From: an uncultured Acidobacteriota bacterium
GTDB taxonomy: Bacteria; Acidobacteriota; UBA6911
Direction of reading: 5' to 3'
Length of the DNA: 64,000 nt
Assembly: GCA_963809485.1 (NCBI GenBank)
Contig: CAWEJX010000008.1
Location: 288,001-352,000, forward strand
Made by a program: the position numbers and the translations under genes. A model generated the notes under the pieces. That model searched no databases and was not told where the DNA came from. It saw nothing but the letters and a program-made list of their open reading frames with translations. This document shows positions 1-64,000 of the stretch, piece by piece (within the stretch, counting starts at the first letter, position 1; every line of letters starts with the position of its first letter).

Positions 1-962
1 TAAATATTCGCGGCCACGCCTTGCTGGCTGGCATTATAGGCCTTTGGAAAAGCTTCGACCGGGATAGGAGGCTCCGGGTAGAAGAGGGCATCCGTGAGAT
101 AGGCGCCCACGTGATAGCCCAGGAAGTGGCTTCGGACCTGCAGGGCGTCGGCGCCCGCAGCCTGGAGGCATTTGGCGATTTCCCTTGCGTCCTCATGAGT
201 GAGGCACTGGCTGTCAGGAACGCCGATTCCCTGTCCCATCTCGATGCCGTTTATGATCATGGAAACGGGGAAGTCCCTCCCCAGGCGCTTTTTGATCTCC
301 CGAATTACTTCCATCGCGAAGCGGGCCCGGTTTTCGATGCTGCCGCCATACGCATCGGTGCGCTTGTTCCAGAAGGGAGAGAAGAAGTTGTGCAGAAGGT
401 GGCTGCTGGCTGCGTTGATGTCCACGCCGTCGAATCCCGCTTTCTGAGCCCGGACTGCTGCGCTGGCGAACTTGTCCACAATCTCCTGGATCTGCTCCAC
501 AGTGAGCGCCCGGGGCACTTCGGCGTGAAAATCCCCATCGGACTGGAAGCTGACGGGCGACGCTCCTATGGGCGGCCCGTCGTACATCGGCTGCGGCGCG
601 AAGGGGAGCTTGACCTGCCAGGGGCCGTCGTGATTCATCTGCATGAAAGTCGGGCAGTCATGTTTGTGAATGATTTTGACCAGTTCGCTGAGGCCCTGGA
701 TGTATTTGTCATCGTCGATGCGGTACCTTTCTTTCCAGCGCACGCCCAGCGGGTAATCGATGGTGGGCGATTCAACAATCAACAGCCCCACACCGCCTCT
801 GGCGATGCCTTCGTAAAATGCCAGGACTTCTTCCTGCATGTGCAGGTCGTCCTCGTGCCACATGAGCATGCCGGCGCCTGATTTGACGATTCGGTTTCTG
901 GTTTTTACCGACCCTATGCGGCCGGGTTCGAGGAGCTTTTGGTATTTCGAAAAAGTACTCAT
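1..962 (-). CDS. NADH:flavin oxidoreductase / Old Yellow Enzyme family (2,4-dienoyl-CoA reductase/enoate reductase-like); runs off the window edge
   Basis: Absent from the ORF track because its stop lies outside the window. Manual translation from ATG at 962 gives MSTFSKYQKLLEPGRIGSVKTRNRIVKS...FYEGIARGGVGLLIVE..., the typical OYE N-terminus; AAGGTG RBS upstream. Confidence 0.85.
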   Translation of the reverse strand, partial: MSTFSKYQKLLEPGRIGSVKTRNRIVKSGAGMLMWHEDDLHMQEEVLAFYEGIARGGVGLLIVESPTIDYPLGVRWKERYRIDDDKYIQGLSELVKIIHKHDCPTFMQMNHDGPWQVKLPFAPQPMYDGPPIGASPVSFQSDGDFHAEVPRALTVEQIQEIVDKFASAAVRAQKAGFDGVDINAASSHLLHNFFSPFWNKRTDAYGGSIENRARFAMEVIREIKKRLGRDFPVSMIINGIEMGQGIGVPDSQCLTHEDAREIAKCLQAAGADALQVRSHFLGYHVGAYLTDALFYPEPPIPVEAFPKAYNASQQGVAANI

Positions 963-982
963 TCGTTTCACCTTTTTGAGAG

Positions 983-1056
983 GTTTCCCGTTTTCAGGTT
1001 CCCGGTTTCCCGTTCTGATTTCTTGAATTTGAACGGGAAAGAACGGGGAACCTGAA
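983..1056. repeat. Inverted degenerate heptamer array (TTCCCGT/ACGGGAA type) forming an intergenic hairpin
   Basis: gtttcccgttttcaggttcccggtttcccgttc ... gaacgggaaagaacggggaacctgaa. Confidence 0.7.
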
Positions 1057-1058
1057 TT

Positions 1059-2303
1059 CTAGATAACTCCAGATTCTCTCATGAATGCGATTTGGTTCTC
1101 TGTCAATCCCAGTTCGCGGTAGACTTCGGCATTATGCTCGCCGACCATGGGCGCACGGCATTTGACGGACGTCTCATTTTCCGAAGATCGCGCGAACTGC
1201 TTTGGATACGGGATCGTCGATTGTAGTTCCGGATGCTCCATTTGCGTCCAGAAACCTCTGGCGGCGAGGTTGGGGTCGCCGAGCAGGTCCTTCATACCCA
1301 TAAGCGGGCAAATCGAGATGCCTCTCGTCGTCGCCGCTTCGAGCGCTTCAGTTTTTGTGCGTGTCATGAAAAACTCTGCGATAGGCTGCGATATCCTGTC
1401 TATCAATTCCTGCGTTGCGGTGGCCATGTCGAAACTTTCCCATTCGTAGGACAGAAGGAATTCGTTGGCCATGCCCTTTTCATTCATCCATTGCACCAGC
1501 TGGCGGCAGGTCTTGGCTCCCTGCTGCCCGCCGATCATGAAGAAAAATATGAAGCCGTCTTTGCACGGCCAAACCTGCCGCTGCAGGGTCCCCCGGCTGC
1601 TGGTGCGAAAGGTCCCCACCCGGCCGAGAATCAGTTTCTCGAGCTCCCAGTGCGGTATCGTTTGAGCCAGGAACCAGGCAGCGCTGTGCTGCATGGAAAC
1701 GTCCACATGCTGCCCATCCCCCGTCTTTCTCCTGAAATGATGTGCGAGCATGGAACCTACGGCAGCGTCCGCTCCGGCGTGAAGGCATGCCTGCGGCATG
1801 CTTATGTTCACTGGCCGTCGGTCCGAATCGCCGGTCAGAAAAAGCTCTCCGGCCATCCCCATGAGGACAAGGTCGGAAGCCTGATAGTGACGGTACGGCC
1901 CTGTCTGGCCAAAGGGCGTAATCGACGTCAGGATGATATCCTTCCGGATACGGCACAACTCGGGGTAGCCGAAGCCAAGCCTGTCCATCTCGCCCGGCGC
2001 AAAAGATTCAATGACAAAGTCCGCGGTTTTAGCCAGGTCGCGGAAAATGCGCCTGCCTTCCTCTGTCCCCAGATTGAGCGTGATTGCGCGCTTGCTGCTG
2101 TTATAGGCAAACCAGTAAAGGCTTTTTTCGGGATCCGTCTGATCGTGCCAGAAAGGACCGATTTTGCGTGAGGGATCTCCTCCGGGCCTCTCAACCTTTA
2201 TGACATCCACGCCCAGTTCGGCCAGGATCTTCCCGCACAGAAATCCTTTTTCGTCGGTCAGATCCAGGGCTCGATACCCTTCCAGCATTCTGGTCCGCGG
2301 CAT
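1059..2303 (-). CDS. Class III CoA-transferase (CaiB/BaiF), BbsE-like subunit apparently lacking the catalytic Asp
   Basis: LAELGVDVIKVERPGGD, YNSSKRAITLNL, GQHVDVSM and APMVGEHN motifs; PQACLHAG at the position where active subunits have Asp. Confidence 0.9.
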   Translation of the reverse strand: MPRTRMLEGYRALDLTDEKGFLCGKILAELGVDVIKVERPGGDPSRKIGPFWHDQTDPEKSLYWFAYNSSKRAITLNLGTEEGRRIFRDLAKTADFVIESFAPGEMDRLGFGYPELCRIRKDIILTSITPFGQTGPYRHYQASDLVLMGMAGELFLTGDSDRRPVNISMPQACLHAGADAAVGSMLAHHFRRKTGDGQHVDVSMQHSAAWFLAQTIPHWELEKLILGRVGTFRTSSRGTLQRQVWPCKDGFIFFFMIGGQQGAKTCRQLVQWMNEKGMANEFLLSYEWESFDMATATQELIDRISQPIAEFFMTRTKTEALEAATTRGISICPLMGMKDLLGDPNLAARGFWTQMEHPELQSTIPYPKQFARSSENETSVKCRAPMVGEHNAEVYRELGLTENQIAFMRESGVI

Positions 2304-2307
2304 AATT

Positions 2308-2730
2308 TTATGCTTTCCCCCTGGCTTTCAGATCGGACCAGAGATCCGCAATGGCTGCCTTCACATCCGACGCGGGCGGGTATACACGGTCAAATCCCAG
2401 CTTCTTGAACTTTATCTCGTCGTCCTTGAAGTCGTGCTTCCCCACACCCAGGTTCCCGCCGATATAGAGAAGCACATCGTTCAGTCCGGCCTTGAGGCAG
2501 TTTTCCTTGAATCCCTGGACATCATTCTCGCCCATCCCATAAAGAGAACTCATCAGGATGGCATCCGCCTTGTTTTCCAGAGCGGCTTTGATGAACTCCT
2601 CCGGAGGCGTCAGGATTCCCAGCTCTATAACGTTGAACCCGCCTTCTCGGAGCGCCCGCGACAATATCTTTGTACCGATCACGTGGGCGTCCTTGCCCAC
2701 CGTCCCCGTCACTACAGTTGGATTAGCCAT
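2308..2730 (-). CDS. glmS: Cobalamin-binding small (sigma) subunit of a glutamate/methylaspartate mutase-like enzyme
   Basis: DAHVIG (DxHxxG), SSLYG, LYIGGNL and GFDRVYPP; 140 aa; adjacent to the E subunit. Confidence 0.9.
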   Translation of the reverse strand: MANPTVVTGTVGKDAHVIGTKILSRALREGGFNVIELGILTPPEEFIKAALENKADAILMSSLYGMGENDVQGFKENCLKAGLNDVLLYIGGNLGVGKHDFKDDEIKFKKLGFDRVYPPASDVKAAIADLWSDLKARGKA

Positions 2731-2773
2731 AATTGCGTTTCTCCTTACACCGCGATTGACGATCTTTCAGAAG

Positions 2774-2843
2774 GAGTTTCCAGTTCCCAGGTAAAAGGCT
2801 TCAGTCTTAAAACTGGCAACTGGAAACTTGGAACTGGGAACTC
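2774..2843. repeat. Inverted heptamer array (AGTTYCC / GGRAACT)
   Basis: gagtttccagttcccag ... aactggcaactggaaacttggaactgggaactc. Confidence 0.85.
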
Positions 2844-2845
2844 TT

Positions 2846-4309
2846 TTACGGTTTGCCGGTCAGCTGGCCTTTGCTGAAGGCCCAGAAATCCTGAACCAGG
2901 GCGTCATAATCCATCTGCCGGCCTTCCGCCTTTTCCCTTTCCGCTACTTTGGCGCGATGGAATTTCTTGACCTCTTCGGGGAATGGCAGATTGCCAAACT
3001 CCTTCCAACGTATGGCGCCGCGAACGTCCTTAATGCCCTGCACCAGGTCTTTCACTTGCCTGTTGGGGCTGAAACTTGAATCGAGGAATCCCTCTTCCAC
3101 CGATATCAGGCATCCAAGGACGACATCTCCGTCGCCCACTTCCAGGATTTTATTCATGAGCGCACGGATTTCGAGTTCGGCCATTGCCGCTTCTTCATCG
3201 ATTTCCTTCATTTTCAGGTCGATCTTCTGCCCGCGTATGACGTTCAGGAGCCAGTTGGTCGATTCGTAGCTTTGCGCGTGGGATTCTTCCGTGGGGATGC
3301 CCAGGGCTTCATCGATAGTTCTTATGGATACGGCCTCGACATTCCCGAGGGCGGCAACCATGGCTGTGTAATTGGGAAAAGCGAAGGCGGCTCCTACTCC
3401 CTGAGGCATGGGGAACAGCGGTGTATGCTGTGCGAAAACGCCTGCTATTTCCACGTCTTTGTAGCCAAATCTGTCCAGATACTCCCTCATCAGCCGGGGA
3501 GTCACCCGGATCCAGGCCAGGTCCTGCGCGAGATTGCCCATCAGATGAACGACGGAGGTTATGCTCTTGCCCCCCTGTTCGGCCACCATGAGCGCGTCTA
3601 CGATGGTGGTAGCCAGATTCACGGTCATCGGCTGCATGCCCGTAAGGATCCACCCATGATTGTCCGTGGAAATAATCACTCCCCGGTCGGCATAATAGCC
3701 GATCAGCCGCTGGACATACTGGCTTGCGGCCATGGATTGCTCCAGGGTTGCATACTTCTCGTAGGCTGCCCATGAGATAAAGGAAGATGCGGCGATTGCC
3801 GTCATGCCCGCAGCGAAAGCAATTTCGGTTGCCAGGGGATAGGATTTAAGGGAAAGCCTGGGATTAAAGGCTCCGCGATCGACGCTCTCGATGATTCTGC
3901 GCGTCTGCTTCACTCCGTAGTTGATGATCGGATATCCGTTCAGCAGGTTTTTGCCCGTCCTCCTCATCTCTGCCAGGAGGCTTTCCACTTTTTCGAAATC
4001 GAGCTGGCGCGTATAGCTGTCCGAGGTCACCGGGATGAAAGGCACTCCTGATTCAACCAGCTTTTTGGAGAGACTGATCTCGTCTTCAATCAATCCGGTG
4101 CCCGCCCTGGGAAATATGGCGGTTTTTCCCTCGTCGTGCAGCCTCCGGGCAACCTTATGCCAGTTCTTGGAGTCCGGCAGTTTCTTCTGATACTCGACCG
4201 CCTCAACAAGATCCACCTCACGGCCTGTCGGCCAGAGGGCAAGAACCGGTCCGCGCATTTTTAGAAAATCATTTTCATCAAGCCGCTTGTTTCTCAACTT
4301 GGTTTCCAT
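2846..4309 (-). CDS. glmE: Glutamate/methylaspartate mutase epsilon subunit-like protein with a divergent active site
   Basis: WPTG, PRAG, DSYTRQ, LLNGYP.NYGV, AEQG, GNLAQD and EALGIPT motifs; 487 aa. Confidence 0.85.
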   Translation of the reverse strand: METKLRNKRLDENDFLKMRGPVLALWPTGREVDLVEAVEYQKKLPDSKNWHKVARRLHDEGKTAIFPRAGTGLIEDEISLSKKLVESGVPFIPVTSDSYTRQLDFEKVESLLAEMRRTGKNLLNGYPIINYGVKQTRRIIESVDRGAFNPRLSLKSYPLATEIAFAAGMTAIAASSFISWAAYEKYATLEQSMAASQYVQRLIGYYADRGVIISTDNHGWILTGMQPMTVNLATTIVDALMVAEQGGKSITSVVHLMGNLAQDLAWIRVTPRLMREYLDRFGYKDVEIAGVFAQHTPLFPMPQGVGAAFAFPNYTAMVAALGNVEAVSIRTIDEALGIPTEESHAQSYESTNWLLNVIRGQKIDLKMKEIDEEAAMAELEIRALMNKILEVGDGDVVLGCLISVEEGFLDSSFSPNRQVKDLVQGIKDVRGAIRWKEFGNLPFPEEVKKFHRAKVAEREKAEGRQMDYDALVQDFWAFSKGQLTGKP

Positions 4310-4312
4310 CTA

Positions 4313-4400
4313 TTCCCCCAGTTCCCAGTTCCCAGTTCCCAGTTTCCGGTTTCCCTGTTTTGATTTCAACTCGAAACTCGAAACTGGGAACTTGGAACTA
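4313..4400. repeat. Inverted heptamer array (AGTTCCC x3 / AACTCGA, AACTGGG)
   Basis: cagttcccagttcccagttcccagtttccggtttccc ... aactcgaaactcgaaactgggaacttggaacta. Confidence 0.9.
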
Positions 4401-4401
4401 T

Positions 4402-5628
4402 TTAGATCACTTCCTCATCCTTGAGCTGTTGTATCTTGTCCCAGTCGTAGCCGCAGACATCCATCAGGACTTCTTCCGTATTCTGACCGAAACAGGGCGC
4501 AAAGCCGTCCACCGTCACCGGAGTTCCGCTGAAATTGACCGGATTTCCAACCATCTTGATGGCGCCCAGGGACGGATGATTGATTTCCGCGATGTAGCCA
4601 TTCTGCAGCGCCTGTTCGTCATTGGCCAGATCCGTCGGTCTCAGGACAGGGGAATAGGCGATTCCTTCGCCCTTCTCATCCAGAATTTTCATCCATTCCT
4701 GGCGTGTTTTGGTCTTGAAAACCCCTTCTATGATAACCAGCAGTTCCCTGAAATTTTCGCGCCGTCGGGCGGCATCGGAATATTTGTCATCCTTCTCGAG
4801 GTGCTGAATGCCCAGGGCATCGCAGAAAGCCGGCCAGAACCTGTCGGCCTGCGGCTCCGAAAGCAGCAGCCACTCCCCGTCGGCGCACTCGAAATGGTTT
4901 GCCATCGGGTTTTTCAGGGATCGCCTCGAGGGTCTGGGAATCTGGCGGCCTCTGAGGAGCGCCGTATTGAGGTTATAGGCCTGCAAATGTATCCCCGATC
5001 CAAGAAGCGAAACTTCTACCTGCTGGCCTGTTCCCTGTCTGTCCCTCGCGACCAGTGCGGCCAGTATTCCATAAACCAGAAGGGTGCCGGTCATCTGGTC
5101 GAACACGGGTCCGCCAATCTGCGCGGGAGGCGTGTCCGGCTCTCCACCGAGCGCATACATGATCCCCGATCGCGCCTGTGCCACGCTGTCAAAAGCGCGC
5201 CGGTTGCTTTCCGGCCCAGCAAGTCCATAGCCGGTCGCAAGCCCATAAACAAGCTTTGGATTGTATTTCTTCAGGGTCTCGAAGTCGATCTTAAGTTTTG
5301 CAATCGCCGACTGCGTGAAGTTGGTGCAGAAAACATCGGCTTTGGATACCAGCTCATAAAGCAGCTGCCTGCCTTTTTCTTTCTTCAGGTCCAGCGTGAT
5401 GCTCTTTTTATTGCGGTTTGCGGTTTCGAACAGTATGTTTTCGCCATTGGGCAGCGTCATGGAGGAACCAAAAACCGCGGACGTGCCCCGCGATGGATCG
5501 CCCTTCTCGCGGTCCTCTATCTTAATGATTTCGGCTCCCAAATCGCCCAGCATGTAGCATGCCGTGGGCGCGCTGAGATAGCCCCCACATTCGACGACCC
5601 GTATGCCCTGCAATGGTCCACCACTCAT
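4402..5628 (-). CDS. Class III CoA-transferase (CaiB/BaiF), BbsF-like catalytic subunit
   Basis: LGDLGAEIIKIE, NRNKKSITLDL, catalytic Asp in GPVFDQ, GQQVEVSL and APCFGQNT; alternative start at 5640. Confidence 0.9.
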   Translation of the reverse strand: MSGGPLQGIRVVECGGYLSAPTACYMLGDLGAEIIKIEDREKGDPSRGTSAVFGSSMTLPNGENILFETANRNKKSITLDLKKEKGRQLLYELVSKADVFCTNFTQSAIAKLKIDFETLKKYNPKLVYGLATGYGLAGPESNRRAFDSVAQARSGIMYALGGEPDTPPAQIGGPVFDQMTGTLLVYGILAALVARDRQGTGQQVEVSLLGSGIHLQAYNLNTALLRGRQIPRPSRRSLKNPMANHFECADGEWLLLSEPQADRFWPAFCDALGIQHLEKDDKYSDAARRRENFRELLVIIEGVFKTKTRQEWMKILDEKGEGIAYSPVLRPTDLANDEQALQNGYIAEINHPSLGAIKMVGNPVNFSGTPVTVDGFAPCFGQNTEEVLMDVCGYDWDKIQQLKDEEVI

Positions 5629-5644
5629 ATCATCTCCCATCTCA

Positions 5645-5760
5645 AAATTACGAATTACGAATTACGAATGACGAATTTAAACAATCTACTTGGCTATCTA
5701 TCATAAAATGCAAACTGCAGATGTTGATTCAATTCGTCATTCGTAATTCGTAATTCGCAA
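5645..5760. repeat. Inverted heptamer array (AATTACG / CGTAATT)
   Basis: aattacgaattacgaattacgaatgacgaatt ... aattcgtcattcgtaattcgtaattcgcaa. Confidence 0.9.
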
Positions 5761-7461
5761 TTACGTTGTGAGCCAGCGGAGCATCTGAAGCTCCTCCGGA
5801 CTCGGTCTCGGCACTTCTTCGACGACGGGTGCAGTCTTCAGATCCCACCCGCAGTTATTTTTTATTTCTTTGATCCGTTCTTCCAGTTTTCGAGCCTGCG
5901 GATCCGGGAAGCATGCCACCAGATACAGCTCGTCCTCCGGGTCCGGTTTCCTGAAGATGCCCATAGTCGAAACCACCGTTGTTACGGCATGCCCGCGGCC
6001 GGTCACGTATGCAAGCTGGTCCACGAACCGATCCCTGGACTGATCCAGGCATAGGATGGCCTCGCGGGCGTTGAGCGCATCGTTGACTCCTCCCGAGCCG
6101 ACGAGGAATTTCCCCTTGGAGGTTTTTGTGGAATTGATGTTCCCGAACCGGTCCATCTGGCCTGCGCCGAGGATGCTCAGACAGCGGCTGTTCTCGCCCC
6201 CGACAAAAACACCCTGCATCATGACAGTATCCGTCAGGATTTTTGAACTGCGGACCCCGGCTTCGCTGGCCAGGATGGATTCCCCGGGAACGGGCGTATA
6301 GCCGATCTGACCGTTTCCGGTTCCCAATTCAAATCCCGCCGACTTCAGCTGATAATAGGCCAGAAATGCGGCCGTCGCGGCTGCGCCCGCTCCGGCGAGC
6401 ACCATTTTGTGCCCTTTGCTGTCCACGCTGTTGCGGATTTCCCGGGCCAACGCAATAAGCATCATCTCCTTGGGCTGGAATTCCGTGTCCTGTTGAGGCG
6501 ACGGGACAAACTCGAATCCCGTTGTCACCCGCCGGGACTTCTCTTTAAGCTCGTCGATTCGCTGCTTTCCAAGCTTGCTCAAATAGTGTTCGTGATCCAG
6601 ACAATCAAGGATCCATTCCCTGATCCAATCATCCAGTGCGGGGCCGCTTGCGGAAGCTTCATAGAGAGCATTGAGAAAATCTACATCCTTTTCGTAGGGA
6701 TCGATATCGCTGATGCCTGGATTGGCCAGGGAGAAAGGATGAAGTCCCAGAGGCGCAGGCGCCACAGCCTGAACGGCATAGGCAGGGATTTTGACCAGCG
6801 CCGCATATTTTTTTATGAATTCTGCAGGCACGATCTTCTCAACCGTTACGACCACTCCCCCTTTGCTGGCAAGGGAGCCCCAAACGTCTTCGCCGTAGGG
6901 AGCAGGCAGAATCGTGTTGCCATCGAGGTCCGCAGCACAGCCGTGGACAATGGAGATATCGGGCAGAAGAGCGCTCGCCAGGCCGACTTGGACTCCGGAT
7001 CCAAACGGATCGTCCATTGTCGTAAACGCTGTCGCGTTATCCTCGGCAATGCTGCTACCGAGAACGGATCGGGTGGGCATGAACGGAACGCCGAAAGCAC
7101 CCGCCATAAGCCGCTGCTGGAGAGAGTTCAGCGACCAGTTTTCCATCTCGATCTGGCCGCTTTCGTAAGCGTTCTGAATAACCTTACTCGGGCGTCCGGT
7201 GCCGGAAATATTGGCACACACCGAACAGATGAGCTTCTTCACCAGTCTGCAGTGAACCAGATTGAGCGCATGTCCCGTTACGGTGCTTTGGATCAGCGTG
7301 AATTCGGGATTTTTTCCATGATATTGCCGGATTATGTCGCAAATGGCGGCGCTGGCTCCCCCGATGCCCGAGGCGATATGCAGCTTCATCCCGGGCTTCA
7401 CGAAGCGTTTTACAGCTTCGCGCAACTCCAGCAGTTTCCCCTGTTCCTTAAGCGCAGTCAT
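5761..7461 (-). CDS. Fused alpha/beta class I CoA-transferase-fold protein (glutaconate CoA-transferase GctAB-like)
   Basis: Alpha half: RLMAGAFGVPFMPTRS.LGS, PDISIVHG..AD.DGN, VTVEKIV, AP.G.HP. Beta half: LGAGQMDRFGNINST, LVGSGGVND, RFVDQLAYVT. Confidence 0.85.
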   Translation of the reverse strand: MTALKEQGKLLELREAVKRFVKPGMKLHIASGIGGASAAICDIIRQYHGKNPEFTLIQSTVTGHALNLVHCRLVKKLICSVCANISGTGRPSKVIQNAYESGQIEMENWSLNSLQQRLMAGAFGVPFMPTRSVLGSSIAEDNATAFTTMDDPFGSGVQVGLASALLPDISIVHGCAADLDGNTILPAPYGEDVWGSLASKGGVVVTVEKIVPAEFIKKYAALVKIPAYAVQAVAPAPLGLHPFSLANPGISDIDPYEKDVDFLNALYEASASGPALDDWIREWILDCLDHEHYLSKLGKQRIDELKEKSRRVTTGFEFVPSPQQDTEFQPKEMMLIALAREIRNSVDSKGHKMVLAGAGAAATAAFLAYYQLKSAGFELGTGNGQIGYTPVPGESILASEAGVRSSKILTDTVMMQGVFVGGENSRCLSILGAGQMDRFGNINSTKTSKGKFLVGSGGVNDALNAREAILCLDQSRDRFVDQLAYVTGRGHAVTTVVSTMGIFRKPDPEDELYLVACFPDPQARKLEERIKEIKNNCGWDLKTAPVVEEVPRPSPEELQMLRWLTT

Positions 7462-7527
7462 ATCAAAACCTTCATTTTAAAAAATTCAGCTTACTTTAGT
7501 TTGGGAAATTTCGCACCCATATGATTG

Positions 7528-7689
7528 GAGTTCCCAGTTTCGAGTTCCCAGTTTCCAGTTGGATATAAATTGCTTTTGAATGGAGATTTTGAACCGGGAT
7601 TAAGCCTTACAGGATTTACTGCATGGGGGTGATGCCAGTTCCCAGTTTCCAATCCAAACTGGGAACTGGAAACTGGGAACTGGAAACTC
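7528..7689. repeat. Inverted heptamer arrays enclosing a ~75 bp spacer
   Basis: gagttcccagtttcgagttcccagtttccagtt ... ccagttcccagtttcc aatcc aaactgggaactggaaactgggaactggaaactc. Confidence 0.9.
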
Positions 7690-7696
7690 AAAAGGT

Positions 7697-9190
7697 CTAA
7701 CCGAGCTTGCCTTGCCAGGGGCTGGCCGGTGTTCCGACCAGGTCGATCCAAACGTTCTTCATCATGCTGTATTCATCGAGGACCATGATGGAATTTTCCT
7801 TGCTGTGCCCCGACTCTTTGCATCCGCCCCAGGGGCATTCAAAAACAATGGACAGGTGCTGGTTCAGCCACACGGTGCCCACTTTGAGCTGCTTGGTCAT
7901 GACCAGGCCCAGCCGTATATCCTTGGTCCAGATCGATGCGCACAAACCGAAACGGGAGTCGTTGGCGATAGCCACAGCCTCTTCAGGAGTCCTGAATTTT
8001 GCCAGGGCAACCACCGGGCCGAAGACTTCCTCCTGCATGATCTCCGATTTGGGATCGCAGTCGCCAAAAATCGTGGGGGGAACGAAATATCCATCTTTCG
8101 TTTCCGGCGTATTGGGACGTTCACCGCCCAGCAGCAGTTTTGCGCCGGATCTCCTGGCACGCTCAACGAAGCGCTCGATGTTGTCCCTGTGGCCTTTGTA
8201 AGCGACAGGCCCGATCATAGTCTCAGGATTCAGAGGATCCCCCACACGCAGCAGCTTCGCGGCAGCAACAAATTTTTCGGCGAATTCGTCGTACACCGAC
8301 TCGTGAACAAGGTACCGGCTCGAGGCGCCGCAGTTCTGGCCGGAATTAAAGAAACCGCCCCAGATGGCCCCTTCGACGGTGGCCTTCATATCCGCGTCGG
8401 GAAGCACGATGAATGGATTTTTGCCCCCCAGCTCGCAAGCGACCGGTTTCACTGCAGCGCTGGCCAGAGCCAGGATCCGTTTCCCGGTTTCCGAATCGCC
8501 GGTAAAATTGATTTTGGCAATATAGGGGTGTTTGACCATGGCTTCTCCAACGGTAGATCCGGGACCAGACACGATATTAAGCACGCCCGGCGGGAATCCG
8601 GCCTTGGCGGCAAGCTCGCCAAGCTTCAGAACCGTAAGGGGAGCGCAGGAAGCAGGCTTCACCACGGCGGTGTTCCCCATCATCAACGCCGGGGTAATTT
8701 TGGATATTGCCGTAACAAGAGGGAAATTCCATGGCGTGATCAAACCCACAACCCCCAAAGGCTGGCGGATAGTAAAGGACATCGCCTGCGGGCCGACGGG
8801 CAGCGTTTTACCTGTTACCGCCCTTGCGACGCCGGCCATGAATTCGAAATGCTGCGCATCAAAGGTCATATCGAAATTGGTTGTTTTGAAAATTGGCCCG
8901 CCGTATTGCATGGTTTCCAATTTGGCCCACTCGTCCCGTTGAGCCCGGAGCAGCTCTGCCATCTTGAAGAAAATGGCAGCCTTATCGGTCGGGGATGTTT
9001 CCGCCCAGGCAGGCGCAGCCTTCCAGGCCGCCTCAGCCGCCCGGTCGACCTCTACCGAACTGCATTTGGGAGCGAGGCCTACGACCTTGCCATTTGCAGG
9101 ATTGATCACTTCCATCGTTTCCTTGGTAGATGCTTCGCAAAGCTCCCCATTGATTAACACCCGGTAATCTGAATTCATGACCGCCCCCAT
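7697..9190 (-). CDS. NAD(P)-dependent aldehyde dehydrogenase
   Basis: ITPWNFP, FTGDSETG, ELGGKNP, catalytic Cys in SGQNCG, EEVFGPV; possible start at 9178. Confidence 0.95.
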   Translation of the reverse strand: MGAVMNSDYRVLINGELCEASTKETMEVINPANGKVVGLAPKCSSVEVDRAAEAAWKAAPAWAETSPTDKAAIFFKMAELLRAQRDEWAKLETMQYGGPIFKTTNFDMTFDAQHFEFMAGVARAVTGKTLPVGPQAMSFTIRQPLGVVGLITPWNFPLVTAISKITPALMMGNTAVVKPASCAPLTVLKLGELAAKAGFPPGVLNIVSGPGSTVGEAMVKHPYIAKINFTGDSETGKRILALASAAVKPVACELGGKNPFIVLPDADMKATVEGAIWGGFFNSGQNCGASSRYLVHESVYDEFAEKFVAAAKLLRVGDPLNPETMIGPVAYKGHRDNIERFVERARRSGAKLLLGGERPNTPETKDGYFVPPTIFGDCDPKSEIMQEEVFGPVVALAKFRTPEEAVAIANDSRFGLCASIWTKDIRLGLVMTKQLKVGTVWLNQHLSIVFECPWGGCKESGHSKENSIMVLDEYSMMKNVWIDLVGTPASPWQGKLG

Positions 9191-9195
9191 ATCTT

Positions 9196-9228
9196 GAGTT
9201 TCCAGTTCCCAGTTTCAAGTTCCCAGTT
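9196..9228. repeat. Heptamer array, left arm flanking the four-helix-bundle gene
   Basis: gagtttccagttcccagtttcaagttcccagtt. Confidence 0.85.
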
Positions 9229-9263
9229 ACCTGCCGGTTCATTTTAGACTGGACACTGGTAAT

Positions 9264-9639
9264 CTACGGTTTTTGTTTATATGTCAGAAGATATTTTATA
9301 AAACCCCGAATTGCTGCGCGGGTTTCGCCCGCATGATTGTAGACATCCTGAAAGTCGGCTTTCGAAATGTATTTCTGATCCAAGGCCACGTAAAGCTCGC
9401 TCTGTACCTCAGAGCATGAGCGTTTGGCATATCGAAGGAAGCGAAGGAATTCAGCATTAGTCTCCGAATCGAATCCTTCCGCAATATTATGCATAGCCGA
9501 ACCAGCAGCGCTTTGAATCTGTCTTCTTAAGGCCAAAATCCCGGGCAAACTTGTCCTTATTTGTTAGGCCATAGATTTTACTGGTTAGCTCTCGAGCCAG
9601 CTGCCATGCCTTGATTTCCTCAAAACGCTGAATTTTCAT
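9264..9639 (-). CDS. Four helix bundle protein (23S rRNA IVS protein / Avd-like fold), one frameshift near 9528
   Basis: MKIQRFEEIKAWQLAREL...DFGL joined to RQIQSAAGSAMHNIAEGF...FLRYAKRSCSEVQSELYVALDQKYI; one extra base in AAGAAGA. Confidence 0.85.
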
Positions 9640-9689
9640 GTTAGATACAGTTACTGGTTCGAAGTAGCCGGCTTCCATCAGAGCTATAC

Positions 9690-9725
9690 CAAACTGGAAA
9701 CTGGAAACTGGGAACTCGGAACTCG
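9690..9725. repeat. Heptamer array, right arm flanking the four-helix-bundle gene
   Basis: aaactggaaactggaaactgggaactcggaactc. Confidence 0.85.
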
Positions 9726-9726
9726 T

Positions 9727-10488
9727 TTAATCGGCGACGATGCCTCCATCCACGGGCAGCGCGGCGCCCGTAATGTAAGAGGCTTCATCCGAGCACAGGA
9801 ACATGGCTGCGGCGGCTACCTCTTCAGGTTCGCCTATCCTTCCCATGGGAACTTTCTGGTCCATTGCCTTGACCATTTCCGGATTCGCGGCTACCAGGCT
9901 TTCATTCATGCCCGTCCGGATGGGGCCCGGGCAGACACAGTTAACCCGAATGCCTTTTCGCGCAAACTCCAGCGCGGTCGATTTCGTGATTCCCACAACT
10001 CCGTGCTTGCTGGCCGGATAGGCCGGATTGCTCGGCGCTCCAACCAGTCCCGCGGCCGAAGACGTGTTCACAATGGCGCCTTTCCCTAGCTTGAGCATTT
10101 GCGGGATCTCATATTTCATGCACAGCCATACGCTCTTGAGATTCACATTGATCATCTCTTCCCAGTCCGCGGCTGTGAAATCGGCCATGGAAGCAAATAC
10201 CTTATGAATCCCGGCATTGTTGAAAGCGCAGTCAAGCTTCCCGTAAGTTTCGACCGTTTTCTCTACTAAAGCTTTAACATCTGCCTCCGAAGATACGTCC
10301 GTTTTTACAAAAAATGCGTCGCCACCGGCATCCTTGATCCGGCGTAGAGTTTCTTCTCCCCGCTTGACATCGACGTCGGCGATTGCCACCTTTGCTCCTC
10401 TTTGAGCAAAGCCTATTGCGGCCGCTCTGCCGATGCCATAAGCCCCCCCAGTCACGATCACAACCTTGTTTCGATACTCGTTTGGCAT
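9727..10488 (-). CDS. Short-chain dehydrogenase/reductase (classical SDR, probably NAD-dependent)
   Basis: TGGAYGIG, NNAG, YPASK, VDGG; likely start MPNEY at 10488 with GGAG RBS. Confidence 0.93.
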   Translation of the reverse strand: MPNEYRNKVVIVTGGAYGIGRAAAIGFAQRGAKVAIADVDVKRGEETLRRIKDAGGDAFFVKTDVSSEADVKALVEKTVETYGKLDCAFNNAGIHKVFASMADFTAADWEEMINVNLKSVWLCMKYEIPQMLKLGKGAIVNTSSAAGLVGAPSNPAYPASKHGVVGITKSTALEFARKGIRVNCVCPGPIRTGMNESLVAANPEMVKAMDQKVPMGRIGEPEEVAAAAMFLCSDEASYITGAALPVDGGIVAD

Positions 10489-10639
10489 TTCTCTATCTCC
10501 TCTTTTCGGGGTCTCTATTTCCGGTTCCCGCTCCTCGCCGGCAATCTTGGTTGTCCTCAATGGAAAAGCGGAAACGGGAAACCTGGAATGTCTATTCTTA
10601 GGGATGTCTTCAGCATTAGTCAACAACCGAAGAGCCCGT

Positions 10640-11947
10640 CTAATACTTCCCGGGTAGATAAGTTGCCATCTCCGGGAAAACAAAGAGCAGGATGAGGCAG
10701 AGGACAAGCGTAATCAGGAACGGCAGGACTCCTTTGTATATTCGGCCGATGGATTCCTGCGTGATGTTTTTTACAACAAAAGCCGCTACGGCCACAGGAG
10801 GCGTGATCACCCCGATCATCATCGTCACCCCAAGGACGATGGAAAACCAGATGGGGTCATATCCGAGCTTGACGGCCACAGGGAAAAAAATAGGCGTTGC
10901 TAAAATCATGAATGCGATGTCGTCGACGAAGGATCCGCCCAAAAGATAGATGAGAAGGATGACCACAAGGACCAGATGGGAGGGCAGAGGCAGGCTGAGC
11001 GTCCAGGAAGCCACGACGCCCGGTATTTTGGAAATGACGATGAAGTGGCCGAGCACCGCAGATCCCCCGATCAGCATAAGAACCATGCAACCCATGCGCA
11101 GCGATTCGCGTACGGATTTTGCGAACCCCCGGCAATCCAGGTCCCGCTTTAAAAGGGCAAGCAGGAGAACGGCAATAGCGCCGACGCTGCCCGCTTCCGT
11201 TGGCGTAAAATAGCCCGCCAGCATGCCTCCCACCGTAACGACAAAAATCAGCAGCGGTCCGAAAATTTGAGGCACCGACCGGGCGCGTTCTCTCCATCCC
11301 GCAGCCTCTGCCCTGGGGGCCAACGAGGGATTCATACGGCACCACAGGGCGATCGTCACAAGGAATAATGCGGCGATCAACAGACCGGGGACGATGCCCG
11401 CAAGAAACAATTTCCCGATCGATTGATCCGTGATCATGGCAAGGATTATGAGAGTTCCGCTCGGAGGCAGGAGGAAGCCCAGAGTCCCCACACTTGCGAC
11501 TACACCGGTGGATAATTTCCTGCTGTAGCCGTATTTGTCCATCTCGGGAATGGCAACGCTGGAAAAGGTCGCTGTGGTTGCCAGCGAAGATCCTGAAATA
11601 GCCTTGAAAATTGTCGCGCCGACGACCGTCGCCATGGCCAGCCCTCCGGGCACATGGCCCACGAATTTCCGGGATGTCCCGTACATCTTTTCCGCAATCC
11701 CGGAATTGAAGGCCACCTGACCCATAAGGACAAAGAGCGGGATCACCACAAAAGCATAGGAGGCAAAGGCATCATAAAAGTCTTTAGCCAAAAGGTCGAC
11801 GGCGGCAGGAAAGGACCTCAGGATGCCGAATCCGACGAACCCGACAAAAGTCATGGCGAAAGCCAGTTCAATCCCCGTCAGGAAGAGCGCCAGCAGCAGG
11901 CCGAGACCGATACATCCAATCAGCACCTCGTTCATAGCAGGATTCAC
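10640..11947 (-). CDS. dctM: TRAP transporter large permease
   Basis: IPLFVLMG, AISGSSLAT, GTLGFLLPPS, FTPTEAG, ITPPV; highly hydrophobic. Confidence 0.93.
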   Translation of the reverse strand: MNPAMNEVLIGCIGLGLLLALFLTGIELAFAMTFVGFVGFGILRSFPAAVDLLAKDFYDAFASYAFVVIPLFVLMGQVAFNSGIAEKMYGTSRKFVGHVPGGLAMATVVGATIFKAISGSSLATTATFSSVAIPEMDKYGYSRKLSTGVVASVGTLGFLLPPSGTLIILAMITDQSIGKLFLAGIVPGLLIAALFLVTIALWCRMNPSLAPRAEAAGWRERARSVPQIFGPLLIFVVTVGGMLAGYFTPTEAGSVGAIAVLLLALLKRDLDCRGFAKSVRESLRMGCMVLMLIGGSAVLGHFIVISKIPGVVASWTLSLPLPSHLVLVVILLIYLLGGSFVDDIAFMILATPIFFPVAVKLGYDPIWFSIVLGVTMMIGVITPPVAVAAFVVKNITQESIGRIYKGVLPFLITLVLCLILLFVFPEMATYLPGKY

Positions 11948-12432
11948 CGTTCGCGTTTTTGTATCGTTCCCAGCAATTCGGAAAACAGGACCAGGGTTTG
12001 TATCAGGAAGGCGCCGCCTACGGCATAGGCCACGTAGTAAAAAGGAAAAGCCAAGACAGCCGTTACCTCGCCCGAAATCTTCAGACGGACGCCCATTTGT
12101 ATCGTGCCATAGCCGGCAAGAAGAAATATCCCGATGCCCATGCCTCGAGTAATCACCGCAAGCAAAAGATTGGACTTTGCCGAGAGTTTTGCCGTTAAAA
12201 GATCCGTGCTGACGTGCCCTTTCGCCATGGAAGTTGCCGGAAGAGCCAAACCGATGATCAATCCACCCGCGAGGGAGACAATCTCATAGGTCCCCGGGAC
12301 CGGGTGGCCGAAAAGCCTCCCGACAATGTCCGCTCCTATCAGCAGCATCACACCGATGAGGGCTGCCCCCGCGACAAATTCCATCCATGCGCTCAAATGG
12401 CCGGAGGCCTGGCTGAAAGACAATCGCATCAT
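11944..12432 (-). CDS. dctQ: TRAP transporter small permease
   Basis: Four TM segments, DIVGR..G.PVPGTYE and GHV motifs; lies between dctP and dctM. Confidence 0.88.
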   Translation of the reverse strand: MMRLSFSQASGHLSAWMEFVAGAALIGVMLLIGADIVGRLFGHPVPGTYEIVSLAGGLIIGLALPATSMAKGHVSTDLLTAKLSAKSNLLLAVITRGMGIGIFLLAGYGTIQMGVRLKISGEVTAVLAFPFYYVAYAVGGAFLIQTLVLFSELLGTIQKRER

Positions 12433-12534
12433 TCTCTCTCCCCGCGACTCGATCGCGGTTTTCTTAGCCTGAAGACATGTCAACCCGAAAGCCTGATTCC
12501 ACAGTCTATAGGATTCATAAATTGCCGATACAAA

Positions 12535-13554
12535 TCATCGCTGCATGTTTTGCTGCACCCAGTCTTTGCAGAACTGCAATGCCTCCATCGCCGGCAAACC
12601 TCTGGCGGATTTCTCCTGTACCAAAGCTTCGTAGAGAGGCAATACGGCCCTCTCCCATCTTTTCTCTTCTTCGCTGCTTAGATAAATGGAGACGTGATCT
12701 TTTGCCGACCACTTTCTTATGGTGTTCTGATCCTTCTCGTCCCAGATCCGGCTTAGCTTTTCCGCGTATTCATCGGACATTTGGTTGATTATGTCCTGCA
12801 TTTCGACGGGAAGGCTGTTCCACTTGGCTTTGTTCATAAAAACGAGACCGGGGGCGCCCACAGAGGCATAGCGACTCACGGTGGTGTAATGCAGGATTTC
12901 GCCCCATTTAAGGGTCTCCAGCGAATCCCAGGCCGCCACCACGCCATCCACGATCCCTTTACGCAACGCATCGTAGGTATCGCTGGTCGGGATAACGATC
13001 GAGACAGCGCCCAGAGCTTCCAGGACCTTCGCTGCGTTGCCCCCCAGGCACCGAATCTTCATGCCCGATAAATCTTCAAGTTTCCTCACCGGTCTCTGGG
13101 TATGGAGCAGGCCGGGACTGGCGCTCAGGAAAAAAAGCACTTTCACCTGCTCCAGTTCCATGGGCTTGAAAGCACGAAAAAAGCCGTTGGACAACCGCGT
13201 CATCATAAAGGAGCTTCCGATGCCCAGAGGCTGTTCCATGACTTCAGTCAGCGGGAAACGGCCGGGGGTCAAGCCCATAGGCCCAAATCCGATGTCCGCG
13301 ATGCCCGTAGTCACGGAATCGTAGATTTGGGTTGCAGGAGTGAGAATTCCTCCAGGGTAATAGGTAGCCTGGATGCTCCCTCCGCTCCTTCGGCCCAGAT
13401 CCCTGCACCATTCTTCCAGCACCTGGCTGAGTTTGTCGTGGGCAGGCAGGATGCCGGAAAATTCGAGTTTGGTTATAGGTTTCTCCGGCCGGCAGGCTTG
13501 TCCGGCAAGCAGCGCAACGCAACAAAGCACCCGCAGGATATGTCTCATGCTCAT
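12535..13554 (-). CDS. dctP: TRAP transporter substrate-binding protein
   Basis: Signal peptide, YYPGGIL, GRFPLTEV, LEDLSGMKIR, MNKAKWNSLP. Confidence 0.9.
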   Translation of the reverse strand: MSMRHILRVLCCVALLAGQACRPEKPITKLEFSGILPAHDKLSQVLEEWCRDLGRRSGGSIQATYYPGGILTPATQIYDSVTTGIADIGFGPMGLTPGRFPLTEVMEQPLGIGSSFMMTRLSNGFFRAFKPMELEQVKVLFFLSASPGLLHTQRPVRKLEDLSGMKIRCLGGNAAKVLEALGAVSIVIPTSDTYDALRKGIVDGVVAAWDSLETLKWGEILHYTTVSRYASVGAPGLVFMNKAKWNSLPVEMQDIINQMSDEYAEKLSRIWDEKDQNTIRKWSAKDHVSIYLSSEEEKRWERAVLPLYEALVQEKSARGLPAMEALQFCKDWVQQNMQR

Positions 13555-13801
13555 AGCATCAATAAGTCAGCCATCATCATCGATTTTGTCAAAATAAGTC
13601 GGCGCCACACAATCCTGCAGCGGTCGAACTCCGTGATCCGCCCAAAAAATTCAGATTTTTCAGGCAATCCTCCATCGGCGAACTATCCTGCCCAAAAGCC
13701 GGAACGATCTTTCCTATATTAAGCCGAAGCCGTTTTTTTTTAGAGAAAATATCAAAGCGCTCCCATTTCTGCCCATTGGATGACATGCTAAAATCATCGG
13801 C

Positions 13802-15430
13802 ATGTCGACACAAGAAACTGTAAAGCCGGTAGAAATCAGTCCGCTTCGGCCGAAGTACGCCGAAAAAACGCCACCCTGTGTCTCTCACTGCCCGAATGAA
13901 GCCGATATCCGGGGCTGGATCACCACGATAGCACAGGCTGAAGCTTACGGGAGAACTGACGAGCAAGCCCTCGAGCTGGCATGGCGAAAAATCACCGATC
14001 TCAATCCCTTCCCCGCTATTTGCGGCCGTGTCTGCCCGCACCCATGCGAGGCGCAATGCAACCGCAAGGACAAGGATGGCCCTGTAGCCATCAACGCATT
14101 GGAGCGGTTTGTCGGCGATTACGGCATCGCCCGGGGATTAGGGCTTGAACGGCTTTCAGAAGACAAACGCCAGGACAAGGTTGCGGTCATAGGATCAGGT
14201 CCGGCAGGCCTTTCCTGCGCCTATCAGCTGGCTCGCCGCGGATATCCGGTCACGATTTATGAGGCCTTCAGCCAACCCGGCGGCATGCTGCGCTACGGCA
14301 TTCCCCAATACCGGTTACCCAGGGAGATATTGGACGCGGAAATTCACCGGATCCTGGATCTCGGGGTCGAGCTGAAGTGCGGCGTGATCGTTGGAAAGGA
14401 TATCTCCCTTGCGCAGCTGCGGCAGGAGTGCAAGGCAATTTTCGTCGGCATCGGCGCGCACAAGGGGCAGAGGCTCGGCATACCGGGTGAAGATGCCGGT
14501 AACGTTTTAACCGGCGTTGAATTTCTCAATCAGGTCAATAGCGGCCATCCCATGAACCTGGGCAGTTGCGTCCTTGTCGTCGGCGGCGGGGATACTGCCA
14601 TCGACGCAGCTAGAATCTGCAGGCGCCTGGGCGCCGAAGTCACAATACTCTATCGCCGGACCCGAGTCCGAGATGCCCGCAATCGCAAGGGAAATCGACG
14701 CCGCTATGGAAGAAGGAGTGGCCATTGAATTCCTGGCTGCGCCGACGGAAGTGCTTCGTGAAAATGGCACGGCGGTTGGATTGAAGTGCATCCGTATGGA
14801 GCTTGGAGCGCCCGATGCTTCCGGACGCTCCCGGCCGATGCCGATAGCCGGATCCGAGTTCGAAATAAAAGCCTCAACGATTATTGTCGCCGTCAGCCAG
14901 GAACCTGAATTGACCGCTCTTGCCGATTTGCAGGAAAACATGGAACGGATCCGGACCGATGAATGGGGAGCCACCGGCATCGCGGGTATTTATGCCGGCG
15001 GCGATGACCTCGAATTAGCCCTTGGTGGCCACAGCCGTATACCAGGGCCGATTGGCTGCCCAGGCGATCGATTCCCATTTCGCGGGGATAGATCCTGACA
15101 AAACCGGAGACACATCCTCCGGCTACCAAGGTGATCGCGGACTGGCATATGGAAGCGGAACGTCATGAACGGCAGCGTCTTCCGGTCGAGCAGCGCGATA
15201 TGGACGCTGAAATCGAGCAGGGCATGTCTCAGGAAGAAGCCCTCGAGGAAGCAAAACGCTGCATGTCGTGCGGCATGTGCATGGATTGCGAAAGCTGCTG
15301 GATGTACTGCACCAACAACTGCTTTGTCAGGCTTCCGAAGGGGGAGCACTACAGCATCAAGATGGATCTGTGCAACGGCTGCAAAAAATGCGCCGATGGC
15401 TGCCCCACCGGCTATCTCGAACTCGTTTAG
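13802..15430 (+). CDS. dsrL: DsrL-like iron-sulfur flavoprotein (NAD(P)H oxidoreductase, GltD/NfnB superfamily), two frameshifts near 14660 and 15020
   Basis: N-terminal KTPPC..HCP...DIRGW, NPFPAICGRVCPHPCE, GSGPAG, GGGDTAID, YRR motif, and C-terminal RCMSCGMC.DC..CWMYC...C.GCKKCADGCPTGY ferredoxin domain; split over ORFs 13802, 14574 and 15131. Confidence 0.65.
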
Positions 15431-15630
15431 TTTCCAGTTCCCAGTTTCCAGTTCCCAGTTGGAAAAAGGATTGGAAATCATCAAAGGCATCGGAATTTGG
15501 CCATGCAGCGCATGAGAGACATATAGGCAGAGTCACCCCCAACAGCTATTCGAGCTCTTCCACTTTTGTGTTTTCCAGTCTTGGGTGGATGGTTTTGAAC
15601 TGGGAACTGGGAACTGGAAACTTGAAACTC
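15429..15630. repeat. Inverted heptamer arrays enclosing a ~135 bp spacer between convergent genes
   Basis: agtttccagttcccagtttccagttcccagtt ... gaactgggaactgggaactggaaacttgaaactc; each arm begins at or next to a stop codon. Confidence 0.9.
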
Positions 15631-15631
15631 A

Positions 15632-17526
15632 TCAAGCTAGATCCTGAAGGTCCAACTCCTGTAGCCTCTCTTTGCGAAACTTGCCGGCCTCAAAGTCGAA
15701 GCCCATGGCTTCGAAGTATTGATGTTTTAGTCCTTCAAATTCGAGCGTAACACCCTTGGTCGGACCCGCAGTAAGCGGCGGGTTTCCACGTGCCCTTTCC
15801 GGCATGGTAGAAATCCCGAAGCTTGAATCCTTCTCTGAGATTGAAAAGATGAAGCATGGTGCCGATGCGCTGGCCCGTCTGTTTCAGATTTTCCACATTC
15901 AGGTCCCAGCCGGTGATCGCCCTCATCAGTTCTATCCACCGGAAATTCAGGCCGTCGGCGGCAAAAATGCAGACGCCCGAAGTATTCATCAGATGCTGCC
16001 AGCCCGACATAATCACCTGGTACTTTCCTTTACCTTCCGGATTGTACTTATCCATCTGGGTTGGGACTCCCAGCGGTTCATAGATATCCGGATTCGCCAT
16101 GCCGGTTTCCGGGAACTGGGTCCCTCCCCGGGTATGGATTGCAGGAGAGGCTTCCGAGATGTAGGTTGCGCCCCATCCGGCGGCCCGTCTCGGATCGTGC
16201 ATCGGAATCAGTTGCCCGCCGACATGAATGGCTAATTGTTCAGCCCCTTTGCCGAACTTTTCCGCGGCGATTTTGGCTCCTTCGCGCCAGAGATATCGCC
16301 AATCCCTTCGCGCCGGGCTATTTTGTGAATGAGCTCGATGATCGCGTCGGCATTCCCCCACTTCAGTTCCAAACCATCGGTATCCTTGTTGGTGAGAATG
16401 CCGTTCTCGTAGCAATCGATGGCAAAGGCAATCGTTCCTCCCACACCGATCGTGTCCATCCCATAAAGGTTGCACAATTCATTGGCATAGATCAGGGATT
16501 CCGTGTTGTCGTTCAGGAGATTGGGGCCAAAGGCCGCCAGCGATTCGTATTCGGGCTTATGCGCTCGCTTGACCGCATACTTGCCTTCGTCGACCTGCAT
16601 CCAGCCGCCGCAGGCAATCTGGCAATCCACGCAGGCATATCGGTCTACGGAGTATTTCTCCAGCGATTCCCATCCGACTTTTTCCCACTTCTCCCTCGGG
16701 AAAATCCTCAATATTGTTTCCCGCCCAATTCCTGATGGGAACATCGTGATCCATAAAATGCGGCATCATCGCGCTGGCGGTTCCGCCGTGGAACAGCACC
16801 GCCATCATGGGCCCGGGATTGTTCTGCATCTCACTCGTAATGCTGGTTACAAGGTCTCTTTACCTTGTCTTTGTCAAAAATCCCGGGCCGCTGGAAACCG
16901 AAACAGGCGACGGCCTTCAGATTCTTCGATCCCATGACCGCGCCCAGGCCCGATTTCGTGCGGCGGCTCTTCCCTTGTCATTGATTACGGCGGCAAGCGC
17001 ACGCACTTTTCCCCGGCATGCCCGATGCTGACGATTTTATAGTCTCTGCCCGGATTTTCTTCGCCAGGATCATCTCTTCCGTCCGGGTCGTATCCTTGCC
17101 CCACAGATGGCGCGCGTCTTTGATCTCCGCCTTCCCGTTGGTGACCAGCAGGTACACCGGATGCTCAGCCTTGCCTTCAAAAAAGATAAAATCGTAACCC
17201 GGACGCCCTGAGCGCGATCGCAAAATTTCCCCCGCTGTTGGCGTCTCCCCAGTAGCCGGTCAGCGGGGACTTTGCCCATGACGGTGTACCGGCAGGTGGA
17301 GACAGTTCCGGCGAGCGTCAGCGGCCCGGTGCCCAATGGCGAAAATGTTGTCCGGCCCCAGCGGATCGACTCCGGGCTTCATGCGCTCATACATAATCCT
17401 CGAACCGATGCCGTAGCCGCCGATGAATTTTTTCGCCAGATCCTCGGAAAGCTCCTCAGTGCGGGTTTTCCCATCACTCAAATTCACGAAGAGCATCCTG
17501 CCCACATACCCATATTTTGCTTTCAT
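15632..17526 (-). pseudogene. aor: Aldehyde:ferredoxin oxidoreductase (W/Mo AOR family), many frameshifts (pseudogene or sequencing errors)
   Basis: Fragments YGYVGRMLFVNLS, FIGGYGIG, GYDFIFFEGKAE.PVYL, C..C.IAC, PEYES, CNLYGMDTI, PMHDPR; C-terminus YFEAMGFD...LQDLA* ends at 15632. Confidence 0.8.
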
Positions 17527-17545
17527 GAATATCTCCCTACAAATC

Positions 17546-17577
17546 GGGGACAGTGCGTTGACTGTCCCCGTTTTTTG
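17546..17577. terminator. GC hairpin with T/A tails (GGGGACAG...CTGTCCCC); terminator or REP-like
   Basis: cggggacagtgcgttgactgtccccgtttttt. Confidence 0.5.
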
Positions 17578-17598
17578 ACTCGCCCTTCAGATCAGGGA

Positions 17599-19428
17599 TC
17601 AGTCGAGTCCAATCCCAGATTCTTCAAAGTTTCCGGCAAAGGTTTGCCGGTTTCCGGGTCCCAGCCCATCTGTTCGTAGTAGTTCCTGTCGCAAAGCTTC
17701 CCACTGAGCGGAGATGGATTTGCCTTGCGCCGGGCCGTCCACAGGGGTGGAGCCATAGCGAACGGACGGCGCCTCCATTTCTTTCGTCAATCCGTGCCGG
17801 AAATTAAACGCCCGGAATTGATTGACTATACGCCGCCCTGCATTCATAGCCTCCGGGATGTCAAAGCTCCAGCCTGTTATGATGTTCAGAGTCTCTATCG
17901 GCGATTTGAAATCCGGCATGCAAAAACGGCAGAGTGGCAGACTGTCCAGAAATTGCCCTTTGCCATTGAGCTTGGCATTCATGGTCGAGACTTCAATCGG
18001 ATTGAAGGGATCTTTGACCGGGTCCAATCCCAATTCGTCCGGTTTGGGAGCGCCGCCCGTCACCTCGATGGTGCCCGTATTGGACAGGCAGGTGTCGATC
18101 AGTTCCGGCCAGTTGGCGCGGTGGTCGTGCGTGCGCGGCGAAGCGCCTTTCATTGTGTACACGGCGCAGTTTGCGGCCTCTCCACCGATTTTTTCGGAAG
18201 CCCGCTTGACTCCTTCGGCCAGCATATTGCCGCATCCCTGACGGTGCGCGATTTTTTTCAGCATCTCCAGCACAGCCCCGCCGTTCCCCCACGTCATCTC
18301 CACGCCGTCAAGATCGTTCTTCTTCAAATACCCTTTCTCATAGCATTCCATGAGCCAGGCGATGACATAGCCGCTTTCGTTGATATCCATGCCGAGCCGG
18401 TCTACCTGATTGCACAGAAAGATGGTTGTCGCAGGATCCGTCTGGCCGATCAAAGATCCCATGGCAGCCACTCCTTCATAATCGGGCTCCTCCCCCTTAA
18501 AACCGGCATAGGGTCCTTCATCAATCTGAATAGCGCAGGTGTGGCCCTTGCGGCACGCCCAGCATGGCGTAGCTTTGGTTTTAAAATTTGCACGAATGGA
18601 TTGACCGGTGAATCTTTCAAATTCCGGGAAATTACTGGTGGTGTAATTTCTGACCGGAAGCCAGCCCAGTTTCTTTGCCAGCCCGACCAGGTCGGCTGTG
18701 CCGTATTGAAAAAGCGGATTTTGAGATTCATGGAAATTTTTGACGAATTCCTTGACCGCTTCCGCATGGCGCGCCGGATCGGCGACCTCGATGGTCTGGT
18801 GTCCACGCTCTGCGGCAATGGCTTTCAGCTTCTTGGATCCCATGACCGCGCCCAGCCCGTTGTGGGCTGCAACATGCCCATGGTCGCCAAAAATGGCGGC
18901 ATAGCGCACCAGGTTTTCTCCCGAGGGCCCTATGCCATAAACGCTGCACTGCTTGCCCAATCGGGCCCGGACTGCATCTTCGGTCTCCAGGGTATCCTTT
19001 CCGACTAAGTCCCGGGCATCGCACAGTTCGGCAGTGCCGTCATGAATATGCAGATAGCACCACTCCTTGGCCGCGCCCTGGACGACCACCCCGTCGAATC
19101 CGGAAAATTTCAGATAGGTGCCGAAAAAGCCGTTCGCCTGGGACGATCCGGCCATATTGGTCATCGCTCCCTTGCTGACGACCGATATCATTCCCGATCC
19201 CGCATAGCGCGTGCCGCCGAACGGACCGGAAAAAAACAGCAGCCGGTTTTCCGGGTCCGACCATCCCACACCCGGAGGCACTTCATCATAGAGATACCTG
19301 GCTCCCAGGCCCGCGCCCCCGATGAATTTTCGCAAAATGGATTCGTCCAGCGACTCTTCCGTGATCTTTTTGCGGCTGAGGTCCACGCGCAGGACCCGCC
19401 CCAGATAACCCAACGTACTCTTCGCCAT
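17599..19428 (-). CDS. aor: Aldehyde:ferredoxin oxidoreductase (W/Mo AOR family); frameshift near the C-terminus
   Basis: GYLGRVLRVDLS, GIGPSGENLV, GLGAVMGSKKLKAI, CWAC...C, PDYE, HDHR; the true tail YYEQMGWDPETGKP lies in another frame. Confidence 0.92.
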   Translation of the reverse strand: MAKSTLGYLGRVLRVDLSRKKITEESLDESILRKFIGGAGLGARYLYDEVPPGVGWSDPENRLLFFSGPFGGTRYAGSGMISVVSKGAMTNMAGSSQANGFFGTYLKFSGFDGVVVQGAAKEWCYLHIHDGTAELCDARDLVGKDTLETEDAVRARLGKQCSVYGIGPSGENLVRYAAIFGDHGHVAAHNGLGAVMGSKKLKAIAAERGHQTIEVADPARHAEAVKEFVKNFHESQNPLFQYGTADLVGLAKKLGWLPVRNYTTSNFPEFERFTGQSIRANFKTKATPCWACRKGHTCAIQIDEGPYAGFKGEEPDYEGVAAMGSLIGQTDPATTIFLCNQVDRLGMDINESGYVIAWLMECYEKGYLKKNDLDGVEMTWGNGGAVLEMLKKIAHRQGCGNMLAEGVKRASEKIGGEAANCAVYTMKGASPRTHDHRANWPELIDTCLSNTGTIEVTGGAPKPDELGLDPVKDPFNPIEVSTMNAKLNGKGQFLDSLPLCRFCMPDFKSPIETLNIITGWSFDIPEAMNAGRRIVNQFRAFNFRHGLTKEMEAPSVRYGSTPVDGPAQGKSISAQWEALRQELLRTDGLGPGNRQTFAGNFEESGIGLD

Positions 19429-19541
19429 TGTATAGCCCCCGAAAATCCTGCAATTGGCTGCCTAAATGCTAAAAGCCGATTGGCTCTGAATATGGATCGA
19501 ATTGCGACCAAATCCGATCCAACGATGCAACGATTTGATGC

Positions 19542-19967
19542 CTAAAACTTGACCCTGGGGATCTTGTCTTCTTTCATGCTGTCCGCCATCGTCCAAAAGT
19601 AGGCTTCACCGGTGTATATCTTGAAAACGGCAAGCAGCGGATTGTCCGGCTCGGTTATGCCGAAGTTTTTTAAGAAGGGTCGCTCCTGGATGCATTTGGC
19701 CCTTACTTCAGGATCGTCGATAAACTTGATTTTCCCTGATACCCTCATGACCTTGCTGAAATCCTTGGCGTTGAAATAGACCTCAACGTTAGGATTCTTT
19801 TGCAGTTGTTTGCACATGGCCTTGACGGATTGCGCCTGAAAATAAAATCCCGTCTCATCCGCATACCACATGCCCAGGCATCGGACTCGTGGCTGGTCTC
19901 CGTCAACCGTGGCCAGGTAACAAGCCTTGTTTTCATTGGCAAATTCCGCGTATTCCTTCAGGCTCAT
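19542..19967 (-). CDS. Pyridoxamine 5'-phosphate oxidase-like FMN-binding protein
   Basis: YLATVDGDQPRVR, K..CKQLQKNPNVEV, RVSGK. Confidence 0.88.
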   Translation of the reverse strand: MSLKEYAEFANENKACYLATVDGDQPRVRCLGMWYADETGFYFQAQSVKAMCKQLQKNPNVEVYFNAKDFSKVMRVSGKIKFIDDPEVRAKCIQERPFLKNFGITEPDNPLLAVFKIYTGEAYFWTMADSMKEDKIPRVKF

Positions 19968-20204
19968 ATTTTACTCCTTCCCGAATAATGGGCAGAAAGC
20001 ATTGACCGCAGCCTTGCGCAATCTTCCTGCACGATATTAGGATTATCATACAAAATTGCGTCTATACATCAATATTTGGGGATGTTTCAAGGCTTGGAGT
20101 CTTTGCGGATACCGGCCGATCCCAAAGCTTTCAATCCTCAGGATGTCCGGAAGCGCAATGAACCGGCCACCGGATCTGTCGCCGCAATATTCAGGAAAAC
20201 CGGA

Positions 20205-22646
20205 TCAGGCTTTGCCGAGAGCTTTGAGAATCCCGCATGGGGTAACGGGGTAATTCTCCACCCATACGCCTGTTGCGTTGTGAACGGCGGGGGCCAGCAG
20301 CGACGGCACAACGGTTGCGATATCTTCGGCGATCCCGATGGCTCCGTAGGGGCCATAACCCATTCCCGTTTCTACCAGCAGGGTATCGACAGAGCCAATG
20401 TCCTCAATGGTGGCTATTTTGTAATCGAGGAGATTGCCATTCAACAGGACGCCTGTGGCCGGGTCGTGGACAACTTCTTCGCTCCGGCTCCTTCCCACCG
20501 CCATATAGGATCCTCCGTACTGCTGCCCTTCGCATCCCTCCCAGCTTATGACCTTGCCGACATCATTGACGTTTACGACTCTGGTGACTTCCACTTCGCC
20601 CGTCTCGGTATCCACTTCCACTTCCATAAAATGAGCCTGACGGCACATCCGCAGGCGAACGCTCGCATACGCCCCCTGCTGTACCTGCCAGCCGCAGGCG
20701 AACAACGGCTCTGTGAAATTGCTGCGCTGGGCGCCTTTTCCCATCTCCGGCACGCTGCACAGCGGGCCCTCCCCGCCGGCGGGTCCGACGAGATCGGCAA
20801 TAGACATCCGCACGGATGGATCATGCTTGGCAAAGATGATGCTGTCTTTTATGTCCAGATCCTCCGGCTTCATCCCGGGGAATGCCGCCGGGAAGCTGCC
20901 TCGCGAGGTTTCGCCGCGGGGTTTCGTCGCAACCTCGAGGATCTGCCGCTTCAGCAGTCTGGCCGCATTCCGTATCGCATAGCCGTTCACCGACAGATTG
21001 GTCGATGAATCCGGAGTCATGGTAAAGAAGCCCGGATCGATGTGCGGCCGGTAAAAGACATCCTCGATCTTCATGCCCAGTTCGTCAGCGGCAATCTGGC
21101 AATAGGTCGTTTCGGAATTAAGGCCTATGTCACACCGCATTCCCAGGACGTTTGCCGTGCCGTCCCTGCGCTCAATCCGGATGGCGAGTTCGCTGGATCC
21201 GGAAGAATCCTCCCACTCGTGGGTCCAGGCGAAAGCCATTCCGTGCATCCTGCCGTTCGGCAGCCGTCGGGCTCCCGGCGGATGATATTTCTTGTCCCAT
21301 CCGATCGCCGCCTTGCCCTTATCGATGCACTCCCGCAGGCTGTCCCGTACCGGGAAACCCAATTCGGCCTTGCGCTGATTGAGCCATTCCATGCCGCGGC
21401 CTTCGGCGCCGTCGTTCTTGAGCGCTACATCGATCGGGTCCATGCCCAACGCGGCCGCAACATGCGCGCAAATCAGCGTGAGAGTCAGGGCATTGGAATT
21501 CTGTTCGCAGCGCACGGGAACTGTGGGACCTTTGTTGACCAGAATCGCGTCCAGCTTGCAGTCAAAGTTGGGGATTCTGGTGTTCTCTCCCATGTGATGA
21601 AACGCGCCGAATACGGGGAACCACTGGTTGACGACCTGCGCCCTCCCCTGCACCGCCGTGATGGTTCCATCCTTTTGGGCTCCTACCTTGACATGATAGG
21701 TTCCTTCATCCATCTCCCCGCCGTAGAAGTCCTCCCTGCGGTCGAAAATCCATTTCACAGGCTTGCCCGTCCTCTTCGCCACAAGCGCCGCGCAATAGTA
21801 AGGCCCCATCATCCAGGAACAATGGCTCCAGCCGCCGAAACTTGCACCCTGGTACGGGCAGTGAAGCTGGATCCTGTTCATGGGAATGCCGCCGAACCAG
21901 GAAGCAATGACGTTTTTGCTGACCAGGGGATGCTGTTGCTTCAGCCAGACTTCCGGGTATTCGCCGTTCCAGCGGACGATGCCGCAGGGACGCTCGGGCC
22001 CCATCCAGGTATTGGCGGTTCTTCTGGCCTTGAATTCGATGATGGTGTCCGCTTCGGCGAATCCATGATGGACATCCCCGTGCTGTTCGACATCAAAAAA
22101 GCCTTCATTATAAATATTGCTTTGCGGATACATTTCCGGATTTGCCAGAGGCGCCCCATCTTTGGCTGCTTCCTCGTGGTCCAGAACGAAGGGAAGCTCC
22201 TCCCATTCCACCTCGATCAGTTTCAGAGCTTCATCGGCGATGCTTTCGGAATCCGCTGCAACGAACGCCCCGACCTCCTCCCCCTGAAAATAGGCGATAC
22301 CGGGGAACACGGTAACCGAGTTTGGAACATGGCCTCCCAGGTTCGCCAGAGCCGGGATCTCGGGATCGTCATATCGGAGCACTGCCCTGACACCGGGATA
22401 TGCCTCTGCTTTTGCCGTATTCATGCCCCTGATTCTGGCATGCGGATAGGGTGATGTAAGGAATTTGGCAAAAAGCATCCCGTGAAGCTGCAAATCGAGA
22501 GTGTAGATGGCGCGCCCGCTCGCCTTTTCATATCCGTCCAGCCGGCGGACCCCGCGCTTTCCTATCGAGTTGTATCGGCTCAGCGGGTATTTGTCAGATC
22601 TCAGGTTGTCCAGCAGTTCCAAGATTTTTTGCATTTCTTCGCTCAT
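20205..22646 (-). CDS. Xanthine dehydrogenase family molybdopterin-binding subunit
   Basis: R.DGYEKASG.A.Y..D, SPYPHARI, GASFGG, EVEVDTETGEV, DVGKVI, EGQQYGG, GPYGAIGIAE; alternative start at 22676. Confidence 0.92.
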   Translation of the reverse strand: MSEEMQKILELLDNLRSDKYPLSRYNSIGKRGVRRLDGYEKASGRAIYTLDLQLHGMLFAKFLTSPYPHARIRGMNTAKAEAYPGVRAVLRYDDPEIPALANLGGHVPNSVTVFPGIAYFQGEEVGAFVAADSESIADEALKLIEVEWEELPFVLDHEEAAKDGAPLANPEMYPQSNIYNEGFFDVEQHGDVHHGFAEADTIIEFKARRTANTWMGPERPCGIVRWNGEYPEVWLKQQHPLVSKNVIASWFGGIPMNRIQLHCPYQGASFGGWSHCSWMMGPYYCAALVAKRTGKPVKWIFDRREDFYGGEMDEGTYHVKVGAQKDGTITAVQGRAQVVNQWFPVFGAFHHMGENTRIPNFDCKLDAILVNKGPTVPVRCEQNSNALTLTLICAHVAAALGMDPIDVALKNDGAEGRGMEWLNQRKAELGFPVRDSLRECIDKGKAAIGWDKKYHPPGARRLPNGRMHGMAFAWTHEWEDSSGSSELAIRIERRDGTANVLGMRCDIGLNSETTYCQIAADELGMKIEDVFYRPHIDPGFFTMTPDSSTNLSVNGYAIRNAARLLKRQILEVATKPRGETSRGSFPAAFPGMKPEDLDIKDSIIFAKHDPSVRMSIADLVGPAGGEGPLCSVPEMGKGAQRSNFTEPLFACGWQVQQGAYASVRLRMCRQAHFMEVEVDTETGEVEVTRVVNVNDVGKVISWEGCEGQQYGGSYMAVGRSRSEEVVHDPATGVLLNGNLLDYKIATIEDIGSVDTLLVETGMGYGPYGAIGIAEDIATVVPSLLAPAVHNATGVWVENYPVTPCGILKALGKA

Positions 22647-22712
22647 AGAATCACCCTCTCCCATGGAACCGACCACCCGGGCAGGCCAATGATGAGTTTT
22701 TCACAACTGGCT

Positions 22713-22905
22713 GTCAATTGGAGATTCTTCCGTGCCTGGGGTGAGGCCGAAGGATACGTCGGGAGCGTCTCCTTGGCTCTTGCACGCCGACCGTCGTTCT
22801 GTTGATCAGTGTTCGTCAGCGTTTGGTCCTTGTATGCCGGCGTTAAGCGATCCTGGAAATGTCAAACTCTATGAGTTCCCCGGCAGAGCCGGGGATGACG
22901 GGTTT
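22713..22905 (-). mobile_element. Diverged copy of the IS200/IS605-type non-autonomous element
   Basis: Shares tgtcaaactctatgagttccccggcagagccgggg and gtgttcgtcagcgtt with the 395 bp element. Confidence 0.5.
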
Positions 22906-22907
22906 AT

Positions 22908-24474
22908 TTACTCGGACACCGGCGCCGATGGTTTGCCGCGAGGGCGCCGCATGAGATAGCAGACCGGCACGAACGTGACCATAATGAATCCCATGAGGCG
23001 AAAGATATCGTTAAAGGTCAGGATCGAAGCCTGCTGTTGAACCGCCATCCATAGAGTACCCTGGGCACGCTGGAGGGCCGTTACCGGGTCTGCACCCTGG
23101 GTCGTGAATGCTCCCTGAAGCTGGCGCAATCTTTCCTGCGTAAGCGGATCGTAGGGGGAAACATGAGCACCGAGGATGTTGGTATGGCGTTGCCGGCCGC
23201 GGGCCATCATGGTCTGGGTGGACGCGATACCGACGCTGCCGCCGATATTCCTCATGAGGTTAAAGATACTGGTGGCGTTCCCCATATTCTCGTTGGAAAT
23301 TGGATCCATGGTCGCCGTGGTGATAGGAACGAAGAGCAGGTTGAAGCTGGCGCCCTGTATTACCTGCGGCCAGAAAAAATCCCAGTAACCGGCCGTCATG
23401 TCCAACAACGAAAACCAGTATAGAGTCACAGCCCCGGCGGCGAATCCGGAAGCCATAAGCAGCCGGGCATCCACCCGTCCAATCAGTATTGCCACGACCG
23501 GCGTCATCAGCAGCATTCCCAGTCCGCGGGGAACCATGGCGATGCCTGCCTGCAACGGGGGGTATTGCAGGAGCATCTGAAGCAGAATCGGAAAGATAAC
23601 CATGCTGCCATAAAGCACGAATCCCGTCATCGTCATGAGAAACACACCCGTCGTATAGGTGGGCTCTCTGAAAATCCGCAGGTCGATGACAGGAGCGCGC
23701 GCGAACAGTTCGCGGATCAGTAAACCCACGAGCGAGATGCCTGCCAGGACCAACATTGACGTAATCCAGTTGGATGCCAGCCAATCCTCTTCCTGCCCCT
23801 GGTCCAAAGCAACCTGCAGGGCCCCGATTCCCACAACCATCAAGACGATGCCCCAATAGTCTATTCGTGCGGTTCCCCGGCGGATGTAGGATAGGGTCGT
23901 AAACAAATCGCCGGATCATCATCAGTGCAGCTATGCCAATCGGGATATTAATGTAGAAAATCCATCTCCAGGAGTAGCTGTCTGTTAGCCAGCCGCCGAG
24001 CACCGGACCAAATATGGGAGCGACGACGATGCCAACACTCCAAACGGCCATGGCACGGCCTCTTTCGTGCGGCGGAAAGGATTCCAGCATGATTGCCTGA
24101 GAGAGCGGCTGCATGACTCCACCCGACACGCCCTGGATGACCCGGAAGGCGATCAGCATGGGGAGGCTTAAGGCGAAGCCGCAGAAGAATGAAGCCACAG
24201 TAAAACCTACCACGGCGATCTGCAGCAGCCGGCGGCGGCCGAAGTAGTTTGCCAGCCATCCCGTAATGGGTATGATGATCGCGTTGGCCGCCAGATAGGT
24301 CGTCAGCACCCAGGTTGCTTCTTCGACGGTCGCAGAGAGGTTCCCGGCAATATAGGGCAGGGAAACGTTGACGACGGTGGAATCGAGAATCACCATGAAG
24401 GTGCCCGCAAGCACCGAGATCCCTACGAGCCAGGGATTGACGTTATGTTCTGCAGTAACTTCAGGGTCCGCCAT
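22908..24474 (-). CDS. DHA2 family (EmrB/QacA) MFS efflux permease, one frameshift near 23893
   Basis: FMVILDSTVVNVSLP, WVLTTYL, RVIQG, GPVLGGWL, WRWIFYINIPIG joined to IDYWGI...NLMRNIGGSVGI. Confidence 0.88.
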
Positions 24475-24675
24475 CAGGTTTTCCCGCAATCATTGAAAGG
24501 GAGCGCTCGGCGAATGCAAGCGCTCGAGGATTACTTTTGGATCTATTTCCGTGCTGAAGTCCCCGTGTTCATCAACACTTTTGTCAGCGTTATAAAATCC
24601 CGGAGCTTTCAGACTACAGAGGCTCTCCGCAAATCAGGGGAAGTATCAATAAATTTCTCAAACAGGCAGCTATGG

Positions 24676-25119
24676 TTATTTTGCCCCGATCCTCTTCAGC
24701 TCGGCTTGACTCAGAGCTATTCTTGCGGCGGCCAGCCTTGCATAATACTTTCGGATTTTCTCCGTGTTCCCTGCCGCGACCGCCTTCACCAGATCGCCTT
24801 CCAATTCGGCGACCTCCAAAAGCCTGTAATAATCCAGTGATTCCTTGAAATGAGCCAGCACTATGAGCCCGGTGAGGATGGGATGGTTGTTGGTCACGTT
24901 GGCATCCTTGAAGCGAATGCCATGTTCCAGTTCCACCTCCAAACCTGCACGAAAATCCTCCGGGGCGATCTTCATCTTTGAGGTATTCACCTTCGCCAGG
25001 ACCGTTTTCCCCTCCCGGGGAAGCACTTTGGCCGCAGCCAGTTTGGTCCAGTCCCTGATCTTGAGTTCCTTGCAGATCCGTTTTACTTCTTCAGCTGTTA
25101 CATATTGTTGAATTTTCAC
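24676..25119 (-). CDS. DUF5661-like hypothetical protein
   Basis: GLEVELEHG...TNN.P..TG.IVLAHFKES.DYY motif; GTG start. Confidence 0.7.
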   Translation of the reverse strand: MKIQQYVTAEEVKRICKELKIRDWTKLAAAKVLPREGKTVLAKVNTSKMKIAPEDFRAGLEVELEHGIRFKDANVTNNHPILTGLIVLAHFKESLDYYRLLEVAELEGDLVKAVAAGNTEKIRKYYARLAAARIALSQAELKRIGAK

Positions 25120-25686
25120 TTCCGTAGATCCCTTTCTTTGAGCGGATCGGAACGGTTCGCTTCCAGGTTCCCTGCTACTTTGCCTCTGCTCCGTTTATTT
25201 ATCCACGAAGACATCCAAATGGATTCATCCTCATGCACGCTCGTCATATTAGCCGCATTGCCGCATCAGAGCAACACCGGTTGATTCTCTTAAAACACAC
25301 TCCAACGGAACCGTGTTCGCCCGCGCCTCATGAATCGAGGGAAAGAGCCATCCCGAAAACACGATTTTCGCTGCCATAAGTCCGCAGTTAATATGGTATA
25401 CATCCATCCCTCCGTGAATGCCATGCGAGGAATCGAGTCCTTTGCTCATGCGGCATCCGGAGTGGCGGAGGGCGACGGTGCTTTTCACGCGTCTGTAATC
25501 CGTCCATGTTTTTGTAAAAATGCTGTCTGCCTGAAATGCAGGTGCGGAAGAGGCGTATTATATTTATCAGGGAAATAGAGGCTGTGGAATCCCGGGAGGG
25601 GCTAAATCCCGATGCCTTCATTGAAAAAAAGCGATGTGGGCTAAAATTCCCCTGAACCTGATAGATATTGAAGGCACTGATTATCG

Positions 25687-26166
25687 ATGAGGCCAGGTAA
25701 TTTTCTTGAATCGGCCAACAAAAAACTGCTGGCTTTTATTACAGCGGGGCTTACACCTGAACGGCTTGCCCTTTGCATTGCTTTGGGCATTGCTCTGGGA
25801 ACAGTGCCTGCACTGGGGACAACAACGCTCTTGTGCACCCTTGCTGCTTTCCTCTTTCGGCTGAACCTGCCGGCCGTCCAGCTCGCAAACTTCATGGTTT
25901 ACCCGCTTCAGCTTGCGTTGCTGATCCCCTTTATCCGCGCAGGCGAATGGCTGTTCGGCGCCAAACCCCTGGACCTGTCCCTGGGACTGATCCAGCGCAT
26001 GATGGAGGCCGATTTCCAGGCAACGGCCACTCATTTATGGATGGCCACCTTGCGGGCGTTGCTGGTCTGGGTAATGCTCGCTCCGTTGGTGATGGGCCTA
26101 GTCTATCTATCTGTGGTTCCGATCCTGCGAAAGCTGAAGATGCAGCGGCTCGATGCCCGGCCGTAA
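25687..26166 (+). CDS. DUF2062 family membrane protein
   Basis: G.TPERLAL.IALG..LG..P.LG.TT, RLNLPA.QLAN..VYPLQ. Confidence 0.8.
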   Translation: MRPGNFLESANKKLLAFITAGLTPERLALCIALGIALGTVPALGTTTLLCTLAAFLFRLNLPAVQLANFMVYPLQLALLIPFIRAGEWLFGAKPLDLSLGLIQRMMEADFQATATHLWMATLRALLVWVMLAPLVMGLVYLSVVPILRKLKMQRLDARP

Positions 26167-26269
26167 GGACAGGCAAGTTATTAGCTTAACCACCTTCACG
26201 CTGGCATACACTGATAAAACCCCGATAAACGCCTGGCAATAATTATGGACCAGCACTTCGCGAGACCGG

Positions 26270-27562
26270 CTAGCGTAGGAAAACGAGGGAGTCATCCGCG
26301 ACCTTAACCGGAGATCTCCTTCGGTGGCCCTTGAATACATCTATCGCCGCAAGGATGCCATTTTCGACAATCAGAATTTCACTGTCATTTATCCATCCCA
26401 CCAGGGTTGCATGACGGAGCAGCGCGATCGTTTTGGAGGGAGCGTCCGCACGAACAACTTCGACCGCAGGCAGGTCCGCAATCGATTTCTGTATCCGCGC
26501 CAGTTCGTCGGGGTTTGGCTTGCCTTCGTCCGCCAGCCGGATCTCATTCCCAGGCATTGCTGTGGAAAGGATTGTCATTGCAATCGATCTCAAATCAGGT
26601 GAGAACCTTGAATTTGACGTGAAAAAGCTGACGTCGTAGTTGGGATTCCGATATCGCCTCAACTCGTCGAAAAGGACGGTTTCTCTTCCATCAGAGTACA
26701 GGATCGTCTGGTCATCACCGGCATTGTCCCATCCGCAACAGGCTCCGTCGAGAGCGCGATATATGATGCTGGCTCCTCCGCGCGCCGCATCCTCAACCTT
26801 TTCCAGCGCCCTGGGCAGTTTGTGCTCGGACCACACGGAGCCCCGTCTTCGAAAGAGCGAGCTGGATTCATAAGTTGCGCCGATCTGCCCGGGTATCCAT
26901 CGGGTAACCAGGAAAAAATCATCCACTCCTTCATCGGGAAACCAGAAAGATGCTTCGGGACAGGTTTCGGAACAATCCCCCGTGGCGCACTTGCACTCAG
27001 GGAATGCAGACCCGGCGATCTGCACCCGGTTTTCGTCCGCCAAACCGGATCGATATGCACGCCAGGTTGCAGAGACTGACGACACATCCGCGTCGCCTTG
27101 ATTCTTCCGCATCCGGAATTCGTTCTCGAACCAATATATAGCCCCGCCATCAGCCGAAAGAGCGCATCGTTGCCTGCGTTCCACCATCGTCTCTCCGCTG
27201 GCTCCCGCCATGGAAGAAGGTCTAGGGATCGCAGCATGATCGATGGAAACAGCCTTCCGGCCGTTCCAGAACCAGGTTTTTGCAGCAGGGGCATTTTGCA
27301 GCATGCCGATTGGGACTGCTTCCTGAGCCGGGCCAAACAGCATCTGTGCGTGTCTGTTGACTGCAAAGCCTTGAGGATCGCGGGACATTTCTGAAGGAAG
27401 ATTTATTAAACTCCTTACAGCCCATGTTGAGGGATCGATTTCCGCAATTTCTCCAGAACGGCTCAATACCCATAAACGTTTCCCGGATTGCGTTGCCGCT
27501 GCAGGATTGAAGGCTATCAGGCTGAAAAAGATAAGTGCGGCAATTCCTGCTTTAGGATTCAT
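26270..27562 (-). CDS. Hypothetical secreted protein with clustered Cys motifs
   Basis: 430 aa ORF with a Sec signal; CKCATGDCSETCPE and ACCGW. Confidence 0.7.
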   Translation of the reverse strand: MNPKAGIAALIFFSLIAFNPAAATQSGKRLWVLSRSGEIAEIDPSTWAVRSLINLPSEMSRDPQGFAVNRHAQMLFGPAQEAVPIGMLQNAPAAKTWFWNGRKAVSIDHAAIPRPSSMAGASGETMVERRQRCALSADGGAIYWFENEFRMRKNQGDADVSSVSATWRAYRSGLADENRVQIAGSAFPECKCATGDCSETCPEASFWFPDEGVDDFFLVTRWIPGQIGATYESSSLFRRRGSVWSEHKLPRALEKVEDAARGGASIIYRALDGACCGWDNAGDDQTILYSDGRETVLFDELRRYRNPNYDVSFFTSNSRFSPDLRSIAMTILSTAMPGNEIRLADEGKPNPDELARIQKSIADLPAVEVVRADAPSKTIALLRHATLVGWINDSEILIVENGILAAIDVFKGHRRRSPVKVADDSLVFLR

Positions 27563-27814
27563 GAACCCACCTTGCGCGGCAGTCTGGTTCTTGTCTATCT
27601 ATATTATCATCGTCCTTAAACGACAGACACCTTTGGGCAAGGGTATTAAGTGGTTGGCAGCTCCAGGAAGAACAGCGTCAAAAGGCGAAGGAAGCAGGGA
27701 TTCGTACCGCAGTTTCCTGCGGAAACATAGGATTAAAACCCCGAGGGGGGCTTTGGGAACCCTGGAGATCAAGCCCCAAAACTCCAGGATCCCGTAGATT
27801 CCGATCAAGATGCT

Positions 27815-28975
27815 TTAAGCCAGAAGCTCCTGTGCGCGGATCAGGCGATCCTGCACATGCACCCCATTGGGGCATTGGATGGCGCAGGTGGAGCAATCAC
27901 TGCACCGCACATCGCGGATTTCCTTAGCCAGACCTTTGAAGCTCATCGCGGCCTGGTGATAGTTGCCGCAGAAGTCGTGATATGCCAGGAATCGAAGCAC
28001 ATCCGCCACAGGAATGCCCTGAGGACACTTTCCTTCGCAGTCGTAGCACATGCGGCAATAATCCGGCCGGATTCGCTCGTTCAGCACGAACAGCAACTGC
28101 TCATCCGCAGCGGTATAAGTCTCCGACATTGCCCGGAAATTCATCTCGAGTTCCTGAATCGTCTTCATGTGAGGAACGGTTGTTCCTATCCCGGGATTTG
28201 TCAGGACCCACTTAATGCCGGAAAGCGCACCTTCACCCGTCGTCTTGGGCTTTCCGCCGAAGTCGGCCAGGTTGAGCCCGCTTACGGCCACCACTACCTT
28301 CATGGCTATGACGCCAATGCCCGCTTCACGAAGCTTGTCGACTGCCGCATTCCTGAGGCGCCCGCCGATGGGGTAGCTGTAAGTCATTTGCATGACGTCG
28401 AATGTCTTGGTTTTTATGATGAAATCGACCATCGCATACGGTTTGTGGCAGCTGAAGCCGAGGTAGCGCGCTTTGCCTGACTTCTTGGCCATCTGCATGG
28501 CCTCCAGGGCCCCATCCGGGATCGATGCCGGTGTGTCCCTGGCGTGCAGATGCCAGATATCGACATAATCGGTGCCAAGTTCCTTGAGGCTGGTATCCAG
28601 GTCCTGCAATATTCGCTCTTTTTTATAGGAGGGAGACTTGGTAGCAATAATGATCTTGTCTCTCTGCCTTCCCTTAATGACGCCGCCGAAAATCCTTTCG
28701 CTGTCCTTATAATCTCGGGCAGTGTCGAAATAATTGACACCCATATCAAGGGACCGTGCCACAACATCGGTGTATGGCACGTATCCTATTCCGTAACCGA
28801 CACCCGAGGGTTTAAGATCCGTTTTACCCAGAGTTCGGTATACAACCTTAGGAGGTTCCTTGGTTTTGGGAGCCTCCTGGAAAGTTGATTCCAGTGCGCC
28901 TGTGGATACGAGCCCGGCCGCCGGCAAGGCCACACCGGCTTGCAGAAACTGCCTTCTTGATGGATTTGAACTCAC
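27815..28975 (-). CDS. Aldo/keto reductase with a Tat-like leader and a C-terminal 4Fe-4S domain
   Basis: SRRQFL, YRTLGKT, GVNYFDTARDY, SLKELGTDYVD, CRMCYDCEGKCP, CSDCSTCAIQCP. Confidence 0.9.
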   Translation of the reverse strand: MSSNPSRRQFLQAGVALPAAGLVSTGALESTFQEAPKTKEPPKVVYRTLGKTDLKPSGVGYGIGYVPYTDVVARSLDMGVNYFDTARDYKDSERIFGGVIKGRQRDKIIIATKSPSYKKERILQDLDTSLKELGTDYVDIWHLHARDTPASIPDGALEAMQMAKKSGKARYLGFSCHKPYAMVDFIIKTKTFDVMQMTYSYPIGGRLRNAAVDKLREAGIGVIAMKVVVAVSGLNLADFGGKPKTTGEGALSGIKWVLTNPGIGTTVPHMKTIQELEMNFRAMSETYTAADEQLLFVLNERIRPDYCRMCYDCEGKCPQGIPVADVLRFLAYHDFCGNYHQAAMSFKGLAKEIRDVRCSDCSTCAIQCPNGVHVQDRLIRAQELLA

Positions 28976-29239
28976 AAATCCTCCTTTGATGTCTCTTCCT
29001 GGATCAAATATTTGGATTCCCCACCCTGTTTTCAGGAAACCTTGATTCTCATTTTCATCTCAAATGATGATAATATGCAACTCCTAAATCGCGATGGCGT
29101 AGATTCGCGGATTATCTTTCCGACTTTTTTTTGCCCGGAGCAGGCTCGATCCGTGGCAATTGCGAGGCATTTTTACATGGGTGTCCCCAGACCCTCCCCA
29201 GACCCCAACCCCATATCCCATAACCAGGAGACGCAAAGG

Positions 29240-30115
29240 ATGCAGAATCGAGACATTTGGAAAGCCGCTCTTTTTTTCGCCAGCATTGCCTGTATTTTGC
29301 CGGGAGCGATTGCGGCTTTTGTCACTGCTGAGGAAAAAAAGGAAATTCCCGACCACTCCAGCTTCCAATCCTGTCATACCTGCCATGCCGAAAAACAGAA
29401 CATGTGGAGGGCCTCCAACCATAGCGGCGCAGTCGGGCTGACTGCCTCCAATAATCCGGCGGCGGCCGGCTGCAGCGGCTGCCATTCCCCCAGGAAGCCT
29501 GAAGGGGGCGTACCACAGGCGATAGCCGTCAGCGCACCAAAAGAAAGTTTCCACAAGGCGCCCTGCCTGGCCTGCCATAGCCTCCAGAAGACCGAATTTG
29601 ACCATAGAGTGGTTATGCAACCTGAAAAGCTATGCGATACATGCCATACTCAAAGACCCATATTTCTTGGTCTAGGCGCCAAGGGAATCGAGGATTCAAG
29701 GAATTTCCACTCCGGCGTACCCTGCATTTCATGCCACATGACCGAGGGAAATCACGCGATGAGGGTTCTTCGACCCGATGATCCCGGCTTAACGGAAAAG
29801 AGGCTGGACACGTGCACGGCTTGTCACAAGGACAACAACCGGGAAGCCCGGGTCGAACAAATACAGGAATGGCAGTCAACCTATGATGAAAGCATGGCTC
29901 CTTTGCTGGCAGATGTTAAGGCAATTGAGGAAGCCCTGAAGAAAAAGCCTGAGCTTTTGGATGCCTCTCTAAAACCGAGGTTTGAAGGTGTGAAAGCGAA
30001 TCTCGCACTCCTGGAAAATGACGGTTCCCGAGGCTTTCACAATTTCGTTTTTCTTTTGGAGATCACGTCGCTGGCTTCCGGCGATCTTAAGGAGATCAAG
30101 GCTGCAATCAAATAG
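29240..30115 (+). CDS. Periplasmic multiheme cytochrome c (6 CxxCH)
   Basis: CHTCH, CSGCH, CLACH, CDTCH, CISCH, CTACH; signal peptide after MQNRD; C-terminal DGSRGFHN helical tail as in c552/NrfA-like proteins. Confidence 0.88.
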   Translation: MQNRDIWKAALFFASIACILPGAIAAFVTAEEKKEIPDHSSFQSCHTCHAEKQNMWRASNHSGAVGLTASNNPAAAGCSGCHSPRKPEGGVPQAIAVSAPKESFHKAPCLACHSLQKTEFDHRVVMQPEKLCDTCHTQRPIFLGLGAKGIEDSRNFHSGVPCISCHMTEGNHAMRVLRPDDPGLTEKRLDTCTACHKDNNREARVEQIQEWQSTYDESMAPLLADVKAIEEALKKKPELLDASLKPRFEGVKANLALLENDGSRGFHNFVFLLEITSLASGDLKEIKAAIK

Positions 30116-30257
30116 AAACGGCGGCCTCCGGAAACATCAATAATCTCTGCCCAAAAAAAAACAAAAGAAAATCGTGCCACGGACAGGACCTGTTATGGGC
30201 ATGCATAGGGGACCCTGTCCGCGTTTGTTTCGTTGGCCTCGGAGATGATCCCTGACC

Positions 30258-30567
30258 TAATTAGTTTCTGTCGCGAAATTCGGTTTTTGCGAAGAAACCG
30301 GATTTTTATGCAGTCGGTAGGATATTTGATATTACGTAGAAGCCGGAAATTAGAGACGGGCCGCGTAGCGGCCGGTCGAATTTAGCCAGGCCTTTTAAGG
30401 CCTGGATCTAAAGGGATTAGGTTTTCCGTCGCGTAGCGACGGCTGAATCTCAGGCGTCGCTACGCGACGCGCTGTTCCCAATTCCATGCCTCCCGGCCTT
30501 GAAAGGCCGGGCTAAAATCATAGTGCCGCTACGCGGCGCAAACCGGTTTCACGACAGAAACTAATTA
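30258..30567. mobile_element. MITE-like element with 16 bp terminal inverted repeats, enclosing a nested palindromic REP-like unit
   Basis: taattagtttctgtcg (30258) / cgacagaaactaatta (30552); internal ccgcgtagcggc...gccgctacgcgg and cgtcgcgtagcgacg...cgtcgctacgcgacg. Confidence 0.7.
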
Positions 30568-30956
30568 CACTGCTTGTCTTCCTCCGACTGTTTCGCTTCG
30601 TAATCCGTTTCGAGATCAAATTCGAGGTATTTGACGCCCTTGGATTTGTACATCATACAAAGGCGGCATTTCTGTCCGCTGGTTGTTTGGGCCAGGATAT
30701 AAAATGTCGGGCTGCCTTTTAGTTCTTCGGGGACGTCGAATTCCGGAGGATTGCCCGGCGCCCATGATCTCCAAAAACCATAGGAACTGCTGGTTGCCCC
30801 GGCGTAGTACGCCATCCTGGGAGGTTCCGGATTTGGGGCAATCACCTTAATCCACCAGCCGTCTTTTTTTGCTTCCTGGACCTTCGCCCCCTGGGCGAAC
30901 GCTCTACCTCCAAAAAGGAACACCAAAACAGCTACAATCAGCAGGTTGTGTCGCAT
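30561..30956 (-). CDS. Hypothetical secreted protein
   Basis: 131 aa, Sec signal ending AFA, strong GGAGGA RBS. Confidence 0.7.
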   Translation of the reverse strand: MRHNLLIVAVLVFLFGGRAFAQGAKVQEAKKDGWWIKVIAPNPEPPRMAYYAGATSSSYGFWRSWAPGNPPEFDVPEELKGSPTFYILAQTTSGQKCRLCMMYKSKGVKYLEFDLETDYEAKQSEEDKQCN

Positions 30957-31082
30957 TTTATTCCTCCGGATAATGCCCCGATGCTGGCCGCATCATAGTT
31001 TGCCGGTTCCGTTTGCGTTTGTTTGGAATAGCCTGGGATATAAGAACAGAGTTTGAACCGCCGAGTCAATGACCATCTGCAA

Positions 31083-31405
31083 GTCAGGCACCTCCGGCAC
31101 AGCCGGAGGCTTGAAAGATTTGAACCGCTCAAAGCGGTTGGAGGAGTTACGCCGGTCTTTAACGCTGACTTACGCGGGCAAAAGCCGATGAGGCGCTTCC
31201 GATCCCCGCAGGGGCCAGCGCTCCGCGCTGGACAGTTTTCTGCGGCGGCACTGTGGCAAGCGCCGTGCGGCAAGGAGATGAAGGGTATGAGAATCCGGGC
31301 GTTTGCCAAAGTGCCGCCGCAGAAAACTCCATCGGAAGCGCCTCATCGGCTTTTGCTCGCCGACCCTCGCCGAACAAATCGTTTGTCATCGCTTTTGTCA
31401 GCGTT
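31083..31405 (-). mobile_element. Non-autonomous IS200/IS605-type element (PATE-like), truncated copy
   Basis: Near-identical to 47528-47922 over ~320 bp; lacks the second terminal hairpin. Confidence 0.85.
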
Positions 31406-31411
31406 ACCTTT

Positions 31412-33115
31412 TTAAAAGGCTCTATGTCTTGGCCCGAGTATCTGCTTCACACCTTCCTTAACCTTCTGTATTACCTGCATCTTGCGCATTTCAGCAGAAT
31501 CCTCCAAGCATACTTCAAGCAAAGTAACTCCCGACATTTGCAGGCAATTCCTGAGGATTTCTTCAGGATGGCTCTCCAGCTTGAAATAATTCGCTCCAAC
31601 AGCTCTGGCAAGCATTGAAAAATCAGGATTTTGCAGTTGGGTGGCGAAGCTGTGCCCCCCTCCCCCCATCTGGGCCAGGCGTATGAGTCCGAGATGGCCG
31701 TCTTTAAAGACAATGACCAGCAGCTGCAACCCTTCTCTTATCGCGGTGAGAACTTCCATCCCTGACATTGCAAAGCCGCCATCACCCATTAGAACAACCA
31801 CCGTTTCTTCCGGGCGAGCCAGTTTGGCACCAATTGCCGCGGGCAATCCGAAGCCCATGGACTGGAAGTCAGACGGGACGATAAGTCCTCGAGGCGCCAG
31901 CACCGTAAAGTATTTCCGAGCCAAAAACTGATGCTCTCCGCTATCGGTTACCAGACAGGATTGCTGAGGCATGGCTTTCCTCAGAATCCCGAAAAAGGCG
32001 GACGGTGTTGGAGGATTTACTCCTGAAATTTTCGGTTCGGCTCCCGCCTGAAGATGGTTTTTTTGAATTCTTTCTCGCCAGGTTTGCAGCTCCTGATCCT
32101 TCCAGGCAGAAGCTCTGCTTCTGAATAGTTCATCGCGCTGAAGAAGCAAGTCCAGAAAAGCCTTTATGTCACCCGCGATCTGGAGGTCGGCGGGATAATT
32201 GACTCCCAGGACTTCAGGCGAACGATCCACATGAATCAGCTTATTCGCCGGCACGCGAAGCCCGAAACCATGACTCCCGTTTTGTGAGAATTTGCATCCC
32301 ATGGCTATCAGGAGGTCACAGGATTCAATCAACTGATTAATAAGCTCCGCGCCTCCGGAGCCGGAATCTGAAACAAACGCCAGTCTGTTGCTTTCAGGGA
32401 CAATGCCACGCCCCGATGTGGTAGACAGTACGGGCGATCCCAATCGTTCCGCCAGATCGCATACCCGCGCCGCTGCGCCGATGCAGCCGGCCCCCACATA
32501 AAGGATCGCTTTCCTGGACGCTTTTATAATTTCGGCCGCCCGGTCCATGGATACGGATTCCGGGCATGATGAGACCGCCGCCTTAACCGGAATGTTTGCC
32601 AATGAAAGGGGCGCTACCTGAGTAAGCAATGAGTTGCTTACTTCAACCAGAACGGGGCCCGGTTCTCCGGCACCTGCAGCGCTATAGGCTTCGTCGATAG
32701 TCAAGGAGAGGTCGGCGATCTCGTCAACGGAATAAACCTCCTTGACAAGCGGACGTGCTATGGACTTTTGATCGATACTCTGCGTTCTAAAACGCTTTTC
32801 GGTTGTATCAGCAGATTTGCCTGCTATCCATAAGACAGCCGCCGAATCAAGAAATGCCTCCCCTATTCCTGTAAGGGCATAGGTAAAACCAGGCCCGGGA
32901 ATGGTGACAACCACACCGGCCTTGCCGCAGGATCTGAAATAGCCGCACGCCATGAAAGCGGCGGCGAGTTCGCTGGTTGCGAGGATTGTCCTGATCGAGG
33001 ATCTTCGCAACGCCTCGTAGAGCGCCACATTTTGGGAGCCCGGGAGCCCAAAAATATACTCGACACCCAGGCGCTTGAGGGTTGAGCAAATCAGCTGGCT
33101 TCCATTCATTACCAT
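31412..33115 (-). CDS. Thiamine pyrophosphate-dependent enzyme (acetolactate synthase-like)
   Basis: IFGLPGSQN, SELAAAFMA.GY, GPG.T, SMGFGLPAAIGA, GDGGF ThDP motif. Confidence 0.9.
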   Translation of the reverse strand: MVMNGSQLICSTLKRLGVEYIFGLPGSQNVALYEALRRSSIRTILATSELAAAFMACGYFRSCGKAGVVVTIPGPGFTYALTGIGEAFLDSAAVLWIAGKSADTTEKRFRTQSIDQKSIARPLVKEVYSVDEIADLSLTIDEAYSAAGAGEPGPVLVEVSNSLLTQVAPLSLANIPVKAAVSSCPESVSMDRAAEIIKASRKAILYVGAGCIGAAARVCDLAERLGSPVLSTTSGRGIVPESNRLAFVSDSGSGGAELINQLIESCDLLIAMGCKFSQNGSHGFGLRVPANKLIHVDRSPEVLGVNYPADLQIAGDIKAFLDLLLQRDELFRSRASAWKDQELQTWRERIQKNHLQAGAEPKISGVNPPTPSAFFGILRKAMPQQSCLVTDSGEHQFLARKYFTVLAPRGLIVPSDFQSMGFGLPAAIGAKLARPEETVVVLMGDGGFAMSGMEVLTAIREGLQLLVIVFKDGHLGLIRLAQMGGGGHSFATQLQNPDFSMLARAVGANYFKLESHPEEILRNCLQMSGVTLLEVCLEDSAEMRKMQVIQKVKEGVKQILGPRHRAF

Positions 33116-33119
33116 CGCC

Positions 33120-34181
33120 CTATACTTGATTGCGGCTTGGGTTCATCCTTTGGAGTTTACGAATACCTCGCTGTCCCAGACGCAGAATGCTCCGGCCCGT
33201 CCTGTAAAATCGGTCCAAAATCGACTCAGGAGCCGTCAGCACCAGACACATTGCAAGATCTCCCCCTAACTGGCTTTTAAAATGTGTCACGGGTCCCAGT
33301 GCCGCATCCGTGAGATCGTTTGCTGTATATCCCATAGCTGACAGCGACTCGAAGACCTTCCAGCGCAGAAAGGCGTTCGCGCCCATCTGCTGGAATTCCC
33401 TGTCTGCTGCCGCGCTGACAGTATGCGCACAGAAGTGCGGTCCCAGCAAGACGAGCTGGGAGGCAATCGAACGTCCATCCGGCAGTCTTGCATGAAAAAG
33501 CCGGCAGAGTTTCTGAGATCTCAGGCTTTCGAAATACCGTCGAAAAGAATCCTGGGGAAGATACAGAGATGCACCCTTTCTTTCCACGGTCTGCACATGC
33601 ATAGCATAGAAACTGCTGAAATCATCATCCTCCGTGAACTGGATTTCCTCCTGCCGACATCGATTGATCAGGCGCCTCAGGTTCTGCTCAAGACGGTTCC
33701 AGAGCGCATCCAGGTCGGCTAATGGAACCACATAGGTGTATGTAGGCCGGACGGACCACCCTCGATTCAGAAACAGGCGTGCATCTGCGAAGGCGCCTTG
33801 ATTTTTCAGCACAACCCTCGTGTACCCAAAACTGCCGATTTCCCGCTCTATTGCCTCCATAGTTTCCAGGGAGCGCGCGGTTCGCTGGGATGGGTATTTG
33901 GTCTGATACTCGCGAAGAACAAGGCCGTTGTAGTAAAGGAGAAGCCGTGTCGAGACATAGGTTCCAGAAGTGGTTTTGACTTCATAAAGCCCTACCCCTC
34001 CCGCCAGTTCATCGCCCCTTCGCACGGCAAGAATCCTGAAGGTCGCGCCGGTCACGGAACACAATATTTTCAGGTAGCCGGATGAGCTGTAAATGCTGCC
34101 GAGCGGTGAGGTGGAGACGAACCTGTCCCATTCCTCAAACTCGGATTCAGCCAGAATATGTGTCGATAATCGAGTGCCCAA
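33120..34181 (-). CDS. GNAT family (FemAB/CelD-like) acyltransferase
   Basis: EWDRFV..SP.G.IY, N.RR.I.R, FY.M...T..RK, FKSQLGG. Confidence 0.75.
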   Translation of the reverse strand: MGTRLSTHILAESEFEEWDRFVSTSPLGSIYSSSGYLKILCSVTGATFRILAVRRGDELAGGVGLYEVKTTSGTYVSTRLLLYYNGLVLREYQTKYPSQRTARSLETMEAIEREIGSFGYTRVVLKNQGAFADARLFLNRGWSVRPTYTYVVPLADLDALWNRLEQNLRRLINRCRQEEIQFTEDDDFSSFYAMHVQTVERKGASLYLPQDSFRRYFESLRSQKLCRLFHARLPDGRSIASQLVLLGPHFCAHTVSAAADREFQQMGANAFLRWKVFESLSAMGYTANDLTDAALGPVTHFKSQLGGDLAMCLVLTAPESILDRFYRTGRSILRLGQRGIRKLQRMNPSRNQV

Positions 34182-34645
34182 TTCTCACCGCCTGATGCAT
34201 CCAAAAGCCCTATAAACGTTCATCGGCATCACAGAGTAACTATGTCAGCATTCATCGCCGCTTGAATCAGCTCACAACTGCACTGTTAAATCCATGGACT
34301 GTCACCCCCGATACTTTCCTCCCAAATTTGAGGTATCGCCGGTGAAACAGGCATGACAGCGGAGTAGCACCTGCAGGTTACAGGTCTCAAATCGCCAATA
34401 GGGACATATTTACATGCTTTTCCGAAGCTGCCCTGGAAAACCACCGGTCGTTGCAGAACTCCAGGAGAGAGCTCCTAGAACATCGGCTGGGATCCATCAC
34501 CGGCACTGAAAAAATGCCGGGTATATACCCGGCAGATTCCTACTTCCACATCGGAATCAGCACCGTATCTCTTTAGTTCCGAACGTGATCCTGGGCACGA
34601 TGGGCAATCAAAACTGAACGAATCTGGCGGCGTAATCCTCCCGCC

Positions 34646-35680
34646 TCAGTCAGCGGCTTTGATCTGGTCCCAGATCCTGTTGTACTTGGCCGTGTCCTGT
34701 CCCAGATCGTCGATCACCTCACATTTGGCCTTTACCTCGGGAGCCAGGAATACGGCAGGGTTGTTGCGCAACGCGGAGTCCACCTTGGGGTAACTCGACT
34801 GGTTGGGGCACACATAGGAAAGGAAATTGGTATTTTCGGCTGCCACGTCCGGGTCATGAATGAAGTTTATGAAAGCATGGGCCAGCCGCGATTCCTTCGA
34901 ATCCTTCATGATGACCAGGTCGTCACATGAAATGGAGGTGCCTTCCATGGGGATTACGAAATCGACATCGGGGTTTTCCTTTTGCACCTGCAGAAGATCC
35001 CCGCTGTATCCGTGCACCAGTAAAAACTCTCCCGTGGCGACCCCGCTCTTGTATTGTTCGGATTCAAATTTTGCCAGGTTCTTTTTCCATCCAATCACCA
35101 CATCGCGGGCGGCCTCCAGTTCCTTATCATTGCGGGAATTCAAACTGTAACCCAGGAATTTCAATGCAGCGCCGACCGTCTCCCGCATGTCGTTGAGCAT
35201 GGTCATACGGCCCTTGAGGTTTGCCCGGTTAAACATCTTCCAGGACGGAATGAAGTCCTGAACCTTGCCCTTTTGGAAGGCGATGCCGGAATTGGTCAGC
35301 ATATAGGGCACGCTATGCTGCATTTGAGGATCCATGGCAATCTGCAGATAGTCGGCGTCGACATGCTTCAGATTCGGCAATTGGGCCCGGTCCAGAGTCA
35401 GCAGATAGCCCTGATCGAACATGATCTTAACAAAATAGCTGCTCGGGGTCAGAAGGTCGTAGCCGGTGGCTCCCGCCTTGATCTTGGCGTACATCGATTC
35501 ATTGGATTCGAATGTGTCGATGATGATCCGGCATTGGTGTTCTTTCTCGAAGCGCTCGAGCAGCTCCGGCTTGAAATAATCCGCCCAGGTGTAGATCTTC
35601 AATTCCGGAGTCTTGCGCCGGCAGCCCGCCGGCATCCAGCAAAGAACAATCATGCATAAAATCAGGGACCGGATTTTCAT
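34646..35680 (-). CDS. potD: Spermidine/putrescine ABC transporter substrate-binding lipoprotein
   Basis: Lipobox PAGC, IYTWADY, FESNESMYAK, GYDLLTPS.Y, SVPY. Confidence 0.93.
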   Translation of the reverse strand: MKIRSLILCMIVLCWMPAGCRRKTPELKIYTWADYFKPELLERFEKEHQCRIIIDTFESNESMYAKIKAGATGYDLLTPSSYFVKIMFDQGYLLTLDRAQLPNLKHVDADYLQIAMDPQMQHSVPYMLTNSGIAFQKGKVQDFIPSWKMFNRANLKGRMTMLNDMRETVGAALKFLGYSLNSRNDKELEAARDVVIGWKKNLAKFESEQYKSGVATGEFLLVHGYSGDLLQVQKENPDVDFVIPMEGTSISCDDLVIMKDSKESRLAHAFINFIHDPDVAAENTNFLSYVCPNQSSYPKVDSALRNNPAVFLAPEVKAKCEVIDDLGQDTAKYNRIWDQIKAAD

Positions 35681-36447
35681 GGGACCTCCTTGGTTAACCT
35701 TTGGCTGAAAAAGACAGCCAGAAAAGTGACCAGCAAAAGGATAGAGGAAAGGGCGTTGATCAATGGCGGCGATCCGTGCTTGATCATGCTGTAAATGCGT
35801 ATGGGCAGGGTTGTGGAACCGGGGCCGGCCACAAAGAAGGTGATTACAAAATCGTCAATGGAGAGAGTGAAGGCCAAAAGCCCTCCCGCCACGATGCCGG
35901 GCATCAGCAGCGGCAACAGGACGCGCCACAGCGTTGTCCACCAGCCGGCCCCCAAATCCTGTGCAGCTTCGACGATGGCATAATCGAAATCCTGAAGGCG
36001 TCCCAGCACAACCATGGCGACGTAGCTGATGCAAAAGGTGACATGAGCCAGAAAAATGGTGAAAAGGCCCAGCTCCAGCTGCAGCGCGGCGAAGAAGAGC
36101 AGCAGGCTGATACCCATCAGGATTTCAGGAACCACCAGAGGGGTATAAATCAGGATGTAATGAAATTTTTGCAGGCGCGAGGAAAACCGGTGCAGGGCGA
36201 TGGCTGCAGTGGTCCCCAACACGAGGGATACGGCTGTTGCCGAGAACGCGATCACCAGGCTGTTGGTCAGGGCATGCCATATCTCCCGCTCCCGGCAGAG
36301 TTGCCGGTACCAGTGCAGCGACCAGCCATTCCAGGAACCGCCGAAGCGGGAGCTGTTAAAGGAATAGAGGACCAGGATGAAAATCGGCAGGTAGAAGAAG
36401 AGCAGCAGGATCCAGGTGACGATCAGCGGGAACCGGCTGCGCTTCAT
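35677..36447 (-). CDS. potC: Spermidine/putrescine ABC transporter permease
   Basis: FFYLPI...YSFN, EAAQDLGA, FTLSIDDFVIT, TTLP. Confidence 0.93.
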   Translation of the reverse strand: MKRSRFPLIVTWILLLFFYLPIFILVLYSFNSSRFGGSWNGWSLHWYRQLCREREIWHALTNSLVIAFSATAVSLVLGTTAAIALHRFSSRLQKFHYILIYTPLVVPEILMGISLLLFFAALQLELGLFTIFLAHVTFCISYVAMVVLGRLQDFDYAIVEAAQDLGAGWWTTLWRVLLPLLMPGIVAGGLLAFTLSIDDFVITFFVAGPGSTTLPIRIYSMIKHGSPPLINALSSILLLVTFLAVFFSQRLTKEVP

Positions 36448-37322
36448 GCATCCTCCTCGATCAGCGGGGCAGCCTCCCCCTTTTTCCTCTGCAACACCAG
36501 GACCGCCAGCAAGGGAAGCAGTACGGCCAGGATGAGGAGGGCTGAAAGGCCGCTGGCATGCGGCAGATTGCGATCGACAAAAACCCTCTGGGCGATTTTA
36601 TTGCCGAGCATTTCCCCGCCCGGTCCGCCGACAATGTCGGGGATGACATAAGATCCCAGAGCGGGGATGAAGACCACCAGGATAGCGGTCCATAAACCTC
36701 GCCGGATCCCAGGCAGGAAAATAAAGAGCCAGGACTGCCATCGGCGAGCGCCCAAATCCTGCGCCGCCTCAAGCAGCCGGAATTCGAATTTCTCCGCGGC
36801 GGCATAAATCGGCAGGATGGCAAAAGGCAAAAATGTGTACACCATTACCAGCCAGACTGCCCAGGCGTTGTATAGCAATGAAGCTTCCGGCTGAACCAGA
36901 TGCAGGAACACCATCCCTTTCTTGACCAGGCCCTCGGGGTGGAGAAGGATTTTCCAGGCGAAAATACGGATCAGGAAGCTCGTCCAGAAGGGGATGATCA
37001 CCAAAAGGAGCAGGATCTGCCGCCAGCGCCGGTCGGTCCGCGCCAGGCAGTAACCGGCCGGGATTGCCAGAAGGATGCAGGCGGCCGTCGTCAGCAGGCT
37101 GAGGTACAGAGTGCGCCAAATGATGACGGCGTAATCCGCCTTGCACAGGCTGCGCAGGGTTTCCATCGTCCAGCTCGCCCCGATCCCTCCGTAAAGGTCC
37201 GGCGGTTTGAAGGCGATGGCAAACACAATGAGCGTGGGAATCAGGAAAAGGAAGATAAGCCAGAGCAGGGATGGAGCCGTCACCAGCCATTCTTGCACCT
37301 TTTTTTTCCCCGCCGCATTCAT
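36444..37322 (-). CDS. potB: Spermidine/putrescine ABC transporter permease
   Basis: IPFWTSFLIRIFAW, LPFAILPIY, LLEAAQDLGA, VFIPALG; start MNAAG at 37322. Confidence 0.92.
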   Translation of the reverse strand: MNAAGKKKVQEWLVTAPSLLWLIFLFLIPTLIVFAIAFKPPDLYGGIGASWTMETLRSLCKADYAVIIWRTLYLSLLTTAACILLAIPAGYCLARTDRRWRQILLLLVIIPFWTSFLIRIFAWKILLHPEGLVKKGMVFLHLVQPEASLLYNAWAVWLVMVYTFLPFAILPIYAAAEKFEFRLLEAAQDLGARRWQSWLFIFLPGIRRGLWTAILVVFIPALGSYVIPDIVGGPGGEMLGNKIAQRVFVDRNLPHASGLSALLILAVLLPLLAVLVLQRKKGEAAPLIEEDA

Positions 37323-37347
37323 GGCTAATGACCTATGTAAAACCGGT

Positions 37348-38535
37348 TCAGGATTCGCCCTGCGTTTCGTCCGCCAAACCGCTTTCTCCCACCTTCTGCG
37401 GAGGCAGGTTTGTGAGCTTTTCATCCGATTCGCTGTAACGCTCGAGCATGAAGCCGTCATCCGCATGCCAGCTGATCCAGACATCCTCATGCCAGCGTAT
37501 TGGAGTTTCATCCAGAAGGAAACGGCTGTGCTGACGAAAAACCGCCAGCCTGTAATCCTGGATCCGCACCCAGTATTTGGTGTGCGTCCCCAGATAAATG
37601 ACATCTTCCACGTGCGCCCGCATTTTATTGTGGCGGCCATCCACAGCCGGCTCCTCGCGGGAGATGTTGAATTTTTCCGGCCGGATGCTCAAATAGACAG
37701 GATTGCCTTTGCCGATCTGCTTGTCGTTGAAACAGAGTACGTCAGGGAAGCCCTCAATTTTAAGACGGCTGTAATCACTTTCCGGCATGTCGGCCACTTC
37801 CCCCTCGAAGAAATTGGTGTCCCCGATGAAGGCCGCCACAAAGCTGCTCCGGGGGGCCTCATAGATTTCCGCCGGCATGCCCACCTGCTCGATCCGGCCC
37901 TGGTTCATGACGGCGATGCGATCGCTCAGGCTCATGGCTTCCCCCTGGTCATGCGTCACATAGAGGAACGTAATGCCAACCTGGTCGTGGATCAGGTCCA
38001 GTTCGATCAGCATGCGTTGCCTGAGCTTCAAGTCCAGCGCCGCGAGAGGCTCGTCCAGCAGAAGCACCTGCGGGCGGTTGATCAGCGCCCGGGCAACCGC
38101 CACTCGTTGCTTCTGCCCTCCGCTGATCTGTTCAGGGCGCTTGTGGGCCTGGTCCTCCATCTGTATGAGATGAAGCATGCGGCCCACTTCCTCTTCCATT
38201 TCTCTTTTGGGGATCTTGGAAATCCGCAGGCCGAAGGCGATATTTTCCCAAACCGTAAGATGAGGGAAGAGGGCGTAATTCTGGAAGATGGTGTTGACTT
38301 TGCGCTTGTGAGGAGGCAAGGACGTAATGTCCTCGCCGTCCAGCAGAACCCTGCCGCTGTCGGGCTGTTCGAAACCTGCCAGGATGCGAAGCAAAGTCGT
38401 TTTGCCGCAGCCGCTGGGGCCTAAAAGAGAAAAGAATTCTCCTTTTCGAATGGAGAGCGAGACATTGTCCGCAGCCCGCGTTGACCCGAAACGCTTGGAG
38501 AGGTTTTCAAAAACAAGGAAATCCGCCACCTCCAT
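37348..38535 (-). CDS. potA: Spermidine/putrescine ABC transporter ATP-binding protein
   Basis: GPSGCGKT, FQNYALFPHL, SGGQKQR, LLLDEP, C-terminal TOBE domain. Confidence 0.95.
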   Translation of the reverse strand: MEVADFLVFENLSKRFGSTRAADNVSLSIRKGEFFSLLGPSGCGKTTLLRILAGFEQPDSGRVLLDGEDITSLPPHKRKVNTIFQNYALFPHLTVWENIAFGLRISKIPKREMEEEVGRMLHLIQMEDQAHKRPEQISGGQKQRVAVARALINRPQVLLLDEPLAALDLKLRQRMLIELDLIHDQVGITFLYVTHDQGEAMSLSDRIAVMNQGRIEQVGMPAEIYEAPRSSFVAAFIGDTNFFEGEVADMPESDYSRLKIEGFPDVLCFNDKQIGKGNPVYLSIRPEKFNISREEPAVDGRHNKMRAHVEDVIYLGTHTKYWVRIQDYRLAVFRQHSRFLLDETPIRWHEDVWISWHADDGFMLERYSESDEKLTNLPPQKVGESGLADETQGES

Positions 38536-38601
38536 CCTCCCCTTCAGAGGTGAAATCTGTAAAAACGCCGCTGCATGCTCCTGCAGCCTCCGGATATCGG
38601 C

Positions 38602-39333
38602 TTATTCCAAACTGAAAGTGAGGGTCGCTCCGCCATATAAGGTATCTCCATGCGGACTCACACTTGCACTGATGATGGCCTGCCGCGCATTCCGGCTCAG
38701 TGAGGTTGAATAGCCGAGCAGCGGTTCCAGGGAAAAACGCTTTCCCAGAGGGATTGTCAAGGATGTCTGGAAATCCGCATTGTAGAAATTGGAGAATTCC
38801 CTTCCCTCATCGTTCAGCCCCATATAAGAGTTTTTCAGCACGTATCCTGCGAAGGCTCTGATGTTCAGAGAAATATCCTTGCCCAGCGGGATTGAGGGCT
38901 CCAGACCTGCTTGAAGATAGGCCCCTTTGCCGGCGTTGACGTCAAAAAATGCCTTGAACGACGGGTTGAGGACATTGGAATGCCCTACGCTGCCATAGAT
39001 CTCGTCGCTGTCCAGATCCTCCAGCACTGCATAGTGGATAAATCCGATCTCATAATTGATGTTCCCGTTTTCACCTGAATAGGCGCCGGTGAAATCAACT
39101 TCAGTCCAGCGGTTGGGATCAAACTGGTAATTGGCCCAAAGGTTGGCGGAAAAACCTTTGCCGCCAACCGTCAGGGAGGGCTGGAAGACTCCATCTTCGC
39201 TCAGGTGAATTCCGCGCCACATATAGTGCGAGAAAACCGATCCCGAAGCTTCGTACTCCAAATCGCCTGCCGTCAGGGCATGTGGAATCCATAGGAGAAC
39301 CAGGAGGAGTAAAAAAAGCGCTTGGCCTTTCAT
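38602..39333 (-). CDS. Outer membrane beta-barrel protein (TIGR02001/TorF-like)
   Basis: Signal peptide, S.YMWRG..LS...VFQPS, EVD.T..Y, alternating beta-strand C-terminus. Confidence 0.7.
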   Translation of the reverse strand: MKGQALFLLLLVLLWIPHALTAGDLEYEASGSVFSHYMWRGIHLSEDGVFQPSLTVGGKGFSANLWANYQFDPNRWTEVDFTGAYSGENGNINYEIGFIHYAVLEDLDSDEIYGSVGHSNVLNPSFKAFFDVNAGKGAYLQAGLEPSIPLGKDISLNIRAFAGYVLKNSYMGLNDEGREFSNFYNADFQTSLTIPLGKRFSLEPLLGYSTSLSRNARQAIISASVSPHGDTLYGGATLTFSLE

Positions 39334-39395
39334 ATCTGAACCTCAATGTGTATGGAAAGGAAAGCGAAAGGAGCCCAACCCTTTCAGAAGGCCGG

Positions 39396-39424
39396 AGTCT
39401 ATGAGGTATACCCAGGGATGTCAA
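39396..39424 (-). promoter_or_regulatory. Sigma70-type promoter for the porin-potABCD operon
   Basis: Minus strand TTGACA-N17-TAGACT, ~60 bp upstream of the ATG. Confidence 0.6.
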
Positions 39425-39466
39425 GCCGCTTTTGCCGGCTTGAAAAAGCCACATTCCCATAGTTCT

Positions 39467-39666
39467 ATTGGTAAACCCCCGGCTCTGCCGGGGGACTCAT
39501 AGAGTTTGACAGCTCCGTATTTTGAAACGCTGAGATACGCTGACAAAAGCACTGACAAACGCCGATTTGTTCGGCGAGGGTCGGCGAGCAAGACCAGCGT
39601 ACCTCCTCCAACCGCTTTGAGCGGTTCCAATCTTTCAAGCCTCCGGCTTTGCCGGAGGTGCCTGAC
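39467..39666 (+). mobile_element. Non-autonomous IS200/IS605-type element, internally deleted 200 bp copy
   Basis: Both terminal hairpins present (cccccggctctgccggggg; cctccggctttgccggagg...tgac); central palindrome missing. Confidence 0.85.
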
Positions 39667-39738
39667 ATTCTTTGCGCACTTTCAGCGTAGATCAGCGCAG
39701 TCAAACACCGGTGCAGCATGACTGCATGATTTCCCCCG

Positions 39739-41587
39739 CTAATTCGTTGCGCGCTTTTTCTTCCGCACAAATATTACGGACATTTTGCATTCTTCACAGT
39801 CGAATTTCAGCAGATATTCATGATGCCCGTCGCTGATCCGCAACGGCTCCTTGAAGCCGGCGCGTTGACCGGCCGGACTTAAGGCAGGCGTCCAGCTCAT
39901 GGCGGAGACAGTACCTGGTTCTCATGACCTCTTTCCCTGCTCATTTCCGAAAGGATCTCAAAGGCGGGTTCCAAAACCTCGGCACCGTGGCGGTGATAAA
40001 ATTGCCGGGCATGCTCATTAAGCACATTGGCACGATAATCCAGCTGTTTTTCAGGATAGGGAATGCTGTTGGGCGTGAACGCCGCCGTTTCACGCGGATA
40101 CTTTTCAATCCTGATCCTTGACAAGTTCCGCCAGGACATCCCGTTTGATTCTGTTTAAAAAGCTTATAGGTAAAAATCCGTCGCGGCCGGCAGATATTTA
40201 TCTTTGTTGCCTTAAACGGAGTGTTGCCCGTGCTGGAAAGGTGTTTTTCAATCTGTTCCCGCGCCGCGGACGGATCCCTGGCTTCCTCATAAGGGATATC
40301 AACTACCAATTCCGAGCTATTACCGTCTTCGTCTCTCGCCGAAAGACGAACCGTATCTCCGTCGTGCCGGAAATCCATCTCCACAGCGGACCTGTCTTCG
40401 ACTGGAGATCCTATTCAGTAGGCGGGTCAGCGCGATGTCGTGGTTGCGATACAAGGAGGAGGCCCACGCCAAGATCCTTCATGGTATTGGGAAATACCTT
40501 TGAGTTCTCGACACGCTCAACGCGGAATCCCGAAAGCTCACTCTCCTTGGTGAAGAAGCAGAGCCCATCTCCGTTTTCAAGGTCTGTGCAATCCGTTCTG
40601 AAGAATCCCTTCCCCAGGCTGGTAACGGTCCCAACAGGTTGGCCGATGGACTTCGGGGTATCCATGGAAGCAATCTTCTCTCTCCGGCCGGAGATGAAGT
40701 ATCCCGTGTAATCCCCGGTTAAATGTCTTCGCCGGATCCGGCAAAAATGTCGGTTCGCTCCTGCCGGAACTGCGGCGGCGATAATCCGGATGAGTGCGTA
40801 TGAAGTCATCCAGCGTCCGGCTATAGGCAGCCGTGACATTTTTCACATAATCGATCTCTTTGTATCTTCCTTCAATCTTGAAAGATGTGATTCCGGCGGC
40901 AATCAGATCCGGGATGTCGTTCATCAGGTTCAGATCCTTCAGGGAGAGCAGGAACTTGTCGGAAAGAATCGTGTTGCCGTCACCGTCCGTAAGCGTGTAC
41001 CGCGACCGGCAGGGCTGGGCGCAGACACCGCGGTTTCCGCTGCGCCCTGTGACAGCCTGGCTCATGTAGCATTGCCCGCTGTAGGAGACGCACAGCGCGC
41101 CGTGAACAAAGCATTCCAGTTCAATGCGGGTCCCTTGACGGATGGCGGCAATCTCTTCAAGGGAAAGCTCCCTTGCCAGGATGACCCGTTTGAAACCCAC
41201 GTCCTCGAGGAAGCGGATCTTTTCCGGCGTATCGTTGTGCATCTGAGTGCTGGCGATGAGGGGAATGGGGGGAAGATCCATTTCCAGGAGGCCCGGATCC
41301 TGAATAATCAGTCCGTCCGCGCCCAAATCATGGATTTCCCGGATGACATCCAGAGCTTCAGGAATTTCCTCGTCGGTGAGGATGGTATTGAGAGCGACAT
41401 AGACCCTGGCATAGTAGAGATGCGCATGCCGTATCAATCGGGCGATCTCCTCCGTCTCCACACCTGCATCGGCCCTGGCGCTGAATCGCGGGGCTCCGAC
41501 ATATACGGCGTCCGCTCCGTGATCGATGGCGGCAATGCCGATATCCGCGTTGCCCGCTGGCGCTAAAAGCTCAAGATTTATTTTCAT
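39739..41587 (-). CDS. U32 family peptidase-like protein (RlhA-like with long C-terminal extension), several frameshifts
   Basis: ELLAPAG, GADAVY.G, ASTQ, LARELS, VHGALCVSYSGQC, SGNRG.CAQPCR, FKIEGR; C-terminus ...LKFDCEECKM ends at 39739. Confidence 0.85.
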
Positions 41588-41963
41588 ATGTCCTAACTTG
41601 CCGATGGATCCGCCATTAAAATTCGTTTCCCGTTTCCGGTTTCCCGTTTAAAAAAGTGTCTCATTGGGGAAAATGTACAATAAAGCAGATACTCTTTCCG
41701 GATTTTTTTGGCTTATGTTCTCAGGGGGTATTGCACAGAAAGCGCAAATCTCGGGTCTGTATCAAACAATTGCGATTGATTGAGGCAAAAGGCTGGGCGG
41801 CGAAATCCACACCTTTGGCTCAGTCGCCCATACCCCAGTCAGGATGGGGATCTTCTTTGACGTGGCGCCTGAAATGGCAACGGCAAGTGGCCTATAGCGA
41901 AGCTCGTCAGAACCGAGTAAGACCTGCTTTGGAACAGGGCACATCCGTCAGTTCCGGCAGCGA

Positions 41964-42143
41964 GTCAGGCACCTCCGGCAAAGCCGGAGGCTTGTAAGAT
42001 TGGAACCGCTCAAATCGGTTGGAGCAGTTACGCTGGTCTTGAACACTGACTTACGCGAGCAAAAGCCTCATCGGCTTTTGCTCGCCGACCCTCGCCGAAC
42101 AAATCAGCGTTCGTCGGCGCTTCCTTCAGCGTGTGTCGGCGTT
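41964..42143 (-). mobile_element. Non-autonomous IS200/IS605-type element, partial copy with collapsed palindrome
   Basis: gtcaggcacctccggcaaagccggagg end; gcaaaagcctcatcggcttttgc junction. Confidence 0.8.
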
Positions 42144-42181
42144 ATTTGATCCTGGAGCAGACAGGCACCCCGGATTTTTCA

Positions 42182-43504
42182 TCAAATTCCCGAAACAACC
42201 ACGTCTCTGAAAACCAGGCTCGGGACTCTCGAAGCAGAATACGGATACGGATCATCGGCCGCCTCGATGAAGCGCGTCCAGAGCTTCAGGTGATTGTCGG
42301 CAATATTCATTTCCGCCACCGCCTGGACCGGGATGCCATTCTCGAACAGCTGTCCCACAATCCCCACCGACATGTCCCCTGTGGTCGAGTTCGAATTGCC
42401 CCCAATGAATCCCGTAATCAGGATGCCGCGGCCAAGATCTTTCATGATTTCCGAGACGGAGCGTTTCCCCGGCGGAACGATAAGATTGGATGAACCTCCG
42501 GTGGTTGGCTCCCAACCCAACTTACGGCTGTAATACCAGTCGACATAAAATTCCTTTAAAACCCCTGCATCAATCATGACCCTCTTTCTGGCGGCAAAAC
42601 CATCCCCATCGAAAGGTTTGCTTGCCAACCCTCTTTTAAGCAGGGGATCGTCCATCAGGGTCAGGAGGTCGCTCGCGATCTTCTGGCCCTTTTTTTCCGC
42701 AAGGAAAGACTGCTTCTGCTGGATGGCCCGGCCGGACATGGCGTCGATCAATCCACCTCCAATGCGTTCGACGACCCGGTTTTCAATGATGATCGGAAGC
42801 GTCTCGGTCTTTACTTTTTTCCCGCCGAGAAGGGCTAGAGTTCTGCGGGCGGCTTCCTCGCCAATTGCCTCCGGTTTTACCATGTCTTTCCGGTGCAGAG
42901 CCACTGCCGTGCCATATTCCGCAGGCCGTCGATCTCCCTGGTCTTTGGCCGTCATGGAAGCGCTGCCGACGAAATAGGTGGCTTCGGAATATCCGTCAAA
43001 GCCGTTGCTGGCCATGAGCAGCGATTCGTTGTGGCCGTCGGTAGTTTCGGCTGTGACCGATATCACCTTATCTCCGCCTTTGGCCAGGCAGGAATCCTCG
43101 ATCGCCTTGACGAACGCGTGCCGGGACTCCGGGTTCCAGGCGCCGTACTCGGGATCGACCATCTCGAGATCCAGATTCTGGCGGCCCTGATAATATTTCG
43201 GATCAGGAAGGGTCCGGAATGGATCTTCGGCCAGGAGCCTGGTTTGAGCCACGGCACGGCGGATGAACTCCTTCAGCGCCGGCTTCCTCAAATCCGACGT
43301 GGACATGCTTGAATAGCGGCCGCTGACGAATACCTCCAAAGACAGTGATTTCGTCGACGCCTCCTTGATGTTCTCCGGTTTGCGCTCCCGGTAGCCGATC
43401 TCGACAGTGCGCGCCGAGTTGATGTTAATCCGGCAGCCGGCTGCGCCGGCGCCCTTTGCCGTGTCAATTCCCCATGCAGCAAGATCATAAAGCTCTTTTT
43501 TCAT
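42182..43504 (-). CDS. pmbA: TldE/PmbA family protein
   Basis: FDGDG, G..K.F..D.Y..RKLG, TTGDMS.G, EMNIA.N, PSL; no HExxGH. Confidence 0.9.
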   Translation of the reverse strand: MKKELYDLAAWGIDTAKGAGAAGCRININSARTVEIGYRERKPENIKEASTKSLSLEVFVSGRYSSMSTSDLRKPALKEFIRRAVAQTRLLAEDPFRTLPDPKYYQGRQNLDLEMVDPEYGAWNPESRHAFVKAIEDSCLAKGGDKVISVTAETTDGHNESLLMASNGFDGYSEATYFVGSASMTAKDQGDRRPAEYGTAVALHRKDMVKPEAIGEEAARRTLALLGGKKVKTETLPIIIENRVVERIGGGLIDAMSGRAIQQKQSFLAEKKGQKIASDLLTLMDDPLLKRGLASKPFDGDGFAARKRVMIDAGVLKEFYVDWYYSRKLGWEPTTGGSSNLIVPPGKRSVSEIMKDLGRGILITGFIGGNSNSTTGDMSVGIVGQLFENGIPVQAVAEMNIADNHLKLWTRFIEAADDPYPYSASRVPSLVFRDVVVSGI

Positions 43505-43520
43505 ACTCCGTCTCCTTCTC

Positions 43521-45053
43521 TCAGCTCCGGGTTCCGCCCACAGTTAATGATTTGACCAGAACGGTAGGCTGGCCGAATCCAACAGGCGCGGTCTGGCCGT
43601 TCTTGCCGCATGAGCCTCCCCCACCCTGATAGAATTGGAAGTCGTTTGCGAGCATGATCATGTTCGCCAGCATCTTGGGCCCATTTCCCATGATGTTCAC
43701 ATCCTTGATCGGAGCCCCCAGCTTGCCACCCTCGATCATTCTCCCCTGAGAAACGAAAAAGGCGAAGTCGCCCTCGCCGATCTTGACCTGCCCATTGCTG
43801 ACATCCTGGACATAGATGCCGTTTCCTGCAGCCTTAATGACGTCTTCCGGGGTCGCGGGCCCTGCCGGCATGTATGTGTTCCTCATGCGCGGCATCGGAT
43901 AATTCTGGTAGTCCTGACGGCGGCCGTTTCCCGTGGGCTGGACTCCATAGAATTTGGCGGAAATTCTGTCATGGAGATAGCTGGTTAAAATACCGTTTTC
44001 GACAAGAACCGTCTTCTGCCCGGGTATGCCCTCATCGTCGACGTTGATCGAGCCGGTCAAATTGGGATTGGTTCCGTCGTCGATGATCGTTACAAACGGT
44101 TCGGCGACTTTCTTACCCACCATCGTGCTGTAGGTCGAAATTTTCTTTCGGTTGAAGTCCGCTTCCATGCCGTGCCCGATTGCCTCGTGCAGGAGGATTC
44201 CGGTAAGGCCGGGGCCCAGCACGACGGGCATCTCGCCAGCCGGCGGCTGAACGGCATCAAACAAGGTAAGGGTGCGGTTGACGGCAATCCGGGCGGTATC
44301 TTCAACAATAGCCGGGGTGAAATAGTCGAAATTCTTTCGCCCGCCGTAATTCCAGCCGGATCGTTCACGGCGGCCATTCTTCTCGGCTACAACGTTTGCA
44401 TTCAAAAAGATCCTTGGCTGCAGGTCCTCCGCCTTCGTGCCGTCGCTGGTAACTACCATGATGCGCTTCTGCTGATCCAGGTAAGCAGCGTTGACTTTAA
44501 TGACAAGCGGAGAAAGATCAAAACATCGGTCGTTAACGGATTGCACAATGTTGAGTTTCGGTTCGAGCGGGATATCACTGAACAGTGTTTTTAAAGGATA
44601 ATGATCCTCTATTTTGAGCCGCGTAAAACTCTGGGGCGCAATTTTTGTTGCGCCTGCGGCAATCGTTGCCGCAGTGTCCGCTGCCGCCGCCATGGATTTT
44701 TCTTCCAGCTCCTGCGTGAAACCATAGCCGACCTGGTCGCCTTTGATGGTGCGGATCCCAATGCCCAAAGCCACGTTGCTGAAGGCCTGGTTGACCTTGC
44801 CGTCCTCGAGGATCAGATAATTGCTGATCGTGTGCTCGAAATACAGGTCTGCGTAATCGCCCCCCTTGGCCAAAGCTTTGGCAAGAACCCTGCGGCAGAC
44901 TGCGTCCGTTACGGCAAACTCGCGCTCGAAATAGCCCGAGGCTTCCGCTCCGGCCAGAGCGAACCAGGTGTTGTTGAAAACAGGAGCCGCAATTGAGATA
45001 GTGGCAGTCGCTGCCCCTGCCTTCAGGAAAGATCGCCGGTTAATGATTTTCAT
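43521..45053 (-). CDS. tldD: TldD family metalloprotease with a Tat signal
   Basis: HEAIGHGMEAD, DDEG, TGNGRR, PRMRNT, CGK.GQ; N-terminal NRRSFLK. Confidence 0.92.
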   Translation of the reverse strand: MKIINRRSFLKAGAATATISIAAPVFNNTWFALAGAEASGYFEREFAVTDAVCRRVLAKALAKGGDYADLYFEHTISNYLILEDGKVNQAFSNVALGIGIRTIKGDQVGYGFTQELEEKSMAAAADTAATIAAGATKIAPQSFTRLKIEDHYPLKTLFSDIPLEPKLNIVQSVNDRCFDLSPLVIKVNAAYLDQQKRIMVVTSDGTKAEDLQPRIFLNANVVAEKNGRRERSGWNYGGRKNFDYFTPAIVEDTARIAVNRTLTLFDAVQPPAGEMPVVLGPGLTGILLHEAIGHGMEADFNRKKISTYSTMVGKKVAEPFVTIIDDGTNPNLTGSINVDDEGIPGQKTVLVENGILTSYLHDRISAKFYGVQPTGNGRRQDYQNYPMPRMRNTYMPAGPATPEDVIKAAGNGIYVQDVSNGQVKIGEGDFAFFVSQGRMIEGGKLGAPIKDVNIMGNGPKMLANMIMLANDFQFYQGGGGSCGKNGQTAPVGFGQPTVLVKSLTVGGTRS

Positions 45054-45359
45054 GAATCCCTCCCAAGATTCGATAGAAATAGGCTTCGGCATATATAAGT
45101 CCAGGCGGAAAAAATATACATTTCTTTAGCGCTATATACGCAAGACAAACGAAAAACGTTCACCGAAAGATCAATAAAAACGCTGACATACGCCGACAAG
45201 AGCGCTGATGAACGCTGACCCCAAGTACAACTGCAGCAAGCATCACCCCAGCGGGCGGATCCGTTACTGCCTTGCGCCATTGAACCTGTTGTGGCAGGAT
45301 GCTGCCCAACATAGAAACAATATTTATTTCTATCCCATAGTGGAATTTGGGGAACGCTT

Positions 45360-47243
45360 ATGCGATTGATGATGATCCACGCCGATCGGTTTTCCTATAA
45401 GGTGACCGACAAGACCAGCGTAGCCGGTTTTGCCGACGAGCTTTCTCCGGGCGAGGAGCAGGATCACGTTGAGGAAGTGCTCGTTGCCTTCCTTGCCGTG
45501 GAAAATGGGGACGAAGCCGGTGCGCAGGAAGCTGCCCGGAAGGCGGCCGGTCAAATCCGTGCCACGGCCGGGAAGGTGAATGCCACCCGCGTTATGGTTT
45601 ACCCCTATGCGCACCTCTCCAGCGATCTGGCAAAACCTCGAATTGCCACGCGCATCATTGACCAGGTCGTGGAGTTGCTGCGCGCGGGACCGGACCTGGA
45701 AATCCATCGGGCACCCTTCGGATATTACAAAGCCTTCGAAATCAGCTGCAAGGGACACCCGCTCTCCGAGCTGGCGATGACACTGGTTCCAGGCGATGGA
45801 GACGGCAAAGCGTCGCGGAAAGAAGACGCGGCGGAATCAAAAGCTCTGGCCGCTGAAAAAACCCTGCGCTCCGAGTGGCGCGTCTATCATCCGGACGGTT
45901 CCTTTGTTTCTGCGGACAGGTTTAATTTTGATGCACATCAGGGATTGAAAGACCTCTTTCTGTACGAGCGCGAAGGAACGCGCCAGGCCGAAGAAGCGCC
46001 GCCCCACATCAGGCTGATGCGAGAGCAGGAGCTCGTCGACTATGAACCGGCTTCCGATTCGGGCAACCTGCGCTGGTATCCCAAGGGTCTTCTCGTAAAG
46101 CGGCTCCTGGAACTGCACGTCACGCGCATGGCCGTGGACTATGGCGCCATGCAGGTTGAGACGCCCATCATGTACGATTATGGGCATCCTGCGCTTTCAA
46201 AATACCTGCACCGCTTCCCTGCCCGTCAATATGTGGTCAAAAGCGACGAAAAGGAGTTTTTCCTTCGCTTCGCAGCCTGCTTCGGCCAGTACATGATCCA
46301 GCACGATATGGTCACTTCATATCGCCATCTTCCCGTGCGCCTTTACGAGCTCACCCATTTCTCCTTCAGGCGCGAACAAAGCGGCGAAGTGGCCGGACTC
46401 CGGCGCCTGCGCGCCTTCACCATGCCCGATATGCATACGCTTGTCCGGGACATGAAGATGGCAAAGGAAGAGTTTGTGCGCCAGGTTTCGCTTTGCCTGC
46501 GTTGGCTGGACGACCTCGGCCTCGAATGCGTTCCGGCCATCCGCTTCGTGCGTTCATTCCTGGACGAGAATCCCGGGTTCGTAGAGGAATTGATGAGAAT
46601 CCTCGACCGTCCGGCTCTGGTTGAGGTCTGGGACCAGCGCTTTTTCTATTTCGTCGCCAAGTTTGAGATGAACTTTGTCGATATGGCCAAAAAGGCCGCA
46701 TGCCTCTCCACCGTGCAAATCGACGTGGAAAATTCCGAACGGTTCAATATCAATTACATAGAAGAGGATGGCACGAAGCATCACCCCCTGCTCATGCACG
46801 CATCCCTCTCGGGATCGGTGGACCGGAATCTGTTTGCCATTTTGGAAAACCAGGCGATGCGCATGGAGCAGGGCCAAAAAGCCTTTTACCCGATCTGGCT
46901 TGCGCCGATTCAGGTACGCCTGCTGCCGGTCTCGCAGGCGCATATTGAGGGAGCGCTGCGGCTGGCGGGCCGGATCCCCTACCGGGTCGACCTAGACGAT
47001 CGCGACCTGAAGGTTGGCAAGAAAATTCGTGAAATGGAAAAGGAGTGGATCCCCTACGGGCTGGTGATAGGCGAGAAGGAGCTTTCGGGCGGTACTCTTA
47101 CGGTACGCCCCCGGTTCGGAGAGCAACTGGAAATGACGCTCGACAGCTTCCTCGAGAGACTCGCCGCAGAGACGGCCGGAAAACCAGCGCTTCCGGCCAA
47201 CACTCCGCTCCTCCTGTCGCGGCGTCCGGTCTTTGTGGGATAG
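45360..47243 (+). CDS. thrS: Threonine--tRNA ligase, archaeal type
   Basis: Archaeal editing domain (IHAD, VYPYAHLSS, APFGYYKAF.ISCKGHPLSEL) and catalytic LRFAACFG, FRREQSGE, F.MPDMH, P.WLAP.QVR. Confidence 0.95.
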   Translation: MRLMMIHADRFSYKVTDKTSVAGFADELSPGEEQDHVEEVLVAFLAVENGDEAGAQEAARKAAGQIRATAGKVNATRVMVYPYAHLSSDLAKPRIATRIIDQVVELLRAGPDLEIHRAPFGYYKAFEISCKGHPLSELAMTLVPGDGDGKASRKEDAAESKALAAEKTLRSEWRVYHPDGSFVSADRFNFDAHQGLKDLFLYEREGTRQAEEAPPHIRLMREQELVDYEPASDSGNLRWYPKGLLVKRLLELHVTRMAVDYGAMQVETPIMYDYGHPALSKYLHRFPARQYVVKSDEKEFFLRFAACFGQYMIQHDMVTSYRHLPVRLYELTHFSFRREQSGEVAGLRRLRAFTMPDMHTLVRDMKMAKEEFVRQVSLCLRWLDDLGLECVPAIRFVRSFLDENPGFVEELMRILDRPALVEVWDQRFFYFVAKFEMNFVDMAKKAACLSTVQIDVENSERFNINYIEEDGTKHHPLLMHASLSGSVDRNLFAILENQAMRMEQGQKAFYPIWLAPIQVRLLPVSQAHIEGALRLAGRIPYRVDLDDRDLKVGKKIREMEKEWIPYGLVIGEKELSGGTLTVRPRFGEQLEMTLDSFLERLAAETAGKPALPANTPLLLSRRPVFVG

Positions 47244-47368
47244 GTGATCTACCGAATAGACGTTCGTCACGATCGGGCTTGATTCAGCCGTGCATTCTCC
47301 ATCCGCCCGGGATCTAACCTAACGGGAGATCCACCGCTTCTGCAGGTGTGAGTTTGAATTTTAAATGT

Positions 47369-47440
47369 AGAATATCGAATGTCGAACCGCAGAAGTAGGG
47401 CGCGACTTCGAAATTTATCATTCATTATTCGACATTCTGC
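47369..47440. repeat. Short inverted degenerate heptamer array (GAATATC/GAATGTC type)
   Basis: agaatatcgaatgtcgaaccgcagaagt ... acttcgaaatttatcattcattattcgacattct. Confidence 0.55.
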
Positions 47441-47527
47441 GCTTCAAAATCCTTACAGAAGTTTATTGCGCGTGAAACCGGTTATATGTTTTATCGGTTG
47501 CGATCAAGCCTCTTTGAGGGGCCGGCA

Positions 47528-47922
47528 GTCAGGTACCTCCGGCAAAGCCGGAGGCTTGAAAGATTTGAACCGCTCAAAGCGGTTGGAGGAGTTGCGCCGG
47601 TCTTGAACGCTGACTTACGCGGGCAAAAGCCGATGAGGCGCTTCCGATCCCCGCAGGGGCCAGCGCTCCGCGCTGGACAGTTTTCTGCGGCGGCACTGTG
47701 GCAAGCGCCGTGCGGCAAGCAGATGAAGGGTATGAGAAACCGGGCGTTTGCCACAGTGCCGCCGCAGAAAACTCCATCGGAAGCGCCTCATCGGCTTTTG
47801 CTCGCCGACCCTCGCCGAACAAATCGGCGTTTGTCAGCGCTTTTATCAGCGTTTCTCAGCGTTTCAAAATACGGAGCTGTCAAACTCTTTGAGTCCCCCG
47901 GCAGAGCCGGGGGTTTACCAAT
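47528..47922 (-). mobile_element. Non-autonomous IS200/IS605-type element (PATE-like), full 395 bp copy
   Basis: Subterminal hairpins at both ends, no TIR or TSD; on the minus strand it follows TTAC and ends in TGAC. Confidence 0.88.
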
Positions 47923-48302
47923 GTAATTACGCCTACGGCTCTGCCGGATGATACCTGCTCAGTGTTTTTTCAGCGCAGGCCGGCGTTATGGATCCCGAAG
48001 CCGTCAAATCCAGCAAGCCTCACCGCAGATCTTTGAATTGCCCATGCATTCATAATTGTGTGCGGTCGTCGCTGCATATGTCGCGAACCAGGGTGCCGCT
48101 GTGAAAAATCCCCTTACGCTATCCTTACGGTTTCCTCACGGCAAGCTCAACCGAATTAGGCGATAAATCAATACAAATGTCCGAAAAGCCCTTTCACCAG
48201 ATTGGTTAGGTTGTTTTACGTAATACGGGGCTACGAATGATGCACAAGGCCCATTTGGGTCAGGGCTTGGAGGACAGAACCTGGCGAAACCTTAGGAGGA
48301 CT

Positions 48303-51300
48303 ATGCATTCGAGAAAATATGTCGGACTGGTTTTTTGCCTGATCGCCGCAACAGTATTCATTGCGGGAACCTGTCAGCCGTTGGCCGGCCAGACGACAGG
48401 CGGCACCCTGCGTGGGGTGGTCAAAGACGGCACGGGCGGAGTGATCCCCGATGCAATCGTCACGGCAACGAATGAGGCAACGGGGGCAAAGTTCGAAACG
48501 GCTGCAAGCAGCGCCGGACTCTTTTCTTTCACCAACCTGCTGGTCGGCAATTATTCTGTTTCAGTGGAGCATACGGGATTTAAGAGTTTTGTTCGAAAGA
48601 ACGTCCCCGTGTCCGCCAACCAGATCACCGATTCCGATGCCATACTGGAGGTCGGAGCGGTGACCACAATCGTCGAAGTGGAAGGAGGAGCGGAAATGGT
48701 GTCCACTTCGACTTCCCAATTGGGAGCTACCCTCGAGGAGAGAGCCGTTTTGGATCTCCCCAATTCTGTTCTTGGCGGAAGCCCTCTGAATCTCGCGATC
48801 CTGCTTCCGAACACGACCACGCAGGCAGGCGGCGTTTCGGGAGAAGGCGGCTCGATCGGCGGCAACCGGCCGCGCAACAACAATTTCACCATTGACGGCG
48901 TTGACAACAACGACGTCTCCATAACCGGCTCTCTGCAGCCTGTGATCCAGGACGCCGTGGCCGAATTCAACCTGATCAGCAACCAGTTCAGCGCCGAATA
49001 CGGCCATTCCACGGCCGGGCAATTCAACATCATCACCAAGTCCGGAACCAACGACTTTCACGGGAGCGCCTTCTATTACGGCCAGAATCGCAGCCTGAAC
49101 GCCATGGACAACCTGAACAAGGCGGCCCTCGAGGCCGGCGACATCGATAAAAAGCCTCGCTTTGACTATACCCGCCTCGGCGGCACGTTCGGGGGTCCGA
49201 TCAGAAAAGACAAGCTCTTTTTTTTCGGCGCCTATGAATACCGCACACGCGGAGAGGCAGCCACGGGAGTCACAGTTCTCAGTCCCACCCAGTCCGGGAT
49301 GTCTCTTTTGAACAACCTCGCCGCAAATTCCGAGGTGAAGGATATATTGCAGCAGTTCCCGTTGGCGTCGACGGCTTCCGATTCGGTCACGGTGAGCGGC
49401 CAGGAAATTCCGGTCGGAAACGTGCAGTATTTTGCGCCCGATTACGACACACAGCACGATTTTCAGACCAACCTGGATTACAATCTCGCCCGGCACCAGC
49501 TGCGCGGAAGGTTTTTGTATGACCGATTGCGCCAGCCAAACCTGAATCCGGCGCTGCCGCTGCCACAATTTACCGGCGCCTATTACCGGGATGCCCGCAA
49601 AGTGGCCTTCACCGACATCTGGGCGATCTCTTCCAGGCTGGCGAACGATTTTCGCCTTTCCTATTCCCGCAATAACCTGGGATGGAGTATCCCCGAAGAT
49701 TTTGCCAACTTCCCCACGGTCAAAATCGACGAACTGGGCCTGAACATCGGCCCCGAGGAAAATTCGCCCCAAAGCAGCATACAGAACAGCTATCAGGCGC
49801 TCAACAACCTGAGCTATGTAGTCGGACGCCACCAGATCAAGGCCGGCATTGAATATCGCAACATAATTTCGCCCGGAGATCTCCTGCCGCGAAGCCGCGG
49901 CGAGTGGGATTACGCGGACATGAGCGAGTTCATCAATGACCTGGTCCCCAACGGCTACAATGGCGCACTGCGCGGGGCGGGATCCGGTTTTTTTGCCGGC
50001 AACCAGCAATCTCTGTACTGGTTCTTCCAGGATGACTTGAAGGCCACCCGGAATCTTACGCTCAATCTTGGAATTCGCTATGAATTCACGACCAATCCGC
50101 GCGATGCAGACCTTCAGACTCTAAACGCCATCGCAACTCTCCCGGGCGTATTCGAGTTCCGGAATCCTACCACCGACAAGAACAACTTCGGGCCGCGGTT
50201 CGGCTTTGCCTATTCACCCGATTTTGACGGTGGTTTTCTGAGAAAGCTGTTCGGCCCCCAAGGCACGTCGTCCATACGAGGCGGATTCGCTCTCGCCTAT
50301 GATGTCAATTTTCAGAACCTGGTGCTTCTGCAGCTGCCTCCGCAGGTTCAGACGGAACAAAATCCGACCATAACCTGCACCTACGCCACTCCACCCGCCT
50401 GGTGTGCCACAGGCACGGGATTCCTGGCAGGGGGCGGCTTGCTCCAGGTCAACGTCCCGCCTGTTACCCAGGAGGAAGCCCGCGCTGCGACGGGCTCCCT
50501 GATCGTGGACCAGGTGGCGCCCAAAACCTACACATGGACCTTGAGCATGCAGCGCGAGTTTGCCAAAAACTACGTCCTGGAGCTTCGCTACCTCGGCACC
50601 CGGGGCCAAAATCTGCCACTGCAGGCCCGCCTGAATGCTATTACAGTTTTTGAGCATCATCCGGAGCTTGCCCTGCCCACCTATTTTGCCGACGCGGAAG
50701 TGCCATCCCTTGTTTCACTGGCGGCACCCAGCCTCCTGGATTTCTATAGCGCTCAGGATCTGCGCTATTCCTCGGACGGGTTCTACAGCCTGGTCACGGC
50801 GTTCCCGGCCGTAGGTAATTCGATCTACCACGCCGGATCCGTTGAGATTCGCCGCCGATTTTCCCGCGGCCTTTTCATGCTTGCGAATTATACCTGGAGC
50901 CGCACCATCGATGATTCCACCAACGAGCTTTACTCGAGCCTCGTGAATCCCCGCCGCCCGCAGGACCCTTACAATCTGAGGAATGAACGAGGGCTCTCGG
51001 CTCTTGATATGCCTCACAAATTCTCGGTCTCCTGGACCTATGAACTGCCGAGATTCTTTCCCGGCAACGCTCTCGCCGGACGGTTTCTGGGCGGGTGGCA
51101 ATTCAACGGCAGCTATCTGGCTCAGAGCGGTCAGCCGGTCACGGCGCTTGCCGGCCAGGATGCAAATGGCGATTACGACGCCGCCGGAGACCGGGCCTTG
51201 CTGAATCCCAATGGCAACGGCCTTACAGGCACCCGCGTGAATTATGTACTGAGAGATCCTTCTACGGGAGCGACGTCCATCGTCACGGGGATCGACGATT

Positions 51301-51680
51301 ACGGGAGTCAGGATTCCCAGGTCGTAGGGTATGTGGCGGCCGATCCGAAAGCCCGGTTTGTGGTAGCCATGCCTGGAACGGTCGATGACGGGAGACGCGC
51401 TGGCCGGAATACCATTCGATCCCTGGGATTGAACAACTGGAATTTCTCGATTTTCAAGGCGTTCAGACTTGATGAAGCCAGGCAATTCCAGCTTCGTGCC
51501 GAGTTTTTCAATGCGCTGAACCACCGCCAATACAGCCTGGGACTGCCTTCGTACGAGCAGTCGACAGACAATGCCTTGAGCAGCACCTATGCCAACGTCT
51601 CCGCTCTTCAGTTCCTGGATGCCAGCCAGTTCAGCGGCGGCAGCCGGACGGTCCAGATGAGCCTGAAGTTCATCTTTTAG
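48303..51680 (+). CDS. TonB-dependent receptor, Oar/Acidobacteria type with N-terminal carboxypeptidase-regulatory-like domain
   Basis: G.V.D.TGGVIP.A.VT, NNFTIDGVDNND, FSAEYG, TKSGTN.FHGS, TLNLGIRYE, NNFGPRFGFAY, LRAEFFNALNH, terminal Phe; RBS AGGAGG before 48303. Confidence 0.93.
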   Translation: MHSRKYVGLVFCLIAATVFIAGTCQPLAGQTTGGTLRGVVKDGTGGVIPDAIVTATNEATGAKFETAASSAGLFSFTNLLVGNYSVSVEHTGFKSFVRKNVPVSANQITDSDAILEVGAVTTIVEVEGGAEMVSTSTSQLGATLEERAVLDLPNSVLGGSPLNLAILLPNTTTQAGGVSGEGGSIGGNRPRNNNFTIDGVDNNDVSITGSLQPVIQDAVAEFNLISNQFSAEYGHSTAGQFNIITKSGTNDFHGSAFYYGQNRSLNAMDNLNKAALEAGDIDKKPRFDYTRLGGTFGGPIRKDKLFFFGAYEYRTRGEAATGVTVLSPTQSGMSLLNNLAANSEVKDILQQFPLASTASDSVTVSGQEIPVGNVQYFAPDYDTQHDFQTNLDYNLARHQLRGRFLYDRLRQPNLNPALPLPQFTGAYYRDARKVAFTDIWAISSRLANDFRLSYSRNNLGWSIPEDFANFPTVKIDELGLNIGPEENSPQSSIQNSYQALNNLSYVVGRHQIKAGIEYRNIISPGDLLPRSRGEWDYADMSEFINDLVPNGYNGALRGAGSGFFAGNQQSLYWFFQDDLKATRNLTLNLGIRYEFTTNPRDADLQTLNAIATLPGVFEFRNPTTDKNNFGPRFGFAYSPDFDGGFLRKLFGPQGTSSIRGGFALAYDVNFQNLVLLQLPPQVQTEQNPTITCTYATPPAWCATGTGFLAGGGLLQVNVPPVTQEEARAATGSLIVDQVAPKTYTWTLSMQREFAKNYVLELRYLGTRGQNLPLQARLNAITVFEHHPELALPTYFADAEVPSLVSLAAPSLLDFYSAQDLRYSSDGFYSLVTAFPAVGNSIYHAGSVEIRRRFSRGLFMLANYTWSRTIDDSTNELYSSLVNPRRPQDPYNLRNERGLSALDMPHKFSVSWTYELPRFFPGNALAGRFLGGWQFNGSYLAQSGQPVTALAGQDANGDYDAAGDRALLNPNGNGLTGTRVNYVLRDPSTGATSIVTGIDDYGSQDSQVVGYVAADPKARFVVAMPGTVDDGRRAGRNTIRSLGLNNWNFSIFKAFRLDEARQFQLRAEFFNALNHRQYSLGLPSYEQSTDNALSSTYANVSALQFLDASQFSGGSRTVQMSLKFIF

Positions 51681-51745
51681 CGCCAGGTCGCAAGGCTCCA
51701 CCGGTAGCCCTCCGGAAACCTTTGCAGACAAAGTGCAGGATGGAC

Positions 51746-51786
51746 AAAAAGGGGGAAGGCGGTCCTGAAGGCGCCTTCCCCCTTTT
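51746..51786. terminator. Bidirectional intrinsic terminator between convergent genes
   Basis: aaaaagggggaaggcg ... cgccttccccctttt. Confidence 0.75.
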
Positions 51787-51832
51787 GGAAATCTCGAATA
51801 GTTTTTTCCGCAACTCAAGGACTATTGCTGTG

Positions 51833-53098
51833 TCAAATGGCTTGCGAGGCCCTGGCTTTTGCTCTCCTCTCCAATACAATGGGAGCGCTCTCTTTATAGA
51901 ATAATGCTACAACCAAAGCCACCGCCATGGAGATGGCGCAACCCCAGATCGCCGCGTGCAATCCATATTTATCGGCAAGAATTCCCAACAATATGGCGCC
52001 GCCGGATGCGCCCAGCAGTTCGCCGGTCAACTGGTTCGCTCCAATAATTGTCGCGACAAATCTCGGATCGCCGGACTCGGCCGGAATTGTGGATTGCATA
52101 AGAGCGCAGACCCCAACGCCACCCCAACCCACAAATGCAACCAGCATCAGCAGAAAGAGATTGGAGGGAGCATACAGGATTCCGATGGAGGCAAACACCC
52201 CCAATGCGGCGGCAATGAGGACCATGGGCTTACGCCCGACCTTATCGGACAATCCGGGAACCACAATGCCCCAGAAGATTGCGCCCAGGCCAAAGGCACT
52301 CATTACGTAGCTCATATAGGAAGGATCCAGGCCCTTCACGTTTACCAGATATCCGGGCGTATAGGTCAGCATGCAGATATACCAGCAGAGCAGGAAAATG
52401 GTCCCGATAATGGAAAGTATGATATTTCTTTTGCCCAGCACTTCGGAAATCTTCGCCTTCTCCCTGGCTTTGCCTTCAGCCAGGGCGCGACGCTCGGCCT
52501 CTTCCCGCGTCTCGGGATTGATGAGAATCTTGGCAATCATGATGGAAATAATGATTCCGGGGACGATCGTCACCACAAACGTCCATCTCCAGCCGATGGA
52601 TTTGGCCAGCGCCACCTGGATAATGGGGCCCAGCATGCTGGATATGAGACCCACGGCCACTACCTGCATCAATCCCATATTCAAGCCTCTTCGGCTGGGC
52701 GTGGATTGAGGGATGATGAAGCTCTGCGACACGGGCATGACGGGACCTTCGGAGGCGCCCATGATCAAGCGGATAAAAACCAGCATGACAAATCCGGTGG
52801 CAAGGCCCGTCAGCAGGGAGCAAATCGAAAACACCAGAACGATTCCCGCCAACAAAGCCTTTCTGGAACCCTTGCTGTCCGCAAACCAGCTTCCGAACAA
52901 ACCGACGATGGCCCAGCTGAAAGCAAATGCGGAGGTCGCCATGCCGAGTTGTGCGTTGTTCATTTTAAGATCGGGCAACACATAAACGGACAGGTTTGCC
53001 AACGCGAACCGGTCGAACATGACGAATCCGAATGCCAGGCACAGAGTCAGGACCATCCTATTTTCATAAGTCCAGAATCCTTTCGTCTTGCCATCCAT
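51833..53098 (-). CDS. MFS transporter (aromatic acid / ACS-like)
   Basis: FVMFDR, RLIMGASEG, RRGLNMG, GWRW, SDKVGRK; about 12 TM segments. Confidence 0.9.
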   Translation of the reverse strand: MDGKTKGFWTYENRMVLTLCLAFGFVMFDRFALANLSVYVLPDLKMNNAQLGMATSAFAFSWAIVGLFGSWFADSKGSRKALLAGIVLVFSICSLLTGLATGFVMLVFIRLIMGASEGPVMPVSQSFIIPQSTPSRRGLNMGLMQVVAVGLISSMLGPIIQVALAKSIGWRWTFVVTIVPGIIISIMIAKILINPETREEAERRALAEGKAREKAKISEVLGKRNIILSIIGTIFLLCWYICMLTYTPGYLVNVKGLDPSYMSYVMSAFGLGAIFWGIVVPGLSDKVGRKPMVLIAAALGVFASIGILYAPSNLFLLMLVAFVGWGGVGVCALMQSTIPAESGDPRFVATIIGANQLTGELLGASGGAILLGILADKYGLHAAIWGCAISMAVALVVALFYKESAPIVLERRAKARASQAI

Positions 53099-53226
53099 TT
53101 AGCTTGTCTCCTTCCATTCCATGGGAAATAGCAATAGCCAACTATCAAGAACCACTAGGTGTATTTCGAATTTTCCGCGGCGGCATAGTATCACCCAATT
53201 GGGGGGACAGGCTACCTGATTCCGGA

Positions 53227-53621
53227 GTCGGGCACCTCCGGCAAAGCCGGAGGCTTGTAAGATTTGAACCGCTCAAAGCGGTTGGAGGAGTTACGCCGGT
53301 CTTGAACGCTGACTTACGCGGGCAAAAGCCGATGAGGCGCTTCCGATCCCCGCAGGGGCCAGCGCTCCGCGCTGGACAGTTTTCTGCGGCGGCACTGTGG
53401 CAAGCGCCGTGCGGCAAGGAGATGAAGGGTATGAGAAACCGGGCGTTTGCCACAGTGCCGCCGCAGAAAACTCCATCGGAAGCGCCCCATCGGTTTTTGC
53501 ACGCCGATCCTCGCCGAACAAATCAGCGTTTGTCAGCGCTTTTATCAGCGTTTCTCAGCGTTTCAAAATACGGAGCTGTCAAACTCTTTGAGTCCCCCGG
53601 CAGAGCCGTGGGTTTACCAAT
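53227..53621 (-). mobile_element. Non-autonomous IS200/IS605-type element, full 395 bp copy
   Basis: Same length and near-identical to 47528-47922; also follows TTAC on the minus strand. Confidence 0.88.
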
Positions 53622-53885
53622 GTAATCATTAGGTTCGCCCGGGGCAAGCCAGACCGTTGTTTCGGACCCAGCCCTTTCCGCAGCAGCTTCCTGCAGGCTA
53701 TTTCTTTCAGGCGACAAACAAATTCCTTGTTCCCGAATTGTGGAATCCCGTAGCCTGTCCCTGTATCCGTGAGATAAAATGGCCTCGATTGAAGGTTGGT
53801 GTTGCTGAACTCCAAGCCGATGCAGCTGGGCAATCATGGTTTTGTTGTCTTCATAAACATACATTTTTCATGAGGTGATCAGCCA

Positions 53886-55199
53886 ATGACATCCCGGACT
53901 GAATTAAAAAAATTCCAGGCGGAAAACCTGCTTCTCAAAAAGCAGATTGAGGAAAAGGCCGGCAAAACGGTCGACCAGCTCTATGCCGAAAGAGCCAAAC
54001 GGGTGAGGGACGTAATCGAGTTGAGGGTGCCGGACCGGGTACCTTTCTCGTTCTTCGTCGAACCCCACACCTACTGCGGAATCCCCAATTCGGCCGCCTA
54101 TTACGACCCACTCACCTTCAAGCGGGCGACGCGGAAAATAGCCGTGGATCTGGAACCTGACATGTGCGAGGGCGGACTGCCGCGCTCCGGAGATGCGATG
54201 ACGGAGATGGATGTCAAAACCATGGTCTGGCCTGGCGGCCCGAAACCGCCTGACTTTGAGTACCAGTTCATCGAAGGGGAGTACATGAAGGAAGACGAGT
54301 ACGATATGTTCCTGAATGACCCTTCGGGTTTTATGATCCGGCGCTATCTTCCCCGCATCTACGGAGCCCTGGAACCTTTGAGCAAACTGCCTCCGCTGGA
54401 CAGCATGTACATGGGATTTGACGCACTGACGCCGCTCTTTATCACCCCGGAGTTCATCCAAATGGCTAAACGCCTGGCCAAAGCCGGAAAGCACGCCATA
54501 AAGTTCCGCAAAAACATCGGGGATGCTTATGAGGAGATGGCCCAGCTGGGATTCCCTCCATTCGCCCGGTTTCTGCCCGGCGGGGTGGGCGGAGCGCCTT
54601 TCGACACTGTTTCGAGCTTCCTGCGAGGCATGAAAGGCTCCATGCTCGATATGTATCGGCGGCCCGAGAAACTGCTCGCCGCCTGTGATGCGATCCTGGA
54701 AAGGCGTATCGCGCATGCCATTCCGGCCGACCGCAACGACAAAGACTTTCCTCAGAGAGTCGGAATGCCGCTCTGGAGAGGCGACCCGACGTTCATGTCC
54801 GAGGCTCAATTCAAGAGGTTTTACTGGCCCGGACTGAAAAAATCTCTGCAAACCCACGTGGATCTGGGTTATGTGCCCGTGCCGTTCTTTGAAGCTCCTT
54901 TTGGCGACCGGCTGGAGTGCCTGTCGGAGCTCCCCAAGGGGAAAGTATTGCCCGCGATAGAATCGGCGGATGCGGTCCGGGCGAAGGAGATGCTGGGAAA
55001 CCACAGCGCCCTGTTAGTGCATTGCCCGAACATGTTCAAGCTATGGTCGCTCCGGGACGTTGAATCGTTCGTCAAAGATCTCATTGACAAATGCGGCAAA
55101 AATGGCGGCCTCATTATTGCTATCCGGATACCGGACAAAGCCGAGACCCAAGACATCCAGGCCATGCTGAAATCACTGCGGGAATACAGCCGATATTGA
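53886..55199 (+). CDS. Uroporphyrinogen decarboxylase/MtaA-like superfamily protein
   Basis: PDRVP, EYMKEDEYD.F..DP, APFD.....RGM.G...DMYRRPEKL..AC, FMS..QF..FYWP, GG.I. Confidence 0.8.
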   Translation: MTSRTELKKFQAENLLLKKQIEEKAGKTVDQLYAERAKRVRDVIELRVPDRVPFSFFVEPHTYCGIPNSAAYYDPLTFKRATRKIAVDLEPDMCEGGLPRSGDAMTEMDVKTMVWPGGPKPPDFEYQFIEGEYMKEDEYDMFLNDPSGFMIRRYLPRIYGALEPLSKLPPLDSMYMGFDALTPLFITPEFIQMAKRLAKAGKHAIKFRKNIGDAYEEMAQLGFPPFARFLPGGVGGAPFDTVSSFLRGMKGSMLDMYRRPEKLLAACDAILERRIAHAIPADRNDKDFPQRVGMPLWRGDPTFMSEAQFKRFYWPGLKKSLQTHVDLGYVPVPFFEAPFGDRLECLSELPKGKVLPAIESADAVRAKEMLGNHSALLVHCPNMFKLWSLRDVESFVKDLIDKCGKNGGLIIAIRIPDKAETQDIQAMLKSLREYSRY

Positions 55200-55480
55200 T
55201 GCAAACTGTATGAGAGGACATGAATCAGGGGGACAGGCTGCATGATTCCGTAGTTGCCAGTTGCCAACGGGAGACTCCCATTGAACGGTCTATGGAACTG
55301 CTGAGTCCATAAGCCTGTCCCTGTGTTGCCATCTGCGTAGGTCGGCGTTACCAAAATGCCATACAAATCATATTAATGCGATAGATCCCAAAATAGGGTA
55401 AGCTGATTTTAAGAGACGCATTTAATGCGCTCAATTTCGGGCTAGAGAGCAATAGAAGTTTCTGTAAGGAGAACTATCCA

Positions 55481-57334
55481 ATGGCAGTCCCTTATGAAAT
55501 AGGCGGATATGTAGGCAAAATACTGCGCGTCGATCTTACGAGCGAGCGCATAAGTGAAGAAATCCTCGACATCGAAATTCTGCGAAAGTACGTCGGCGGC
55601 ACGGCGTTGGGCGCCAAATATCTATATGAAGAGGTTCCTCCGGGCGTCGAGTGGTCGGATCCTGAGAACCGGATGATGTTCTTCACCGGGCCCTTGACCG
55701 GAACGAAGGTCGGATCGGGGATCTTCTCCGTTATCAGCAAGGGGGCGACAACGGGATTGGCCGGGAGTTCCCAGGCAAACGGATTCTTCGGGGCCTTTCT
55801 GAAATTCGCCGGTTACGACGGCATCATCGTCCAGGGCCGGGCAAAGCAATGGTCCTATCTTTACATCCACGACAACACGGCCGAGATCCGAAACGCGGAA
55901 GACCTCGTGGGCAAGGACACATGGGAGACCGAGGATGCCATCAAGAAGGGATTGAAGCGGCAGAGCAGCGTTTATTCCATAGGCCCTGCCGGTGAAAACC
56001 TGGTCCGTTTCGCATGCATCGTCGGCGACCATGGTCATGTTGTTGCCCACAGCGGCCTGGGCGCGGTCATGGGATCGAAGCGGTTGAAGGCGGTTGTAGC
56101 CGAACGGATGCAGCGGAGCATCCCGGTTGTCGACCCGGGACGACTGAACGAGGTTGCGAAGTCCATGTACGAAGCGGCACAGAAGGCCATGCCCACTCTC
56201 TCTTCAGGAGGTACGGCTTCCGGATATCCCATCCTCTACCGGATCGGTCAGGTGCCCGTAAGGAACTACACGACGAATATCTTCCCGGAACACGAAAAAT
56301 TCGGCCCGGACTATCTTCGTACCCGCTTCAATAACACACCGACCAGCTGCTGGGCGTGCCGCTTTGCTCATTGCCGGCAAACCGAGGTCACCGAAGGCCC
56401 CTACAAAGGCTATCGGGGTGAAGAGCCCGAGTACGAGGTGTTGGCCGGGATGAGTGCGGCGATTGGCATAACCGACCCCGGCGCGACGGTTATGCTTGGG
56501 AACGAAATCGACCGGATGGGGCTGGAGGGGAACGAATCGAGCTACACGATTGCCTGGATGATGGAATGTTATGAGAACGGGTTCTTGAGCAAGGGAGACT
56601 TTGACGGACTCGAGATGACGTGGGGAAATGCCGAATCGACGCTTGCCATGCTGAAGAAGATCGCCTATCGGGAGGGCTGTGGCAATATTTATGCGGAAGG
56701 CCTGAAGAGAGTGGCGGAGAGGTTTGGCGGCGAGGCACAGAATTGCGCCGTCTATACCCTGAAGGCTGCAACTCCCCGCGGGCACGACCACCGGGCTCGC
56801 TGGACGGAGCTGGTCGACACCTGCACATCGAATACCGGCACGATCGAGATTGGCCCCGGAGTTCCCTTCATCAAGGAGCTGGGACAGACGCCGCCCAAGG
56901 ATCCCTTTGATGCGATGGATGTCTCGACCATGAACGCCGTCGTAAACGGGCGGCGTGTTTTTGAGGATTCCCTGGCTGTCTGCATCCTCACCAGCCACGA
57001 TTTTCAGATGGAGGTTGAAGCCCTCAACGCCGTAACCGGCCTGGATTATGGCTTGCAGGAGGCGTTTGACGTTGGACGGCGCGCCGTTAATCAGCTTCGG
57101 GTTTTCAACTTCCGCCACGGGCTGACAAAAGAAATGGAGGCTCCCTCTGTCCGTTATGCCTCGGTGCCGGTGGATGGCCCGCAGGCGGGCAAGGCCATCA
57201 TGCCCCACTGGGAAGCGCTGCGGAGCAACTACTACCAAAAAATGGGATGGGATCCCGAAACGGGCAAGCCGCTGCCTGAGACTCTGGAAAAGCTCGGGCT
57301 TGGACACCTCATTCCCGACCTTGGTAATTCCTGA
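55481..57334 (+). CDS. aor: Aldehyde:ferredoxin oxidoreductase (W/Mo AOR family)
   Basis: GYVGKILRVDL, SIGPAGENLV, GAVMGSK, CWAC...C, PEYE, HDHR, YY.KMGWDPETGKP; close paralog of 17599-19428. Confidence 0.93.
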   Translation: MAVPYEIGGYVGKILRVDLTSERISEEILDIEILRKYVGGTALGAKYLYEEVPPGVEWSDPENRMMFFTGPLTGTKVGSGIFSVISKGATTGLAGSSQANGFFGAFLKFAGYDGIIVQGRAKQWSYLYIHDNTAEIRNAEDLVGKDTWETEDAIKKGLKRQSSVYSIGPAGENLVRFACIVGDHGHVVAHSGLGAVMGSKRLKAVVAERMQRSIPVVDPGRLNEVAKSMYEAAQKAMPTLSSGGTASGYPILYRIGQVPVRNYTTNIFPEHEKFGPDYLRTRFNNTPTSCWACRFAHCRQTEVTEGPYKGYRGEEPEYEVLAGMSAAIGITDPGATVMLGNEIDRMGLEGNESSYTIAWMMECYENGFLSKGDFDGLEMTWGNAESTLAMLKKIAYREGCGNIYAEGLKRVAERFGGEAQNCAVYTLKAATPRGHDHRARWTELVDTCTSNTGTIEIGPGVPFIKELGQTPPKDPFDAMDVSTMNAVVNGRRVFEDSLAVCILTSHDFQMEVEALNAVTGLDYGLQEAFDVGRRAVNQLRVFNFRHGLTKEMEAPSVRYASVPVDGPQAGKAIMPHWEALRSNYYQKMGWDPETGKPLPETLEKLGLGHLIPDLGNS

Positions 57335-57589
57335 GAAAAGCCTTAACCGCCAAAGGCAAGAGCCGTGGCGAATGATCAATGAGCTACAGGTTTATTTTCA
57401 AGCAGGAATGCGGCACTTTTGATGCGGAATTGCCGGCGCGAATCTTTGTATCATTATGTGGCACCAATGTCGTAATAGTGACAGGGCGGGGTGAGTTGAG
57501 TCGTGCTGCGAGAGAATCGGGACAAGATCTGGAGCAATCTGACGAACGTCTGTAAGGAAATCCGACGATGCGAAATTTTTGCCCAAAGC

Positions 57590-58274
57590 CTATATTTTTT
57601 CTGCTTTGACAATCCAGTTTGAGAAGAACTGTTGTTCCCCATTGTGATCCCAATACCCTTCGCTTTTGCTGCGCGAAACAGCGCGAAATCCTTCGAGGAA
57701 TTCATCCAGATCCGCTTCGTCCGCAAAATAGTGAATTTCTCCGGGTGTAATGGATTTGGCGCACCGATAGGTATGCGGAGCCACCATTTCGCCAAAACCA
57801 TATTTGCCATCCATCCGGCTGGGACAGGTGAAGAAAAAGATCCCCTTCTGATGGAGCAGTTTGTGAACGTGTCGCATTGCCTGCATGAATTGGGCGCGCA
57901 ATCCATGGTAGAGAACATTGTAGCTGAGCACCACGTCAAAAAAATTAGATGGCAAGGTCTGCATCCATGGCGTCGCAAACGCGCGTATCGATGGCCAACT
58001 GGAGAAGGTTTGCCCAGTCCCGAAGGTGTTGAATAGCGGTTGGCGAAGGGTCGGTAGCCGTTACGGAAAAACCCGCAGCGGCAAAGGCAATGGCGTGGCG
58101 CCCGAGACCGCAGCCCAAGTCCAGGATCCTGGGCATATCCACTGGCGAAAGGGAGGCAATGAGATCCGTAACCTCCGGCGCAGGAGTTTTCCACCAGGCA
58201 TGGTTCTCGGTATCGGACCAAAAGGCTTCCCAAACGCTCTCAGCCATGGATTTATTCTCTGTTTGAATAGACAT
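57590..58274 (-). CDS. Class I SAM-dependent methyltransferase, one frameshift near 57960
   Basis: ILDLGCGLGRHA joined to FDVVLSYNVLYHG. Confidence 0.8.
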
Positions 58275-58567
58275 AACTGATTGGTTCCAGTATTGCGGCC
58301 GGCGTGGAGCATTTTCCAGCCAGGCACGGCTAAAGAGCGGCCGACCGCGAAATCTTTTCTCGACACAAGAATGATCCGGCCTATGATAATCTCAAACAGC
58401 GCATCAGTCTTTCAAAATTCACAATAAGGATCAGCGGGTAACAGCTTCCATCCGGGTCTTACCGTGAACTCGATGGTCACCATATATGTTGCTTCACCTC
58501 AGCATTCGATTCTGAAGTTTGTCCAAGCAGTTTTCACCAGCATCTTCTTTTCGAGAGGAGAGTATCG

Positions 58568-59191
58568 ATGAGCAGCAAGAAAAGCACAACCCGAAGGGCG
58601 TTCGTCCAGGATGTGTCAGCAGGCACCGCGGGGATGGCCTTCGTCGGCGCTTTAGCCCAACTGAATGCTTCCGCCTCGGCTCAGGAAGCCGGGAAGGAGG
58701 CCAGCAAAATGGTAAGCCTGGAACAACTAAAAAACGTCCTGCATGGATCAAACATCGTGGAACTAAAGCCGTGGAGATCCATCCACAAGAGCATCACAAT
58801 GCCGATGATAACGGCTCTGGGTGAGAAAGACATCCCGGGCTCCAAACTGGCGATTGGTTTTGCGTACGTCGAAAAGCCGGACTTGTTGGGAGTGGAAACC
58901 CACAAGCACAATAAGCGCGACCAGTGGATATTCCTTTTCGGCGCCAGGAACTTTGTGGATTTCGATGCCGATGTTGAATTCGTGATAAATAATCAGGTCA
59001 ACAAAATCAACTACCCCTTCTACGCCTATATCCCGGCAGGCATGTACCATATGCCGCTAAACGTAACCCGTGTCGGCAAACCCCTTATCTTCATTGACGC
59101 CAGGATAGCCGGCGACGATGATCCCCCGGTGTTCCTTGACAAGAACATTCCCAATAAAGGCCCCATGATACCTGCCAAGAAGAAATCCTGA
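58568..59191 (+). CDS. Tat-signal cupin-like protein
   Basis: TTRRAFV leader with AQEA site; HKH...IPAGMYHMPL cupin-like motifs. Confidence 0.65.
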   Translation: MSSKKSTTRRAFVQDVSAGTAGMAFVGALAQLNASASAQEAGKEASKMVSLEQLKNVLHGSNIVELKPWRSIHKSITMPMITALGEKDIPGSKLAIGFAYVEKPDLLGVETHKHNKRDQWIFLFGARNFVDFDADVEFVINNQVNKINYPFYAYIPAGMYHMPLNVTRVGKPLIFIDARIAGDDDPPVFLDKNIPNKGPMIPAKKKS

Positions 59192-59553
59192 CCTCAGGTC
59201 TATTGTGGAGAGCCAGCGTGGGATTAGCTTTCATCAGATCGGACAGTATCCAGTTTAAAAATGGAAGACTGCAAACCCGGAGGCACCATTCCTACTTTCA
59301 ATCCGAAATATGCGTCTCTTCCGGTAGCAGGAGATTTGCCCGGACAGACTGCGGCTTCTTGCAGAGCTCTTCCCTTCCGTGCATCCGATCAGATTTCGCA
59401 GTGATCAGCGGCGCAGCCGGAAGGGTTCCGAGATTCGCGCGCAATTCTCCGAGTCGATGAGGGTTTGCCCTGCCCAGCGCTGGAAAATCGTTGCCAGGTT
59501 TGTGTATGAAAACAAACTCAGCGATTTGGGCAGGGCATTTACAGATAAAGATA

Positions 59554-59946
59554 TCAGAACCTGATTACTTTAGGTTCTCCTCCAAAACTGTAAAAAGTTG
59601 CTGTGGCATTTTTGAGATATAAAACCTGGTTATTGCCGTCATCAGCCGAATACATAGACTTCAGTTGCGGGTATGCATCCAGCATCTTCTGTCTGACTTC
59701 AGTCCTGTCATCCTCAACAGCAACACCCTCGACGCGGACCCATTTGTCACCCGACATGCCGCAAATTTCTATCTTGGGATTTTTCATGATCTGTTTGGCG
59801 ACATTCTTGGCTTTTGCGGTCTGGATATAAAGCCTATTCTCAGAGATCAGCACTGTACCGAATGGCCGCACTCTAGGCTGGTCTCCATCGATCGTCGCGA
59901 TATAGTAGGTGCCGCACTTTTTAAGAAACTCATAGACTTCTTGCAT
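59554..59946 (-). CDS. Pyridoxamine 5'-phosphate oxidase-like FMN-binding protein
   Basis: YIATIDGDQPRVRPFG, K.V.KQI.KNPKIEIC, WVRVEG. Confidence 0.9.
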   Translation of the reverse strand: MQEVYEFLKKCGTYYIATIDGDQPRVRPFGTVLISENRLYIQTAKAKNVAKQIMKNPKIEICGMSGDKWVRVEGVAVEDDRTEVRQKMLDAYPQLKSMYSADDGNNQVLYLKNATATFYSFGGEPKVIRF

Positions 59947-60536
59947 GGATCGTTCCTCCGTTTTTCAGAAATTGAATTTTCCCCAACAAAAAAAGTGAAT
60001 ATCAAGCTCAATGATTTCAGCCATTCAGGTCACAATTTTACTGTGTCTCGGCTTTGCAGCTTCCAGAAAACACCCCTTTTGCTGGCAGATATTTTGTGCG
60101 CATTCGTGACCTCAACCTTCTTCAGGCTATGCGAGCATAACGTTTCAGGGCTTTTCCACGTTGTTCCAGTGTATTGAATCCCGTTTCAGGATTCCGCCAG
60201 TCCCGCATCGCCTAACAGGAGCGAAGACAATCATTTCCCGTCAGGGTGTCAGGTTATTTCCCGGAGAAGCATGCTATTGGAATTTGAGGACAAACTCAAG
60301 GTTGTTCAAAAACTGGCACCGCGATTCGGAAAAACTGGAAAGACAGAAAGACTCAAAAGACTGGACACCCATTTCCTTTCCAAGAAGGGAATGACATACC
60401 AGGATATAGATGATCAAAGGATGGACACCCATGTCCGGACTGCACCCATTTCCTTTCCACCTATTTCCAATTCATCAGTCGGATTTTTTGGCACATACCA
60501 TGGATTCACCATTAGATGTATCGAAAGGAGTGAACC

Positions 60537-61607
60537 ATGACTATGCCACGAAGCAAATATGTCCAGGAAGGACAAGATGGCGTCTATCACTGCTTCAGCC
60601 GCTGCGTCCGCCGCGCGTTTCTATATGGATTCGATCCACACTCCGGCCGCGACTTCTCCCACCGCAAAGCATGGTTGGTCGACAGGTTACGGTTTCTCTC
60701 CGCCATTTTTGCCATCGATGTCTGTGCTTTCGCCGTCATGCAAAACCACTTCCACGTCATTCTTCGTATCTGCCTCGAAATCGCCGCCGCCTGGTCCGAT
60801 CGCGAGGTGGCCATCCGATGGCTTACCCTCTTCCCTATACGGCACGCACCCCCTTCTGAAGCCCAGATCTGCGCCCTGGCCGATTGCCCCGAACGTATCG
60901 CCGTATTGCGCAAACGACTCTGCAGCCTCAGCTGGTTTATGGGCCGCCTCAACGAATTTATCGCCCGAGCCGCTAATAAAGAAGATAACGTCAAGGGCCG
61001 ATTCTGGGAATCCCGATTCAAATGTCAGGCCCTGCTCGACGAAGCTGCCATTGCCGCCTGTATGGTTTATGTGGATCTGAATCCCATCCGTGCCGGCCTG
61101 GCCCCAACTCCCGAAGAAAGCGACTTCACCAGCATTCAGGAACGGATTCGCGCCTGGCAGAACGAAATGACCAGCAAAGCTCTGATAACCAGCGAGTTAA
61201 CTCAGCACAAACCGGACGATTCTTCCGCGGAGAACATGCCAACGTCGGAAGACATAACGGGCATTCCCGGTTCAATTACCGAAGCTATCCCTGTCGGCAC
61301 TCTCAACCCCTCATCCCTTTGGCTGTGTCCCATTCAATCAGATACCCACCGTCGCGGCATCTTGCAGATGACTGAAGCCGATTACTTCAATCTGGTAGAT
61401 CGGTCGGGGCGCCTATTGCGGGCTGACAAACGCGGAGCCATTGATCCCCAGCTTGCACCTATTCTGCTGCGCATTGGAGCCAATCCCCAAGCCTGGATAG
61501 ATACAATTTCCCGTTTCGGTCCGAAATTCCGTCTCGCGGCAGGCCAAATTTCCAGCCTGGGCGGATCCTGCTGCAGGTCAGATAGGGACCGCAGCTGCAT
61601 ACTTTAA
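60537..61607 (+). mobile_element. REP-associated tyrosine transposase (RAYT / Y1 HUH), 3' end probably truncated
   Basis: YHCFSRCVRRAFL, HUH in MQNHFHV, SLSWFM..LNE.IAR.AN.ED...GRFWE.RFK, YVDLNPIRAG. Confidence 0.88.
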
Positions 61608-61875
61608 CGATTACAGATACCGGCGCCGTCCGGTGGAGAATATGTCCCTGGGCCGGATCTTCCGGCTGATGGAAGGGGTCAGCCTCAATATCAGGGCGGA
61701 GTTTACCAACATCTTCAATCGCATACAGCCGAACGATCCCTCCTCGGGCAATGCTTTGTCGACGCAGGTCAAAGACCCGGTGACAGGCAAACCGCTGGGC
61801 GGCTTCGGTTACATCGACACCGCAAGCGCCGGAGCTCCCCGTGGGGGCATGATCGTCGCGCGGCTACAATTTTAG
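61556..61875 (+). pseudogene. Orphan C-terminal fragment of an Acidobacteria-type TonB-dependent receptor
   Basis: WADPAAGQIGTAAAYFNDYRYRRRPVENMSLGRIF...IRAEFTNIFNR...VARLQF*; abuts the RAYT gene. Confidence 0.75.
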
Positions 61876-62176
61876 ATAGCAGCTCCAAACGCCTCGTCGC
61901 CGCCTTGCGGCGGCGAGGCACTCCAATATCACCGTTCCCTCGATATCAAATGTTTTATGGGGTAAATCCAATGAAACTCCTGCCCCGGATCGGGGGCAGC
62001 TCCGCCATTGCAGGGCGCACCCTTTGCATGGCCGGGTTGTTCAACGTAAGGGCTGCTACCCTCGCGGCAGGGAGCCTTAATGGCCGGCGCCCGGGCTCCT
62101 TACGCAATGCTACCGCCGGCGCCGCGACAGGTGGTAGGATACGCTAAGTCTATCCAACAAGAGCAAGGAGGGTTCC

Positions 62177-63745
62177 ATGGCAAAATCCACAAGGCTCATG
62201 TGCCTGGTGGCACTCGTACTACTGTCTCCCGGTCTGGCCGGTTTGGCTTTTTCAGGATCTCCGGCGGTCAAAGCCGAAGATTACCCGTCGCTGTCGGCAA
62301 AGGAATTGGGCCACGTTCAATTCCTGGTCCAGGTTGCCCAACAGCCGCCCGGAGACTGGTCCTTTATGGGGGGCCGGGAGGAAGGACAGGAAGGGATGGA
62401 AGCCTACCGATACCAGCTCGGATATATGGCCTATGCGCTGGCGCTCGCCCAGTATCACAAAACGCCCGCCTACCGGGAGTTGTATCAGAAAGCGCTGGAC
62501 AATCTCATTCAGAAGATGATTCGCAAAGATGTCTGGTACTACTGGCAGAATACGAGCAAGGGTTTTACAACGGCAGATCCGCCGCAAAGGGGGCGAGGGT
62601 TGGGCTGGCTCGATCCGGTCGTAGAGAAAAACATCATGTATAGCGGCCACCTGATCAACATGGTGGAGCTCTATCACATGCTCTATCGCGATGACAGGTA
62701 CGACAAACCCAAATCCATCACCTTCCGCTGGAATTTGTTCGAGAAAGTCAAAGACATTTTTGAGTACGACGGCAACAAGCTTGCAGAGCGAATGAATCGG
62801 CAGTTCCTGGAAAATCCCCTTCATATGATTGAATGCGAGATTGGCCTGGTTTTTCCGGTTTGCAACCAGCACCCGCTTCTCGGGCTGATCCTTTATGATC
62901 ACAATCACGGAACCAGCCTGGCTGGGCCCGTCAAAGACCTCATGATGAAGACCTTTACGGAAAAGGGTCTGCTGGATCCGGCCACCCAGTATTGGCAGCA
63001 GTTCTATATGATCGATCAGGGTAAAGTGGTTGGGCCGCCTTCGCCCGTAAACAACGCATTCGTCGGAATGCCTATGCATGTGTGGAAGACGGAGCTGATC
63101 GAAAAACTCTATCCGGTTCATGCAAAGCAGGTCCAGTTTGAGAGTGACGGCACCGCCAAGGTGGAGGGTGATGCCGGTTTCGGAACAACTTCCGTGCCCG
63201 GATTTGCAGGTTATGCGAGGGAAATGGGCGATGAGAAAACGGCCGGGAGCCTGATTGCCTGGATGGAGAAAAACTGCGCGCCCCAGTGGATGGGCAGCAA
63301 ATATTTCTATCCGCGCAATGATGAGAAAAAAATCTCCACGATATTCAAAGTCCATGCAGCGGTTGCCGAACTCAATGTCAAAAATGGGATCTGGTCGATG
63401 TATAACCGGCCATGGAATGGCGGGTATTTCAATCAGCCCTTCATTTCCGGCGTCGAGCATCCCAAGGCGATTGTCAGGCAAGCCTATTATGACAGCGCCA
63501 AGGACGTTCTCGCGATAACACTCCTGCCGGGAGAACCGAGCGGAACCCATACCTCCTTTGCCGTCAATCAGCTGAATAAGGCAAAAGTTTATTCGATAAA
63601 GCAAAACGGCAAGCTTGTGGGCCGTCTCAAGAAAGGCACTGTCGAATCGGGTGCGAAAGGGATCGAGTGCACAAAGGAAGGGATCCTCAAAATTTCAACC
63701 GGCCTCGATAAGGCACAGACATTTCTGATTCAGGCAGAAATCTGA
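62177..63745 (+). CDS. Linalool dehydratase/isomerase (Ldi) domain protein with a signal peptide
   Basis: YRYQL.YMAYAL, KM....VW.YW, DPV...NIMYSGHL..M..LY, CE...VF..CNQ (two-Cys motif). Confidence 0.8.
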   Translation: MAKSTRLMCLVALVLLSPGLAGLAFSGSPAVKAEDYPSLSAKELGHVQFLVQVAQQPPGDWSFMGGREEGQEGMEAYRYQLGYMAYALALAQYHKTPAYRELYQKALDNLIQKMIRKDVWYYWQNTSKGFTTADPPQRGRGLGWLDPVVEKNIMYSGHLINMVELYHMLYRDDRYDKPKSITFRWNLFEKVKDIFEYDGNKLAERMNRQFLENPLHMIECEIGLVFPVCNQHPLLGLILYDHNHGTSLAGPVKDLMMKTFTEKGLLDPATQYWQQFYMIDQGKVVGPPSPVNNAFVGMPMHVWKTELIEKLYPVHAKQVQFESDGTAKVEGDAGFGTTSVPGFAGYAREMGDEKTAGSLIAWMEKNCAPQWMGSKYFYPRNDEKKISTIFKVHAAVAELNVKNGIWSMYNRPWNGGYFNQPFISGVEHPKAIVRQAYYDSAKDVLAITLLPGEPSGTHTSFAVNQLNKAKVYSIKQNGKLVGRLKKGTVESGAKGIECTKEGILKISTGLDKAQTFLIQAEI

Positions 63746-63760
63746 TGGTATGTCAGCGCG

Positions 63761-63795
63761 AAAAGCCCGGGAACTTAAAAGGTTGCCGGGCTTTT
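63761..63795. terminator. Intrinsic terminator after the Ldi-like gene
   Basis: aaaagcccgg ... ccgggctttt. Confidence 0.65.
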
Positions 63796-64000
63796 AGGCA
63801 TTTTTTTTGCTTTGCGTTTCTCGGCGTTTTTTGCGCCTTCGCATCCGGCTGCACAACCGGAAGACCGGTTGCCGAGAGATGCGGGCAATGCGGGATGGAC
63901 CTTTCGCGGTATGGGCGGACAGCGTTTGAAATCCGCTGGACAGACGGCAGCGTTACAAAAACCTGCGGAGTTCAGTGCGGCCTGACACAACATCTGCTGC

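What the first reader, a model, noticed from the sequence alone, without database searches (positions are those of the whole stretch)
2308..4309. B12 glutamate-mutase-like enzyme with a re-wired active site: candidate new carbon-skeleton mutase
Seen: a complete S (DxHxxG) plus E pair. Established: clostridial GlmE grips the two carboxylates with Arg66/Arg100/Arg149 and binds the alpha-amino group with Glu171 (TSNEGGG). By eye alignment to the recalled GlmE sequence, the three Arg are kept (PRAG, YTRQ, NPRL) and so is Tyr181. TSNEGGG becomes TAIAASS (Glu171 to Ala), RHG becomes RLS, and REPFG becomes TDNHG. No methylaspartate ammonia-lyase or glmL lies beside the pair, although the operon continues past the window edge. 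Inference: the substrate is a dicarboxylate without an alpha-amino group, so this is an undescribed AdoCbl reaction.
Basis: partly seen in the sequence, partly recalled or inferred. Interest (0 to 1): 0.82.

Follow-up and report, generated by a model that had tools for sequence, protein, structure and literature searches.

The report
B12 mutase with non-glutamate pocket
An uncultured soil and wetland acidobacterium carries a vitamin-B12 enzyme built like glutamate mutase but lacking the residue that holds glutamate's amino group, and it sits in a conserved operon of CoA-transferases, so it probably rearranges a different, still unidentified dicarboxylic acid.

Summary
Window 2846-4309(-) encodes a 487-aa GlmE-type subunit and 2308-2730(-) a 140-aa B12-binding S subunit with DxHxxG. 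Alignment to C. cochlearium GlmE (E 7e-97) and an AlphaFold model (TM 0.96, rmsd 1.6 A) keep Arg66/100/149 and Tyr181. They put Ala at Glu171, Leu-Ser at His150-Gly151 and TDNHG at REPFG.

This pocket is invariant in 120 of 120 close homologues. The enzyme belongs to a clade with support 1.0 (85 sequences), and none of its 80 metagenome loci has a methylaspartase hit. The genome (95.7% complete) has no methylaspartase or MutL hit. In contrast, 4 of 4 canonical-GlmE genomes tested in the same phylum have methylaspartase beside glmE.

The operon, syntenic in 7 Acidobacteriota MAG loci, is TRAP-SDR-ALDH, then two CoA-transferases, the mutase, then a benzylsuccinate-type CoA-transferase pair, a flavin reductase, a crotonase, a PrpD-like protein and an SDR.

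Most likely this is an AdoCbl mutase for a non-amino dicarboxylate, converting a glutarate-type acid to a methylsuccinate-type acid. The substrate is not identified.

This scan has reported the same theme on other DNA (Dehalococcoidales, Burkholderiales, Acidobacteriota). My literature searches found no description of it.

The parts
2846..4309 (-). GlmE-type catalytic subunit of an AdoCbl mutase (487 aa, P0001). Key codons: R68 4106-4108, R101 4007-4009, R151 3857-3859, the beta4 loop T170-Y183 3761-3802 (A173 at 3791-3793), and T215-G219 3653-3667.
   Evidence: PF06368 418 bits. TIGR01503 358.9 bits, below its 390.1 cut-off. 1cb7_B E 6.7e-97. Model TM 0.96 to 6h9e_B and 1cb7_B. Pocket invariant in 120 of 120 homologues.
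2308..2730 (-). B12-binding S subunit (140 aa, P0002). The DxHxxG motif is at codons 14-19 (window 2674-2691).
   Evidence: PF02310. NF002612 191.2 bits against 110 and TIGR01501 167.7 against 135.8. 1i9c_A E 1.4e-43.
4402..5640 (-). Family-III CoA-transferase 'a' (412 aa, P0005), directly upstream of the mutase. It is the most conserved gene of the operon (92-94% identity in the MAG loci).
   Evidence: PF02515 366.6 bits. Best PDB matches are a formyl-CoA transferase (10uh, E 4e-53) and succinate--hydroxymethylglutarate CoA-transferase (9br6, E 1.2e-49). Synteny.
5761..7461 (-). Fused family-I CoA-transferase (566 aa, P0006).
   Evidence: PF01144 81.4 bits. The nearest ESM-Atlas cluster carries the automatic name 'Glutaconate CoA-transferase family protein', score 0.97; this is a lead only. 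Synteny.
1059..2303 (-). Family-III CoA-transferase 'b' (414 aa, P0003), most like one subunit of benzylsuccinate CoA-transferase.
   Evidence: PF02515. 9fn0_A E 1.3e-65; the next hit is E 2.8e-40.
3..971 (-). N-terminal FMN (OYE) domain of a 701-aa flavin/FAD reductase. It continues beyond the window edge (L002 18866-20000).
   Evidence: PF00724. Pyr_redox_2 in the C-terminal part. The joined translation is 701 aa without a stop. PDB matches include OYEs, 2-naphthoyl-CoA reductase 6qkg and 2,4-dienoyl-CoA reductase 1ps9.
7697..9190 (-). Aldehyde dehydrogenase (497 aa, P0007).
   Evidence: PF00171 542.8 bits. It reaches no NCBIfam equivalog cut-off. A 58%-identical ALDH lies near the sister-clade mutase in L024.
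9727..10707 (-). Short-chain dehydrogenase SDR1. The ORF as listed is 326 aa, but the SDR domain begins near residue 75, so the true start is probably later.
   Evidence: PF13561 and PF00106. NF004818 350.7 bits against 336.
10640..13554 (-). TRAP transporter: DctM 10640-11947, DctQ 11944-12483, DctP 12535-13554.
   Evidence: PF06808, PF04290 and PF03480. The module lies upstream of the operon in L006 and L009 as well.

Best explanation
The pair is an intact adenosylcobalamin (AdoCbl)-dependent carbon-skeleton mutase of the GlmE/GlmS type, but it is not a glutamate mutase.

Shown:
- It keeps the fold, the His-on B12-binding S subunit, the three arginines and Tyr181 that hold two carboxylates in GlmE, and the Glu330 equivalent.
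- The part of the pocket that holds glutamate's amino group (Glu171, His150, Tyr177, the REPFG strand) is replaced. The new set is Ala173, Ala174, Leu152, Ser179, Trp180 and Thr-Asp-Asn-His-Gly, and it is invariant in the clade.

Inferred:
- The substrate is a dicarboxylate HOOC-CH(X)-CH2-CH2-COOH in which X is not an amino group. The enzyme interconverts it with the branched isomer HOOC-CH(X)-CH(CH3)-COOH by the usual radical 1,2-shift.
- Gene order suggests the flow. A TRAP transporter, SDR1 and ALDH make a dicarboxylate from an imported hydroxy- or oxo-acid.
- Two CoA-transferases upstream of the mutase resemble glutaconate-type and succinate-hydroxymethylglutarate-type enzymes. They would handle the glutarate-type acid.
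- The mutase acts on the free acid.
- A two-subunit benzylsuccinate-type CoA-transferase then activates the substituted-succinate product.
- An OYE-type flavoenzyme, a crotonase and SDR2, with a PrpD/IRG1-like enzyme, process the product in a benzylsuccinate-like beta-oxidation.

My split over X (inference only): H (glutarate/methylsuccinate) about 0.25; methylene or methyl (2-methyleneglutarate or 2-methylglutarate) about 0.25; hydroxy or oxo about 0.15; something else about 0.35. The direction of flux is open.
For: Fold and cofactor parts are intact. Ala sits at position 171 in a gap-free register, backed by a TM 0.96 superposition. The new pocket is invariant in 120 of 120 homologues of 81-98% identity, against a mean column conservation of 0.90, so it is under selection and not decayed.

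The E subunit falls below the NCBIfam equivalog cut-off (358.9 against 390.1). Pfam scores in the phylum are bimodal: five genomes score 705-741 bits and five, including G000, score 418-466.

G000 has no PF07476 and no PF13941 hit at 95.67% completeness. As a control, 4 of 4 tested Acidobacteriota genomes with high-scoring GlmE have methylaspartase directly beside glmE. One of these (L026) was read in full and shows glmS-mutL-glmE.

The operon order is kept in 7 of 7 Acidobacteriota MAG loci, as far as each contig reaches.

A clade of 85 sequences (82 ORFs from 80 metagenome loci plus P0001, P0127 and P0128) has FastTree support 1.0. In those loci:
- 0 of 80 have a methylaspartase BLASTP hit.
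- 33 of 80 have family-III CoA-transferases (23 of the 44 loci with at least 4 kb beside glmE).
- Gene order is E-then-S in 41 loci and S-then-E in 1.

CoA-transferases b and c best match the two different chains of benzylsuccinate CoA-transferase, 9fn0_A (E 1.3e-65) and 9fn0_B (E 4.7e-80). Aldehyde oxidation recurs beside the mutase in other branches: ALDH here and in L024, AOR directly upstream in L066 and L070. The genome can make and use AdoCbl enzymes: it has a PduO-type adenosyltransferase and a methylmalonyl-CoA mutase. No nitrogen-handling enzyme is in the operon.
Against: There is no biochemical evidence of any kind. The roles of Glu171, the arginines, Tyr181 and Lys326/Glu330 in GlmE are recalled from the literature (Reitzer 1999, Gruber 2001, Madhavapeddi and Marsh 2001), and I could not re-read these papers here.

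I had no model coordinates and no ligand, so which of the changed residues actually touch the substrate is not shown.

Rearranging glutarate (X = H) lacks the radical stabilisation that the amino group gives. That counts against the simplest candidate.

The ALDH scores highest against betaine-, aminobutyr- and phenylacet-aldehyde dehydrogenase models, not against succinate or glutarate semialdehyde types. The nearest solved TRAP binding proteins are, by recall, aromatic-acid binders. Both hint at a substrate other than a plain C5 acid.

The operon has no thiolase or lyase to finish the proposed beta-oxidation. The two HpcH-type lyases of the genome lie on other contigs.

Three related loci have Glu at position 171 and still share this context, so the Glu171 argument is not sufficient on its own.

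The methylaspartase screen of the 80 loci used one reference sequence and BLASTP at E 1e-6, and many of the loci are short.
Confidence: 0.65

Rival explanations
1. It is still a glutamate (methylaspartate) mutase. The amino group would be held by another residue, for example Asp216 or His218. The enzyme would then serve a route that does not need methylaspartase, such as biosynthesis of 3-methylaspartate.
For: The fold, the arginine claw, Tyr181 and the S subunit are all canonical. Sources label the homologues 'methylaspartate mutase epsilon subunit'. Asp216 aligns with the acidic Glu214 of GlmE.
Against: Glu171 is Ala in 120 of 120 clade members, and His150, Tyr177 and Arg213 are also changed. 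The E subunit is below the equivalog cut-off. The genome has no methylaspartase hit, and no aminotransferase, ammonia-lyase or adenylating enzyme is in the operon. Asp216 is not a new acidic residue, because canonical enzymes already have Glu there. Canonical enzymes of the same phylum do keep methylaspartase next door.
Confidence: 0.06
2. The substrate is a dicarboxylyl-CoA thioester rather than a free acid. That would make this a GlmE-fold analogue of the acyl-CoA mutases, and it would explain the four CoA-transferases around it.
For: The mutase genes are bracketed by CoA-transferases on both sides in this clade and in related branches. The pocket side that faces C2 has been opened at several positions: Glu171Ala, Tyr177Ser, Arg213Thr.
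Against: All three carboxylate-binding arginines and Tyr181 are kept in almost all of the 85 clade members: every complete sequence keeps the three arginines, and 3 sequences differ at Tyr181. This argues for two free carboxylates. The model matches GlmE at TM 0.96 but acyl-CoA mutases only at about 0.5. There is no extra domain or insertion that could form a CoA channel (487 aa against 483). CoA-transferases on both sides are also what a free-acid mutase inside a CoA-ester pathway would need.
Confidence: 0.12
3. The substrate is a bulkier, possibly aryl- or alkyl-substituted succinate or glutarate (benzylsuccinate-like). The operon would then be a side-chain degradation route for plant- or lignin-derived acids.
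For: CoA-transferases b and c are closest to the two benzylsuccinate CoA-transferase chains. The crotonase has hydroxycinnamoyl-CoA hydratase-lyase among its matches. The ALDH scores 427 bits on a phenylacetaldehyde dehydrogenase model. The pocket gains Phe177, Trp180, Leu152 and Ile172. The nearest solved TRAP binding proteins bind aromatic acids (the ligands are recalled, not shown by the call).
Against: All of these matches are far below family cut-offs. Several changes fill space rather than create it (Gly172Ala, Gly173Ser, Gly174Ser, Asn178Trp). No aromatic-ring enzymes are in the operon. Pocket volume could not be measured.
Confidence: 0.1
4. The pair is a decayed or non-catalytic relic, for example a B12-binding or regulatory protein.
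For: No MutL-type reactivating chaperone is found in this genome, although 20 of the 80 related loci have one.
Against: Both reading frames are intact. Conservation is very high across 120 homologues, with 203 invariant positions that include the pocket. Operon synteny is conserved. The B12 motifs and the Glu330 equivalent are kept.
Confidence: 0.02

Closest known systems
Glutamate (methylaspartate) mutase GlmS/GlmE, EC 5.4.99.1, Clostridium cochlearium (PDB 1CCW, 1CB7, 1I9C, 6H9E)
   Same: Two-subunit architecture. The E fold matches at TM 0.96 with 35% identity. The S subunit has DxHxxG (E 1.4e-43). Arg66/100/149, Thr94, Tyr181 and Glu330 are kept.
   Different: Substitutions: Glu171 to Ala, His150-Gly151 to Leu-Ser, Tyr177 to Ser, Asn178 to Trp, REPFG to TDNHG, Lys326 to Arg. 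It is below the equivalog cut-off. Gene order is E-S instead of S-L-E. The genome has no MutL and no methylaspartase hit, whereas canonical enzymes of the same phylum have both.
2-Methyleneglutarate mutase, EC 5.4.99.4, Eubacterium barkeri (nicotinate fermentation)
   Same: It is the one known AdoCbl mutase that rearranges a non-amino dicarboxylate, and its substrate differs from glutamate only at C2. An apolar C2 pocket and a neighbouring enoate-reductase-type enzyme would fit such a substrate (inference).
   Different: By recall it is a single polypeptide with a C-terminal B12 domain, whereas here S is a separate gene. Its sequence relation to this protein could not be tested: no sequence was on hand and the papers are not held. 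The genome has no PrpF-family hit, the family of 3-methylitaconate isomerase by recall. The nicotinate pathway does not use CoA esters (recalled).
Benzylsuccinate beta-oxidation module (BbsEF CoA-transferase, BbsG, BbsH, BbsCD) of anaerobic toluene degradation
   Same: CoA-transferases b and c match the two chains of the solved benzylsuccinate CoA-transferase, 9fn0_A and 9fn0_B. The gene order is transferase, flavoenzyme, crotonase, SDR, which mirrors the Bbs reaction order (recalled).
   Different: An OYE/FAD reductase stands where the acyl-CoA dehydrogenase BbsG would be. There is no BbsAB-type thiolase. A PrpD/IRG1-like protein is added. No glycyl-radical synthase is in this operon.
Acyl-CoA mutases (methylmalonyl-CoA mutase family)
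   Same: AdoCbl carbon-skeleton mutases that work inside CoA-ester pathways. The B12 domain is related (TIGR00640 58.4 bits for S).
   Different: The catalytic subunit is a GlmE-type barrel; the fold match to MCM is only TM about 0.5. The genome has a separate true MCM on the same contig.

Membership tests
Glutamate mutase GlmES (EC 5.4.99.1) | GlmE catalytic fold (PF06368) over the full length | tested here: met
   418 bits, profile positions 1-441 of 441. TM 0.96 and rmsd 1.6 A to 6h9e_B and 1cb7_B.
Glutamate mutase GlmES (EC 5.4.99.1) | Separate S subunit with the base-off/His-on motif DxHxxG | tested here: met
   D14-x-H16-x-x-G19. NF002612 191.2 bits against 110. 1i9c_A E 1.4e-43.
Glutamate mutase GlmES (EC 5.4.99.1) | Arginine claw Arg66/Arg100/Arg149 plus Tyr181 for the two carboxylates (roles recalled) | tested here: met
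   R68, R101, R151 and Y183, invariant in 120 of 120 homologues.
Glutamate mutase GlmES (EC 5.4.99.1) | Glu171, which binds the substrate amino group (role recalled) | tested here: not met
   Ala173 aligns with Glu171 in a gap-free stretch. It is Ala in 120 of 120 homologues. The structural superposition supports the register.
Glutamate mutase GlmES (EC 5.4.99.1) | Score above the curated equivalog cut-off for subunit E (TIGR01503) | tested here: not met
   358.9 bits against a cut-off of 390.1.
Glutamate mutase GlmES (EC 5.4.99.1) | Methylaspartate ammonia-lyase in the operon or genome | tested here: not met
   No PF07476 hit in G000 (95.67% complete). None in the 20 kb beyond the window edge. 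0 of 80 related loci have a hit. As a control, 4 of 4 canonical genomes have it beside glmE.
Glutamate mutase GlmES (EC 5.4.99.1) | GlmL/MutL chaperone gene between S and E | tested here: not met
   No PF13941 hit in G000. It is present in the canonical locus L026 and in 20 of 80 related loci.
Glutamate mutase GlmES (EC 5.4.99.1) | Interconversion of L-glutamate and threo-3-methylaspartate | not testable with these tools
   This needs an enzyme assay.
2-Methyleneglutarate mutase (EC 5.4.99.4) | Sequence relationship to the E. barkeri enzyme | not tested
   No reference sequence was available from a tool, and the relevant papers are not held.
2-Methyleneglutarate mutase (EC 5.4.99.4) | Partner 3-methylitaconate isomerase (PrpF family, by recall) | tested here: not met
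   No PF04303 hit in G000.
Benzylsuccinate-type (BbsEF-like) heteromeric family-III CoA-transferase (for the flanking genes b and c) | Two different family-III subunits, each closest to a different chain of the solved enzyme | tested here: met
   P0003 matches 9fn0_A at E 1.3e-65, and the L002 17552-18829 protein matches 9fn0_B at E 4.7e-80. The two genes are adjacent in many related loci. That they form a heteromer is inferred.

The most novel reading that the evidence does not exclude
This is a mutase that interconverts glutarate (or a 2-alkyl- or 2-methylene-glutarate) with methylsuccinate. It would be the first AdoCbl enzyme to rearrange a dicarboxylate that has no radical-stabilising heteroatom at C2. 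It would feed a benzylsuccinate-like beta-oxidation and define a previously unseen anaerobic route for C5/C6 dicarboxylic acids. That route is widespread in wetland and soil Acidobacteriota, and in variant forms in other phyla. The wider clade, with its hypervariable beta4 loop, would then be a whole family of substrate-diversified B12 dicarboxylate mutases.
Probability: 0.22. Interest if true: 0.88.

Novelty: new variant of a known kind. Interest (0 to 1): 0.7.

Why it matters
By recall, only a handful of AdoCbl carbon-skeleton mutases are known: glutamate, 2-methyleneglutarate, and the acyl-CoA mutases. Each new one has taught radical enzymology something and has opened a pathway.

Here a large clade under purifying selection is labelled 'methylaspartate mutase' in databases. 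It has a rebuilt substrate pocket and a fixed, unexplained operon in abundant soil and wetland bacteria.

Among the 114 full-length cluster representatives nearest to this protein, only 32 have Glu at position 171. Much of Pfam PF06368 is therefore probably mis-annotated.

Finding the substrate would add a new B12 reaction. It would explain an anaerobic dicarboxylate pathway in peat and wetland carbon turnover, and it would correct many annotations.

Tried and rejected
Literature. Eight full-text searches found nothing that describes a GlmE-type mutase with another substrate. The terms included 'glutarate mutase', 'methylsuccinate mutase', '2-hydroxyglutarate mutase', 'glutamate mutase-like', and 'methylaspartate mutase' together with Acidobacteri*. 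The single 'glutarate mutase' hit was seen only as a search listing, of a Pseudomonas B12 paper. One search, meant to re-read the GlmE residue roles, returned only unrelated papers. I read passages only of PMC13450708, PMC2667541 and PMC7617358, and none bears on the question. The E. barkeri nicotinate paper is not held. Paper supplements were not consulted.

Expression. No RNA holder was listed for window 1059-7461, and read laying was not used.

Substrate clues that stayed inconclusive:
- NCBIfam scans of all operon proteins reached no informative equivalog.
- The PrpD-like protein had no NCBIfam match at E 1e-10. It is nearest to IRG1, cis-aconitate decarboxylase and IDS-epimerase structures rather than to 2-methylcitrate dehydratase.
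- The TRAP binding protein has only moderate PDB matches (best E 4.6e-44).

Other points:
- Two ORFs after SDR2 (L002 13439-14104 and 12353-13438) have no Pfam match and are not conserved in the MAG loci, so I left them out of the operon.
- The genome-contig scan reached only close relatives (7 loci).
- Greedy ORF picking failed in the high-GC loci L024 and L025 and was replaced by tblastn.
- I did not run complex prediction, because E+S is a textbook pair.
- I could not measure pocket geometry or dock ligands, because model coordinates are not exposed.
Full report
**What is there.** On the minus strand of the window, ORF 2846-4309 encodes a 487-aa protein (P0001) and ORF 2308-2730 a 140-aa protein (P0002).
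- P0001 matches Pfam Met_asp_mut_E over the whole profile (418 bits). P0002 matches the B12-binding domain.
- P0002 passes both NCBIfam equivalogs for methylaspartate mutase subunit S. P0001 scores 358.9 bits on TIGR01503, below its cut-off of 390.1.
- P0002 carries D14-x-H16-x-x-G19, S61-x-L63 and G91-G92. It aligns with the solved S subunit at E 1.4e-43.
- The genome has only this one PF06368 gene.

**The active-site claim.** phmmer aligns P0001 residues 4-487 with residues 2-482 of C. cochlearium GlmE (1cb7_B/1ccw, E 6.7e-97), and there is no gap between Arg149 and Tyr181. Counting along that alignment gives the following.
- Kept: Arg66, Thr94, Arg100, Arg149, Tyr181 and Glu330, as R68, T95, R101, R151, Y183 and E334.
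- Changed: His150-Gly151 become Leu-Ser. TSNEGGG becomes TAIAASS, so Glu171 is Ala173. Tyr177-Asn178 become Ser-Trp. REPFG becomes TDNHG. Lys326 becomes Arg.
- An AlphaFold2 model built on a 39-sequence alignment (mean pLDDT 94.5, pTM 0.94) superposes on 6h9e_B and 1cb7_B with TM 0.96 and rmsd 1.6 A over 486-487 columns. The next folds, lysine aminomutase and methylmalonyl-CoA mutase, are near TM 0.5.

The sequence register therefore holds in three dimensions, and no Glu sits at position 171. The functional roles of these GlmE residues are recalled from the primary literature. A search meant to re-read them found nothing useful.

**Is the changed pocket real biology?** Yes.
- A word-indexed search found 868 proteins at E <= 1e-20 among 8000 scored candidates. 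The 120 best are 81-98% identical, and the few that carry an organism name are Acidobacteria MAGs.
- In an alignment of P0001 with the 119 listed relatives of at least 460 aa, several positions are invariant: R68, T95, R101, R151, L152, S153, A173, A174, F177, I178, S179, W180, A181, A182, Y183 and T215-D-N-H-G219. Mean column conservation is 0.90.

This is the signature of a selected, working site.

**Place in the family.**
- An exhaustive HMMER search of 1.84 billion cluster representatives gave 786 hits at E <= 0.001 and 161 at E <= 1e-30. The nearest are only 49% identical: P0127, a 642-aa E-S fusion found in Oscillospiraceae, and P0128. All others are at 40% or less.
- 114 of the 150 listed representatives are at least 420 aa long. 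Of these, 32 have Glu at position 171, 55 have all three arginines, 30 have both, and 25 have the arginines without Glu171. This sample is biased towards relatives of the query.
- A metagenome scan returned 80 loci that are 46-97% identical to P0001.
- In a FastTree tree of 106 sequences, their 82 E-type ORFs plus P0001, P0127 and P0128 form one clade with support 1.0 and a stem of 0.48. It excludes all canonical-signature sequences.
- Within this clade the arginines, Thr94, Tyr181 and an x-D-x-[HD]-G strand are nearly constant. The beta4 loop (positions 169-178) differs from branch to branch. That pattern is what a family with one chemistry and several substrates would show.
- Three loci (L091, L096, L103) have Glu at position 171 but otherwise share the clade's features and context.

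**Context.** The window is G000:C8:288001-352000, and I read 20 kb beyond the edge. The minus-strand operon, in order, is:
- DctP-DctQ-DctM (TRAP transporter)
- SDR1
- ALDH
- a fused family-I CoA-transferase
- family-III CoA-transferase a
- GlmE-like, then GlmS-like
- family-III CoA-transferase b
- a 701-aa OYE/FAD reductase that crosses the window edge
- family-III CoA-transferase c
- a crotonase
- an MmgE/PrpD-family protein
- SDR2

There is no methylaspartase and no GlmL, either there or anywhere in the genome (95.67% complete, 7.32% contamination). The order from the family-I transferase to SDR2 is kept in all 7 Acidobacteriota MAG loci found, as far as each contig reaches. Two of them (L006, L009) also show the TRAP-SDR1-ALDH part.

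A control within the phylum: 10 of 401 sampled genomes, including G000, have PF06368 over the cut-off.
- Five score 705-741 bits.
- Four of those five were tested, and all four have methylaspartase directly beside glmE. One of the four (L026) was read in full and shows glmS-mutL-glmE.
- The five low scorers (418-466 bits) include this gene.

**Across the 80 metagenome loci**, by BLASTP against my reference set:
- 0 have a methylaspartase hit.
- 33 have family-III CoA-transferases (23 of the 44 loci with at least 4 kb beside glmE).
- 20 have MutL, 12 a crotonase, 10 a PrpD-like protein, 13 the OYE-type reductase and 11 the family-I transferase.
- 5 have a glycyl-radical enzyme, and 7 match its activase.
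- Gene order is E-then-S in 41 loci and S-then-E in 1. Twelve loci have an E ORF of at least 600 aa; those checked are E-S fusions.
- In the branches at 48-57% identity, transferases b and c are adjacent and are followed by the crotonase and often the PrpD-like gene. MutL is present there and lost in the window's branch.

**What the neighbours resemble.**
- Transferase b best matches chain A of the solved benzylsuccinate CoA-transferase (E 1.3e-65) and transferase c best matches chain B (E 4.7e-80), each far ahead of the next hit. They probably form a BbsEF-like heteromer for a 2-substituted succinate.
- Transferase a is nearest to a formyl-CoA transferase and to succinate-hydroxymethylglutarate CoA-transferase.
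- The family-I enzyme falls next to clusters auto-named glutaconate CoA-transferase, which is a lead only.
- The PrpD-like protein is nearer to IRG1, cis-aconitate decarboxylase and IDS epimerase than to 2-methylcitrate dehydratase.
- The reductase has the architecture of 2,4-dienoyl-CoA and 2-naphthoyl-CoA reductases.
- Aldehyde oxidation next to the mutase recurs. There is an ALDH here and a 58%-identical one near the sister-clade E-S fusion in L024, which sits with a glycyl-radical enzyme, its activase and an Fe-ADH. Aldehyde:ferredoxin oxidoreductases lie directly upstream of glmE in L066 and L070.

**Most likely mechanism.** It is shown that this is an intact GlmES-type B12 enzyme with two carboxylate sites and a rebuilt C2 side. 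The rest is inferred.
- I infer that it performs the glutamate-mutase type 1,2-shift on HOOC-CH(X)-CH2-CH2-COOH, with X not an amino group, giving HOOC-CH(X)-CH(CH3)-COOH or the reverse.
- The gene order fits a flow in which a glutarate-type acid, made by SDR1 and ALDH or released from its CoA ester by the two upstream transferases, is isomerised as the free acid.
- The substituted-succinate product is then activated by the BbsEF-like pair. It is processed by the flavoenzyme, crotonase and SDR2 in a benzylsuccinate-like beta-oxidation.
- The apolar replacements (Ala173, Ala174, Ile172, Leu152, Trp180) favour a small non-polar X (H, methyl or methylene). The new invariant Asp216, Asn217 and His218 leave room for a hydroxy or oxo group.
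- Against X = H is the poorer radical stabilisation.
- Against the classical 2-methyleneglutarate route, there is no PrpF-family isomerase in the genome.
- Against a simple C5 reading, the ALDH and the TRAP binding protein look more like those for amino- or aryl-aldehydes and aromatic acids.
- No thiolase or lyase closes the pathway inside the operon. Two HpcH-type lyases lie elsewhere.
- The cofactor supply is plausible: the genome has a PduO-type adenosyltransferase and a true methylmalonyl-CoA mutase.

**Comparison and novelty.** The enzyme works like glutamate mutase but fails four tested membership features: Glu171, the equivalog cut-off, methylaspartase and GlmL. I file it as a new variant of a known kind, namely a GlmES-family AdoCbl mutase with a different, unidentified substrate.

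My literature searches found no description of such an enzyme.

Earlier reports of this scan describe the same theme in other genomes: Dehalococcoidales, Burkholderiales, another Acidobacteriota genome, and a branch linked to glycyl-radical enzymes. I re-derived the points I use from my own calls. Those notes are not independent evidence.

What this window adds:
- the best-conserved branch, with 120 near-identical pockets
- a complete 15-gene operon
- a same-phylum control with canonical operons
- the assignment of transferases b and c to the two benzylsuccinate CoA-transferase chains
- the recurring aldehyde-oxidation step

**Verdict.** The substrate and the direction of flux are open. Interest is 0.70.

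Noticed in passing
window 7635-7683: A perfect 17-nt hairpin lies in the gap between the ALDH and the family-I CoA-transferase genes. Its arms are CCAGTTCCCAGTTTCCA and TGGAAACTGGGAACTGG, built from CCAGTT(T/C)-like 7-base units. It resembles the foldback repeat elements that an earlier report of this scan described in the gaps of a related acidobacterial operon.
   Followed up: partly
L024 (G300:C47) 6776-16432: The 48%-identical sister enzyme is an E-S fusion of 637 aa. It sits with a glycyl-radical enzyme (842 aa), its activase, an Fe-ADH and two ALDHs. The same GRE-plus-mutase pairing recurs in L080, L081, L087, L092 and L093, and L094 has the activase and an Fe-ADH. The GRE is nearest to dehydratase/eliminase-type structures.
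   Followed up: partly
L029 239-13130; L070 2620-9939: Other branches of the clade place hydantoinase/oxoprolinase A and B subunits upstream of the mutase. L029 also has a gluconolactonase-like gene, and L070 has an aldehyde:ferredoxin oxidoreductase directly upstream. This hints at ring-opened lactam or lactone substrates.
   Followed up: no
L091, L096, L103: One sub-branch has Glu at the position of Glu171 (TTAEAG, TTFEGC). It lacks His150 and REPFG, and it sits with SDR, MutL, BbsEF-like transferases, a crotonase and PrpD, without methylaspartase.
   Followed up: partly
window 15735-16744 and 17599-19428: A full aldehyde:ferredoxin oxidoreductase (609 aa) lies next to a 246-aa ORF that matches only the middle of the AFOR_C domain. 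The short ORF is probably a broken or frameshifted second copy.
   Followed up: no
L024 versus the window: G300 is listed as the same genus as G000, but its contig has 68% G+C against 51-57% here. G000 also has 7.3% contamination. The genus assignment or the binning of one of them may be off.
   Followed up: no
L004, L007, L008, about 1900-6800: In three MAG loci about 5 kb of DNA without a match to this operon's proteins separates the ALDH (or its expected place) from the family-I CoA-transferase. In the window these two genes are only 235 bp apart.
   Followed up: no
L006, L009: Several operon genes, including glmE in L009, appear split into two or three ORFs in these two MAGs. I suspect assembly frameshifts rather than pseudogenes.
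   Followed up: no
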